A stretch of 64,000 nucleotides of DNA from an uncultured Gammaproteobacteria bacterium. Lineage in GTDB: Bacteria > Pseudomonadota > Gammaproteobacteria > JAURND01. Each line of letters begins with the position of its first letter. The first letter of the stretch is position 1. Both the position numbers and the translations under genes were made by a program. The stretch covers positions 32,001 to 96,000 of the forward strand of contig CAVQQD010000001.1 in assembly GCA_963714975.1 (NCBI GenBank), written 5' to 3'. Shown piece by piece: positions 1-64,000 of the stretch. Below the pieces are notes generated by a model. The model was not told the origin of the DNA, searched no databases, and worked only from the letters and a program-made list of their open reading frames with translations.

Positions 1-4
1 GTCT

Positions 5-367
5 TCACTTCTTCCTCCACCTGCCCGTAGAAGGCGCGCCGTTGTTCAGTGCCCGCAGCAGGCGCTGCTCCTCGACATGCTGCAAGGCTCGCTTTAAAAA
101 ATCGATTTCCATAGCCTGTTGGCCGACCTTCCGTTCCAGTTCGGCCACCCGGCTCTCCTCGGCGCGCTTCTTGCCCACACCGCTGAAGGCGTGCTCGCCG
201 TGCTCGTGCAGTTCCCGGCGCCAGCGGTGCAGTTCGCTTGGATTCACTTCCAACGCGCGGGCCACCTCGGCGATGCTCTGTCCACTGTTCAGCCGGCGTA
301 CCGCCGTCTGTTTGAACTCCTTGGTGAATTTTCTTCGAGATTTCATTTTTCCGGTTTCCCCATTCAA
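5..367 (-). CDS. IS3-family transposase OrfA (element runs off the window start)
   Basis: RRKFTKEFKQTAV...SIAEVARALEVNPSELHRW...ELERKVGQQAMEIDFLKRA is the HTH_Tnp_1 plus leucine-zipper pattern. Confidence 0.9.
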   Translation of the reverse strand: MNGETGKMKSRRKFTKEFKQTAVRRLNSGQSIAEVARALEVNPSELHRWRRELHEHGEHAFSGVGKKRAEESRVAELERKVGQQAMEIDFLKRALQHVEEQRLLRALNNGAPSTGRWRKK

Positions 368-389
368 TGATTTTTATGGGTTAACTGGT

Positions 390-414
390 TGTCTCAAAAA
401 TGGGGTCCACTCCA
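390..414 (-). repeat. IS3 left terminal inverted repeat
   Basis: Minus strand TGGAGTGGACCCCATTTTTGAGACA, a TG-starting IS3-type end just upstream of orfA; the partner end is outside the window. Confidence 0.7.
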
Positions 415-519
415 CCGAGCCGACCTTAGTTCTATGCTTATGATGGTTGAACCTATCGGGAGCGCTTAAGTTCGGGTCCCCCGTTTCAGACGCTAGACTG
501 ACTTAAGAAGCACGGAGAA

Positions 520-1376
520 ATGTCGATGAAATTTGTGAGAACAGCTATGCTTTTCACCTTGTTGTCGATGGTGGCCTGGGCCCAGGTCAATATAGGCGAA
601 CAGACGCCTGAAGCGAGCGTACCATTCATCATGACCACGGTCACCACCTTTAAACTGCCCTGGCGGCTGGCCTTCCTGCCCGATGGGCGGATGCTGATCA
701 CGGAAAAGCCCGGGGGGCTTTGGCGGTCACGCAACAGGGACAGAAGACGCAGGTGAGCAATGCGCCGGCGGTCTACTGGCAGGGGCAGAGCGGCATGCAT
801 GGTGTTTTTCTCTCGCCGCATTACGCCACCGATCATAATGTCTATCTCACCTATGCGGCGCCGGGCGATTACGGCGGAGGGCTGGCGTTGGCGCGCGCGA
901 AGCTGAATCTCACCGCCGCGCCGCCGGCGCTCGAAAACTTCGAGGTGCTGTGGCGGCAGATGCCGACGGGCAAAGGCGGCCAGGAGGGCGCGCAGGTCGC
1001 GTTCTCGCCGGATGGACGGTATCTGTTCCTCACGGTTGGCGACCGTCAGCGGTTCACTCCCGCTCAGGATCCGAATCAACCGGAAGGTAAGATTTTGCGG
1101 CTGACGCTCGATGGTAAGCCGGCAGCCGGCAATCCGAACTACGGCAAAACGGGCGCAGCCACCGTTCCCCTGATCGATCCGCCTCGAGATACGGAAGCGG
1201 CCAAGACCGCGAAGGTGGTCAGCAACTATACGTTTTCCGGTCCGAACCTGACGCCGGCTGAGACCTGGGCGAGCGGGGTCCGGACGCCGTACGGTCTGGC
1301 GTTTTCGCCGACGGGCGAATTGTGGGAGGTGGAACATGGTCCGCGCGGAGGGGATGAGTTGAACCTAGTTGATTGA
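520..1376 (+). pseudogene. PQQ-dependent sugar (glucose/sorbosone) dehydrogenase, frameshift near 715, 3'-truncated
   Basis: Signal peptide; PWRLAFLPDGRMLITEKPG, GKILRLTLDG, GVRTPYGLAF, VEHGPRGGDELN motifs; ends at the GC-to-AT junction. Confidence 0.88.
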
Positions 1377-1722
1377 TTTGTACCCTAATGCGCTCCACCA
1401 GTTTATCTAATCCCTCATCTTGCTCTCCTTGAGTCAGATTAAAATGACGCACACAGTCCAATTGTTGAGAAATTTCAATTTCAGTACGGCACTGAATAAT
1501 TCTGTTTAGGACTTTAGCAATAAATTTTTTATTTCTAGTATCTGTTTCATGATCGTGAAGATAATAATCCATGAAACACCCGATAATATAATTTTTCATC
1601 ACAGCCAGTGTGGGGTGTTCTGTGATGGGTCCCCGATTCTCTGGGTAGAGATCCTTATTTTCCCTTTGATCCGTTTGGCTAGCTTCATAGTCATGTAGTT
1701 TCATAAAGTATTCTCCTATCAT
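1377..1722 (-). CDS. Hypothetical protein, cut at the junction
   Basis: AT-rich ORF that reads through into the GC-rich segment. Confidence 0.4.
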
Positions 1723-1910
1723 TGGGGTTGATGGAATATTAGGGAACCTAACTACCCTAAACAGGTCTTTACTCTAGAATAATTGAGGGCAAAAAAATGT
1801 CCCGTGAACACCGGACTTCTCTTCGCATGGGGTCAGCATTATAATGATTGCCATTGCTAGCTTCTCTTAGCCATAACGCTTATTGGGCAACCTACGCAGG
1901 AGGATCTGTC

Positions 1911-2444
1911 ATGAATAACAACTTATTATCCATCGGCGTTGAAACCTTAGTAAATTTACCCTGTTATGTTTTTTGGAAAGATAAGCAAGGGGTGTACCTA
2001 GGATATAATGACTTCGGAGCGATCAATTTGGGTTATAAAAATGGTCAGGAAATCATTGGAAAAACAGATTTTGAGCTTTTCCCAAAATCTATCGCCAAAA
2101 TTTTTAGGGGGAATGACGACGCGGTGTGTACCGAAGAAAAACCTGTATGTGTCCCCGAAAAAGGCGTGCTTAAAAATAATTATTCCGTGGTATTTTTGAG
2201 TTATAAGATGCCACTTTATGACCCCAACTTTCAATTGATAGGTATAGCTGGAGTCGCTTTTATCCATCCTGCCTGCGACATTCAATGCGCTACCAAAGAA
2301 AACGATGATTCTCTGGCTTCTTCACTATCCAATAAAGAGCGAACCTGCTTGCAGTATTTATGCCAAGGAATGACGCTTAAAATGATTGGAAAAAAATTAG
2401 AAATTTCCCCAAGAACCGTTGAAACCTATTTAGAAAGATTCTAA
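1911..2444 (+). CDS. PAS-domain LuxR-type HTH regulator (C-terminus probably frameshifted)
   Basis: VFWKDKQGVYLG..IIGKTDFELF PAS motif; LSNKERTCL..GMTLKMIGKKLEISPRTVETY HTH. Confidence 0.85.
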   Translation: MNNNLLSIGVETLVNLPCYVFWKDKQGVYLGYNDFGAINLGYKNGQEIIGKTDFELFPKSIAKIFRGNDDAVCTEEKPVCVPEKGVLKNNYSVVFLSYKMPLYDPNFQLIGIAGVAFIHPACDIQCATKENDDSLASSLSNKERTCLQYLCQGMTLKMIGKKLEISPRTVETYLERF

Positions 2445-2518
2445 GATAAAAACCAACACCCACAACAAAGCGCAGCTAATCTCTATGTTCACTAAAACAT
2501 CAAGTCAGCTTGTAGAGG

Positions 2519-2944
2519 CTAAGCAATCGACATAACAGGAGATTCTTGCTGTTCAACACCAGCTTTTTGGGTTCGCTTTTTAGCCTTGCGGGTTGTGCTA
2601 AGTTTTTTGACCCATTGCTTTTCCAATTGCTGCGCCAATTTTTTCTGAGCCTTGAATTTTTTAAAATCAGCTTTCAGAGTTGCAACGCCTGCTTTTAATT
2701 CGGCTAAGTCGTTAGCCATGGTCTTCGCCTTGGGGGATGGCAATCGTTGGCTTTTCGCGGATTTATCTGCCTTAGATAGCTTCAATGACTTGGTCAAGCG
2801 GGCCACTTCTTTTTCAGCGCTTGCAATAGCTTTCGGATAGGCTTTTTCAAGCTTCGAATAACCTGCTTGAATACAAGCCTCCAATTGAGAAATGGGTTGC
2901 CTCCACAAAGAAGTTTTAGAGGAACTCTTCACTTTCTTGACCAT
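2519..2944 (-). CDS. Lys/Ala-rich basic coiled-coil protein, possibly histone-like
   Basis: Very Lys-rich; immediately downstream of HU on the same strand. Confidence 0.55.
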   Translation of the reverse strand: MVKKVKSSSKTSLWRQPISQLEACIQAGYSKLEKAYPKAIASAEKEVARLTKSLKLSKADKSAKSQRLPSPKAKTMANDLAELKAGVATLKADFKKFKAQKKLAQQLEKQWVKKLSTTRKAKKRTQKAGVEQQESPVMSIA

Positions 2945-2974
2945 AGCTGGATTCTCCGACAGGTTTAGGGGGTG

Positions 2975-3289
2975 TTATTTTTTAGCAGCTTTTTTCTTAG
3001 CGGCCGTGGGTTTCTGAGCCATCATCGCCTTAATTTTAGAGCTGACCCGAATATAAGGCAGGGTAGCTTCTGGAATTTGTATGGCTTTCCCGGTGGCTGG
3101 ATTACGACCCGAACGTGCCGCACGTTTCTTGACACCAAAGGTCGCAAACCCGGGAAGTGCCAACACCTCATGCTGCAAGAACACATGTTGTAGCGTATCG
3201 AGCACTACGTCGACCGTGCGCGCGGCTTCAGCTTTAGAAGATTGAAGTTGTTCGGCAATGTGCGCAATAAAATCAGTTTTTTTCATCAA
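2975..3289 (-). CDS. HU family DNA-binding protein with basic tail
   Basis: GFATFGVKKRAARSGRNPATGKAIQIP; tail AAKKKAAKK. Confidence 0.92.
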   Translation of the reverse strand: MMKKTDFIAHIAEQLQSSKAEAARTVDVVLDTLQHVFLQHEVLALPGFATFGVKKRAARSGRNPATGKAIQIPEATLPYIRVSSKIKAMMAQKPTAAKKKAAKK

Positions 3290-3647
3290 AATTTTCCCTC
3301 GCGTTGGTTAAACTTCCCAGTTACAGATTGATCATTGATTGGCGCAAGATAAACTTTTTGAAAAAAATTGTAAAGGACTATTTGGTGAGCTTTCTATATT
3401 ATTTCATGTCCTCATTTTAAGGGAAGCGGTACCCACTTACGCCCTAGCCCCAAGAGGGCCGAGTCTGCCTTTAACTTAATGATATGCGCCATGGTGAGAA
3501 GTGTATTTAAGTTGTATTATGATCAGCCTGGATCCACACACCTCCCAAAAAGGAGACTTGAATTATGAATGAGCCACCCAGTGAGCAAACGGAAAAAGCG
3601 AAAACCTCAAGTGTAGATGAAGATATTGAGGCTGAAGTCCCCCGAGG

Positions 3648-5197
3648 CAATGGCACTACCTTAAGCCACAGAATATTTTAAAATCCTTTTATTTATTTTA
3701 CGTAGCAATTTTTCTTTTTCGATTGCTCTGTTTCTCTTCAAGGCTGGAAATGGTTTCGGTCTTTGCTTGACTAGCCTGGGCTCCACCCTATCTGGTCTAT
3801 TTCCAACTTTGTTTTGCACAATTAATTTTAACATCTCAATATACATTTTATGGTTGCTCACCTGATTTGAGCTTATAAAATAAGGAATAAATTCATTTAG
3901 TAGCTGCACACTTCCCTTAAAGCTTATTTCCCATGGATTAACGCCATACTCATAACAAGCTTTTGCTATAATTATTCTGATAAAATTATATGCTAATAAA
4001 TGAATTCCTATTTCTTTTCTAACCATTTCTGGTGTTTTGCACGATAACATATCCATATTCATGATACTTTTAATACTTCGCAAATTAAGCTCCACCTCCC
4101 ACCTTCGCTTATATATTTGGGCAAGCTCTGCTTTGTGGTATTTTTTGTCTAAAAATGTTGTAACGTATATGTGGCCTGATACTTTAAATTCCCGTATGGA
4201 AATTTGATCGGGGTATGCCTCATATTGCTTTTGTGTCATCCATTCCGGTTTCTGTGGTTTCTCCCAGTTGACAATGTGATCATTTTTACCCAATTTTTGT
4301 CCCATTCTAAAATCATAATTCCTTTGACTTTGTCCGCGAAAAACACCATCAGCTCCTATTTTTTTTAAGTCCGCCATAAGAAAAAAATTGGGGTAATAAC
4401 GGTCACCCAGCACAATATCGTCGGCTTTAATGCAGTTTATAATTTCTCTTAATAATGAGATTTCTCCTGTGCCCTTTCCTTTGTGAGCCCCTATTGCATA
4501 ATCTATTACGGTTCCCCGCGTCAGTGACATAACGGCTACTATTCGCGCCATAGGAAATCCAGCCCCTTTTTTCTGATTACCATGCTGAGGAAATTTTTTT
4601 TGATTAGCTTTTGTATCCGACATTTTGACGGTAGATCCATCAAATGCTTTTAATTCTCGGCCATAGACTTTCCATCTCATTGGAATAGATTTCAAAGGGA
4701 AAGCTCCAGATTCTTTAACTAATGCCTTCACAGTATCTTCAGGCAATCGCTTTCTGGCCTTACAATAGGGGCCAGTATTTGAGCTTATTTTATTCTGCTT
4801 TTTTTTTTTACTATGCAGCTGCTCCACAACAACACCAGCAACCGCTTTTTTGCAGGATTTATCTGGATTTAAAACTTGTTTAATAAACGTAAATAAGGTT
4901 TTGGTGGGGCTATATATCCGGTCACGATATTCCCGGCACTCTCTAAGTATCTTCTGACATTTTTCTGAATTCAATAGGTTTAACAGGAAAATGTCTGGTG
5001 CACCATCAGCCAATTCTTGTCTTTTATTTTTAACTTGCTTAATTTTATTTTTCTTTTTAAAATTCACAGATCAGTTTCCTTTTTTTATTATTGTGTGTTT
5101 GCTACAACAATAATATTAAATTTGGAAACTGATTTCATCTTTTTTCATCTAAATCATAGGCTTATATTCATCTTTGCTCCTTAAGGTAGTGCCATTG
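3648..5197 (-). mobile_element. IS4-family insertion sequence
   Basis: Perfect 18-bp TIRs CAATGGCACTACCTTAAG (3648-3665 and 5180-5197); 11-bp TSD GTCCCCCGAGG (3637-3647 and 5198-5208). Confidence 0.95.
3661..5067 (-). CDS. IS4-family DDE transposase
   Basis: AFDGST, GDRYY, YKRRWEVE (YREK-type) motifs. Confidence 0.93.
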   Translation of the reverse strand: MNFKKKNKIKQVKNKRQELADGAPDIFLLNLLNSEKCQKILRECREYRDRIYSPTKTLFTFIKQVLNPDKSCKKAVAGVVVEQLHSKKKKQNKISSNTGPYCKARKRLPEDTVKALVKESGAFPLKSIPMRWKVYGRELKAFDGSTVKMSDTKANQKKFPQHGNQKKGAGFPMARIVAVMSLTRGTVIDYAIGAHKGKGTGEISLLREIINCIKADDIVLGDRYYPNFFLMADLKKIGADGVFRGQSQRNYDFRMGQKLGKNDHIVNWEKPQKPEWMTQKQYEAYPDQISIREFKVSGHIYVTTFLDKKYHKAELAQIYKRRWEVELNLRSIKSIMNMDMLSCKTPEMVRKEIGIHLLAYNFIRIIIAKACYEYGVNPWEISFKGSVQLLNEFIPYFISSNQVSNHKMYIEMLKLIVQNKVGNRPDRVEPRLVKQRPKPFPALKRNRAIEKEKLLRKINKRILKYSVA

Positions 5198-6171
5198 GTC
5201 CCCCGAGGATGTAAGTGCCCTATTACCAAAGCTATCATGCGTGATCCTGTTGTAGCTGCTGATGGTCATACGTATGAAAAATCTGCAATAGAAGTGTGGT
5301 TTGCAGCTGGCAATAATAAGAGCCCCATGACAAATGAAACTTTAGCGCATAAATTCCTGTTGCCTAATTATAATACTAAGCAAACTATTGCAGAATACTG
5401 TGAGCGTAACAAAATCACTTTACCCCCAATAAAATTTGAGATTCCAAATAAAAATACACAATTACCTTTAGAACAGGACATTCCAACCGTTGAAAAGAAA
5501 AAACCAAAAGAGCCAGAAATTCTTACACCCCCAGTTAAATCGCAGGCGAGAGAAAACGCCACTGGACAAAATGAAAGTAAAAAGCCTAGCTACTCATTTC
5601 GCTGGAATTCCCCCTATTTACTCTATCCAAGCATCATAGGAGGCATTCTTTTAATAGGTTGGGTCCTGACAAGCCGAGGTGGTAGCAAAACAAGTGCTCC
5701 TTTTTCCTGGAAAGAAGCAGCAAGTATGCTGGGAGGTGCCGCATTAGCCACGGGCAGTGCAATCTCATTAATCTTTAAAAACGTGGCAGAAGGGAAACGA
5801 CATAAGACTGGGAATAAAGAAGAAGAAAAACGTGGTTACAGAGAAAATAAACAATTAGGAACAGATATTTTTTTTAAATTTTATGAAAAAGCCGAGATAG
5901 AAGTTTGTAAAAAATATAAAATACACCCCCTGGAAACTGACTCAGAATTAAGATTTCGCTTGGGAAAGGAAAATTATGAGCAATTAATTAAGGTTGAAAC
6001 TAAAAAATTAGTTGAAGAAGAAAATAAATTTCGTAGGAATTTTATGCCACAATTTAGCACGACATAAACAATCAATTTAAAATTAACCATTGATTTAAAG
6101 TTTTTGGCATGATACTTTAAAAAAATACTCAATACCCTCCTCAAACACCAATTATATTAGTAGGAAAAAAA

Positions 6172-6846
6172 ATGACAGAAGAAAATCAAACCCCCAAAAA
6201 TCCAACCTCAGCCACTTCAACCTCACACACGAACATTGTTCAGCTGCTATCTACTCCTTCTGGAACCCCCAATCCTCAGCCGTTTAGTGTAGAACAAACT
6301 CAACTGGGTGGTGGCGCTAAAATAAAAATAGATGGAATTGACTTAAACTTGGGCTATGCTACTTCGGCTACTCATGTGGGTACTTCAGACCCTGCTAAAG
6401 GGCTAGGAAGTTCAAATAATCCTGCATTGAATGAAGTAAAAAAACAACCCAAGGAAGACTCAAGCACGTTCGCTTATATCAAATCAAGCTTAGAAATCAC
6501 TAAACTTGGCACTGGTATTGGCAATGACCTCTCCTCAGCTAGATTTCACTTTATTCAGGCACGAGAAGTTGAACGAGATGGTTATAGAAAAGACAAAAAA
6601 GCTGCTTCTGACCAAGAAGAAGTAACTTACCAAAAAGCATTAAAGCGTATTCATAACGCCTATGCACAAAAAGACGAGGATTTCATTAGCTTTCGGAATC
6701 GAATGGAGCAAGAAGAGCCTGGGAAGTTGGAAAGATTAGTTAAAGCGGAAATAAAGAGTATTAATGAAGCCGTGCAAACCATGGTACATCAAGATGGGAA
6801 AGATTTTAATAAGTCAAGACCATCCACAGCATGTTTAATGATGTAA
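6172..6846 (+). CDS. Hypothetical effector-like protein ending in a CaaX motif (CLMM)
   Basis: Intact ORF with RBS; low-complexity N-terminus; ends STACLMM-stop. Confidence 0.7.
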   Translation: MTEENQTPKNPTSATSTSHTNIVQLLSTPSGTPNPQPFSVEQTQLGGGAKIKIDGIDLNLGYATSATHVGTSDPAKGLGSSNNPALNEVKKQPKEDSSTFAYIKSSLEITKLGTGIGNDLSSARFHFIQAREVERDGYRKDKKAASDQEEVTYQKALKRIHNAYAQKDEDFISFRNRMEQEEPGKLERLVKAEIKSINEAVQTMVHQDGKDFNKSRPSTACLMM

Positions 6847-6911
6847 AACAGATACTTGTAGAAAAGTACTGGTTTAACAAATAAATAGCTATATCGAACA
6901 GTTACAGTAAT

Positions 6912-6956
6912 AAAAAAAAGGCTCCCACCCCGAAGTAATTTTCTTCGGAGTGGGAG
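6912..6956 (-). terminator. Intrinsic terminator
   Basis: CTCCCACCCCGAAG/CTTCGGAGTGGGAG stem with A8 tract on + (U tract on -). Confidence 0.75.
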
Positions 6957-6962
6957 GTGAGT

Positions 6963-7349
6963 TTACCGCTGCAAGGTTTGAACGATCAAGATCGCCGTAG
7001 CCATAACACCTGGTAAAGACGCTAGCAAAAGCCAGCCTGCTTTGAATCCGTAATCCAGAAATCGACTACGTAATTCACTGCGGACTTGCTCTCGCATCCC
7101 CAAGCGTTCTTTCACGGCAGACATATCTTTTTCCAAAGAGGAAAACCGTGAATTCATTCCCGCTTTAAGCTCGGAAATTTCACGGTGCATTTCGGAACGA
7201 AGTCCCGTAATTTCCCGATGCATCTCCTGTTTTAAGCTCATGATCTGCTCGACCACACGAGTAATAGATTTATTCACCGACATATCAATTTTAACCTCGA
7301 TCATTTCAGTTTGCAGTTGAAAAAAAGACTTTGCTGAATCAGGGAACAT
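6963..7349 (-). CDS. Coiled-coil protein with C-terminal TM helix (DUF1640-like)
   Basis: EMHREITGLRSEMHREISEL heptad repeat; hydrophobic C-terminus. Confidence 0.6.
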   Translation of the reverse strand: MFPDSAKSFFQLQTEMIEVKIDMSVNKSITRVVEQIMSLKQEMHREITGLRSEMHREISELKAGMNSRFSSLEKDMSAVKERLGMREQVRSELRSRFLDYGFKAGWLLLASLPGVMATAILIVQTLQR

Positions 7350-7350
7350 A

Positions 7351-7767
7351 TTATACCTTCCCCCTATCAGAAAAGGCAGCACTTTCTCGCAACAACGCTA
7401 GGCAGCGCAAGGATTCGGTATCGAAAGGCATCCAAACGCCATCCCGATACCAAGCCGTAACCGCCTGAAGCTGACAATGCAATCCCAGTATATGCTTAGG
7501 ATCTTCCTCGGCCCGTCCGCTATGGTAAAAGCCAAATTTTTGATACGCGGCTTTAAATAACAATTCTACGGTATGCTGCTTCATCCGCGCTTGGTAGAGC
7601 GGATCGAGAATTGTCAGCAACGCCAAATTGTCGACGGTACACTGCAAGGTCACTTCTTCGAGCTTCCCAGTCAAGCGAATATGCACCACAATCGCTTGTT
7701 GCTGGGTGATCTCAACTAAATGGCCCCGACCCACAAAGCCTAAATTTTGTAACTGGTTCATCAACAT
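7351..7767 (-). CDS. Hypothetical ICE leading-region protein
   Basis: ORF with AAGGAG RBS downstream of ssb. Confidence 0.6.
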   Translation of the reverse strand: MLMNQLQNLGFVGRGHLVEITQQQAIVVHIRLTGKLEEVTLQCTVDNLALLTILDPLYQARMKQHTVELLFKAAYQKFGFYHSGRAEEDPKHILGLHCQLQAVTAWYRDGVWMPFDTESLRCLALLRESAAFSDRGKV

Positions 7768-7844
7768 TTCTCCTTAATAAAATGAAAAAGGGGAAATGTG
7801 AACCCCCGAGGGGAAATCAATTTCCCCTCGATGGGTGGGTTTAA

Positions 7845-8252
7845 CTAGTTCAGAGATTTCGCTTCTGACAATTCAGGACAATCCTGAGTCGCAGCGGCTT
7901 CAATCTCTGTATCCGCTGACGGTCGATGGTTTAAGAGTTGGAACTCTTTGGCATAGACTGCAGTGTCATAACAAGGTTTCGAATTTTTATCCACCCAAGA
8001 GCTGGTTCGCAGCTCTCCGATGACATAAATTCGATTGCCTTTTTTCAGGGTGGTTTGTGCGGCTTTAGCTGATCCGTTACTCAAATAAACCGTATGCCAT
8101 TGGGTATCTTGCTGCGGATGCCCTTGGTTATCGGTATAGTGTCGCGTCGTCGCTAAAGAAAGCCGCGTCAAAGGCCCCTTGATTTTTGTTGCTAGCACCT
8201 CGGGATCTTTGCCTAAACAACCTAATAACATCACTTGATTTAAATACGCCAT
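7845..8252 (-). CDS. ssb: Single-stranded DNA-binding protein
   Basis: LNQVMLLGCLGKDPEV, LSLATT, TQWHTV, LKKGNRIYVIGELRT. Confidence 0.93.
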   Translation of the reverse strand: MAYLNQVMLLGCLGKDPEVLATKIKGPLTRLSLATTRHYTDNQGHPQQDTQWHTVYLSNGSAKAAQTTLKKGNRIYVIGELRTSSWVDKNSKPCYDTAVYAKEFQLLNHRPSADTEIEAAATQDCPELSEAKSLN

Positions 8253-9189
8253 ATTTTCCTCCTAGGAATAAGTTACGAAAAATCCATTGAGGGAAAAATG
8301 TCGACCCACAGGGGGAAGCACATTTTTCCCCGCCTGGGTTGGTTTACCACTAAACACCGAGTCAATTACATTTTGCCTACTCGATGCGCTTTACACGTCG
8401 GGATAAGCCAGCCATCCTCCACGAAGTGCAATTCAGGATGAGAGCCCAAGCTCCCTTGAGACACCACTTTACTCATGAATCGCTGTCAATAATTCAATTC
8501 ACACACCTAGATGGGGCATAAATTCGTGGCCAACTCTGCGGTGAAAACTCGATTTTTTTCCAGGCGACTTGAAAAAAACCAACGAATGGTTTTTGACAAA
8601 CGAAAATCGCTAGTGGAAAAATAATTCAATAGGAAATCACAAAATCAACCTGTTTTTGTGAAGAGACTGCTGAGGGAATGAACACCACTTCGGTGAACAT
8701 GACGCAACACAATCCGAGGATTGCGATCAGTCGTTTCATTGCGGCAAAACTAATCTTCATTGGCTAGTATTTTTAGTCGACTAGCACCACGACTCTACCG
8801 CGTAGGATAACAAAATTAGGCGATAATACAAGTGAAAAATTACAATTTTGTCGGGAGTCATGGACAAAATGGGGATAGCGCTGCTGGACGAAACCGGGAA
8901 AACCTCCTTGTTTTCCCCTTTACCGCCCACAGCCTACTCCCCAATTTGCCCACAACGGTTTTATGTTAGCTACTACCACTAAGGATTATTTATTTTGGTA
9001 TTTTTTTCATGAAAAAATTACCGAATCCTGTCAATAGTTTGGGTCAACGAAATGCAGCAAAACAGGAATGATTTTTTGAGTGACATCACCCTGCTATTTT
9101 GCTATTAATGTCAGAAATTATCGTGACTGCAAATTTCAGTTTTTGCTACGTTTTAATTTTGTCGCAATAACAAAAACAGGATACCTCCT

Positions 9190-9771
9190 ATGGGCACTAC
9201 TACTCAGGAACAAAAAAACCAAACACCTTCCACAGCCCCTTTGACCTCAACACATTCAAGTGCATTACCGCCACTGGTTCGCGCCCCTAGGCTATTACGT
9301 GATGAAGATCATTTTCGGCAAGATAAAGCCTGGCACAAAGCCTTAGCCGATATTAAAGCCTTAGCAATCGAGCGCAAATTAAAGCGAAAAGTGTTTATCA
9401 GTTATGCCTGGCCTCCGGTAGGTAATGAACGAGATCAACTCCAAGCCTGGCTCAAGCGCTTACAAGATTCTTTAGAGCAGGCAGGCTCCGCGTTTTTTTT
9501 GATCTGCGAGATATGCACGGGCATTTAGATACCACTATGCAAAAAAAACTTAGAAGAAAGTGATTTTGTGATGCCCATTCTCACCCCAAAATTTCTTGAG
9601 CGTGCGCAAGACTCTAAAACCAATTGGGCCTTTGAATTTCGTCAAACGCTTGAAAAAGCTAAAGTCAAACCGGAATCGACCATCCTTATTTTGTACTCAA
9701 CACTATACAGCTGTGTAAAGGCTGTTATCCTGCCAAAGACATTGCTAAAGAATATATTTTTCAATATATAA
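9190..9771 (+). pseudogene. TIR-domain protein, frameshifted at homopolymers near 9495 and 9545, truncated
   Basis: KVFISYAW..LQDSLEQAG..FFDLRDM..LEESDFVMPILTPKFLER..NWAFE when the frames are joined. Confidence 0.75.
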
Positions 9772-10050
9772 AAGTATTTTATAATCGGTTTCGTCGCTAT
9801 TGGTTCTGTAGCACCCCAAGTATTTGAGAATCAATGCACAAAGGTCGCATAGTTGTGTCTACCAAAACGGGGTAACGTCAAAATTAGTTCGTCACACTAC
9901 ACCACTGGAAAGACACGAATCGTTAAGTCATCACCACATAACGTTTCATATGTTGCCACGCCAGTTATGTGTTTGATGCATGAAACCTCTATTAATTAAG
10001 CTATTAATAACTTTAAGTAGCACATAAAAAATTTTAATTTTTAATATTCA

Positions 10051-10803
10051 TTAATTTTCCAGTGTCTTTAACATATTTATCGAATACAACCATTTTCTTA
10101 ACACTTCAACATCTTTTTCTAGATTGCTAATATCTCCGTGATTCACTTTGTATAAAATACCATATCTAAGCTGTTCTATGGTTTCCTTAGTTTTGTCCTC
10201 GTATCTTTTTCTAGTTTCAGGATTTTGAAACGAAAGCTTGAGATAATTGAGAAAATATTCTTCGTTTCTATCGTCCACTTTTTCCAAATAATTATTTGCA
10301 TCATCCATTGTTGTTTTATTGTATTCCTTTGCAAGTTCTTCAGAAACAAGAATTCTTGGAACTACAGCCTTTTTGCTTTCTAATTTATATGCTTCTATCA
10401 ATGCTTTTCCAAATACAACACCATCTTGGTGATGCAGCTCTCCTCTTGTTATGCCACCTCTCAAAACATAACCCCCAAACATTAATGAGTCTGCTAACTG
10501 TTGAATAATGTCTCGTAAAATATTAACTGCATGTCTTAAGGCAAAGCCAGAAGAAGACACATCTTTTATTGGTATTGAGATAACAATGCAATCAGAGAAA
10601 GAACTTAACGCAGGAATTGCTTTCATTACAGAAACATTCCCATGCTCAATGCTATGTTCTATGCGAGATTCTTTTGTATTTAGATTTTTTAGATTTTCTA
10701 TGACTGCAAATAATTTCTCTGAATGATTTTTGTTTTCTATAAGCTTCCCAAAACCAAGAATATCAACAAATGCGAGAATACTATCATTTAATTCCATACT
10801 CAT
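10051..10803 (-). CDS. Class III nucleotidyl-cyclase-fold protein
   Basis: AFVDILGF, SFSDCIV, LRGGITRGEL, VFGKALIEAYKLES, PRILVS. Confidence 0.7.
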   Translation of the reverse strand: MSMELNDSILAFVDILGFGKLIENKNHSEKLFAVIENLKNLNTKESRIEHSIEHGNVSVMKAIPALSSFSDCIVISIPIKDVSSSGFALRHAVNILRDIIQQLADSLMFGGYVLRGGITRGELHHQDGVVFGKALIEAYKLESKKAVVPRILVSEELAKEYNKTTMDDANNYLEKVDDRNEEYFLNYLKLSFQNPETRKRYEDKTKETIEQLRYGILYKVNHGDISNLEKDVEVLRKWLYSINMLKTLEN

Positions 10804-10851
10804 TTAAGCATTACCTCTTATTAATCAAAGAAAATTTAAAAAATTCATTAG

Positions 10852-11200
10852 TTATTTATCATTCTTCCAATGTCTCGGTACTGTTTCTTTTAAAGCAGCT
10901 TCGCAACATGCAAGAGCTCTTGCTTTCATTTCTAAAGCCACTTTGGCAGAGATATTAGTGATATTAATTGAAATATGACTGAGCCAAGCTGTAATTGTAC
11001 TAATATCAACACCAGCACGCAACAGATGTGTGGCTGTGTGTGACGGATGAATCGTATGCAGACTAATCCTCTTTTTTTTGAATGGAAGGAATAATGGCAA
11101 TAGCTTTTTGGCATGGCGTTTTACCATAGTGTGGATACCCAAAACGAGTTAATGGTTGATTACAGTGATTCAAAAAGACTTGTTCTGGCAGGCTCTATTG
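10852..11200 (-). pseudogene. Tyrosine recombinase C-terminal remnant (RIT-like)
   Basis: HTATHLLRAGVDISTITAWLSH..LEMKARAL; catalytic motifs are decayed. Confidence 0.7.
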
Positions 11201-11452
11201 GCAACAATCTCTTCTAACTCTGTTCGATGCACACAATTCGATTAGCAATTCCCTCTGAAACCCTGTTCCCCCGGTGTGTGACGCTGCAATACCCACAGAT
11301 CTAATGACGGAGCAGCGAGAATTTCTGATTTAATTGTGTGCATCAGATAAGATACAGAGTTACTCGAATCTAAATTAGCACAAAAATTGGAAAATGAGGA
11401 GTAGATGTTTAAAACCCGATTGATTACTTTAACCAACAACACAAGTAATAAA

Positions 11453-12193
11453 TCAGTGACCTCTCAAAAAATAATTTTTCCAGGCGTGAGATGGCCAAAA
11501 AATAAAACGCTGCTCTTTGTTTAACACTGGCAGTGGTAGCTCTCCCATTAATTCTGTGGCTTTTTGTGCTTTAGGATTATTATCTAAAATATCTTGGCGC
11601 GTAATATTACGGTACTGCCATTTTCGTGCCTGAGCAAAAAGCTGATGCAAGGCATGGACCAGCCGACCAGGCCGTTGATCGGCTGGCACTGATACGCCTA
11701 ACTGTTTTAGCGTATACGCTTGACGAACCACATAATCCAAGTCGGCCAAAAGACAAGCCCCGAGGTATACCAAAAGGTTGGCAAAATGAATCGGTAATTT
11801 TTGGGGTTCTGGATTGGCAAACACCTCGACTTGAAAGCCGCGTTGCTGGGAGAGCTGCTGGCTATGATAGGTTTCACACGCCCGAATTTCGTGCTGCAAT
11901 TCACGCGCCTTCTGCTGTGTTTGCAGCAAATAATAGTCGGCATAGGGATCGTCTTTTTTAGCGGCTCGACAGAGTTGTCCCATCAGAGAGGCAAATTGCA
12001 ATAAGCCCATCTGATGATAGTGCCAATTTCCTGAATACAGGGATATTGCCTGCGGGGTGTGTAAACAAAGCCAAACTTCTCCAGTTAAAGGAAAAGCCGA
12101 TTTTGGAGGTATTTTAGGTTTTTCGGGTAAGGGATGGGTGGAATCCAACATGATCGTTTTTCTCCAGGATTGGGTAGTAGTAATGGGCTGCAT
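11453..12193 (-). CDS. PFL_4669/AcaB (TIGR03761) family ICE protein
   Basis: LHTPQAISLYSG, GLLQFA, DDPYADYYL motifs; position after traI. Confidence 0.8.
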   Translation of the reverse strand: MQPITTTQSWRKTIMLDSTHPLPEKPKIPPKSAFPLTGEVWLCLHTPQAISLYSGNWHYHQMGLLQFASLMGQLCRAAKKDDPYADYYLLQTQQKARELQHEIRACETYHSQQLSQQRGFQVEVFANPEPQKLPIHFANLLVYLGACLLADLDYVVRQAYTLKQLGVSVPADQRPGRLVHALHQLFAQARKWQYRNITRQDILDNNPKAQKATELMGELPLPVLNKEQRFIFWPSHAWKNYFLRGH

Positions 12194-12265
12194 CAGGGAA
12201 TTTTCTCGGGCCCAGGACGGGCTTCACAAGACTTCAAGGGAAGGCCCTTAAATGAGAAGCTGACC

Positions 12266-12964
12266 CTATTTTTGGGTAGTGACGGTCTTTTCAAAAGCCA
12301 AACTTTTGGCCCGAACCAGGAGTTCTTGTAAGGGATTGGCAAGCGAGGCGGAATCAAATAAACACTCCCACCACGCTTGAAATAATTGAGCATCACTAGC
12401 TAACCAGCGCCATCCTACCGACGGCAGCAACCGCCCCAAGACGATGGCCCATTCCAAGCGACGGGTGACTTCCTCCGGCAAGGGCTTCTCGGTGGGCATC
12501 AGGCGATAGAACGTGGCGGGTTCTGCTAAGCTGCCGGTTAGCCAGGTCCAGCTTCCTAGGCGCTCGGTCTCGGTTTTATATAACTCCAGGGTCAGGCGTG
12601 AAAAATACCGATCGAGCCCCTGCACTAATCCCAAGCTAAACAGCGCATAGGTCCACAGCGGGTCTTGCTGGGCGATGATTTCAGCGTGAGCATGACGCGG
12701 CAGCATCACCCTACGCCTTAATTTCAAGGCCTGGATCGTGAGTTGACATTGCTGGGCGACTAATCCATAGGGCTGCCAGGGCTCGCGATTCAGGGGTAAG
12801 GCTTGGCACAATTCCAACACCCGATGCAGAGTCGTTTGATAGAGGGTGCGATATACAGCTTGGGGGGCACTGATCAAGGCCGGCAAGGCATTGACATACG
12901 GCCGGAGTTGCGGGATTTGAATTAATGCGGCCGCAGATAAGCAGGGGTGTAATTCAGTGAACAT
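12266..12964 (-). CDS. traI: TraI_2 (MOBH relaxase) N-terminal-like protein lacking catalytic His/HD motifs
   Basis: ALKLRRRVMLP..AEIIAQQDPLWTYALF; directly after traD. Confidence 0.7.
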   Translation of the reverse strand: MFTELHPCLSAAALIQIPQLRPYVNALPALISAPQAVYRTLYQTTLHRVLELCQALPLNREPWQPYGLVAQQCQLTIQALKLRRRVMLPRHAHAEIIAQQDPLWTYALFSLGLVQGLDRYFSRLTLELYKTETERLGSWTWLTGSLAEPATFYRLMPTEKPLPEEVTRRLEWAIVLGRLLPSVGWRWLASDAQLFQAWWECLFDSASLANPLQELLVRAKSLAFEKTVTTQK

Positions 12965-14942
12965 AGGTCTCCTTAGAGGTTGAGTGATAAAAGCGTTGCT
13001 GCATCAAGCGAACTCGATTGGCCAAATCAGGCTCTCGGGACCGGTGATTCAGCAACACCAGGGGAATGCGAATTTTGATTAACTGCCCGCCATGCACTAA
13101 CGCAAAGGCATGACCCACCGGCAAGTTGAGCACATCGTTCTGTTCGATCAAGCGCTGCTCGATTAACGTGAGGCGGTCTTCTTGATGAGAATGAAACCAG
13201 ATCCCCTGCCCGCTTTGGGGAGTCTCTTGGCTGCTAGAAGCCGGAGTCACCCGATAAATGGGCACGGTAGGCAGTTGCTGTAATAACATCTCGACCGTCT
13301 TGGCCTCTTTACAGCGAAACATAATCACCGTGCCAAAATTGCCGGCTACTTGCCCGGCTTTGGCAACTGGCTTTAAGACGGGCTTCTACATCTGACCAGG
13401 TTTGGGTATAGGCAGTGACTGTAAAGCCAGCGCCTCGCGCTTTATTGAGCAGTGGCACAAATTCATCGCCAATGATTTCATTGAATTCATCGGAATGCAG
13501 GCAGATCCGTGGCAGGTGATTCTTTGCGTGGCGGTTTTATAAAAACCATCGTATAACCCATGTTTATATAGCCGACCGGCCACGGAGACTAAATCAGCAA
13601 ATAAAGCATTGCCTACGGCGGTAGATACTTCTCGATCAGTGAGGGAATCCAGACCCACATACACAATTTGTCTGTTGCGAATAACTTGCAGCCAATCCAG
13701 AATCGGCCGTGGATCATCCATATCCTCGTAGTTGGGAGAGAGTAATTCCGCGACTTTGCCGGTGGTGAGTTTTTTTAGCAACGGGCCTAATGAGGCGGTG
13801 ATTTTACTGAAATATTCCTTGTCATATTTGCAGGCATGGTGCAAATCATCAAATATGGGATTGTGGATAAGTTCGATGGGCTTGTACATAGGCAATCAAT
13901 GCCTGCAAGCGCGAGATGCATTTTTTTCTCGTGGCTATTTTCTTGAATATAGGTTTGAAGCCAAGATTTCTAATTTGATAATCCAGGGACGGTAACCAAA
14001 AATTTAGATATTTCTCTAGCAACACGTCCATTTTGGTGATGTAGAATTTCATTTTTTGGTAATCGGGTTTTTCACCCATCGACACCAAAGCCAGAGCCAT
14101 GGAATTAATAAATTGCCAACCAAATTCTTTAAATGCGGCCGAATCGCCTGAGCTGGGCAGTTGATTGGAAATGCGATTGGCCACTTCGGTGACGCGGGTG
14201 AAATTGCCGACGGGGTTGTAGCGGCAGAAATCTGCGGAAAACCCAAATGCAAAATCAATAAATCGTGCTCTCGACCAGCGAGTTTTGCCTCCGCATAAAT
14301 TCGTTTTAATAAATCGGCATCGCCCTTGGGATCAATCACAATCACCACATCGCCCCGACGAATATCTTGGCTGATTAAAATTTCCGCAAACCGGGTTTTG
14401 CCCATGCCCGGCAAACCGACCACCAATATATGGCTCGCACGATCGGCTAAAGGAATCGTCATCTCCTCCTCCACTTCAGAAATGCCATGAAGACAAGCCT
14501 GACCTCCAATGGCAGGGGGCGCTCGAAAAGGATTCCACCAGGCTCGGTGTTTTTGCAACCAGCGTTGGATTCGAGAGGGATTTTTATAAGGCAAATTATA
14601 GGATAAATCTAAGTCTCGTAAGCGCTGGGTATGTTGAGTAGTCCACAAAAAGCCTTTCCCTAAAAACAACGCTTCAGGAGGAGCTGGAATGTGTTCGGGC
14701 GTGAGGCCATAACGCGGCATCTGTCGTAAACGACGCTGATAACGAATCACCCGATAGCCTTGCTGGAAACGTAACAAGCCGAGAATCGCCAACAGGCTGG
14801 CTACCGAATACGCCCAAGTAGGAGGCAAGACAAACCATTTCGGAAAGAGTATGAGCAGCCCACTACTAATTGCGCTCACTAACGTGGTATACCACTCTAG
14901 GGGCGGGCGTAATAATCCTTCTAACGGGCGTTGCAGATTCAT
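12954..14942 (-). CDS. traD: Type IV coupling protein TraD (PFGI-1 class), several frameshifts
   Basis: LLRPPLE start, Walker A GLPGMGKT, VIDPKGDADL, YVGLDSLTD..VGNALFADLVSVAG, LPVGHAFAL. Confidence 0.92.
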
Positions 14943-15205
14943 CTCAAGACTCCTAAAATCTCCTCTCAAGAGTTTTATTACATTTCAAAACGGAACTTCA
15001 CTAATTTTTCTAAAAAATCAATGGATTGCTATAATATGATTAAGCATTAAGTCAAACACGCACGCACATTGTTTGAAGTGAGCCATAAGCCCTTTTTCGT
15101 TACGAAAAAAACAAATCGATAAAGCGAAGCTACGAGAGGTGAAAAAAAAATCTTGAAGTAGCAGAGGTACTTGGAACCCATGCTAATAGACATTGCAGAT
15201 TCCCC

Positions 15206-15571
15206 TCAAGATTTCCCGAAAGTGAGCAGAGTCACTAAGCCGTTTTCACAGATTACGAATTCAAATAACAGCAAACCCACCAGCAGGGCAAAGCGTTGCT
15301 GGTACCAGAATATTTGTTGTGCTTTACTCCAGGCATGTTTCTTGCTAAAGATGGCAATGAAATACGGCCAACCTAAAAAAATACCTCCGATCATCATCAT
15401 ACGCAGCAGGGTAAAAAATAATTTATGATGAGTGACGGTGTGATATACTTGTTGAAACTGGGCCGGATGTTCCACGTACCACCACACGAATGGCAGTACT
15501 AGTAGGCACGTCAGGAACAACCACCATAATAGGTCAACGAGTGTTTTTTTATAAAATTTAATAAATGGCAT
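15206..15571 (-). CDS. Small membrane protein of the ICE
   Basis: Three hydrophobic segments; lies between traG and traD. Confidence 0.55.
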   Translation of the reverse strand: MPFIKFYKKTLVDLLWWLFLTCLLVLPFVWWYVEHPAQFQQVYHTVTHHKLFFTLLRMMMIGGIFLGWPYFIAIFSKKHAWSKAQQIFWYQQRFALLVGLLLFEFVICENGLVTLLTFGKS

Positions 15572-15799
15572 ATATTTTCTTCCATTAAACATAGGATTAA
15601 AAATGAGACAAAATAAAAAACATTCTTTAGTTTTCAAAATTCTCAAAGGTGTTTGCAATATTGCTGTAGAGATTGTGGTGGCGGGTCTTAGTGCTGAATC
15701 CAATATTAAAAAGAGAACTTTTCTTGATTGGGCTAAACTTGATCCAAGTTTACTTGACCCACGATCGCCTCGTAATCGTTCTTAGCAAGCACGTTAAAA

Positions 15800-17281
15800 T
15801 TATTTTTTGGTCAAACTTCTTACTGCTCCTTTGATCGCTTTAGAACCTTTTGATGCTGCCTCCTCTGCAGAATAATATAAGGTTTCAAATGCAGCATTCA
15901 CCAAACCACCCACCGCCACCCCCATACTCCCCATCAAGCTAAACCAAAACAGGGGCGCCATAATAATCAAAGTGCCCGTGATCATATCGACTAAGCTGGC
16001 ATTGGGAGATTGATGGGCAAACCAGCTACTGCCGTAGAGGGCATTCATTAAACTGGCATCGGTCCAGCTAACTAAGTGCCAAATAAAGCTCCAGAAAATG
16101 AGCGAGAAAATAATGATGGCCCCTGAAATAACACTGGTGAGTTTATAGCTCGTAAACACCAGGACCAGCGGTAAAAAAGCATAGACCATCATCAGCAGCA
16201 GGGACTGAATAATCGGAGCGGCTTGGGCGGCGGCATAAAGCTTAGGATAAGCATCCAGTTGATGAAACCACTCCCCTAACCCCGCGGCGACATGCGAATA
16301 ACCCCAATCTCCGACCAGATCATTGGCTTTGTCATAGCCTTTGTCGGTATTGACTAACACACGTTTTAAAACGGCTTCTTGTTTTTGCTCATTATCCAGG
16401 GGATGGCGAAATTCGTCCCAAAACGACGGAGGTAAGGTGTTGGCTAATCGTATTTTCAACCCGTACTGGGGATGGGTCCACCACGTATCGCAGTGCGGTG
16501 TGCCATAGACAGGTCGAGTCCCCTCAAGATCGGCATTGATATCATCATGGGGGTTATAAGGAAACGGCCGGATGGGTTGAGTCGCTTGAAAGCTCGTGTA
16601 ATAGGTTTGTAAAAAACCGTGAGAGCCTGGCCATTCGGGATCACCGAAACCGTAGCGGTTGATTGCCTGTTGAATTCGTGAAATCACGGGAGCCTGATTG
16701 GTCGAATCCGTGAAATATTGGTTGCGGGCCGGCAGAAAACAGTCCTCTTCAAATTGCCGCACTTCTTGCCGTAACGCCGCATCCGGGATTTGGGTCATAT
16801 TGACTTGGGTAACCATGCGCCGTAAGTCCGGGATACAAGCGACCATGGTATTGGCGGCGCTGGTAATGCCCTGGGAGATGGCCATGACCGCATACCAGCC
16901 AATCGGTACCCGAATGTCACCACGGGGGAGAGTAAAGGCTTTGTCGTAGGTAGTGCCGGTGGAACCAGGATGCACCGTGCCCTTGCCAGAACATAAGGGA
17001 GTGTAGCCGACGACACTGGGATTTAAAACCAAACAAGGAGCCACGGCAAAAAGAATCACAAACAAGGTGCGGATAAAATCCACTTCCATCCGCCGCAATG
17101 AGGTACTACCGGCGTCTTTGGTTTCCTGGGATTGATAGGGCTCGGCCATATGGCGCAAAATTAGGCCAATCAGCGGCAGATAGGCCAAACCAGTTTGGGT
17201 GAGTAATTCCCAAAGTTGATTGTATAACTGCCAGCCAAGTAACGTGGTGTACAGTTCGGGATAGGATTGAACGGCGATCAT
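15800..17281 (-). CDS. traG: TraG N-terminal-domain mating-pair stabilization protein
   Basis: ELYTTLLGW..LWELLTQTGLAYLP, CDTWW, LLMMVYAFLPLVL. Confidence 0.9.
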   Translation of the reverse strand: MIAVQSYPELYTTLLGWQLYNQLWELLTQTGLAYLPLIGLILRHMAEPYQSQETKDAGSTSLRRMEVDFIRTLFVILFAVAPCLVLNPSVVGYTPLCSGKGTVHPGSTGTTYDKAFTLPRGDIRVPIGWYAVMAISQGITSAANTMVACIPDLRRMVTQVNMTQIPDAALRQEVRQFEEDCFLPARNQYFTDSTNQAPVISRIQQAINRYGFGDPEWPGSHGFLQTYYTSFQATQPIRPFPYNPHDDINADLEGTRPVYGTPHCDTWWTHPQYGLKIRLANTLPPSFWDEFRHPLDNEQKQEAVLKRVLVNTDKGYDKANDLVGDWGYSHVAAGLGEWFHQLDAYPKLYAAAQAAPIIQSLLLMMVYAFLPLVLVFTSYKLTSVISGAIIIFSLIFWSFIWHLVSWTDASLMNALYGSSWFAHQSPNASLVDMITGTLIIMAPLFWFSLMGSMGVAVGGLVNAAFETLYYSAEEAASKGSKAIKGAVRSLTKK

Positions 17282-18648
17282 GGCGTCTCTCCTTTCAGAG
17301 CCCCTTGTTGCAGGAAATCGGGGCGGGGGGTAGTTGAGCCACGAGCGCTACTTCGGGTTTGCTGCTCACGGGCATAGTGCATAAGCTGCACTAAGGTTTC
17401 GGACATCAGTTGCCGGCGCAGCTGGGCGGTAAACACCAAGGATTGCCGCTGTTGCTCGAGTTGGGTTAAAGCCAGTTCGATTTGCTGTTGGGCCGGTTTA
17501 TTGGCCGCAATCACCGGTACTTGACGGCCAGCTTGCAGTAAATCCTGAACAATCGCGGCCTTGTGCATGGCGCGTTGCAGCGCCACATTTTCGGCCAGTT
17601 TGTGGGTGACCAGCCCCTGCGACCGGGAATCCAGAGCGCGCAAGGTTTCAAGCATCTGGGGACTTAGCACTAAATCTTCGGCCGAAACGGCGAGCAGCTG
17701 TTCTTTTGACAGGGGCAAGCTGCCTTGAATCAGCGCCTGCAATTTGGCTTCGAGTAGAGTGACGCAATCCTGGCCGTTACGAGTACAATCTTGAGTTAAG
17801 GCCAACAAACCCCGGCCGGCGGCACTGCCTTGGGTCGCGAGTCCCACCACTTGCTCGCCCACCGCGTCGGTCACCCAGCGACTGGCGGCTTGTGGGGTAG
17901 GAAAGAGGGTAGCCAAGGCACTGGCCGCCGGGGCGGATTCACTCGAAGTTACCGGGCGATTGAGCAGAACGTTGTAGCCCGCTTGCACGGTATCGGCAAT
18001 CACTCGAATCGGCGGTTGGTTTTTGCCCGCGGCGGGGCCCGACACCCAGGGAATGCCGGAATGGCCGGCGTGTTGATCAATCTCAGCTTTCGCGTCATTG
18101 ATATCTTCCATTCCCGCGCCAGTTAAGGATAAGTGCTGTTGCCACTGCTCTCCGACGGAGAGAGTCGCCCAGTCGTGGTATGGATTTTTTCCTTGGGCTA
18201 TCTGTTCTTTAGCGGCTTGACAGGATTGGACCGACGCCGCGATTTGGGTTTGGGCACCGAGCAGAGCATTATTCAGTAAGTGGTACAAGGTGGGATTAGC
18301 TTGGGCTAAAAAATACATTGGCATTTGAGCCAAACTGCCGGTGGCATTGCGAATTAGCGTTTGGGTTAAGTTGGTCAGATTATCCTGCAGATGATTTAGG
18401 CTGTTCTGAATCGACAAGGCCGGATTATAGAAGCCACACTGTCTTCCCAATCCTAAATCCACTTCGGCTTTTAATTCGAGTGCTTGAGCATTCATGGCGG
18501 TAGGACGACGCAGGTCACTGGCCCCACCCAACTGATAATATAGGGCATTGGGACTTTGCCCCACCGGAATAACCGATTGGGCCAGCAGCAGCGGGCTCAT
18601 AAGACTTAAAGCGCCACTTAAGATTATTGAACTAAAAATTTTTCTCAT
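17278..18648 (-). CDS. TIGR03755 (PFL_4711) ICE protein
   Basis: LYYQLGG, QANPTLYHLLNN, GIPWV, AGYNVLLNR; synteny. Confidence 0.88.
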   Translation of the reverse strand: MRKIFSSIILSGALSLMSPLLLAQSVIPVGQSPNALYYQLGGASDLRRPTAMNAQALELKAEVDLGLGRQCGFYNPALSIQNSLNHLQDNLTNLTQTLIRNATGSLAQMPMYFLAQANPTLYHLLNNALLGAQTQIAASVQSCQAAKEQIAQGKNPYHDWATLSVGEQWQQHLSLTGAGMEDINDAKAEIDQHAGHSGIPWVSGPAAGKNQPPIRVIADTVQAGYNVLLNRPVTSSESAPAASALATLFPTPQAASRWVTDAVGEQVVGLATQGSAAGRGLLALTQDCTRNGQDCVTLLEAKLQALIQGSLPLSKEQLLAVSAEDLVLSPQMLETLRALDSRSQGLVTHKLAENVALQRAMHKAAIVQDLLQAGRQVPVIAANKPAQQQIELALTQLEQQRQSLVFTAQLRRQLMSETLVQLMHYAREQQTRSSARGSTTPRPDFLQQGALKGETP

Positions 18649-18659
18649 ACCAGGTTCCT

Positions 18660-19634
18660 TTAATGAATGACCGTGCGACCTAAGTACTGACCTGGGGCTT
18701 CAAGACACCCTTCATAGTGGCGCCACATCACCCAGACAGTGCCACCCTGTGCTTTAGCCGCTAACTCTTCCCCGTAGTCGGCCGTTTGTCCGAAGATTCG
18801 GCACTCCCCTTCTGGCTTCGGAGTCAGCCTTTGCCAGCGCGTGTGTGGGTGATTTTCTTGAATGGTGGCCGCGGTACAGGCGGCCCCGCATTGGGTAGGC
18901 AGAGGTTGAAATACATGCCCAAAGTGATTGGGGGCCGTTAACAGGTGTGTGGCCCGAAAGCCAATCACGGCAGCAGCCTTGGCTTCGTTATTGGAGACCA
19001 CTTTACCCTGGTAGGGAAACACTCCACCCCAGTGAATCAGGCCTAGATTTCCGATTGTATGAGTAATGTTTTGAGCGACGGCATCGGCTTGTTCCAGGAA
19101 GATTGAGGCCCAACGCCTCGCCAAGACAGACTATCGAACATCGATTGAAAATATGGCCTGCCGGGCACGGCCGTCGACGGCAACAGCACCGGGTTTTGCG
19201 GTAATAGGACTAAGGCCGGATTGCCAATGACATCGACTTCTTTGAAAAATACAGCCGGGCTCTGGGGCGTCTAACCGATGCTCTCCCCACCCGCGGAACC
19301 TGAGCTCGCCTCAAGAGTTGGTGTTGGACGAGTCGTCCCCCTGATCGAGGGTTTGATGAATTTCTTCCCAGGCGTTGCCGCCTTTTCGGTCATTGAGGGA
19401 ATCAAACACACTGACCACGACATCGGGAAGAAAATGCGCAATATACGGAGTAGTCAGGGTCGTGCCACTGGGACTTAACCAATAACACAAGCCTTTGACT
19501 TGGTAATGCAGGCATTGAGGTAAGGCACTCAAAGTTTTTTCGGTAATATCCACAGTGGTAAGACTGGAAGCGGAGAGACAAACAAGGGACAATCCAAGGA
19601 TTATCACCTGGCATTGGTTAATTAGCTTAAACAT
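18660..19634 (-). CDS. TIGR03756 (TraU-like) ICE protein, frameshifted
   Basis: CLHYQVKGLCYWL..HFLPDVVVSV; WGGVFPYQG; WVMWRHYEGC. Confidence 0.85.
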
Positions 19635-20021
19635 CGCAAAAGACCTTATACAATTTTTATGTCACAAGGATTTTTCAATCTCAAATTCGCTACATTTATA
19701 CTAGAGTAAAAAGGAAGAACTATGAGATAAGATAGAAATTAAGGCTATTAAAGATGGGCTTAACAGCGATTTTCTAAAATAATGTAATCATTTCAGTACC
19801 TAATAAACAAAATAAATACCAATTAAAATATATAAATTATTTTTGCAGCCAACACAGAAAAAAAACAGGCATCTATGACCTATTTTTTGGAAAAATTCCT
19901 CGAAAATGCTCATGCACTCGCATGTACACCACGCTTTTCCAAATATTTTTACTTTAAGCCAAGCTCATAGTTGCCTATTTTTACCAACTTCAACAATATG
20001 GATGAAGTATTACTTATTTTT

Positions 20022-20393
20022 TTATAAAAGTACTTCTTCACAAAATATTTCTGTAGTTATTTCCCATATCACCGGTTCTGGTATTTCAGTGTCATGTTCT
20101 GGGTTAAAATTTTTCAGTTTATTATTAATATGATTTTGTATTTTTTTTAGTGATTCTTCTAGTTGTGACGGTGTACAACCCTCAAGGGACTCAATGGCTA
20201 CTTTAGGTACAACGATCTTTATTGTCGGTGATTTTTTATTCAGTCTTTTGGGGTCATTATTTAAATTCCAAAACGCTTGGCAGGTGAATTCCTTATTTTT
20301 TTCATTAGGTGCAAATTTACAATTATTAGAAAAATTACATTCTTCCATGGTTTTCATTAACTCTTTATAAGGACTTTTTTCTATACAATTCAT
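20022..20393 (-). CDS. Hypothetical AT-rich protein inserted in the tra operon
   Basis: AGGAG RBS; intact 123-aa ORF. Confidence 0.55.
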   Translation of the reverse strand: MNCIEKSPYKELMKTMEECNFSNNCKFAPNEKNKEFTCQAFWNLNNDPKRLNKKSPTIKIVVPKVAIESLEGCTPSQLEESLKKIQNHINNKLKNFNPEHDTEIPEPVIWEITTEIFCEEVLL

Positions 20394-20575
20394 ATCTAAA
20401 TCTCCTATTAAATTAATTAATTTAATTCACACATTACTCATTCATAACCATTTTAGTAGTCCCTGAAATATAAACAACAATAATTATTAATGCATTTAAG
20501 CGTTATAAACTATAAAACAAGCAAAGCTACACAATAATTCAAAATAAAGTTCGATACACTCGTAACTCATTTTTT

Positions 20576-23244
20576 CTATTTCAATGTAGATATAGTCATC
20601 ATCTGCTGAGCTTGATATGCTACAGCTTCTAATTCCGTACATCCAAATTTAAGCATCAGTTGCCTACGGGCATGTTTTTCATGCTGTTCGGTCGCAGCCA
20701 TGGCCAAATAGAGCCGCGGCGGGACCGAACGAAATAAACTGCTAAGCTTGGGGCTAAGCAACACCCCTTCGGTGTACTGACCCCTCGCTTTGCGGGCCGA
20801 TAAAAATAACTGGCGTTGTTCGCGCGTTAAGGGTTTGAACTGTTCGATCTTAGCGATTTCATCGGGGGTCGAGCTCAAGCACATCCAGGTTTCGATCATA
20901 CTCAGCATCTTGTGGGCTTCTTCAGCAAAGTCGGTCATATTTTGCGTGGCAATCCACAGCCACCAGCCGAGTTTGCGTCCCATTTTGGCACCGCGGGTTT
21001 CTAAAGCCGCTAACAATGGCACTTTACTGAAAATATGATTTTCATCTAAAACCGAGATCAAGGGGCGGTTGGAGTACTGATTGGCCTCGGCCAGGGCTTG
21101 GATTTTGTTAAATACTCCACAAAACGCAATGGCGCGTTGGGCTTCGTAGCCTTCTTGGGCAAATAAGCCAAAATCCACGACCGTGATATCTGCTAAGGGC
21201 CAGGGTTGGCCTTCGGTATTAAAAAACTGCGCGCCCAAGGGGTCGCGAATAAAATAGCACAGACCATCAGCCATCTCCCGACTGCGGCGGATTTTGTCGC
21301 GCTCACGCAAGGGATCTAAGGTGCTGCTGACCCGCTCTAAGGCTTCGACGATATCTTGGGTAATGAGCTGCGTTCGCTGTTGCTGACGAGCCTGTTCCGC
21401 CGCAGAAATAATCGCCTCCATCATCAACAAGCGATCACAGCGACGAATCCGCTGCTCTTCTTTGGGTTCGCCGCCGGTCATCATCACTAAGGCCGCTAAG
21501 ACCATATCGCCTAAGATATCGCGGGTCATGGCCCTCAGATTCTTCCAGCAGATCGGCAGAGTACCTGTTCAGGGCGAAGCGCCGCCAGTTGATCTAGCAC
21601 TTTTAAGCCGTCGTGAAAAGGATTTAAGGAGACCGGATGCTTGGGATCGATTTTGACTTTGTTGACCGATAGTCCTAGGCTGTGACAATAATCGGCTAAT
21701 AAATCAAAGGACCCCCCGGCATCTAGAATAAAAAAGCGCGGGTTGTATAAGGCCAGATGATGCAGGATCAAAAAATTTAAGGTGTTGGATTTTCCGGTGC
21801 CGGTTTCTCCCAGCAATAAAAAATGCGCATTTTTAGTCCGATCTTGCAGCAGGTCATAGAACCAGGGCTCCCCTCCCCGATTAAACATCAGCATCCCCGG
21901 AGTACCCGTCCCGCGACTGCGCCCATAGAACGGCAGTAATTTGGCCACATCACTCAACACCACATAGCGCGAGCGATAGTGGTATTTCCGATCCAGGGCA
22001 AAATCATAATTCATCGGCAAATAACGCAAATACGCATCACTCGGAAATAATTCCTGGTCGGTAATGATATGAAAGCCGTGGCTATTCAATAACACCTCGA
22101 CCTGGGCTTCGCGTGCTTTTAATTGCGCTAGGTTCTCACCCCGCAGATAAACCGCCAGGGTCAGGGGAATTAAATAGTCGCCCTCGGCCATTGCGGTTTC
22201 GGCCTCCTGTACTTCAGTTTTGACTTTAATGGCTAAGGCATGGTGTCCCACCGCACTGTGTTGAATCTGTTTTAAATGCCAGGCGACTTCGCTCGGCGCT
22301 TGCAGCACTAAGGTGAGAGACAAGACACTGCCTTCAGGGAGATGGTCGATCAGGGTCACGACCTTCTGATCGGTGGAACTGGCCCGCTCGGCACTCAAAT
22401 GGCCAATGGTGGGATTGCTGCGGATACTTTGGATGGTCAGCACTTTGTGCGGCATCCCGTCAAACAGCCAGCCCTCGGCACAGGATTCCGGGTGCGGAAA
22501 AAAATAACTGTTCGCTCAAATTCCAGGTCATGGGTTTATTTTCGGCATCGGGATAATGAGATTCTAAAGACCGTTTGGGATTAAACCAGCGCACGAGCCA
22601 CTGGTAAAAATCACTTCCCATTAGGCGTTTGACGCCTAAGCCACAAGCCCGCCATTGCGCAGCAAGCTTCTCGGCAATGCGCAGGATTTCGGCGACGTCC
22701 TTTTCCCGTTCGGGGAGGGGTTTAGTGTCATGGCAAGGCCGGTAAAGGACGGCATAGATGTGCCACTGTCCTCCTTGAAAGGCACATTGAGTCACATCAG
22801 TATCCACAAAAATACCGCCCGGTTGACTGACGTAATCTAAGTGGGTTTTTAGAGTATTGAGATGGGCTTGGACTAAGAGCGTGTCGCGTCGCGCTCAGGG
22901 ATTGCTTGGGTCACCTTGTCCAGCACCCAAGATAAATTGCTATCGCGTTGCACAAAAATTTGCAAAATCCAGGGATGGTCCTTTTCAAACGGAATGGCGT
23001 GTTGCAAGGCATTTTTCAAGGACTGATGAATCGCCTCTAACATCTCGGGAGGACGGGCTTCACAGGCAACGGGGGTAATTTCAAAGCCAACCCCCAGGCT
23101 GCATAAATCTTGCAGTAAAAAAACCTGATGAGCTTCGTGATAATCACGCCAGGGCAGCCGATGAGCCAGCGAAGGATGCTGCGCATAACTGCACGCGATA
23201 TCGGCCCTTGAAATTCGAGCACTTGTGCGTCGCTTAAAAAACAT
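20576..23244 (-). CDS. VirB4/TraC-like conjugative ATPase (TIGR03744), frameshifted
   Basis: FNRGGEP, Walker A GETGTGKS, DAGGSF, LDENH, KMGRKLGWWLWIATQ. Confidence 0.92.
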
Positions 23245-23299
23245 AGTCTGTTCAACCTGAAGAAATGAATGGTAGGGATGGACTGCAGCAAATCACTGA

Positions 23300-25030
23300 C
23301 ATCCCCCAGCACCCGAGTCTAGAGTGCCCCATGCTAGGATATTGATACCAGGAAGACACGATCATTTCGGCTTTAAGCTTAAAAATTAAATAGCGGTATA
23401 CAGATTGATGGCAACTGATCAAGACCATGCCAAAGCCAATCCCCTCGAGTGTCTCTTTACTCCAGAAGAGTTATACCTTAGAATCCTATTATTAACGGCG
23501 CGGCAGAATTACTATTAGATCACATGAGAGATTAATCAGCGCTACGAAGAATATGAAAAAAATCAATGCGCATTGGCTGAGATTTAAGTGACCACACGGG
23601 CAATTCGCAGTCGTATTGCCCCATTTGAGCGAAATTATCGAGTTTGTTTTGATCAATCACTACACGGAGCCAACTCCATGATGACGAAGAGCCAAGAAAT
23701 CTTCCGAAACAAAGCCAAAATTGCGGAATATGCCAGAGAATGTGGCATTGAAAAATTTTCTTACATAAACCCATTTTGGACGAAAACTGGAAAGAAAATG
23801 AAACGTGTATTGGATGATTAGCACGAATTTAAATTTGTTGATTAAAGAACAAGAAGATAATCACAGTTCAAAACTGGGCAGCTTAATTACCGATAAAGGA
23901 AATCACCATTTTCCAGCGACGTTATTCCCCAAGATTTGATGCGACCAGATTGGTGAACAGTATCAGCGATCCCACGGATAGACAAGCCACTCCGCTATTG
24001 AAGCGGCTATCACTTGTGCAGGAATTAACCGAAGAGCCGTTATTGAGCATTCATAAAGGTCAACTTGCATGCTAGCATGTAAGACAATCGAAAAAATAGC
24101 ATCTTCTGACAATGTACTAATCGAAAGAAGCAAGATCCAGAATTAGTACATGCCATAGTATGAAAAATCCAAAAGAAACATGAAAGCCGATAAAAAACTA
24201 GTCAACTGGTAATGCCGCGATATATTTTGCCCATAAAAATAAGAAAGCCACCACTCATAACGGGTCAGTCACCCTTTTGATGCGGCTTGCGAACTAAACC
24301 ACCTGCTGTTCTAAAAGTCTGATCGGTTGGAACCAAAACGAGTTAATTCAACTCACCTATACCTAGGGACAATACGGAAAACCCTTGTCATATGAGCGCT
24401 TCTTATATTTAATAGGCCCAACTAATTAGCATCAATTAATACTCAAAAATTTCGGAATAGCAACTACAATTGGATTAGTGCAATTTTAGGTTCTTCAAAG
24501 TGCGAAATTATTTATTTGACTTGGAAAGGGTCAGAAAAAATAATCAAGACACAAAATTGGTATCAAACTTCCATAAAAAATGATTTTAAAGAAGCATATC
24601 TGGTATTAAAACCCATCTGCAGACTTATCCATTATCAGAAGAACCATATTTAGGGGAGCGCATCCACAATAAGAGTGTTAAACTGATCAGATAAAAAATG
24701 ACGGAAAGATAATTTTTCCGTCACTTTCTCAGTTCAAACATCATTAGGGCAATATTTTACCTAATTGTATGATCGAATTTTTTTCTCGAATTGCCTCCAA
24801 TGATCAACAACAAAGATAGCTTTAAGGCAAACTAATTTTTTATCTTAGTTTACCAATTATCGAAATCAGTGGTCATTTAACTCGACTAACTCAGTAATAA
24901 AGAGTATTCTAGACCATGAGAGTTAATATCACCGGGTGATGAAATTACTTAGTCCATCGAAAACAGCGATTAGTAATTAATTCTGCCCTAGATTTCGAGA
25001 AATAATCAAACGAATTTACAGTAACTACAT
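23300..25030. other. AT-rich insert with decayed ORF fragments between the lipoprotein and ATPase genes
   Basis: Drop in GC content; only short broken ORFs. Confidence 0.5.
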
Positions 25031-25031
25031 T

Positions 25032-25400
25032 TTAATTGTTATAAACATTAACTGTAATGATCCTGCGCATAAACATAAACACCGTTTCATACCCTGGGAT
25101 TGGAATTTGGGCATTGCCTGCTAGATGCGGATACACATACATCATCAATTCAGGATTGGGTAATTTTCGAAAAGCAGAGGTATTTTCTAGTGCGGTCCTC
25201 TTAGGTTCTTCGGTGATTAATGGAGTCGTTAATTCTTGTGCCAGTGATCTTGCGGGTTTAGGTTCTGCAGTACGGGATGGCTCAACCGCCTCATAGACTT
25301 GCTCCATGGTCGGCCCCTGGTGCGGGACGACATTGCCAACATAACTTTGACAGGCCGCAAGATTAATCCACATCAAGGGCATCAGGTAACGGATGCGCAT
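25032..25400 (-). CDS. TIGR03751 conjugal transfer lipoprotein
   Basis: Lipobox LAAC; GPTMEQVY; KLPNPELMMYVYPHLAG..PIPGYETVF. Confidence 0.88.
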   Translation of the reverse strand: MRIRYLMPLMWINLAACQSYVGNVVPHQGPTMEQVYEAVEPSRTAEPKPARSLAQELTTPLITEEPKRTALENTSAFRKLPNPELMMYVYPHLAGNAQIPIPGYETVFMFMRRIITVNVYNN

Positions 25401-26595
25401 AGGTAATTTTCCTCCCGTTGGGGTCATAATCAATGGTAATTTCTTTTGCAAAATTCACGACAATGCGTTGGGGCTCGCCATTGGGCTTTAGGGTGGGCAC
25501 AAACACCGCATCAAAGGAATTCTCGACGCGGTCATGCCACCACGCTTGGACTGACTGCGTGGAACGGCTCAAAGCCTGAGCGGCGACATAAGCACTGTGT
25601 GAACCCGTAACCGCTTGGGTGTTCTGACCCACCAGAGCATTGCTCGTGGTGGTTTGGGCTGAAGCATAGGCGTTGGCGGCGCCTTCAGCCGCTCCCAGTG
25701 CTACATTAATCCCTAAATACGCCGGAGCATTAGTGATGAGTTGGCCACGAATGGCGGGATTGCCATATTCATCGGAGAGATAGCCCAAAGCATTTTCTTT
25801 GGTGAAATGCCCAATATTATTGTCATTGGAGGTGGTGGTGGAAATCGTGCCATCGGCAAAGACAAAGGTCAACGAGGTGACCCAGCCCCGGGTACTGACT
25901 AAATTTAAATCCCCTTCGGCATAGCCACTGACAATGAGTTGCCGTAAATTCGGAACCCGCAAGCCATTGGCCGCTAAGGTGTCATCGGCAAATACAATTT
26001 TAAAGGGATAAGGGTCGGTCACCACGCCTTTAATTGGAATCCGGCCAATCAGGGGCGACATGAGGCGATCGTGCACCGAAGTCGCATTGGCGGGAATGGT
26101 GTAGTAAGGGAGCGGTTTTTTCAAAGCGACGGAATCCGTCAGGGGTGGTATCGCGGCCGCCTTCAGGCGGGGATCGGGCCATTCTTCGGTCACATCTGAC
26201 ACCAGGGTAATCGGTTTAGCAGCTGAAAGGTTGGGTTCGCTGACGGAGCGGGTATTGAATTGGGCTTTGAGTTGTTCGATTTGTTGGGTAAGTTCGGCCA
26301 CTCCCTGAGGCTTTGATTCCAGTTGGTGTAAGAGTTCCTGGTTTTGCTGTTGCAAGCTTTGGTTTTGGGTCACGATGGCTTGTACTTTGTGTTCGGTGGC
26401 GGAGAGTTGGGCGGTTAAGGTATCGAGAGATTCGGCCGCACTGTCTTGGGAGGCGGTATTTTTGGTCGCTGTCGGCAGAGGTACCAGATCAGGAGCCGCG
26501 TGATGCAGTAGTTTTTGGGTGACTGTTACAGCCAAAATAGCGATCAGCAGCGGAACACCCCATTTGAGTAATCGATTGGTTTTATGTGCGGCCAT
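25363..26595 (-). CDS. TIGR03752 (PFL_4705, VirB10-like) protein
   Basis: YTIPANAT..LIGRIPIKGVVTDPYPFK..LAANG; IDYDPNGRK. Confidence 0.9.
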   Translation of the reverse strand: MAAHKTNRLLKWGVPLLIAILAVTVTQKLLHHAAPDLVPLPTATKNTASQDSAAESLDTLTAQLSATEHKVQAIVTQNQSLQQQNQELLHQLESKPQGVAELTQQIEQLKAQFNTRSVSEPNLSAAKPITLVSDVTEEWPDPRLKAAAIPPLTDSVALKKPLPYYTIPANATSVHDRLMSPLIGRIPIKGVVTDPYPFKIVFADDTLAANGLRVPNLRQLIVSGYAEGDLNLVSTRGWVTSLTFVFADGTISTTTSNDNNIGHFTKENALGYLSDEYGNPAIRGQLITNAPAYLGINVALGAAEGAANAYASAQTTTSNALVGQNTQAVTGSHSAYVAAQALSRSTQSVQAWWHDRVENSFDAVFVPTLKPNGEPQRIVVNFAKEITIDYDPNGRKITYAHPLPDALDVD

Positions 26596-27447
26596 GGCAC
26601 CTCGTCAGACTCTCGTTAAAGCCTTGCTTGGAAATTAAGAATAAGGTCGTGCTATCGCCGGTTTTATCTCCCGCGGATTTCAAAGTACGACGCGGATATA
26701 GGCTCGCGGCTTGCCACGTTCCGCAGAGATCCCGGTCTAAATGCAGCATCGTGGAATGCGCCCAAGGATTGCGTAATTCCACCGCAGTAATCGTGAGCTC
26801 TTCATGCGTCCAGGAAGCGATGGGGTGGGCCAAAACCGTCTCGGGATAGAGCAAGTGACTAACCCAGAAAGAGTATGCATTGGCGTGCGGATAAATCCGG
26901 TTTCTGAGACGACATGGTCCAGTGTATACAGCTGTTGCCAAGCCAAGCGCAGGGCCTCAACCAAATCATCCGCTTGGGAAGGTTTTTCGGTAGCGTCGGG
27001 TGAATCCTTAATCTTATCGGCATTTTTGTGATTTTTGGCATTTAAAATCCTAATTACTTGGCATTTGGCATTGGCCTGATCAGCAGTTTCAATATCCACT
27101 AACATGATTTTTTGGGAATCCTTGAGCAGGATAGACAGGCGCGTGCGCGGAATAGCTTTTAAAGCGGTCAAATAGAGGCTGCGGTCATGGTTAATGATCC
27201 GCAATTGTTCGGTGGTCAGGTGCCCAGCCAAGTCCACTTGCACCGGCTCGGGAAAGATCACCCGTTTTTCCTGGGCTAGGGGCAAGGGAATGAGAATGGG
27301 GTCGCCTTGCCACTGCAACGGCTGATTGGATTCTATAGGAGTCGCCTCCTGCAAGGCGTGGATTTGCGTGTCAGTTAAAGGCAATACCGGGGCGACCCAG
27401 GACACCGAAGAAAAGGTCAATAGCACGAGGAAAAGGCGTATGTTCAT
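26582..27447 (-). CDS. TIGR03749 (PFL_4704) protein, frameshifted
   Basis: WQGDPILIPLPLAQEKRVIFP; AWQQLY; ITAVELRN. Confidence 0.85.
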
Positions 27448-28083
27448 GGGAGCAAGCTTCCAAGGCAGGCGTTGCGGAGGAGACACATATCCGGCCAGGA
27501 CCAATCCGTAGGGGTTGCTGCTGGGAGAGACATCATGACGGGTAATTTTTAACGGATAGCGAATGACCGCCTCTTTCACCCGTTGGTCGTTTTTATATTC
27601 TTGCAGATGCATGGTTAAATCCACTTCCCAGGTTGAAGCACTTAATTTTTTCACGGAACGGGAATCGAAGGCCGCTCCAGCGAGACCTTGCATAAAACGT
27701 TGGCGTTGGCTTTGACCACTGCGGCTTAATTCCTGGACTTCGCGCTTGAGGACCGCCTGAAATTCGGGCGTCAAGTAAGCGGCATAAGTGTGTAAGTGAT
27801 TTAAAGCCTCAACACTGCCATTGCTGGGCCAGTGATTGAGCTCTTGCCAGAGTTCATAAGCAAAGCTGTACAGAAACGGCTCGGGAATGTCCTGGGGATT
27901 GAGGACCGCACCCTGGTGCAAATCCGGTGGCAGGTAGAGGCGTAATCGTGAAGGAGCAGTCATCCACCCCAGCAATAACAGTAACACCAAAAGTAATAAC
28001 ACCGCGATGCTGTATTTTTGGAACTGAATCACCGCGACATCGCGGTCCTCTTTTTTCCAAGCGCTAAAGAAGTAATTTTTCAT
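27444..28083 (-). CDS. TIGR03746 (PFL_4703) protein
   Basis: APSRLRLYLPPDL, FAYELWQELNHW, YLTP, NPYGLVL. Confidence 0.88.
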
Positions 28084-28134
28084 CAGACTTGTTGATCCTA
28101 TTCGACACACATATCTCATTTAAAACCCAGAGGA

Positions 28135-28233
28135 TTCGTCGTCCCGGCATGAATGCCGGGATCTAGAATCACAGGGACGTAAAAACTTTGCGTCCTGCAG
28201 ATTGGATCCCGGCATCCATGCTGGGACGACGAA
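28135..28233. repeat. About 100-bp palindromic element (REP/RPE-like)
   Basis: 30-bp arms TTCGTCGTCCCGGCATGAATGCCGGGATCT with 27/30 complementarity, plus an inner stem. Confidence 0.8.
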
Positions 28234-28234
28234 C

Positions 28235-28585
28235 TCAGGATAGCCTGTTAACCGACCAACGGCCTTGGCGTTGGAGCCAAGGGGCTTGCCAAAAATAATC
28301 CACATAAGGCCACGCACTTACGCGCTTGAGAAACACGTGTTGGTAGTAGCCATAGGGTTTGCCGTATTTAATTTGCTGCAATTTCCCCAGGAAAAACCGC
28401 GTGGCATGAATGAGACTCAGTAAAATTAAGGCCATACCAATCGCGGCATAATCGAACAGGAGCTGAGTTAAAAAGGCGAAGAGCGCCCCTCCTACAATCA
28501 GATAGAGACTGCCCACGCTCATCAGTTCTAGAAAAGTGCAATCTTTGTAGATCGGCATTTTGTGATGAATATGATGGAAAATCAT
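28235..28585 (-). CDS. TIGR03750 (DUF3487) conjugal transfer protein
   Basis: PIYKDCTFLEL, KYGKPYGYY; synteny. Confidence 0.8.
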   Translation of the reverse strand: MIFHHIHHKMPIYKDCTFLELMSVGSLYLIVGGALFAFLTQLLFDYAAIGMALILLSLIHATRFFLGKLQQIKYGKPYGYYQHVFLKRVSAWPYVDYFWQAPWLQRQGRWSVNRLS

Positions 28586-28593
28586 GTAATTCC

Positions 28594-28949
28594 TTAGTGC
28601 GGAATAATGGAAAAGCCCATGTAGAGGAGCCCGGCGCCAATCGCGACGGTAGCAATCGCGACCGCCGTATGTTTAAAAAAGTGGCCCAAGTCTTGGCGTT
28701 CTTGGGCGACGTGATAGGACTTAAAAATGCCAAAGGCCGCGCCCGAAGCAATCATGGCGCCCATCGCAATTAAGGCATAACTTAAGGTCTTATAGGCGAG
28801 ATTGCCCCCAACGTCGATCCAATCGTTACTGCTATTTGCCAAACTACTAGCCGGGGGTTTGGGTAAGTCCGCCAAGGCCAAGGCACAAAAGGCCTGAGCA
28901 CTGAGCCAAGACAAAGCCGGGATAATTTTTGAATCCAAGGGAGTTTCAT
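28594..28949 (-). CDS. TIGR03745 (DUF2976, pilin-like) membrane protein
   Basis: ALADLPKPP followed by two TM helices; synteny. Confidence 0.75.
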
Positions 28950-28959
28950 AGTCATTCCT

Positions 28960-29199
28960 ATTTAAGGTGTTAAGGGGTAAAAGCCACGAGACAGCAATGG
29001 CCACTAAAAACAAAATGCGCAACACATAGCGCTGGACATCGAGGATATCCACCGCATGATGGCGCAAGTAATGTAATAGGCTGTACAGCAAGGCTCCCGC
29101 CCAAAAAAAGACCAGGATCAGCCAGAGACTACGCACCAGCAGGCTCAGCTGGGCCGCTGATACCCCGGCGGCGGCCGCAAATGCGTCGAGACTAGTCAT
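28960..29199 (-). CDS. TIGR03758 (DUF3262) protein
   Basis: AFAAAAGVSAAQLSLL; synteny. Confidence 0.75.
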
Positions 29200-29537
29200 G
29201 TTCTTAGCTCTTCATAATCCCCGCTAATTGAGGGAAGGATTTTAGGAGTCAATACGGGATGATTGAGTTTGGCTTGAATGCCTTGTTGGATGGCGTTCAC
29301 ATCATCAAGTAATCCGGCGTGCTTATTTCCTTGGGCATCCGTCCAGGCCGTGTAATGAAATTTTACTCGTTGATTAGGGGATTGCTGGTGGCGTGCGGCC
29401 TCAATCATCGGCTTCATGGCTTCGAGCTGGTGAACAAGGTGGGTTAAATACACGCTTTCGAGTTCCGGGCTAGCCAAGCAATTGACACAACCACCGAGGA
29501 AAAGCACGCCAACTAAGGAATGTAATCGCATCTGCAT
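29196..29537 (-). CDS. RAQPRD-family ICE protein
   Basis: LVHQLEAM..RVKFHY..DVNAIQQGI..ISGDY. Confidence 0.8.
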   Translation of the reverse strand: MQMRLHSLVGVLFLGGCVNCLASPELESVYLTHLVHQLEAMKPMIEAARHQQSPNQRVKFHYTAWTDAQGNKHAGLLDDVNAIQQGIQAKLNHPVLTPKILPSISGDYEELRT

Positions 29538-29766
29538 TTCTCACAATATTTTTTAAAACCACACAGGCTCCCTTGGACCGCAAACCCTAATCCCGAGCGC
29601 TAACGGGACGAGGATTACAAAGGGAGCCAACGGCCAAGGAAGAACAAGTAAAGAAATAATGGCACCGACCAGATACCGGTCAGGCGCCGTTTGATCGCAT
29701 GAAAAAATAACGCACGGTCGGGAGCGGCTTGGAATTTACGAATATCGCGCTGACCTAAGCCATCAA

Positions 29767-31478
29767 CCTAAAAACGGCAGTTGAAGGACTTCCTAACCGA
29801 TAAAACTCTGATCAAATATCTTCCAACAAAGTACCTTTTTTTCAATTTTATGTGGGTGCTGATAAACCAAGTGGTGGCTGCAGCGACTTTCCATTTAAAT
29901 ATTTTCCTACTGCTTGGCTCAAAATTCGATACCAACATTGATCATGTGTTAACTGCTCCGCATCTTTTTTTAATCCTTTAAAAAATTTCACCACGCGGCT
30001 TAATAACATTTGAACTTTATTAATATTTCCATGCGTGCTGCTGATAACAATGTGTGTTTGTCTTGCATGGACAGTTTGTTTTGCCATAGCATGCAATAAT
30101 AAGGGACGACTCGTAATAGCTTCTAAATGTTTGTCAGGTTCTGCCAGGCGAGCAAATATATTCCACCAATTATAAATAAGAGCAACCACGCGCGACATAA
30201 AGCGGCAACGCTTCATGTCTTGGGTTGTAAACCCGCTCCAACCCCATTGATTTTTCAATTCATCAAATATATTTTCACTGTCCGCACGATCGCGATAATG
30301 TTGCGCAATAGTCAGTATTTCATCCGGTAATGAAGTAACTAATACAGCGTATTCATAAACATAGGTTTTATCATCAACCTCACCAAAACATATCTCTAAT
30401 TGTTTTGTTCCTGCATGTTGTGAAATAAGCATTAAATTTTTTTGTATTTTTTTTCTCAACACGATGACTCGACGCGATCTTTCCCAACCATCTAATTTCA
30501 ATAAGGCATCAGTCCCTTCCCAGCCCTGATCAGCAAAATACCAATCTTGACGAACCATTTTTACTTCTTCTATTAAACGCTTTACATTCTTCGTTGATTT
30601 CAATTTAAATAAATAGGGTATTTGCTTTTCTTCAGCAATTTTCATCACACCATCTGTACCAAAAGCACAATCACCTCGCAAAAATTGAGGCCACTGTGCA
30701 CGCGGAATACGATCTAATAATTCCCATAAATCAGGCGCCGAATAACTGGATGCCATTTGATTACCAGGCTGTACTTCAACATCCAGTACTAAACGTAAAT
30801 TGGCGATAAAATAGGAATGATAGGTATGAGAAGGGCGGCCAGGTTTTGTTGGATTATAACCCAATACAGCTCCTTCCTGTTTTCCATAAAGTACTTTAAC
30901 TGTGGTATCAACATCTAATATCCATGGCACACTCAGCAATGGCACATAACATTTATTTAAATGTTTTTGTAGCCATACTATTCCAGCTTCTTCTTCCATT
31001 TTTACAAAAGCACGCCGGAGTGAATCTTCACTCACTATTTTTTTCATACCCAATAAATCTGGATTTACTCCATCACAACGCAATGTAGTGATATGAGCAT
31101 AGCGACTATGACCTGCTAAAACAGCTAATAACAGCGTACCTAAAATGTCACGATTTGAAGGAGCGTTGGGACTTACTAATTGCAATGGACAATCTTCAAC
31201 CCAAGGGTCAAATAAATTTCCAATCTTTAAAAATTCAATAAAAAATGCCAATTGTCCTAGCGGAGTTACAGCAGCTTGAGGATCCCATTCCACATAGATG
31301 CGACCACCAAAAGTATCTAGGGCTAATGAGACATTTTTGGCTAATAAATTTTCTTCTTTTAAGTCTTCTGGCAGTTCACCCGTTGGGTGAAGAGGAGCCG
31401 GAGGTAGTTTCATGCGATTTCCCCTGTAATTTTGTTATAAGGGTCGCATTATCTCATAGTTCAACTGCTTTTTTTAGG
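29767..31478 (-). mobile_element. IS1380-family insertion sequence
   Basis: 19-bp TIRs CCTAAAAACGGCAGTTGAA (17/19 match); 5-bp TSD ATCAA at 29762-29766 and 31479-31483. Confidence 0.92.
29848..31413 (-). CDS. IS1380-family transposase
   Basis: ILDVDTT..GYNP, LRGDCAF, YRDRADSENIFDELK. Confidence 0.92.
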   Translation of the reverse strand: MKLPPAPLHPTGELPEDLKEENLLAKNVSLALDTFGGRIYVEWDPQAAVTPLGQLAFFIEFLKIGNLFDPWVEDCPLQLVSPNAPSNRDILGTLLLAVLAGHSRYAHITTLRCDGVNPDLLGMKKIVSEDSLRRAFVKMEEEAGIVWLQKHLNKCYVPLLSVPWILDVDTTVKVLYGKQEGAVLGYNPTKPGRPSHTYHSYFIANLRLVLDVEVQPGNQMASSYSAPDLWELLDRIPRAQWPQFLRGDCAFGTDGVMKIAEEKQIPYLFKLKSTKNVKRLIEEVKMVRQDWYFADQGWEGTDALLKLDGWERSRRVIVLRKKIQKNLMLISQHAGTKQLEICFGEVDDKTYVYEYAVLVTSLPDEILTIAQHYRDRADSENIFDELKNQWGWSGFTTQDMKRCRFMSRVVALIYNWWNIFARLAEPDKHLEAITSRPLLLHAMAKQTVHARQTHIVISSTHGNINKVQMLLSRVVKFFKGLKKDAEQLTHDQCWYRILSQAVGKYLNGKSLQPPLGLSAPT

Positions 31479-31929
31479 ATCAACCGCTCCTACCATCAGT
31501 GCTACTAAAAATAAGGGCAGCAGGTAGTAAACCATCAAAGCCTTAACCCACACCAGGTGGGTGATCGTCCCTAAAAAGGCTCCTAGGCGGCAGACATGCT
31601 CAATTCCCTCCTTGAGCTTTGAAAACCTAGGGGGCAACACCGAAGTGAAACGAAAGACAGGCTGCTGGATCTCGTGAACAAACCCTATCGCCAACGTTTC
31701 TTTTACCCAACTCACTGGCTTCGGGAGCGTCCTCTCTTGCGGGAGCTCCTGTTCAACGCGTTGGGTGATTCGCAGTAAATGCCCTTGCGTTTGTTGGGGG
31801 CCGTGCCAAAATTGATACCCACCAAATCCAATCACTAATAATAGCCACGCCAAACCAAAAAGCCAACACAGGAGCAAGACTTGACGGCATACTCCTGCTA
31901 CCAACCCCCGACTCCGAGGGGGCAACGGA

Positions 31930-32370
31930 TTAGGGGGCGGGGCCATGCGGGTTCGGGTTAAAGGGGCTGAGCTCAAAGCGGCGAATGATCGGCTCCGCGG
32001 GATAGAGTTCGCGCAACGCCGCGGTGAAAGCCTGATTAAAAGCCAATTCCCTCGTAATCTTGTCGTGCTCTTGTTGAGCAGCAAGGCGTGCAAAATGCTG
32101 TTGTTCAGGAAGCGTCGCGGCATTCAGCCCCAAGACCGCCGGCGGAGAAAGTTCCCGATACCAACGACCGCTGGGACCTTGCATGAGACGTTGATAAAGT
32201 TGCCATTCTTCTTCGGTTAACTGCCAGTCTGCTGCGGGACTGGTTGAAATAGTGATGGAATTGGCCACTTGCGTGGTAGTTTCCTGGGAATTGTTGACCT
32301 GCGCCCCTGAGGAGGTAAGAGGCACTAGACTAGCAAACAACATAAAAGCGGTAATTATTTTATTGTTCAT
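31930..32370 (-). CDS. TIGR03759 (PFL_4693) protein
   Basis: WQLTEEEWQLYQRLMQGPSG..LSPPAVLG..ELAFNQAF. Confidence 0.88.
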   Translation of the reverse strand: MNNKIITAFMLFASLVPLTSSGAQVNNSQETTTQVANSITISTSPAADWQLTEEEWQLYQRLMQGPSGRWYRELSPPAVLGLNAATLPEQQHFARLAAQQEHDKITRELAFNQAFTAALRELYPAEPIIRRFELSPFNPNPHGPAP

Positions 32371-42172: not shown

Positions 42173-42959
42173 TCACACAGGGATAACTTGTCTGAAAATT
42201 ATCCCCCTATTCTGAAGTTCATAGGTAGCTTTGGCTTTAATCGTTAGTAACCAATGATAATATAGGATAACTCAAAAAAAGGCGATCAGCGTAAGGCAAC
42301 CCGTTAGCTTGATCGTCATTTGTGCTATCCTATCTGATACAGTTGGCACTCCCAGCAGCCTTGTTCCCCCTTGTTTCTTACCAGCCCGGATTAGGCTCGT
42401 GCCATCTTTACGCCGAAGCTACATATACAGTAAACAGGTGACCTATATGCTTGCCTCAAAACAGTAGTTAAGATTTTGATTTTGACGTTACTTAGATTTA
42501 ACGACGCTTCAACAACGGTTCAGGTTTATTCACCTTCCTAATCCATACCTCGCCAGCTTTTGCTGACTTTTCTTAACGCTCACTACCATTATTCCAGCAG
42601 CTTAAGATGGTTTGTAATCGACTCCTATAAGCAGATTACGGCGGTTCTACCGCCATCTTCAATGTAGCTTTGCTACGGCACATTCTATCTGGTATCTTTC
42701 CTCTGCGGTCAAATGCTTGTATTCCATTGGCAACCTCGATTCCAGTCAAAGTGGCCATTAGTTTACTTCGTTTGGCCGCTATCTTGTTATCAAAATTGCA
42801 CTTCGTATTTGAATCCGCCTCCGCCTCCAAATTTTATGGGACAAAATGGGACAAATGCCTATAAAGCGCTTGTCCCGAGACACATGAATGTAACCAGCTA
42901 ATTTTATGTCACTTTTAAGTAATGGGACAAGTAGGACAAGCGGGACAAAGCTTTTTAGT

Positions 42960-44157
42960 TTATTTTGTCTCACTCAATGAACTGGCCTCCAGTTTTTCTG
43001 CCTGCTTCAACCCAGCAGCCATCAAAATAGCATTGGTTGCCTTTTCAACTGATTCGCGTACTGGATCAAGGTCTAATCGTGCATAAATGGCAGTCGTTTG
43101 CGGAGATTTATGATTAAGAGATTTACCAATAATGGTTAACGAAGCCCCCGTTTTTGCCTGCCAGCTGCCTAAAGGTGCGGCGTAAATCATGTATTCTAGA
43201 TTCTCAATGCCGCTTCTTTAAGTACACGCCACCAACCTTTTTTAGGCTCTACTAAGTGTCCAGACTTGCCATTACCTGGAAATACATATTGGTTAGTGGC
43301 GGTTGTTTTGCGATGTTTCAGATATGATGACAGCTTCCTCAGATAAAGCGACAGTCTGAGGATCACCATTTTTGGTTGCTGGAATGCGCCACTCAGCACG
43401 ATCCCAGCTTATTTCATCCCATTTCATGGCCATCAAATTAGCACGTCGTGCGCCAGTTAGTATTGCCAGTAGAATGCAGTCTCGGATAGTTTCATTAGGT
43501 TCTTGGGCCAAAGCAACAAAAAAACGAGGTAATTCCTCAGATTGTAAAAAACGATCACGCGATTTTTCTTGAAATTTTTGTATACCCAATGCAGGATTAG
43601 GTTTATCCCAAAGGCCAAATTCTTTAGCTTTATTAAACATAACACTCAATAATGCAATGATGCGATTCGCTCCTGTTTTATGGTTCTTGCTACCCATATC
43701 AGCATGTAATTTCAGAATATCCACTTTCGTGATTTGAGATATTTTCTTATCCTTCCAATGTGCCAGGCGCGAATTAAATCTAGAAACATCAGTTTTCCAA
43801 GATTTTTTGTGCAGTTTGGCGTAGCCCTCCAAATATTCAGCGAAATAGCTCTCCTAAGGTTACCTCTGCCCGTTCAGAGCGACGCCGATCGTTTGGGTTT
43901 TCTCCTTTAGCAATCGCCGCATTGATTTCCATGGCTTTATTGCGCGCTTGCTCGATTGAAAAGTCAGGATATCGTCCTAAAGTAATACGCTCTGGTTTGC
44001 CATTAATCTTACGATAAACAATAAATGACTTATGTCCAGTGCTGGTGACGGTAATACCAAGACCGAGTGTTTTAGAATCGCAGTAATAACTTCGCTTATT
44101 AGCTTCCGGTAAAGGCAATGAATTCAAAATATGCTTGGTAAAATTTAGTTTAGGCAT
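42960..44157 (-). CDS. Tyrosine integrase with Arm DNA-binding domain (ICE integrase), frameshifted
   Basis: RITLGRYPDFSIEQAR; LTGARRAN; TKNG; IGKSLNHKSPQTTAIYARL. Confidence 0.92.
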
Positions 44158-44343
44158 CAAAATATTCCTCCATAGTAAGATACAAGCGGACATTCGGCGC
44201 TACCCTGGTGCTACTATATGGGTCAAATTTGGTTAGATTTGATCAAAGTTGATGAAAGGAATATTATGCGTAATGTACTGATTTGTAAAGATTTATTATA
44301 GATTATCGACGTAGATAGAAATAGATAAAATACTGGGTCTTTA

Positions 44344-44390
44344 GACTTTTAATCCGTTGGTCCCGCGTTCGAGTCGCGGACGGCCCACCA
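44344..44390 (+). repeat. att site: 3' half of tRNA-Lys(TTT), copy 1
   Basis: GACTTTTAATCCGTTGGTCCCGCGTTCGAGTCGCGGACGGCCCACCA; no 5' half upstream. Confidence 0.9.
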
Positions 44391-44668
44391 GTTAAATCAA
44401 TGGCTTACCATAAATACCCATGGGATCAATTGAATCATTTATGTAATTTTGGTGTAACCATATTATCCGCAGACATCCACATTTATGCACTTAGCAGCGA
44501 ACCAATCCATTCTTTTCAGCCAAGACATGGTACGCATGGCGATTCTTTGAAAATTGCCAATGCACCATAAAAATATATTTTGTTTTATAATAAAATAGTA
44601 ATTTTAAGTTGCTCCAACATCCATAAATATTTATAATAACGGACGAGTAAATGTGATTTAGTAGAGAG

Positions 44669-45629
44669 GTGACTATGCAAGAACCACTACAATTCAAAAT
44701 TATACATGTCGCTGTACAACATCAATACCCATTTGATGATCTGAGCCTCATCAGTAAAAGTGAACAATTCGCACTCAAGCATCGAACTGCAGAATCACAA
44801 TTTAAAGCAGCGCAATTCATTCTACAAAAACCGAACTGCCCTGTTGTGTTAGAAAATCTAAGTTTGAATATGGGAGAGAAAGATGTGAAAAAGTATAGGG
44901 CAAAATAATCTCAATATTATTTTTCCAAATGATCTACCTGATAGATTTTTAGAACTGACTGATGATCAAAAAATGTGTCTTTATAATCAGGAAGCAGCAA
45001 ATGTTTTATTTTACTTGGGTAAAATTCCAAAATTATATCGTTCACACGACTTTCAAAATGGATTTCTTATAAAGAAGCGAGATGAAATCGGTAAACTTCA
45101 TCTTAATAGGAGAACAGGGTCAGTAGGCGTATTGGATCAACCTCGCGAAGAAGAGGCAATTGAAAAATGCATAGAAGCCTGCGTTTTGGAATATGCTGCT
45201 AAAATAAAGCAGCATCAGGAAGAGGAACAGATTCCTTTTAATACTACCGTCATTATGATATATGGTGCTGGTCATAATTTTTCAAAATACCAGGGTCAAA
45301 GATATTCTAGAACATTAAAACAAGATGTAGTAATAGAGGTAGAGGTGATTGATTGTACAGTACCTCATCGCCATGTTCCAAATCATTCTTCAAACACATT
45401 TTCTAATATGTTACGCGTTAGAATCGGCATTTTTTTAATTGTTTCTTCTGTGCTAGCTTCCGCACTAATACCCAGTGTTTCTTTTGAACCATTTGGATCA
45501 CACGAAATAGGATTATCCATCATAATACTTGCTAGTATATTTATTGGTGCTGGAATGGGTTATCTATTTCCCAAGATAAAAAATTGTTTCTCCTCTCATA
45601 CTGATCAGGTATCCCCTTCAATTTCATGA
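44669..45629 (+). CDS. Hypothetical protein with two C-terminal TM helices, frameshifted near 44905
   Basis: Joined ORFs; a diverged partial copy lies at 50654. Confidence 0.65.
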
Positions 45630-46391
45630 CAGGAAACTAATTTTGGAATCAGGATTTTCTGAAACATATCTCTGCTGCAATTTATCCATCGCTGCCTGAA
45701 TATGCGCCCCATTCTGATGACTATACCGTTCGACCATTTGTAACGTTTTATGCCCCGATATCCGCTTTACAGTAGGTAGATCAACTCCTGCTTGCACTAA
45801 GTGCGTAATAGCCGTATGCCGTAATGTGTGGCGTACTACCTGCTTAACATCAAGGCCGGCCGCTTTTACAACCCGTCGAAATGATTTTTCAATGCTTACC
45901 GTGTGGCCTTGACTTGAATTCTTTGCTGGAAACAACCATTCTTCAGCTGGATCAATTGTCTTCAAATGTATCATTAAAAAATCTGCCAAACGTGCCGTTA
46001 TTGGCTGTTCCCGCACCCCGGACTTAGCTTTAGGGACATATATTACACGTCTGTGTAAATCAATATGGTCAATTTTGATGGACAGAATTTCCATTCTCCG
46101 CATAGCGGTTTCTAGGCCAATTAGAATAAACGGATAAATTTTTGAATTTTGATCTTCTTTGGCTATTTCCATCAGGCGGTTCACCTGGTCAACAGTCAAA
46201 TAAACAATTCTGCCCTGACCTTCCTTAAAGCGCCTTATTAAAAAGGGCTTTTTATCAATCCACGACCATTCCATAGCTTTGTTATATAAATGAGATATCA
46301 CAGCTAATTCACGATTAACTGTACCCTCTGTCGCTTTTTCAACTAAACGTTGCTTTTTATATCGTTCCACATCAGAACTGGTGATTTTGTC
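45624..46391 (-). pseudogene. Tyrosine integrase, 5' end removed by IS66
   Basis: ETAMRRMEIL, HTLRHT, ISGHKTLQMVERYSH. Confidence 0.88.
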
Positions 46392-46471
46392 GTATCCCCC
46401 CAATAATCCCACCTAACGTTTAATAAAAATTTTAGATAATCCACCTCCGAATAACTTAGAGGAGGAAATTA

Positions 46472-46810
46472 ATGAATAAAAACTTAAAAAGAAAGTTTAG
46501 CATTGAGGAAAGGCGCGACCATTATCAAGCATTTAAAAAATCAGGGATGAGCCATACTGCATTTTGCAGAGCAAGTGGCATTTCTAAATCAGCACTTTAT
46601 GTATGGAAGAAAGAATTTCAAGGAGGCGGTCATTTTAATTTTTCACCGCTGGTATTGGCTGAACTAGCCAGGGAGTCAGTCCAAGGTAGTGATGCGGTCT
46701 CCCTAGAAATTCGCTTGGCCAACCAAGTACAGCTACACATGAGGCTTCCTAGAGATCAACTAATTTCATTAATTCGAGAGCTTAATTATGAATCTGCAAT
46801 TACACGGTAA
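46472..46810 (+). CDS. tnpA: IS66 accessory protein TnpA
   Basis: FKKSGMSHTAFCRASGISKSALYVW. Confidence 0.85.
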   Translation: MNKNLKRKFSIEERRDHYQAFKKSGMSHTAFCRASGISKSALYVWKKEFQGGGHFNFSPLVLAELARESVQGSDAVSLEIRLANQVQLHMRLPRDQLISLIRELNYESAITR

Positions 46811-47141
46811 AACAATATGGCTTTGTCGTCGCGCGATTGACTTTAGATGCTCGATCGATGGGCTAACCCATTTAGTTATGAAGGAACTGAATCATAATCC
46901 ACGAGAAGGGGTTTATTTATTTTTTAATCGCACCCGAGATAAAATCAAATGCTTATCGTGGCACAAAAATGGTTTTATTCTGCTTTACAAGCGGCTAGAG
47001 CTGGGGCGCTTTCAGCTGCGTTTTAATAAAGAAACAGGTGCAATTGAAATGAAGGCCGATGAATTTGGATGGCTGCTTGCAGGATTAGAGTGGCAAAAAA
47101 TGAGCAATTGGCGCGAATTAGACTATGATAAATTTAGTTAA
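46788..47141 (+). CDS. tnpB: IS66 accessory protein TnpB
   Basis: IDFRCSIDGL..YLFFNRTRDKIKCL..LYKRLELGRF. Confidence 0.92.
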   Translation: MNLQLHGKTIWLCRRAIDFRCSIDGLTHLVMKELNHNPREGVYLFFNRTRDKIKCLSWHKNGFILLYKRLELGRFQLRFNKETGAIEMKADEFGWLLAGLEWQKMSNWRELDYDKFS

Positions 47142-47378
47142 AAAAAGCTTGACAGGATTTTGGTGCGATTTTTGTTTTTTCGAATCTGCTTTCGAGCTGC
47201 CTTTATTCCCAGGTTAGAAGTGGGCAATAAATGTCTATAAGGTGAGTACAAAACTATAGACATGCCCCTACCTAGTGTAAAAAAAATAAAACATCCTTGA
47301 CCGTTTTTGAGCGTCAAAATGGACCTTAAAAAACTCATGCTACAATGCCTTTAATAAAAATAAATTAAAGGGGGATTC

Positions 47379-48320
47379 ATGAGGCAAGGTGATTTTGAAA
47401 AACTACATCAAGCTTATGTATTGCGTGGAGTTGAGCTTGAGCGATTGCAGGTACATGTTTCTGAGTTAGAGCAAGAAATTGCTCGGCTCAAGGAAATTTT
47501 AAAGTTAAATCAAAATACTTTGTTTGGAACAAAAAGTGAAGTAGGATCGGGTGTTAATTCGCCATTTTCTCCCACAATCCCTGCCACTCAGGCAATCGAT
47601 CCTTCAACGCTAGAAACAGTCACAGTGGCTGCTCATACTCGAACGGTCCCACCACGTGGTAAGCGTCGCTTCAATACCCCTAACTTACCTCGGTATACCC
47701 TAATTCATGATTTATCTGAGTCCGAAAAAATATGCGCTTGTTGCCAGGGTTCCTTGCATGTCATTGATCGAGAAAAATCTGAACAATTAGAAATTATCCC
47801 TGTTCAATACTGCAGAATTGAGCATATTCGCCTAAAGTATGGCTGCCGTACCTGTGTATCCGTAGTGATGGCGCCTAAACCTATGGCACCCCTGCCTAAG
47901 GCTATTGCCGGCGCTAGCCTGTTAACTGATGTGATCTTAAATAAATATCAATACCATTTGCCCCTATATCGTCAATCTAAAATCATGCGTAGCTCTGAGG
48001 TTGATATTCCCGACAAAACCTTAGCGAATTGGGTGTTTGCTGCGGGTAAAGCCTTACTCAAAGTCTATGAGGCGATGTGGGTGGTGCTCAAACAACGCTA
48101 TTTACAGGTCGATGAAACGCCAGTTAAGGTGCTGGAGACCAATAAGAAAGGTTATGTTTGGACTTATTTTGCTCCCAACGTGGGTCAAGGGTTAGTGGTT
48201 TTTGAATTCAGTTTAACTCGCCAGGCTGAGGTGGTGAATCAACGCCTTAAAACATTTCGCGGTTTGCTACAAACTGATGGGTATAGTGGGTATGAGGGAT
48301 TGCGTAAACGTGCACTTTAA
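47379..48320 (+). pseudogene. tnpC: IS66 transposase TnpC, truncated
   Basis: LFGTKSE, zinc finger, KYQYHLPLYRQ, VDETPV, LQTDGYSGY, then a stop. Confidence 0.9.
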
Positions 48321-48977
48321 ACAAATGACGGTTTGAATGTCGTTTATTTGTAATCTTTTATTAAATAAAAATAGTAACTATTAGAACAACCAATGTGGGC
48401 GAAGTATGATATAAGCTGTGGGCAATACTGTGAAAATACGGTATTTTCACATTTTGTCCATCAGCTTATTCATACGCCTCAACGAGTCGTCCACATTTCA
48501 AATTAATAGCTCATCATTTTTCTTCATGGCTAAAATTGAGTTTTTGGGCACTGAGCAGATCATTTAAGGAAGCCTCTATGGTATTAGCAGCAATTTCTAC
48601 TAAATCACTTACCACCCATAAATAATGATGTAACAAATGGAAAGGTTGGATGAGCAAATCACGTTCCAATATCATATCTAGTAAAGACTTGGCTTTAATT
48701 AATTTTTCACTGATAAGTTCTTGAGAATCAATTTAATTTGTTGGTTTATTAACTGCGTTAGATGATTTATGCTGTGTTCAGCCATAACTAAACTCCTTTG
48801 AAGTTTTGGTGTGGTTAGTGGCGCATATGGTCGGTGAACCAAGTGCGTCACGCTCTGTATGATTGATTCATACGGTACGTATCGTATGATCTAGTAGTCT
48901 ATTTGTCAAGCTTATAATTCATATAGTATGATCCAGTTATGGAGCATACTTAAAACAATGTAGCAAAAGGAAAGCCT

Positions 48978-49193
48978 ATGAAACAAAAAGCCATCAGAAA
49001 GACTTATACACTTACTGAACTTGATCTTGTGCTCATAGAAGAGATAAAAGATAGATTGTTAAATAAAAAGCAAGTGGTAACTGATAGCCAAGTTATACGC
49101 ATGGGATTAGCATTATTGAATTCTAGCAAAGAAGTTGATCTTGTTAAGCTCACCCAAGAAGTTCCAGCATTAACAAAAAAAGTAAAATTATAA
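48978..49193 (+). CDS. Small ribbon-helix-helix-like protein
   Basis: RKTYTL..DSQVIRMGL; RBS present. Confidence 0.55.
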   Translation: MKQKAIRKTYTLTELDLVLIEEIKDRLLNKKQVVTDSQVIRMGLALLNSSKEVDLVKLTQEVPALTKKVKL

Positions 49194-49211
49194 TTTTTGA
49201 AGAAGAGGAAT

Positions 49212-50293
49212 ATGACTCCCAAAAAGCGTAGCCTCCAAGATAATATGAGCAAGGCTGTGGGTTTATCAGAAAAATTGATTGATGATCTCCGGTATATGAT
49301 CAATGAAGCTCGTCATGTCATAGCTACTTCAATCAATGCAAAACTAACCATGCTTTATTGGCATGTAGGTTCGCGGGTTTTTAATGAACTGTTAAGAGGA
49401 GAGCGAGGAGAATATGGCGAGTCAATTGTCGTGACAGTGTCACGACAATTGGTAAAGGATTATGGAGTGGGTTTTCTGATAAGAATCTACGTCGGATGCT
49501 GCAGTTTGCTGAATCTTTTCCTGACGAGCAAATTGTCGCGACATTGTCACGACAATTGAGCTGGTCTCATTTTATAACCTTAATCCCAATTAAAGATAGT
49601 ATTCAACGAGATTTTTATGCTGAAATGAGCAGAATTGAGCGCTGGAGCGTTCGAACGTTACGTGATAAGGTTGGTTCTATGTTGTATGAGCGAACCGCGC
49701 TATCGAAGAAACCGCTGCCCTTAGTGCAAACGGAAGTGGAGGCTCTTCGCAATAATGACAGAGTCGCACCCGCCATGGTCTTTCGTGATCCCTACATACT
49801 AGATTTTTTGAATTTGAATGATCGATATGTAGAGAAGGATTTGGAAGATGCTATTATGCGGGAACTTGAGCAGTTTTTATTAGAACTGGGTGGAGGTTTT
49901 ACATTCATTGCCCGTCAAAAACGCATTACTATTGATGGCGAGGATTTTTATATCGACCTATTGTTTTTCCATCGGGATTTGCAACGGCTCGTGGCAATTG
50001 AACTAAAACTCGGGGATTTTAAATCTGCTTATAAAGGTCAAATGGAACTGTATCTTCGCTGGTTAGACAAGTATGAACGCCGCGCCGAAGAAGAGTCGCC
50101 AATAGGTTTAATTCTCTGTGCAGGCAAGAAGAAAGAACAAATTGAGTTATTGGAATTAGATCGTTCTGGCATCCATGTTGCTGAATACCTCACAATTTTG
50201 CCTCCTAAAGAGGTGTTGCGCGAGAGGCTACATAAAGCTATTGAACAAGCAAGGCAGCGCTTGGAAAATGAAGTGGTGAAAGAAGATTTCTAA
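49212..50293 (+). CDS. YhcG/DUF1016 PD-(D/E)XK nuclease, frameshifted
   Basis: LYWHVG, LSWSHF, WSVRTL, DPYILDFL, YIDLLF..AIELK, GQMELY. Confidence 0.92.
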
Positions 50294-50483
50294 GCCCTAA
50301 AGTATTTTTTAATCCAAAAATGAGGCTACTGATTTTGGTGTAATTCCTGTGTAATCGTGCCAAGAAAAGTATAGAACTTTGTAGCATTTTTGGGCATTTT
50401 AGAGATAGTACTAAAATTAAAAATCGCAATAAAATCAACTAGTTGGATAGTTATAGAACTTTTTAGAATAATGGATTAACGTC

Positions 50484-50528
50484 CTTTTAATCCGTTGGTC
50501 CCGCGTTCGAGTCGCGGACGGCCCACCA
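50484..50528 (+). repeat. att site: 3' half of tRNA-Lys, copy 2
   Basis: Identical to 44346-44390. Confidence 0.9.
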
Positions 50529-50653
50529 GTTAAATCAATGGCTTACCATAAATACCCATGGGATCAATTGAATCATTTATGTAATTTTGGTGTAACCATA
50601 TTATCCGCAGACATCCACATTTATGCACTTAGCAAATGTGATTTAGTAGAGAG

Positions 50654-51154
50654 GTGACTATGCAAGAACCACTACAATTCAAAATTATACATGTCGCTGT
50701 ACAACATCAATACCCATTTGATGATCTGGGCCTTATCGGTAAAAGTGAAGCACTCGCACTCAAGTATCGAACAGCAGAATCACAATTTAAAGCAGCGCAA
50801 GTCATTCTAAAAAAACCGAACTGTCCTGTTGTGTTAGAAAATCTAAGTTTAAATATGGGAGCGGAAGATGCGAAAAGTACAGGGCAAAGAAATCCCAATA
50901 CTATTTTTCCAAATGATCTACCTGATAGATTTTTAGAACTGACTGATGATCAAAAAATGTGTCTTTATGATCAAGAAGCAGCAAATGTTTTATTTTACTT
51001 GGGTAAAATTCCAAAATTATATCGTTCACACGAGTTTCGCAATGGATTTCTTACAAAGAAGCAAGATGAAATAGGTAAACTTCATTTTAATAGGAGAGCA
51101 GAGGCAATAAGCGTATTGGATCAACCTCGCGAAGAAGAGGCAAGAACCCACTGA
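50654..51154 (+). pseudogene. Truncated paralog of the 44669 gene
   Basis: Near-identical MQEPLQFKIIHVAVQHQ..LDQPREEEA, then an abrupt end. Confidence 0.85.
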
Positions 51155-51171
51155 AGCGAGTTGCGCACAGG

Positions 51172-51522
51172 TTGCGTAATCGCAGTAGGAATCCTCGCCC
51201 ACCCATTTCTGATGCAGTTATAAAATTGCTGGAGCAATCGGTTGCGGGAATGATGCGAAAAGTGGATGAAGCCAATCAAATCATCGACATGTTGTTAGTC
51301 AATATTAATAGCTTGCATCCAAAAAAATTAATTCATCCGCAACGGTGCTCTGCCCGACACTGCATTAATCATGCCTTGTCTCACTATGCGCTAAGTCAAA
51401 ATTTGCCGGAAATTATCTGGGAAGACAAGACCGACTTTGAGTTTTACGGAGAAAAAATGCTGCTAGTGCACGTGCTATTTAATCTGTTGAAAAATGCCAT
51501 TTATTTTATCCACTATCGCTAA
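51172..51522 (+). pseudogene. Sensor histidine kinase fragment (LqsS/LqsT-like)
   Basis: HVLFNLLKNA N-box. Confidence 0.7.
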
Positions 51523-51529
51523 CCCTATC

Positions 51530-52412
51530 CAGCCAATTTAGTTGTCAGCTATTTACGGCGCATCAAGACGCTGAACAGTTTCTCTCCGAGAAAGATGCTA
51601 AGTCTAAATCATTTAAGGCCCGATATTTGCAAATCGATTACCAGGATTTATGTCGGTATTCGGTTAACATTGAAATAGCGCAAATTTATCAAGAGCTATG
51701 GGATCGACAACGATTTACCAGAACGGCTATCCTGATTGTTGATTATGACATGCCGGGTTTGAATGGTCTGGAACTAGCGCGGCGCTTGAAATCCAAACTA
51801 GCAATTAAAGTTATGCTACTGACTGGCGAAGCAGATCAACAAACAGCGATTACGGCATTCAATCAGGGAGAAATTGATCGATTCTTACCGAAAAGTGCAG
51901 CCGACTGCAATGAGCGCTTAATCCAATATGTCCATCAGTTGCGCAGTGGGATTATTTTCGGGAGCTTTCTACAGTGGTTCTAGAGCCACTGATGGCGCAA
52001 GGATCTCATCCCTTGCAGGACAAGTATTTTCACGCGTTATTTCATCAAACTATGGAAGAATGGGAAATAACCGAGTTCTATTTACTGGATGAATCAGGGA
52101 GTTTTTTAATGCTGGATGCGTGTGGTCAGGCCACCTGGTTACTTGTCCGAACCGAGGCAGACATGGAATTATTTGATGACATGGCGAATATGGAATCAGA
52201 CGTACCCGATACTTTGTTAAAAACCCTAGGAAACAGAGAAAAATTGTATTTTTGCCGCAACAATCAGCATCAGTGCTACCGTTTAAAGATTGGTTGATCT
52301 ATGATGCAACACAATTAGCGGATCGAGAAATTTATTACTGTGTCGTGCGAGGTTGGCACAATGCGAATTGGCCCGTTGAGAAATTACTGAGTTATTCAGA
52401 ATTTTTGCAATG
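51530..52412 (+). pseudogene. Response regulator (LqsR-like), 5'-truncated and frameshifted
   Basis: IVDYDMPGLNGLE..LLTGEAD..AFNQGEIDRFLPK; EFYLLDESGSFLMLD. Confidence 0.75.
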
Positions 52413-52942
52413 ATTTTAATTCAAGCTGATCCTTACGCTATTCTTTGGTTTCATCCACAAAGATTTCATTTAAGTTGGCGGCATCCATTACTTTTTCACC
52501 CCATAATAATAGCGTTTCAGCATCAGCTTTAGTGATCTGTCGAGCAATTGGATTTGGCACATCCCCAAAGCAATGGCGAATTAGCGAGCTCGTGAGAATG
52601 TCATAAACACAACGCGAGCCTCGGGTGAGTGCCTCTGCACAGACACGTTCAATTGTCAGTAAACAACTTATCAACACGAATGTTTTCAAGTTGACGCTCT
52701 GGGTTTTGATCGAAGCTACTTACGCGCACATAGCCGATGCGTTGACCGTGCAAAGTGGGTACTCCGGATAATTTTTTTTGATTTTCTGTCAGGAAAGACT
52801 CTATGACCCATCAAGGAAGGTGTCAATAAATTCGAACTCGCACTCTAACCTGACGTATTTTGGCGTGGTCGTCTGACGTCAGGTTTGGGTATAGCTTAAA
52901 TTGACGGTATACTTTAAACTGACATTCAACTTTGAGAAAAAA

Positions 52943-53326
52943 ATGAACGAAATTGAAGAAAAATTAGGTTTACCAGCAACTCCTGGATATCGCTATGCAA
53001 GACATGTTGGGAATCAACTCTTTATATCGGGTCAGGTGCCTCATAACAAGGCAGGTGAAATTGAAGCTCTATCCAGCCCATTTAAACAGGCGCAAAAATG
53101 CCTTTCTAATCTTGATTTATTGTTAAACTGTTATCAGTTTAACAAGCGCCATATCCAACAAATAACTATCTATGTTGTCGGCAACAGAGACGCTCTAAGT
53201 GAGGCGTGGCAAGCTGTGAAGCAGTATTTTAATGGAATTGTACCTCCAGCAACTCTTTTAGGTGTAGCCCTTCTTGGGCATGAAAATCAGTTGGTCGAAA
53301 TAGACGCAACTATTACAAAAAATTGA
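52943..53326 (+). CDS. RidA/YjgF family protein
   Basis: LFISGQVP, PPATLLGV..LVEIDA. Confidence 0.9.
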   Translation: MNEIEEKLGLPATPGYRYARHVGNQLFISGQVPHNKAGEIEALSSPFKQAQKCLSNLDLLLNCYQFNKRHIQQITIYVVGNRDALSEAWQAVKQYFNGIVPPATLLGVALLGHENQLVEIDATITKN

Positions 53327-53389
53327 GTCGTTTTTCTGTCAAGTCACATTAAAAGCAATCTGCTCATATGTTTTTCGTTATCGTACAAT

Positions 53390-53480
53390 ATTTTCCGTTT
53401 CGTGAACTGACCCCAAGTTGGATGCCCCATGCCTTCCCTCATCTTTCCACTGCTGTGCTATGGTCATAATTTCACCTGGC
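53390..53480 (-). pseudogene. Rpn/YhgA-like transposase C-terminal fragment
   Basis: GEIMTIAQQWKDEG. Confidence 0.5.
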
Positions 53481-53490
53481 CTGCATTCAT

Positions 53491-53551
53491 AGTTGACATT
53501 TCCATCTGAAACTCTATAATTTTTATAGGGTTTCAGATGGAAATGTCAACT
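53491..53551 (+). promoter_or_regulatory. AbiE promoter inside an inverted-repeat operator
   Basis: 22-bp perfect IR (53491-53512 and 53530-53551) overlapping TTGACA-16 bp-TATAAT. Confidence 0.88.
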
Positions 53552-53552
53552 T

Positions 53553-54371
53553 ATGAAGGCGAGTACTTTTTTTGAAACGCACCCTGTTTTTCGCCTAGAG
53601 GAATTCGCTCAGTGTATGCGAGAAGAGGGTAAAAAGCGAGCTGCCAGCTGGGAACAGTTGTTACGATACCACTGCAAGACGGGTAGGCTGGTTCATGTTC
53701 GTAAATCGGTGTATGCCGTAAAACCCAGCTCAGTCAATGCGGAAGAATTTTGGATTGATCCTTACCTTGTGGCTGGAAAAGCAACTCCTGATGCAGTTCT
53801 AAGCCATCACACAGCGTTAGAATTACATAATCTCGCTTATACAACGTTTGAGACACTGACTTTTTTAACCTCTCAAGCAATCAAACCATTTAGTTATCAA
53901 AGCCAACGGTTTCATGCTGTTGCTATTCCTAAACCTTTGGTTATAAGAGACCAAATAGATAGTAACGTTGAATATATTCAGCGACAGGATATTAGCATTA
54001 AAATCACTAGTCTTGAGCGGACCTTGGTTGATATTTTAGATCGGCCTGATTTAGGAGGTGGTTGGGAAGAAATATGGCGATCGTGGGAGCATGTCGTTCA
54101 TTTTGACATAGAGAAACTAATTGAATACGCCTTATTGTTAAATAAGGCTACTACCATCGCGAAGGTGGGTTATTTCCTTGAGCAGCGTCCTGCTCATCTT
54201 CAAGTTAATTCAAATTATATTGATAAATTGCTGCCTCATATTCCAAAACAAAAACATTATTTAAATCGTAACGTTCGCTCCAATGGGAAATATATTAAAA
54301 AATGGCAATTAATGCTCCCACAGGAGATTATTGAACGTAAGTGGGAGGAGCCGCATGTTGATGATGTCTAA
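53553..54371 (+). CDS. Type IV TA antitoxin, AbiEi family
   Basis: wHTH N-terminus; LSHHTALELH; TSLERTLVD. Confidence 0.88.
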   Translation: MKASTFFETHPVFRLEEFAQCMREEGKKRAASWEQLLRYHCKTGRLVHVRKSVYAVKPSSVNAEEFWIDPYLVAGKATPDAVLSHHTALELHNLAYTTFETLTFLTSQAIKPFSYQSQRFHAVAIPKPLVIRDQIDSNVEYIQRQDISIKITSLERTLVDILDRPDLGGGWEEIWRSWEHVVHFDIEKLIEYALLLNKATTIAKVGYFLEQRPAHLQVNSNYIDKLLPHIPKQKHYLNRNVRSNGKYIKKWQLMLPQEIIERKWEEPHVDDV

Positions 54372-55326
54372 ACAAGATCTTCAAAGAGAAGCAAAGATTA
54401 ATGGTTTTAGACCAGAAATGCTTGAGAAAGTATATCGACTATTAGATCTGTTAGGACAATTTATGGGTATTCCTTTTTTAAAAGATCGATTAGCTTTAAA
54501 AGGGGGCAGTGCTATTAACTTATTTTGTACGGATACTTTACCGCGCCTATCTGTAGACCTAGATTTTAATTATATTGGTTCAGCTAACCGTGAAATTATG
54601 CGTCAAGAAAAAGAAAAATTAGAAGCTATTCTTATTGATACATGTCGCCGGTTTCAATACGATCTTGATCGGAATGCCCACGCTCACGCGGGAGGAAAAA
54701 TGATCTTTGTTTATCAAAGTGTTTTGGGCAACAAGGGTCGTATCGAAATTGACCTGAATTATTTATTTCGCATCCCTCTATGGAGTATTGATTGGCGGTG
54801 TTCACCGGCGTGGCCTAAAGCCACCTATACAAACATATTGGATATTCACGAAATAGCTGCTGGAAAATTGCATGCACTTTTAGGTCGACAAGCAAGCCGT
54901 GATTTGTTTGATAGCCATCAATTGCTAACAAAATGGCCACTCAATCCAGAAAAACTTCGGCTTGCATTTGTTGTGTATGCAGGGATGGAGCGAGATCATT
55001 GGCAGAGAATTAGTGTGACGAATATCCAGTTTACCGCAAAAGATATTCGCGATAAGTTAATTCCTGTTTTAAAAATAAGTGAGGCTCCATTCAACTCCGT
55101 AAGTGAAGTTGAGATGTGGGCTAAGCGTCTAGTTGCTGAATGCCAAGACGCCTTGGCTAAGCTTTTGCCATTTCAAGACAATGAAATCGAATTTTTAGAG
55201 CGATTGCAGCAAGAAGGGGAGATCGCAGCAGAATTAATCAGCAATGATAATGATTTTTGTAAAAGAGTTGCACAACATCCATCATTGCTTTGGAGAGCGC
55301 AAAAGGCAGCTAGGTCTACAGAATGA
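54355..55326 (+). CDS. AbiEii/AbiGii nucleotidyltransferase toxin
   Basis: LKGGSAINL..RLSVDLDF; KLHAL..ASRDLFD. Confidence 0.92.
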   Translation: MLMMSKQDLQREAKINGFRPEMLEKVYRLLDLLGQFMGIPFLKDRLALKGGSAINLFCTDTLPRLSVDLDFNYIGSANREIMRQEKEKLEAILIDTCRRFQYDLDRNAHAHAGGKMIFVYQSVLGNKGRIEIDLNYLFRIPLWSIDWRCSPAWPKATYTNILDIHEIAAGKLHALLGRQASRDLFDSHQLLTKWPLNPEKLRLAFVVYAGMERDHWQRISVTNIQFTAKDIRDKLIPVLKISEAPFNSVSEVEMWAKRLVAECQDALAKLLPFQDNEIEFLERLQQEGEIAAELISNDNDFCKRVAQHPSLLWRAQKAARSTE

Positions 55327-55521
55327 TGTATGGCATCCTGCGCAGTTATCTGCCATTATACAGCATTTGCAAGATGAAAATACTCAAAACTCATGCTGTT
55401 CAAATCTTGACAGATTTGACCTCATGCCTTCCTGATAAGCCAAGCCGATGCCCCTTGAATTTTAAGGCTTATGTCACCATATAATTCATTAATACCAGCA
55501 AAATAGGGTTGATTTTTTACT

Positions 55522-56514
55522 ATGGACATTTGTGATATCGTAAACACACTTTTTCATGCGTTTGACCAAAGCGCAATACCTGCATTTAGGGCTTTTATCA
55601 ATCGACATCCTGTAGTTAGCAAATGGTCAATTGCCTCTGATTATTCGGATAATTGCTTTGCTTTTACCATTTTCCCCTATAATGAATTACCGCCAAAAAC
55701 ATTTAATTATATTCAATCTAAATTACCCAAAGACATAAAAGAAATTAGAGATATTTCAGAAAGTGTGATCTCTTTTTTCCAAGAGCCTAACAGATTTCAT
55801 ATAGCTATTGTAGTTCAAGGAAAACCGAATTTATTTATTCCTGATCCTGATACCGGAGACACTTCTTTAGATGTAGCTCGAAACTGTATTAAAGCAGACT
55901 ACACTCGCAATGCCGGAGGAACTCCAGATGCGTTAAATAAAATTAAAGCACTTTACCTTGAGTCAAAGAAAAAAAGCTTCAATCTGACTCTATTTAGTAA
56001 TATGGTCATGCTTGCTGCATTTTATGCATTCATATCTCTACTTTTATCAATAGAACAAAAAACAGAAACTATTGGTTGGTTTTCTGATCGAGATAAAATG
56101 GTTTCTTATTGTAGTGGCGTTATCTGGGTTTTTTCGATGGAAGCTTTTAGTGTATTGTCCAAAACTATGGAAATCACTTCTATTCCGGAAATTGTCATAG
56201 GAGGACATACCGAAAACCCTGAGCCAATGTGGTATGATCAACTAATAAGACCAGCAGACTACCTTGCAGGTGCATTAGCAAATTTGAATATCCCTACAAA
56301 TGGTCCGATAGCCAAAAAAAATACTAAACAATATAAATTACTTGCCGCTATCTTACCTAACAATGAAAATATAGTAATCTTACAGTTCAAATTTGCAAAG
56401 CATCCTGCCATAGCAAGTGTTGGACAAATGTTTTTTCTTCTCAAATTAACGATGATATTCACCCTTAGTAAGGATATCGAAACCATACCATCCCCAATAG
56501 ACGCGATGATTTAG
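55522..56514 (+). CDS. Hypothetical protein, possibly DUF3800-like (RNase H fold)
   Basis: SIASDY, FSDRD and LIRPADYLAG acidic motifs. Confidence 0.55.
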   Translation: MDICDIVNTLFHAFDQSAIPAFRAFINRHPVVSKWSIASDYSDNCFAFTIFPYNELPPKTFNYIQSKLPKDIKEIRDISESVISFFQEPNRFHIAIVVQGKPNLFIPDPDTGDTSLDVARNCIKADYTRNAGGTPDALNKIKALYLESKKKSFNLTLFSNMVMLAAFYAFISLLLSIEQKTETIGWFSDRDKMVSYCSGVIWVFSMEAFSVLSKTMEITSIPEIVIGGHTENPEPMWYDQLIRPADYLAGALANLNIPTNGPIAKKNTKQYKLLAAILPNNENIVILQFKFAKHPAIASVGQMFFLLKLTMIFTLSKDIETIPSPIDAMI

Positions 56515-56516
56515 AA

Positions 56517-56852
56517 TTAACCCATCTTGAATTTCCATGATTTCGACAAAATCCATTTGCTCACCTGCGGGCGACAGCCTTGGATATTCCCACTAAGGGT
56601 TTTCCCATCTGTAAAATAGGAATGTCGATAATATTTTCGTTTGATTGGCTTGTGTTGGGCAACATATTCTATGAATTTCCGTAGTTCTTCTTTCCTCTTG
56701 CAAAAACCATCATTTTTGCCCATTAGATAAGGGATCAAGGGCGATTCTATAATGGCATCTGGATGATAAAGCGCTAAAAGTTTTTCTACATCATTTTCTG
56801 ACAGTGCTGCGTCCCATTCATGGTAAATACGATCGATTGCTTTCACCATCAT
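56517..56852 (-). CDS. SnoaL/NTF2-like protein, frameshifted
   Basis: DVEKLLALYHPDAIIESP. Confidence 0.8.
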   Translation of the reverse strand: MMVKAIDRIYHEWDAALSENDVEKLLALYHPDAIIESPLIPYLMGKNDGFCKRKEELRKFIEYVAQHKPIKRKYYRHSYFTDGKTLSGNIQGCRPQVSKWILSKSWKFKMG

Positions 56853-56985
56853 TGTTGGATTGAGTGTTGTTTTTGCAATGACTCATAATTAATCCTCGTG
56901 GTTGTGATATATGAGATTAAATTATATATAAAGATCAAAGCTGTTGTTTCATGATGCATCGAAGTGTGATTGCACGAACAATTAA

Positions 56986-58370
56986 TTATTTTTTAATGGT
57001 TAAAAAAACGGTGATACACCCACAGAAAAAAGCTAAGCTCGCAATAATCAGGCTGCTATGCATCCCGCTAATAAATTGCCCTGAGCTAACTAATGCGCCA
57101 AAGATAGCAACACCTAACAGGCTGCCTACCTGACGGCTGGCATTGAGTGCACCTGAGGCTATTCCTGCCCGGTTTGAGGGCACGGAATGAACAGTGGCTA
57201 CGGTTGCTGCTGGCATTGTAAATGCAATACCAAAACCCAGCGCCGCAAGTGGTAAAATTAACATCCAATAAACTGGACCGTGTTCTCTTAGAATCAACAA
57301 GCTCAAAAAACCTAAAGCACCTACAATTAAACCAATCAGCATGGGTAATTTAGCCCCTACATAACTGGTCATCTTGCCGCTGAAATAAGAAGCGATTGCA
57401 ACTACACCTGTCATTGGTAGCAAAGCAAATCCAGTTGCCATGACAGAATATCCACGAATCTGTTGAAAATACAGTGGCAATAAAAACAATTCCCCATAAA
57501 AACTAATGTTTAAAACCATACCTATTGCGATTGCAGCAGAAAATGTTTTGATTTTAAAAAATTTTAACGGAAACATTGGTGAGGGTGTGCGGTGTTCTAT
57601 GAGTAAAAAAATAACGAACGTCACAGCAAAAACAATCAGATTGGCTATGACCATACCTGAATCCCAGCCAAATCTACCCACCTCAATCAGACTAAATGAT
57701 AAAGCAGCAATGCTGATGATAGAAAAAGCCTGTCCCCAAAGGTCAAAACTGATTTTACGATTACTGTTTTTTGCATTAACCACATATTTAAGTGTTAAAA
57801 ATATCCCAATTATTCCAATAGGAATATTAATAAAAAATATGGCGCGCCACCCAAATACTGTGGCCAGAAATGCACCTAAAATCGGCCCTGATGCAGCCGC
57901 TATACCTCCTGCGCCTGCCCATATTCCAATCGCTTTAGCGCGCGTTCCTGTAGGTTCTCATAAGATGCATTAATAAGCGCTAATGATGTGGGAACCATCA
58001 TAGCTGCTGCCACACCTTGGAATAAGCGGAAAATAGTCAAAACTAAAAAATTACCCGCCAACCCGCAACCCAGGGCAGTCAGTGCAAATAAGAACAAACC
58101 CCAAATAAACCTAGGTTTAGCGCCAAATTGATCCCCCAGGTTGCCTGCTGATAATAATAAACAAGCAAAAGTTAAAGCATATCCAGCTACAACCCATTGC
58201 AAATCTGCTATGCTGCCGTGCATATCATGTGCAATGACTGGAAGGGCAACATTGATGATGGTGGCATCTATGATGACCATGAAAAAACCAAAACATAAGG
58301 CAATTAACGACAAATGTTTTGAAGATTGTTTGTGTGGGGTAGATGGTGCTGTGTCCATATTATTGCTCAT
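56986..58370 (-). CDS. MFS DHA2-type efflux transporter, frameshifted
   Basis: FMVIIDATIINVALP, LQWVVAGYAL, WRAIFFINIP, RQVGSLLGVA. Confidence 0.92.
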
Positions 58371-58659
58371 ATCCTAATAGATTTTTTAATGACTGCAGGC
58401 CTTCCGTGGTAGGCACGATCACCCGTGATTTGGTTTTAGACCCTTATAACCCAGCGACAGAAAACTTCTAGGTCATAAATCGGGAAGGATTACCACGCAT
58501 TACTCGGGTGGTGAAATTAGTAATCTGTTGGAAGTAGCAAATAAAGTGTGTGTGTGAGAGAAGAAGGAGTAGCCCAGTGGTGAACCAGATGAAAATGATC
58601 AAGTTTGACACTAGCTCCCACAAAACTCCAGCACTGAATTTTGCTGGCGGAACGTTTCC

Positions 58660-58935
58660 GCGCGCAAATCCTTCTAATTCGCCAAATAGGGGAAAAATCT
58701 CTAGTGGTGCATTCCAAGAGCCATCACCGGCATAAACGACTATGGGTATTACCAAGGGTAAATCACTGCCTGGGTTTTGTTTTAGATGGAGTTCAATGAT
58801 GCGAATAATATAGACCAGTAACCGAAACGCCATCATAGGATCCACGGAGGACTGTTGCTCAACGAGGGTGTACAAATATGCAGCTGAATTTCCAGCTTTT
58901 ACAGAATAAACTATATTAGCTTCAGTTAAACCATC
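58660..58935 (-). pseudogene. Rpn/YhgA-like nuclease/transposase internal fragment
   Basis: IVYSVK..YLYTLVEQQS..MAFRLLVY..LPLVIPIVVY. Confidence 0.8.
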
Positions 58936-59394
58936 ATCAGAGACTTCTAATCGGTTTTCTTCTTGTCTGTGCATAGCGATTAAATCATCCAATCTCCTAA
59001 CCCATGGCTGTAATATTTTAATCGGTTCAGGAGTTGGTTGCCATAATTCTGGGCCTATCAACTTACAAAATCTTGCAATTAATTTTGCATCAAGAATATC
59101 ATTTTTAGAGCGGGCTAATTCACTTTGAGAAAATCCTTTAATTCTCGCAGGATTAACAACGCTTATAGGGATTTCTTGAGCATAAAGAAATTCGGCTAAT
59201 GCCTGCCCGTAAATACTGGTTGCTTCCATACAAGCTTGAGACAACACGATTTCCTTCTGGTTTAGCCATACAAGTAATTTATTAAAGCCTTGCTCGTTAT
59301 TGTTGAATTTTTGAGTTTTTATCTTATCTTCCATTAGCACAGCTACATCAAATGTATTTTTACTGATATCAATGCCTAGAAATGCTTTCTTCAT
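58936..59394 (-). pseudogene. IS110 recombinase, N-terminal RuvC/DEDD part only
   Basis: LGIDISK, CMEATSIY, VVNP..IKGF, KNDILDAKLIARF; lacks the C-terminal Tnp domain. Confidence 0.92.
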
Positions 59395-59427
59395 AGTAGT
59401 ATCCTACATGTTGCGAATAGCTTGGAT

Positions 59428-59605
59428 AGCTTTATTCGGACCAACCTTGTGAATACAGGATCATTGATATTTACCTCAAGTCCTAAGATACCGTCCGGTC
59501 TGTATGAATAAAGTACGGGGTAAATTGCTAAAATCTCCTCTACAGGCTTAATGCCTTAGGAAGTCACCGGCATATTTACCCCTATCCAAGTGCCCTTGGA
59601 TATTT
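59428..59605 (-). ncRNA. IS110 bridge RNA (predicted)
   Basis: 5' hairpin plus target-binding and donor-binding stem-loops; left target guide TGACTTCCT equals the flanking sequence; right donor guide ACAAG is complementary to the element end. Confidence 0.85.
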
Positions 59606-59659
59606 AACCACATTGAGTGATTGGAATTAAGATACAAGGAAGTCAAAACACTCACCTGC

Positions 59660-60249
59660 CAAACTGGCCATAACATAAATATCCAGCTGTTATCATCAAT
59701 AATAACCCCATGGTAAAATTAAAGAGTCGTAGGCGAAAATGATTTTTTAATAAATACGACATTTTATCGCCCAAAATTGCCCAAACGCCAAGTGAAATAT
59801 AACATACAATAAAATAAATAATGAGTAAACGTTAAAAACGGATCATAGCTTTCTGCGCTAGAGAAGATTGAGGCTCCAGATACGCAAGCAATCCATGCTT
59901 TAGGATTTATCCATTGGAGTAAAAAACCTTCGTAAAATTTGGGGATATCATTTTTTCTTATTTCCAACTCTGGTTTTGAAAAAGCTATTTTGTATCCCAT
60001 ATAAATAATATATAACGAACCTACAATCGCTAAATAGGTCAGAAAAAATGGATATGCATTTATAAACCGCGAAAATCCGAATCCAATAAAAAGCAATAAT
60101 AAAGTAAATCCTACGGTCGCCCCTGACACATAAGGGATGGTTCTCTTTACTCCATAACTAATACCAGAGGAAAGAATAATCATATTCACAGGCCCTGGTG
60201 TAATTGACATGACCAAAGAAAATGAAACCATCGCTAATAAAAGTGTCAT
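59660..60249 (-). CDS. LysE-family translocator, frameshifted near 3' end
   Basis: SITPGPVN, GFLLQWINPKAW. Confidence 0.9.
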
Positions 60250-60270
60250 CGCTATTTTCCTGTGTAAAAA

Positions 60271-60699
60271 TTATTTTAATAATCCCATACTACCCGTAAA
60301 TTTATTGACGACTTTCATTTCGCCATACAACGCTAACCCTAGATACTTTAAGTGCTCAATCGGGGTGTTTTCATATTGATGAACATAGTCTGCATAATTT
60401 TTAGTGGTTAGGGTTGCATTAATTAAATCAATCACTGTTAGGTCAGGTTCATAAGCTTTTACTGCTTGGCGCATCTCTTTAAGTAACAGCTTGCTGCCTT
60501 TTAAAATTGGGATGGCCATAGTCGTAATTCCATGATGGTTATCTCCCGCATTATCTTTGTGGTCCTGACCGAGAATTTCAGGAATCATCTTACCTAAGTT
60601 AATCGATAGTATCGCTGCCGTATTTGCAATAACACCAACGGGTAAAAAATGATCAATCACAATTACACATTTCTTGGTGGATAAGTCTTTGTTATTCAT
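60271..60699 (-). CDS. DUF2000 family protein
   Basis: KCVIVID..GVIANTAAIL..HHGI..IPILK..VNKFTGSMGLL. Confidence 0.85.
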   Translation of the reverse strand: MNNKDLSTKKCVIVIDHFLPVGVIANTAAILSINLGKMIPEILGQDHKDNAGDNHHGITTMAIPILKGSKLLLKEMRQAVKAYEPDLTVIDLINATLTTKNYADYVHQYENTPIEHLKYLGLALYGEMKVVNKFTGSMGLLK

Positions 60700-60811
60700 A
60701 CGTTTTCCTCAAAAGCCATTCAATATAACATTGTATTGCTAGATTATACTATCCTCTGTAAAGCATGATAAGATGCTATAATTAGAATTTATTGTTCGAT
60801 AGGATGATATA

Positions 60812-61709
60812 ATGATTGATGAATTACGGGCATTGGCCATCTTCGCAAAAGTGGTAGAAGCAGGCTCATTTCGTTCAGCAGCAAATGCGCTAAAACTTTC
60901 GCCTTCGGTTGTGAGCCACCATGTGGCACAGCTTGAGGAGCGACTGGGCGTTGCTTTGCTTTATCGCTCCACGAGACGACTTTCCCTTACTCATGAAGGC
61001 GAAAAATTATTCATGAGTGCAGAAGCAATGTTATCGGCCGCAGAAAAGGGGCTTAATAGCGTTGCATACCACGCCACGGAACCCACTGGTAAATTAAACT
61101 TGACTCTCCCAGCCATGCTCACAAGAAGTCCGCTTGTTGGTGACATTGCTGCATTTGCCAAGGCGTTTCCAAAAGTAGCGCTTTCAATAAGTTTTAGCGA
61201 CATACAACAGGATTTAATTCGGGAAGGCATCGATCTTGCGATTAGAATAGGCAGACTTAAAAGATAGTGGTTTAAAATCTAAACGACTCTTTACTATGAC
61301 ACGTAAACTCGTCGTTGCTCCTGCTTTAATGAGCGAGCATAAGTCTCCACGACGGCCGCAGGATTTACTCAAATGGGATTGGATTGGGCTCAAAATGCGT
61401 TCAAATACCAAGAAGTTAATCAATCAAAAGGGCAAAACTTGTTTAATCGATTTTGAACCAAGAATCATCGTCGACAGCATGGATGCTGTTTGCCAATTGG
61501 CCATTGCTGGATTAGGACTAGCAACTCCGCCTGCGTTTCTTGTGGCAGAAGATATCCAGCAGGGATATCTTGTTGAACCTCTACCTGAATGGCAGGCTGA
61601 ATCCATTCCTGTTTATGTTGTATGGCCACCCAATGCTTCTAAAGAATCTCTGACATTTAGATTTATGGCGTTCCTAGAGATGAGAAAAAAATCTTATTTG
61701 AGCCTCTAG
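60812..61709 (+). CDS. LysR-family regulator, frameshift near 61260
   Basis: FAKVVEAGSFRSAA..LEERLGVALLYRSTR; DLAIRIG. Confidence 0.92.
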
Positions 61710-61930
61710 AAATATGCCTCAATAGTGCACAGTATGCTTTTCTTGTTATTTTCTCCCTCTGTAGACGCATCACGGTTTATTTGATATAAAATCAGCCAAA
61801 CTAATTTCCAGTTGGTTGGGCGATAAAACAGTCCCCCAATACACTCGAACTCGGGTCATAAGCGAAACCTCTTGCTTAGATTGCTGGTGAGTGATTAATA
61901 AACTAATTTACATGTAAGGAAATTTAAAAC

Positions 61931-62299
61931 ATGCTTATTCCAAATTTGCTATTATTTTATGTGCAAAACCCCCTAGAAAGCGCCTTGTTCTATGAAAAAA
62001 TTTTTTCCAAAAAACCAGTCGCATCCTATCCAACTTATGTGGCATTCTCATTTGAGAATGGCCTGACATTTAGCTTGTGGTCTACCCAAGCCAAGAATTT
62101 TGTTTCAGGAGGTAGCGGCCACCGTTCTGAGCTCGCATTCATGGTTAAAGATGAGCAAGAGGTACGGGAATTACGTAAGCTGTGGGGAGAGTTGGGTGTG
62201 ACTATCGAACAAGATCTACATGAAGCGGTATTTGGGTTAACTTTTGTAGCGCTTGACCCCGATGGCCATCGTATTCGTGTTTGTATACCCGATAGGTAA
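61931..62299 (+). CDS. VOC/glyoxalase family protein
   Basis: SALFYEK..FGLTFVALDPDGHRIRV. Confidence 0.9.
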   Translation: MLIPNLLLFYVQNPLESALFYEKIFSKKPVASYPTYVAFSFENGLTFSLWSTQAKNFVSGGSGHRSELAFMVKDEQEVRELRKLWGELGVTIEQDLHEAVFGLTFVALDPDGHRIRVCIPDR

Positions 62300-62348
62300 G
62301 GAATGAATTTGGCAATGCCTAACTTTTTAGTCCACTAAGGGAAATGTA

Positions 62349-62748
62349 ATGGAAGACATAGCGCTTGATCTGGTTCAGCAATACATGAATGGTTGGAAAC
62401 AAAATAACTTGTCCCTCATTACTTCCTGCTTAACCAAAAACTGTATTGTCATTGAATCACACGGCCCAACATATCATGGAGTAGAGGGAAATCGAACAAT
62501 GGTTTAAATTTTGGATACAAGGAAAGAGCAAGATAATTCATTGGGAATTACATGATTTTTATTATTGTCAAAATAAATCGGCAGCTTTTGTTGAATGGGG
62601 TTTTTCCTGTATTTCAAACGCCAGTGAGCATTTATTTTCTGGCTGCAGCATTTATAAAATTGTGGATCACAAAATTGACTTCATCCACGAATATCGCATG
62701 ACACACGTTGCATACCCTTGGCGGGGGGATGTCTTAGTCTCAGAATAA
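62349..62748 (+). CDS. NTF2/SnoaL-like protein, frameshifted
   Basis: IESHGPTYHG..AFVEW..IDFIHEYR. Confidence 0.7.
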
Positions 62749-63086
62749 AAATGGTTAAATCTGTCAAATGCTTTAGGAGGTGGTTATGATGTATGGCCAG
62801 CTTTGCGCTGAGTTCTACGATGTAGTTGACAGGGTCGAAGATAATTTAATGTGTGGAAAGGCTCAAAAGGGATTGTTGGAGTCTGAGCATTGCCAGGTAG
62901 CTCTAGCCACTACCGCTGGCGATGCGTTAGGTAAAATTGAAAAAGGAAATCTCTATGATTTCGCGATTTATTTGATAAAATCTTTCAATATCACCACCAT
63001 CACCCTGGAAAAATTTCCAGGGTTGAGGGTCAAGAATTTCGTAACTCACCTCAACGCAGTACTGGGCCTAAATAGGAGTAAATAAT

Positions 63087-63902
63087 ATGCCTTTTGAAGA
63101 AAGGATTATAGATAAAGTGACTGTTCCAAACGGAGAACTTTATGTTGAAAAAATAGGAAAAGGTAAACCCATTATTCTAATTCATGCTGGATTTTCTGAT
63201 CGTAGAGATTGGATGCATCAAACTAGCAACTTCGGAGAAAAGTACCAAACAATTACTTATGATCAGCGCGGTTCAGGAAATTCTTCAATTATAACAACCG
63301 CATTTTCTCCGGCTGATGATTTGAAGGCAGTTATGGAGCATTTTAATCTAGAAAAAACAGTTTTAATAGGCCATTCTATTGGTGGAACGATTGCTATAGA
63401 TTTTGCACTTCAATACCCAGATAAGGTGTTGGGTCTGGTATTGGTTGCATCTGGAGTGAACGGATACCAATGGTCAAAAAATTACCTTGATTGGATGCAA
63501 TCAATCTGGAACGTGCCTCAGCCAGAAATAATGACAGAATTATTTCTTTCTGCACCTTTTTATGACATTGGCATGAAAGAACCAACAATAAAATCCGAAA
63601 ATGAAATTATTACCAAAGAAAATTTCAGTAAAATATTAACCTGGAAAACTTTCGACGCCCGTGATGTCCATTGGTTTTTTCCAGATGCTCATGCTAAGCT
63701 GAAAAATCTTCAAACACCAACTTATATTGTTTATGGAGATCAGGATTCTGAAGACATAAATAAAATTGCAAATATTTTTTACGAAAATATAAAAAATGGA
63801 AAAACAATGGTAATAAAAGACGCTGATCATCTTTTAAATTTCGAAAAGCCAGAGGAATTAAATAGTCTTATTTTAGATTTCATTTCCACACTGGACAGTT
63901 AA
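63087..63902 (+). CDS. Alpha/beta hydrolase
   Basis: ILIHAG, YDQRGSG, GHSIGG nucleophile elbow, DADHLLNFEKP. Confidence 0.93.
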   Translation: MPFEERIIDKVTVPNGELYVEKIGKGKPIILIHAGFSDRRDWMHQTSNFGEKYQTITYDQRGSGNSSIITTAFSPADDLKAVMEHFNLEKTVLIGHSIGGTIAIDFALQYPDKVLGLVLVASGVNGYQWSKNYLDWMQSIWNVPQPEIMTELFLSAPFYDIGMKEPTIKSENEIITKENFSKILTWKTFDARDVHWFFPDAHAKLKNLQTPTYIVYGDQDSEDINKIANIFYENIKNGKTMVIKDADHLLNFEKPEELNSLILDFISTLDS

Positions 63903-64000
63903 AAGCTGCGATGGAGATTAAGCTGACTTGAACGCGGCGAAAAATATTTTAGCAGCAGGGCATGCTGTGATGGCTCGTGGAGCAAGCGCGTTGGGTGCGG

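Follow-up and report, generated by a model that had tools for sequence, protein, structure and literature searches.

A predicted IS621-type bridge RNA of an IS110-group element, with guides that match TnpB-element ends and the element's own termini

Introduction

RNA-guided insertion by IS110-family elements has been described for IS621 of Escherichia coli. The target-binding loop of the IS621 bridge RNA carries the left target plus the core on its 5′ side (8-9 nt), while its 3′ side pairs with the core and the right target (4-7 nt) (PMC11208160). As a rule, left guides read like the top strand including the core and right guides are complementary to the core plus the right flank, and for the right donor a discontiguous pairing of nine bases on seven has been described (PMC11208160). 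A junction promoter that spans the joined ends has also been described for IS621 (PMC11208160; PMC13626964 section 5). Durrant et al. 2024 (PMC11208160) predicted bridge RNAs in the thousands, and the known targets of the family include REP sequences, attC sites and inverted repeats of the Tn21 family (PMC11208160; PMC11187229).

Here we compare with these systems a locus of an uncultured Gammaproteobacteria bacterium whose genus has no other representative in the sampled genomes. Its assembly comprises 2.56 Mb in three contigs (C1, C2 and C3) of 42-45% G+C, and we call "the window" the whole stretch of 64,000 nucleotides that was analysed, C1:32001-96000. A sequence-only reading of the window had proposed that a bridge RNA lies upstream of a truncated IS110 recombinase gene and that its target guide matches its own insertion site. 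We find it highly probable that window positions 59426-59622 (minus strand) encode a bridge RNA of the IS621/ISCro4 type, located in the left end of a 1225-bp IS110-group element.

Results

A predicted bridge RNA precedes the recombinase gene

Reading the minus strand downward from 59649, the sequence runs TTTTGACTTC-CT, then TGTATCTTAA, after which 242 nt without coding sequence precede the ATG at 59394. Every feature listed in the sequence-only reading was recovered on the minus strand at its position. The features of the region, all on the minus strand, are the following:

59637-59646: left target half plus CT core (T-TGACTTC-CT), immediately outside the element; this motif also forms the tips of empty right ends of TnpB elements
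59629-59634: TATCTT, predicted -10 hexamer of a circle-junction promoter whose -35 partner, TTGACA, lies in the right end
59426-59622: predicted bridge RNA of about 197 nt, supported by the constrained fold, covariance model R1, matches in relatives and pair counts; the limits are predicted, the 5′ end from the -10 box and the 3′ end from the last stem
59606-59622: further small hairpin
59583-59602: 5′ stem-loop of 8 bp, from the fold
59517-59582: target-binding loop and closing stem, from the fold and from pair changes in helices 3 and 4
59558-59566: left target guide UGACUUC-CU, identical to the top strand across the left flank and the core
59535-59540: right target guide GAGG-AG, complementary to CT-CCTC; CCTC is the right flank in 4/4 intact copies
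59426-59516: donor-binding loop and closing stems (helices 5-8), the best-conserved part in relatives
59486-59494: left donor guide ACGGUAU-CU (ACGGTATCT), equal to the last 9 bases of the intact copies
59446-59454: right donor guide AUUCACAAG, complementary to CT-TGTAT (core plus first left-end bases) with a 2-nt bulge
58926-59394: recombinase remnant, about codons 1-156, with the DEDD/RuvC-like domain kept and without the Tnp domain and catalytic serine
58468-58925: YhgA/Rpn-like (PF04754) fragment fused in frame to the remnant, profile positions 56-134, unique in the genome

The closing stem of the target loop is formed by GGGGTAAAT and ATTTACCCC, at 59574-59582 and 59517-59525. Within the loop, TGACTTCCT at 59558-59566 recurs at the element junction (59637-59645), where TGTAT follows, and AU at 59533-59534, after the right target guide, occupies the position of the IS621 handshake guide. 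ACAAG, in the right donor guide, was found at 59446-59450. A 206-nt stretch of the left end reached a folding energy of -62.1 kcal/mol (z = -3.75), and none of 200 shuffles gave an equally good fold. The constrained fold was computed with the four guide segments kept unpaired. A scan of 58300-60300 against Rfam 15 (E up to 10) returned no relevant match, its only two hits being at chance level (Yfr21, SAM_alpha); because no bridge RNA model answered, we do not count this result against the bridge-RNA reading.

The intact copies of the element encode a 321-aa protein that matches the solved structures of ISCro4 (9t56; E 1.7e-73, residues 4-315) and IS621 (E 9.2e-72, full length), as well as the profile NF033542, "IS110 family RNA-guided transposase" (238.6 bits, cut-off 140). 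Both PF01548 and PF02371 were found in it, in line with a DEDD RuvC-like domain and a Tnp domain with the catalytic serine. In 4/4 intact copies, residues D9, E57, D99, D102 and S238-G239 align with IS621 D11, E60, D102, D105 and S241-G242, an alignment that allows for an inferred two-residue offset of the deposited chain; these IS621 residues are the catalytic ones as named in the cited portion of PMC11208158. The IS621 layout recognized in the sequence-only reading is supported: the pairing agrees with the guide rule of PMC11208160, and the recombinase is homologous to those of both IS621 and ISCro4.

Insertion junctions across the genome fit the four guides

The search for full-length copies, suggested along with the sequence-only reading, was productive. 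Besides the truncated window copy, the genome carries four intact copies, referred to as C3a, C3b, C2a and C2b, and a left-end remnant:

C3 329120-330344, minus strand: intact copy
C3 from 467741: intact copy
C2 from 654160: intact copy
C2 from 1202801: intact copy
C2:270038-270080: left-end remnant of about 35-40 bp, behind TTTGACATC-CT

The remnant marks another decayed insertion, at an A-type site. The intact copies have an open gene of 321 codons at element positions 243-1208, and 17 bases remain past the stop codon.

First, in 4/4 intact copies the right junction reads ACGGTAT-CT followed by CCTC, and ACGGUAUCU forms the last nine bases, as the left donor guide demands. Second, the left flank is TGAC(A/T)TC-CT at 4/5 junctions and GTCCTTC-CT at the fifth. 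Third, CT is present at both junctions of all four intact copies and a longer duplication is absent. In addition, removing the 1225 bp of copy C2b leaves an ATG and 11 codons that read on in frame through 328 or more open codons, and this restored reading frame fits a simple insertion that repeats CT only. From the four right junctions we therefore derive TGAC(A/T)TC-CT-CCTC as the target and ACGGTAT-CT-TGTAT as the donor. The sequence-only reading had arrived at the target TGACTTC-CT-CCT(C) and the donor AC(G/A)GTAT-CT-TGTAT from the loops alone, with no right junction in sight, and the junctions bore out both predictions. The left target guides compare with the left flanks of the five copies as follows:

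Window copy: left flank TGACTTC-CT, guide UGACUUCCU, 9/9 positions
C3b: left flank TGACATC-CT, guide UGACAUCCU, 9/9 positions
C2a: left flank TGACATC-CT, guide UGACAUCCU, 9/9 positions
C3a: left flank TGACATC-CT, guide UGACUUCCU, 8/9 positions
C2b: left flank GTCCTTC-CT, guide UGACUUCCU, 6/9 positions, all adjoining the core

When a metagenomic relative (L069, see below) is included, guide position 5 is mismatched at 2/6 junctions, namely those of C3a and L069. These guide-allele patterns come from few junctions and are suggestive only. A covariation of guide allele and flank at position 5 was considered and set aside, with agreement at 4/5 junctions in this genome and 4/6 with L069, which are too few.

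The repeated 9-mer could in principle reflect chance, a target-site duplication or an ordinary structure of the 5′ UTR without any guide role. Nine-mers do recur by chance at times: TGACTTCCT occurs three times in the window against 0.52 expected, and 2/100 shuffles also reached three. However, a duplication would flank both ends, which CT alone does, and the four right junctions contradict these readings. Moreover, at homologous positions of the loops there are four distinct guide segments that agree with their sites, and in relatives guides and sites change together. We regard such an origin as practically negligible. For the guide interpretation, the position of the repeat is a stronger argument than its count, as the same loop columns match the own flanks of related elements.

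The 11-bp match to the target at window 12466-12476, which the sequence-only reading had thought possibly due to chance, is indeed present. It continues with CCGG, not CCTC, agrees at 11/13 positions, is unoccupied and is not a TnpB end; we treat it as either a near-cognate site or chance. The sequence around 12400-12560 appears richer in G+C than the bridge-RNA region.

Two side observations concern the distribution of such elements. A second, different IS110-family element of about 1210 bp is present in four identical copies (C2:68805, C3:402875, C3:459877 and C3:520644), 3/4 of which have the same repeat as their right flank, with a short palindrome across the junction. Among plasmid records, only AP029037.1, AP029038.1, CP008939.1 and CP008937.1 have DNA similarity to the 1225-bp element (67-74% over parts), and their hosts, a Rickettsia endosymbiont of an insect and Candidatus Paracaedimonas acanthamoebae, are both intracellular bacteria.

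Relatives conserve the predicted fold and carry guides for their own sites

A covariance-model search had been proposed as a check on the RNA. Model R1, built from five copies of the left end, matched upstream of the recombinase gene, on the same strand and just before it, in 41 of 48 related loci (42/46 matches). These loci come from other genomes, mostly of cyanobacteria but also of two enterobacteria, that encode relatives with 36-55% protein identity. The part matched in most of them was the donor loop (model positions 138-197).

In the alignment of relatives, which was fitted to model R1 and so favours the structure, 93.0% of cells were paired and 38/57 pairs had changed on both sides. 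Controls in which the partners were slid by 1-3 columns gave 21.6-42.9% paired cells and 11-16 both-side pairs, and the observed pairing values were reached by 0/500 shuffles. Helices 3 and 4 of the target loop showed both-side changes in all 16 of their pairs, the target loop being covered by about 7 sequences only.

The guide columns of relatives were then compared with their own flanks; two of the four relatives examined were informative. In the columns of the left target guide, L036 has TACCCGGCCT and L038 has ATTATGCCT, each equal to its own left flank. The right junction of L036, ACAGTAT-CT followed by ACA, fits both its own left donor guide (A for G) and its right target guide. The left donor guide of relatives, ACAGUAUCU, matches their own ends, ACAGTATCT, with an A where the present element has G. 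In L049, guide and flank did not agree at the element boundary that the model implies, and L035, cut by a contig end, starts 2 nt before its left end.

An exact-pattern scan of metagenome contigs with a 26-nt string from the donor loop gave 0 matches. The metagenomic relative L069 has 76% protein identity, and its RNA scores 242 bits on the model. Its left flank, TGACGTC-CT, agrees with the guide UGACUUCCU at 8/9 positions. Its right flank is CCCC with the guide GGGG-AG, compared with CCTC and GAGG-AG here, so that the change is matched on both sides, and its target-loop stem carries compensatory changes in two pairs.

The predicted home site is the tip of a TnpB-element right end

In 3/4 intact copies, the right flank runs, in the same orientation, into a repeat of about 1.3 kb that encodes on the opposite strand a 402-aa TnpB (PF01385, PF07282, PF12323). 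In TnpB orientation, this repeat ends with a hairpin (8-bp arms) followed by AG-GA(N)GTCAA, and the IS110 element sits at the AG, 8 bases from the tip. Repeats without insertion read TTGAC(G/T)TC-CT-CC(C/T)C. The right target half, CCTC, opens the 8-bp hairpin (CCTCGCCC / GGGCGAGG) at 3/4 occupied sites; the hairpin is absent at C2b, which is inserted in an unrelated gene at a site that shares CTTC-CT-CCTC.

Neither guide allele has a perfect, uninterrupted target anywhere in the genome, and the only three sites with one mismatch and a CT core are all empty right ends of TnpB elements. A T at position 3 of the right target half was found at 4/4 occupied sites (3/3 at TnpB ends) against 1/4 empty full-length TnpB right ends, which is the predicted direction but, with such small numbers, is suggestive only. 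Since 0/30 related genomes (8 from its family, 22 from its class) matched the element or the C2b flanks, our comparison of empty and filled sites concerns paralogous empty sites inside this genome only. L069 sits at the same place in a TnpB-element right end, its TnpB protein being only 46-48% identical, and the fetched flanks of the other 74 related loci contained no TnpB gene. On the basis of these sites, the element is predicted to prefer, as its natural target, the right-end tip of TnpB (IS200/IS605-type) elements.

The same arrangement could arise by hitch-hiking, that is, if a composite TnpB element that carries the IS110 element had moved or been duplicated as a unit, with no RNA-guided choice of site. 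Three of the four intact copies do adjoin the same TnpB repeat in the same orientation, and with an insertion 8 bases inside the tip the repeat formally contains the IS110 element. However, the IS110 copies differ from one another at 2-9 of 1225 bases, and those of C3a and C3b at 7 of 1225, whereas an alignment of the TnpB repeats beside these two copies has 64 mismatches and 26 gap columns over a length of about 1330. Because the repeats are far more diverged than the IS110 copies, the C3a and C3b insertions are independent and were not copied along with the repeat. The outer flanks also differ between copies, C2b lies in an unrelated gene at a matching site, and the 76%-identical relative L069 combines the same position with a distant TnpB and a matching guide change. 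We therefore consider hitch-hiking very improbable.

Two further observations were made at TnpB ends. A weak Rfam match to HgcC (28.2 bits, cut-off 50) at L059 137-234 (minus strand) on C1 falls on the tnpB 3′ end and the TnpB right end, where the IS110 target lies. An internally deleted, short version of the TnpB repeat (C1:120404-120585) has the tip TTGACTTC-CT-TGT, after which the repeat resumes; as TGT is how the IS110 left end starts, this tip may be the scar of a lost IS110 copy, or chance.

RNA-guided targeting of TnpB ends raises the idea that this IS110 lineage is specialised on another RNA-guided element and parasitises TnpB elements, with coevolution of guide and target. The variation of TnpB tips appears to be tracked by small changes in the guides, with A or T at left position 5 here, and A at the right here and G in L069. 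The insertion, 8 bases inside the right-end tip and between the terminal hairpin and the end, should separate the element boundary from the 3′ portion of the TnpB guide-RNA scaffold and from the transposition hairpin, which would disable the host element. We put this forward as a tentative possibility, on the doubtful side. The titles, abstracts and text passages of the papers searched held no report of an IS110 element homing to a TnpB-element right end.

The window copy is a relic with an intact RNA sequence

Homology of the window copy to the intact copies stops at element position 711, which is window 58926. The recombinase had been described as truncated, and rightly so: Pfam finds the DEDD domain only, plus the unrelated YhgA-like piece. 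The 222-nt RNA region, by contrast with the gene, is undamaged; it is identical to that of C3a and differs from that of C2b by one stem base, and because of this the window RNA brings no new specificity.

In intact copies, TTGACA overlaps the stop codon in the right end, and its 17-nt spacing to TATCTT exists only across the joined ends, as is also the case in L069. A sigma-70 junction promoter is thus predicted to be rebuilt in the circle of the intact copies. Because its right end is missing, the window copy cannot rebuild this promoter. On the minus strand of 59300-59800 we found no sigma-70-like site, nor was there any terminator-like site in the same interval. Judged by its sequence, the window copy is a relic whose RNA sequence is intact and which is predicted neither to excise nor to rebuild the junction promoter.

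The sequence-only reading had concluded that the RNA could act only in trans. Such an orphan RNA might be expressed by read-through from the upstream LysE-type gene, work with an intact recombinase and so aid transposition. A LysE-type gene does lie upstream on the same strand, 59300-59800 holds no terminator-like site, and the RNA region is undamaged. According to the cited portions of the sources, trans action of the bridge RNA works for IS621 (PMC11208160), and read-through from linear IS621 copies yields low RNA levels that suffice for excision, where trans action could not be excluded (PMC13626964 section 5). However, the window copy has no promoter of its own, the LysE-type gene is itself shortened (profile match to position 143 of 193), and C3a and C2b carry the same target guide, so that any contribution would be redundant. 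Action in trans is possible but a weak proposal, and we judge that the window copy is unlikely to aid transposition in this way. As a relic, it would be at most a low-level source of RNA, by read-through.

The surroundings of the relic contain other incomplete genes. Three neighbouring genes, for an MFS transporter, a LysR regulator and a LysE-type exporter, are split or shortened (window 56986-58370, 59652-60249 and 60812-61709). The MFS transporter is divided between two ORFs that match Pfam profile positions 1-120 and 125-346, the HTH and substrate domains of the LysR regulator lie on two ORFs, and the LysE-type exporter ends at the profile position given above. These broken genes reflect either gene decay or frameshift errors of the assembly. 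Elsewhere in the window, genes of an integrating conjugative element (TIGR03755, TIGR03752, TIGR03746/03749) were found at 15800-28119, 3661-5067 and 29848-31413, with IS4- and IS1380-family transposases near them.

Discussion

In all likelihood, the locus is the bridge RNA gene of an IS110-group element, with guides for the target and for the element's own ends, of which the window holds a relic copy. The first loop would read the target and the second the joined ends of the element, ACGGUAU-CU and AUUCACAAG pairing with ACGGTAT-CT-TGTAT. The RNA and the DEDD/Ser recombinase would then bring the circular element and the target together, with strand exchange expected at CT by analogy with IS621.

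Our understanding of bridge recombination is unchanged by this element. What it offers is a naturally occurring bridge RNA for which the donor is known and the target is defined over 13 bases, together with two natural guide alleles in the genome, a third in a relative, and both occupied and empty sites in one genome. Such natural sites also lend themselves to the study of mismatch tolerance, two of the occupied ones disagreeing with the left guide at position 5. The predicted home site at the end of a TnpB element adds a minor novelty to what is known of targeting among mobile elements, and if an IS110 lineage had truly specialised on TnpB ends, nature would have provided an example of parasitism between two RNA-guided elements.

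With IS621, the element shares the domain order, the catalytic residues and the CT core, as well as an RNA in the left end in which a 5′ hairpin is followed by the target loop and then the donor loop. A promoter split over the joined ends is also common to both, as is the asymmetry between a long left end and a short right end, which here extends 17 nt past the stop codon. The donors are nearly identical, ACGGTAT-CT-TGTAT here and ACAGTAT-CT-TGTAT in the IS621-like relatives L035 and L036. In contrast, the proteins are distant (E 9.2e-72 over the full length), the enterobacterial relatives being 44% identical, and the target guides differ, IS621 using REP sequences as its target (PMC11208160, cited portion) where the present element uses the tip of the TnpB right end. 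The "different specificity" previously claimed for the guide therefore holds relative to IS621, but not within this genome, where the intact copies C3a and C2b carry the same target guide. ISCro4 (9t56), the best protein match among solved structures, is likened to the element by protein sequence only.

Two other systems invite comparison at the level of the target. ISPpu10 of Pseudomonas putida also has a stem-loop at its target, which the cited portion of a preprint reports as an added specificity element; there, however, a 5′ extension is involved, whereas here the hairpin lies to the right of the core, and C2b inserted without it. The IS1111 group with its seekRNA (e.g. IS4321/IS5075, which target transposon ends) has the recombinase family and RNA-guided site choice in common with the present element, and some of its members target the ends of other mobile elements (PMC11208160; PMC11187229, cited portions). 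It differs in having the RNA downstream and subterminal inverted repeats, while the RNA lies upstream here, which is the layout of the IS110 group. Taken together, these comparisons indicate an element that is predicted to work like IS621 and that differs from it in its target guide and its home site.
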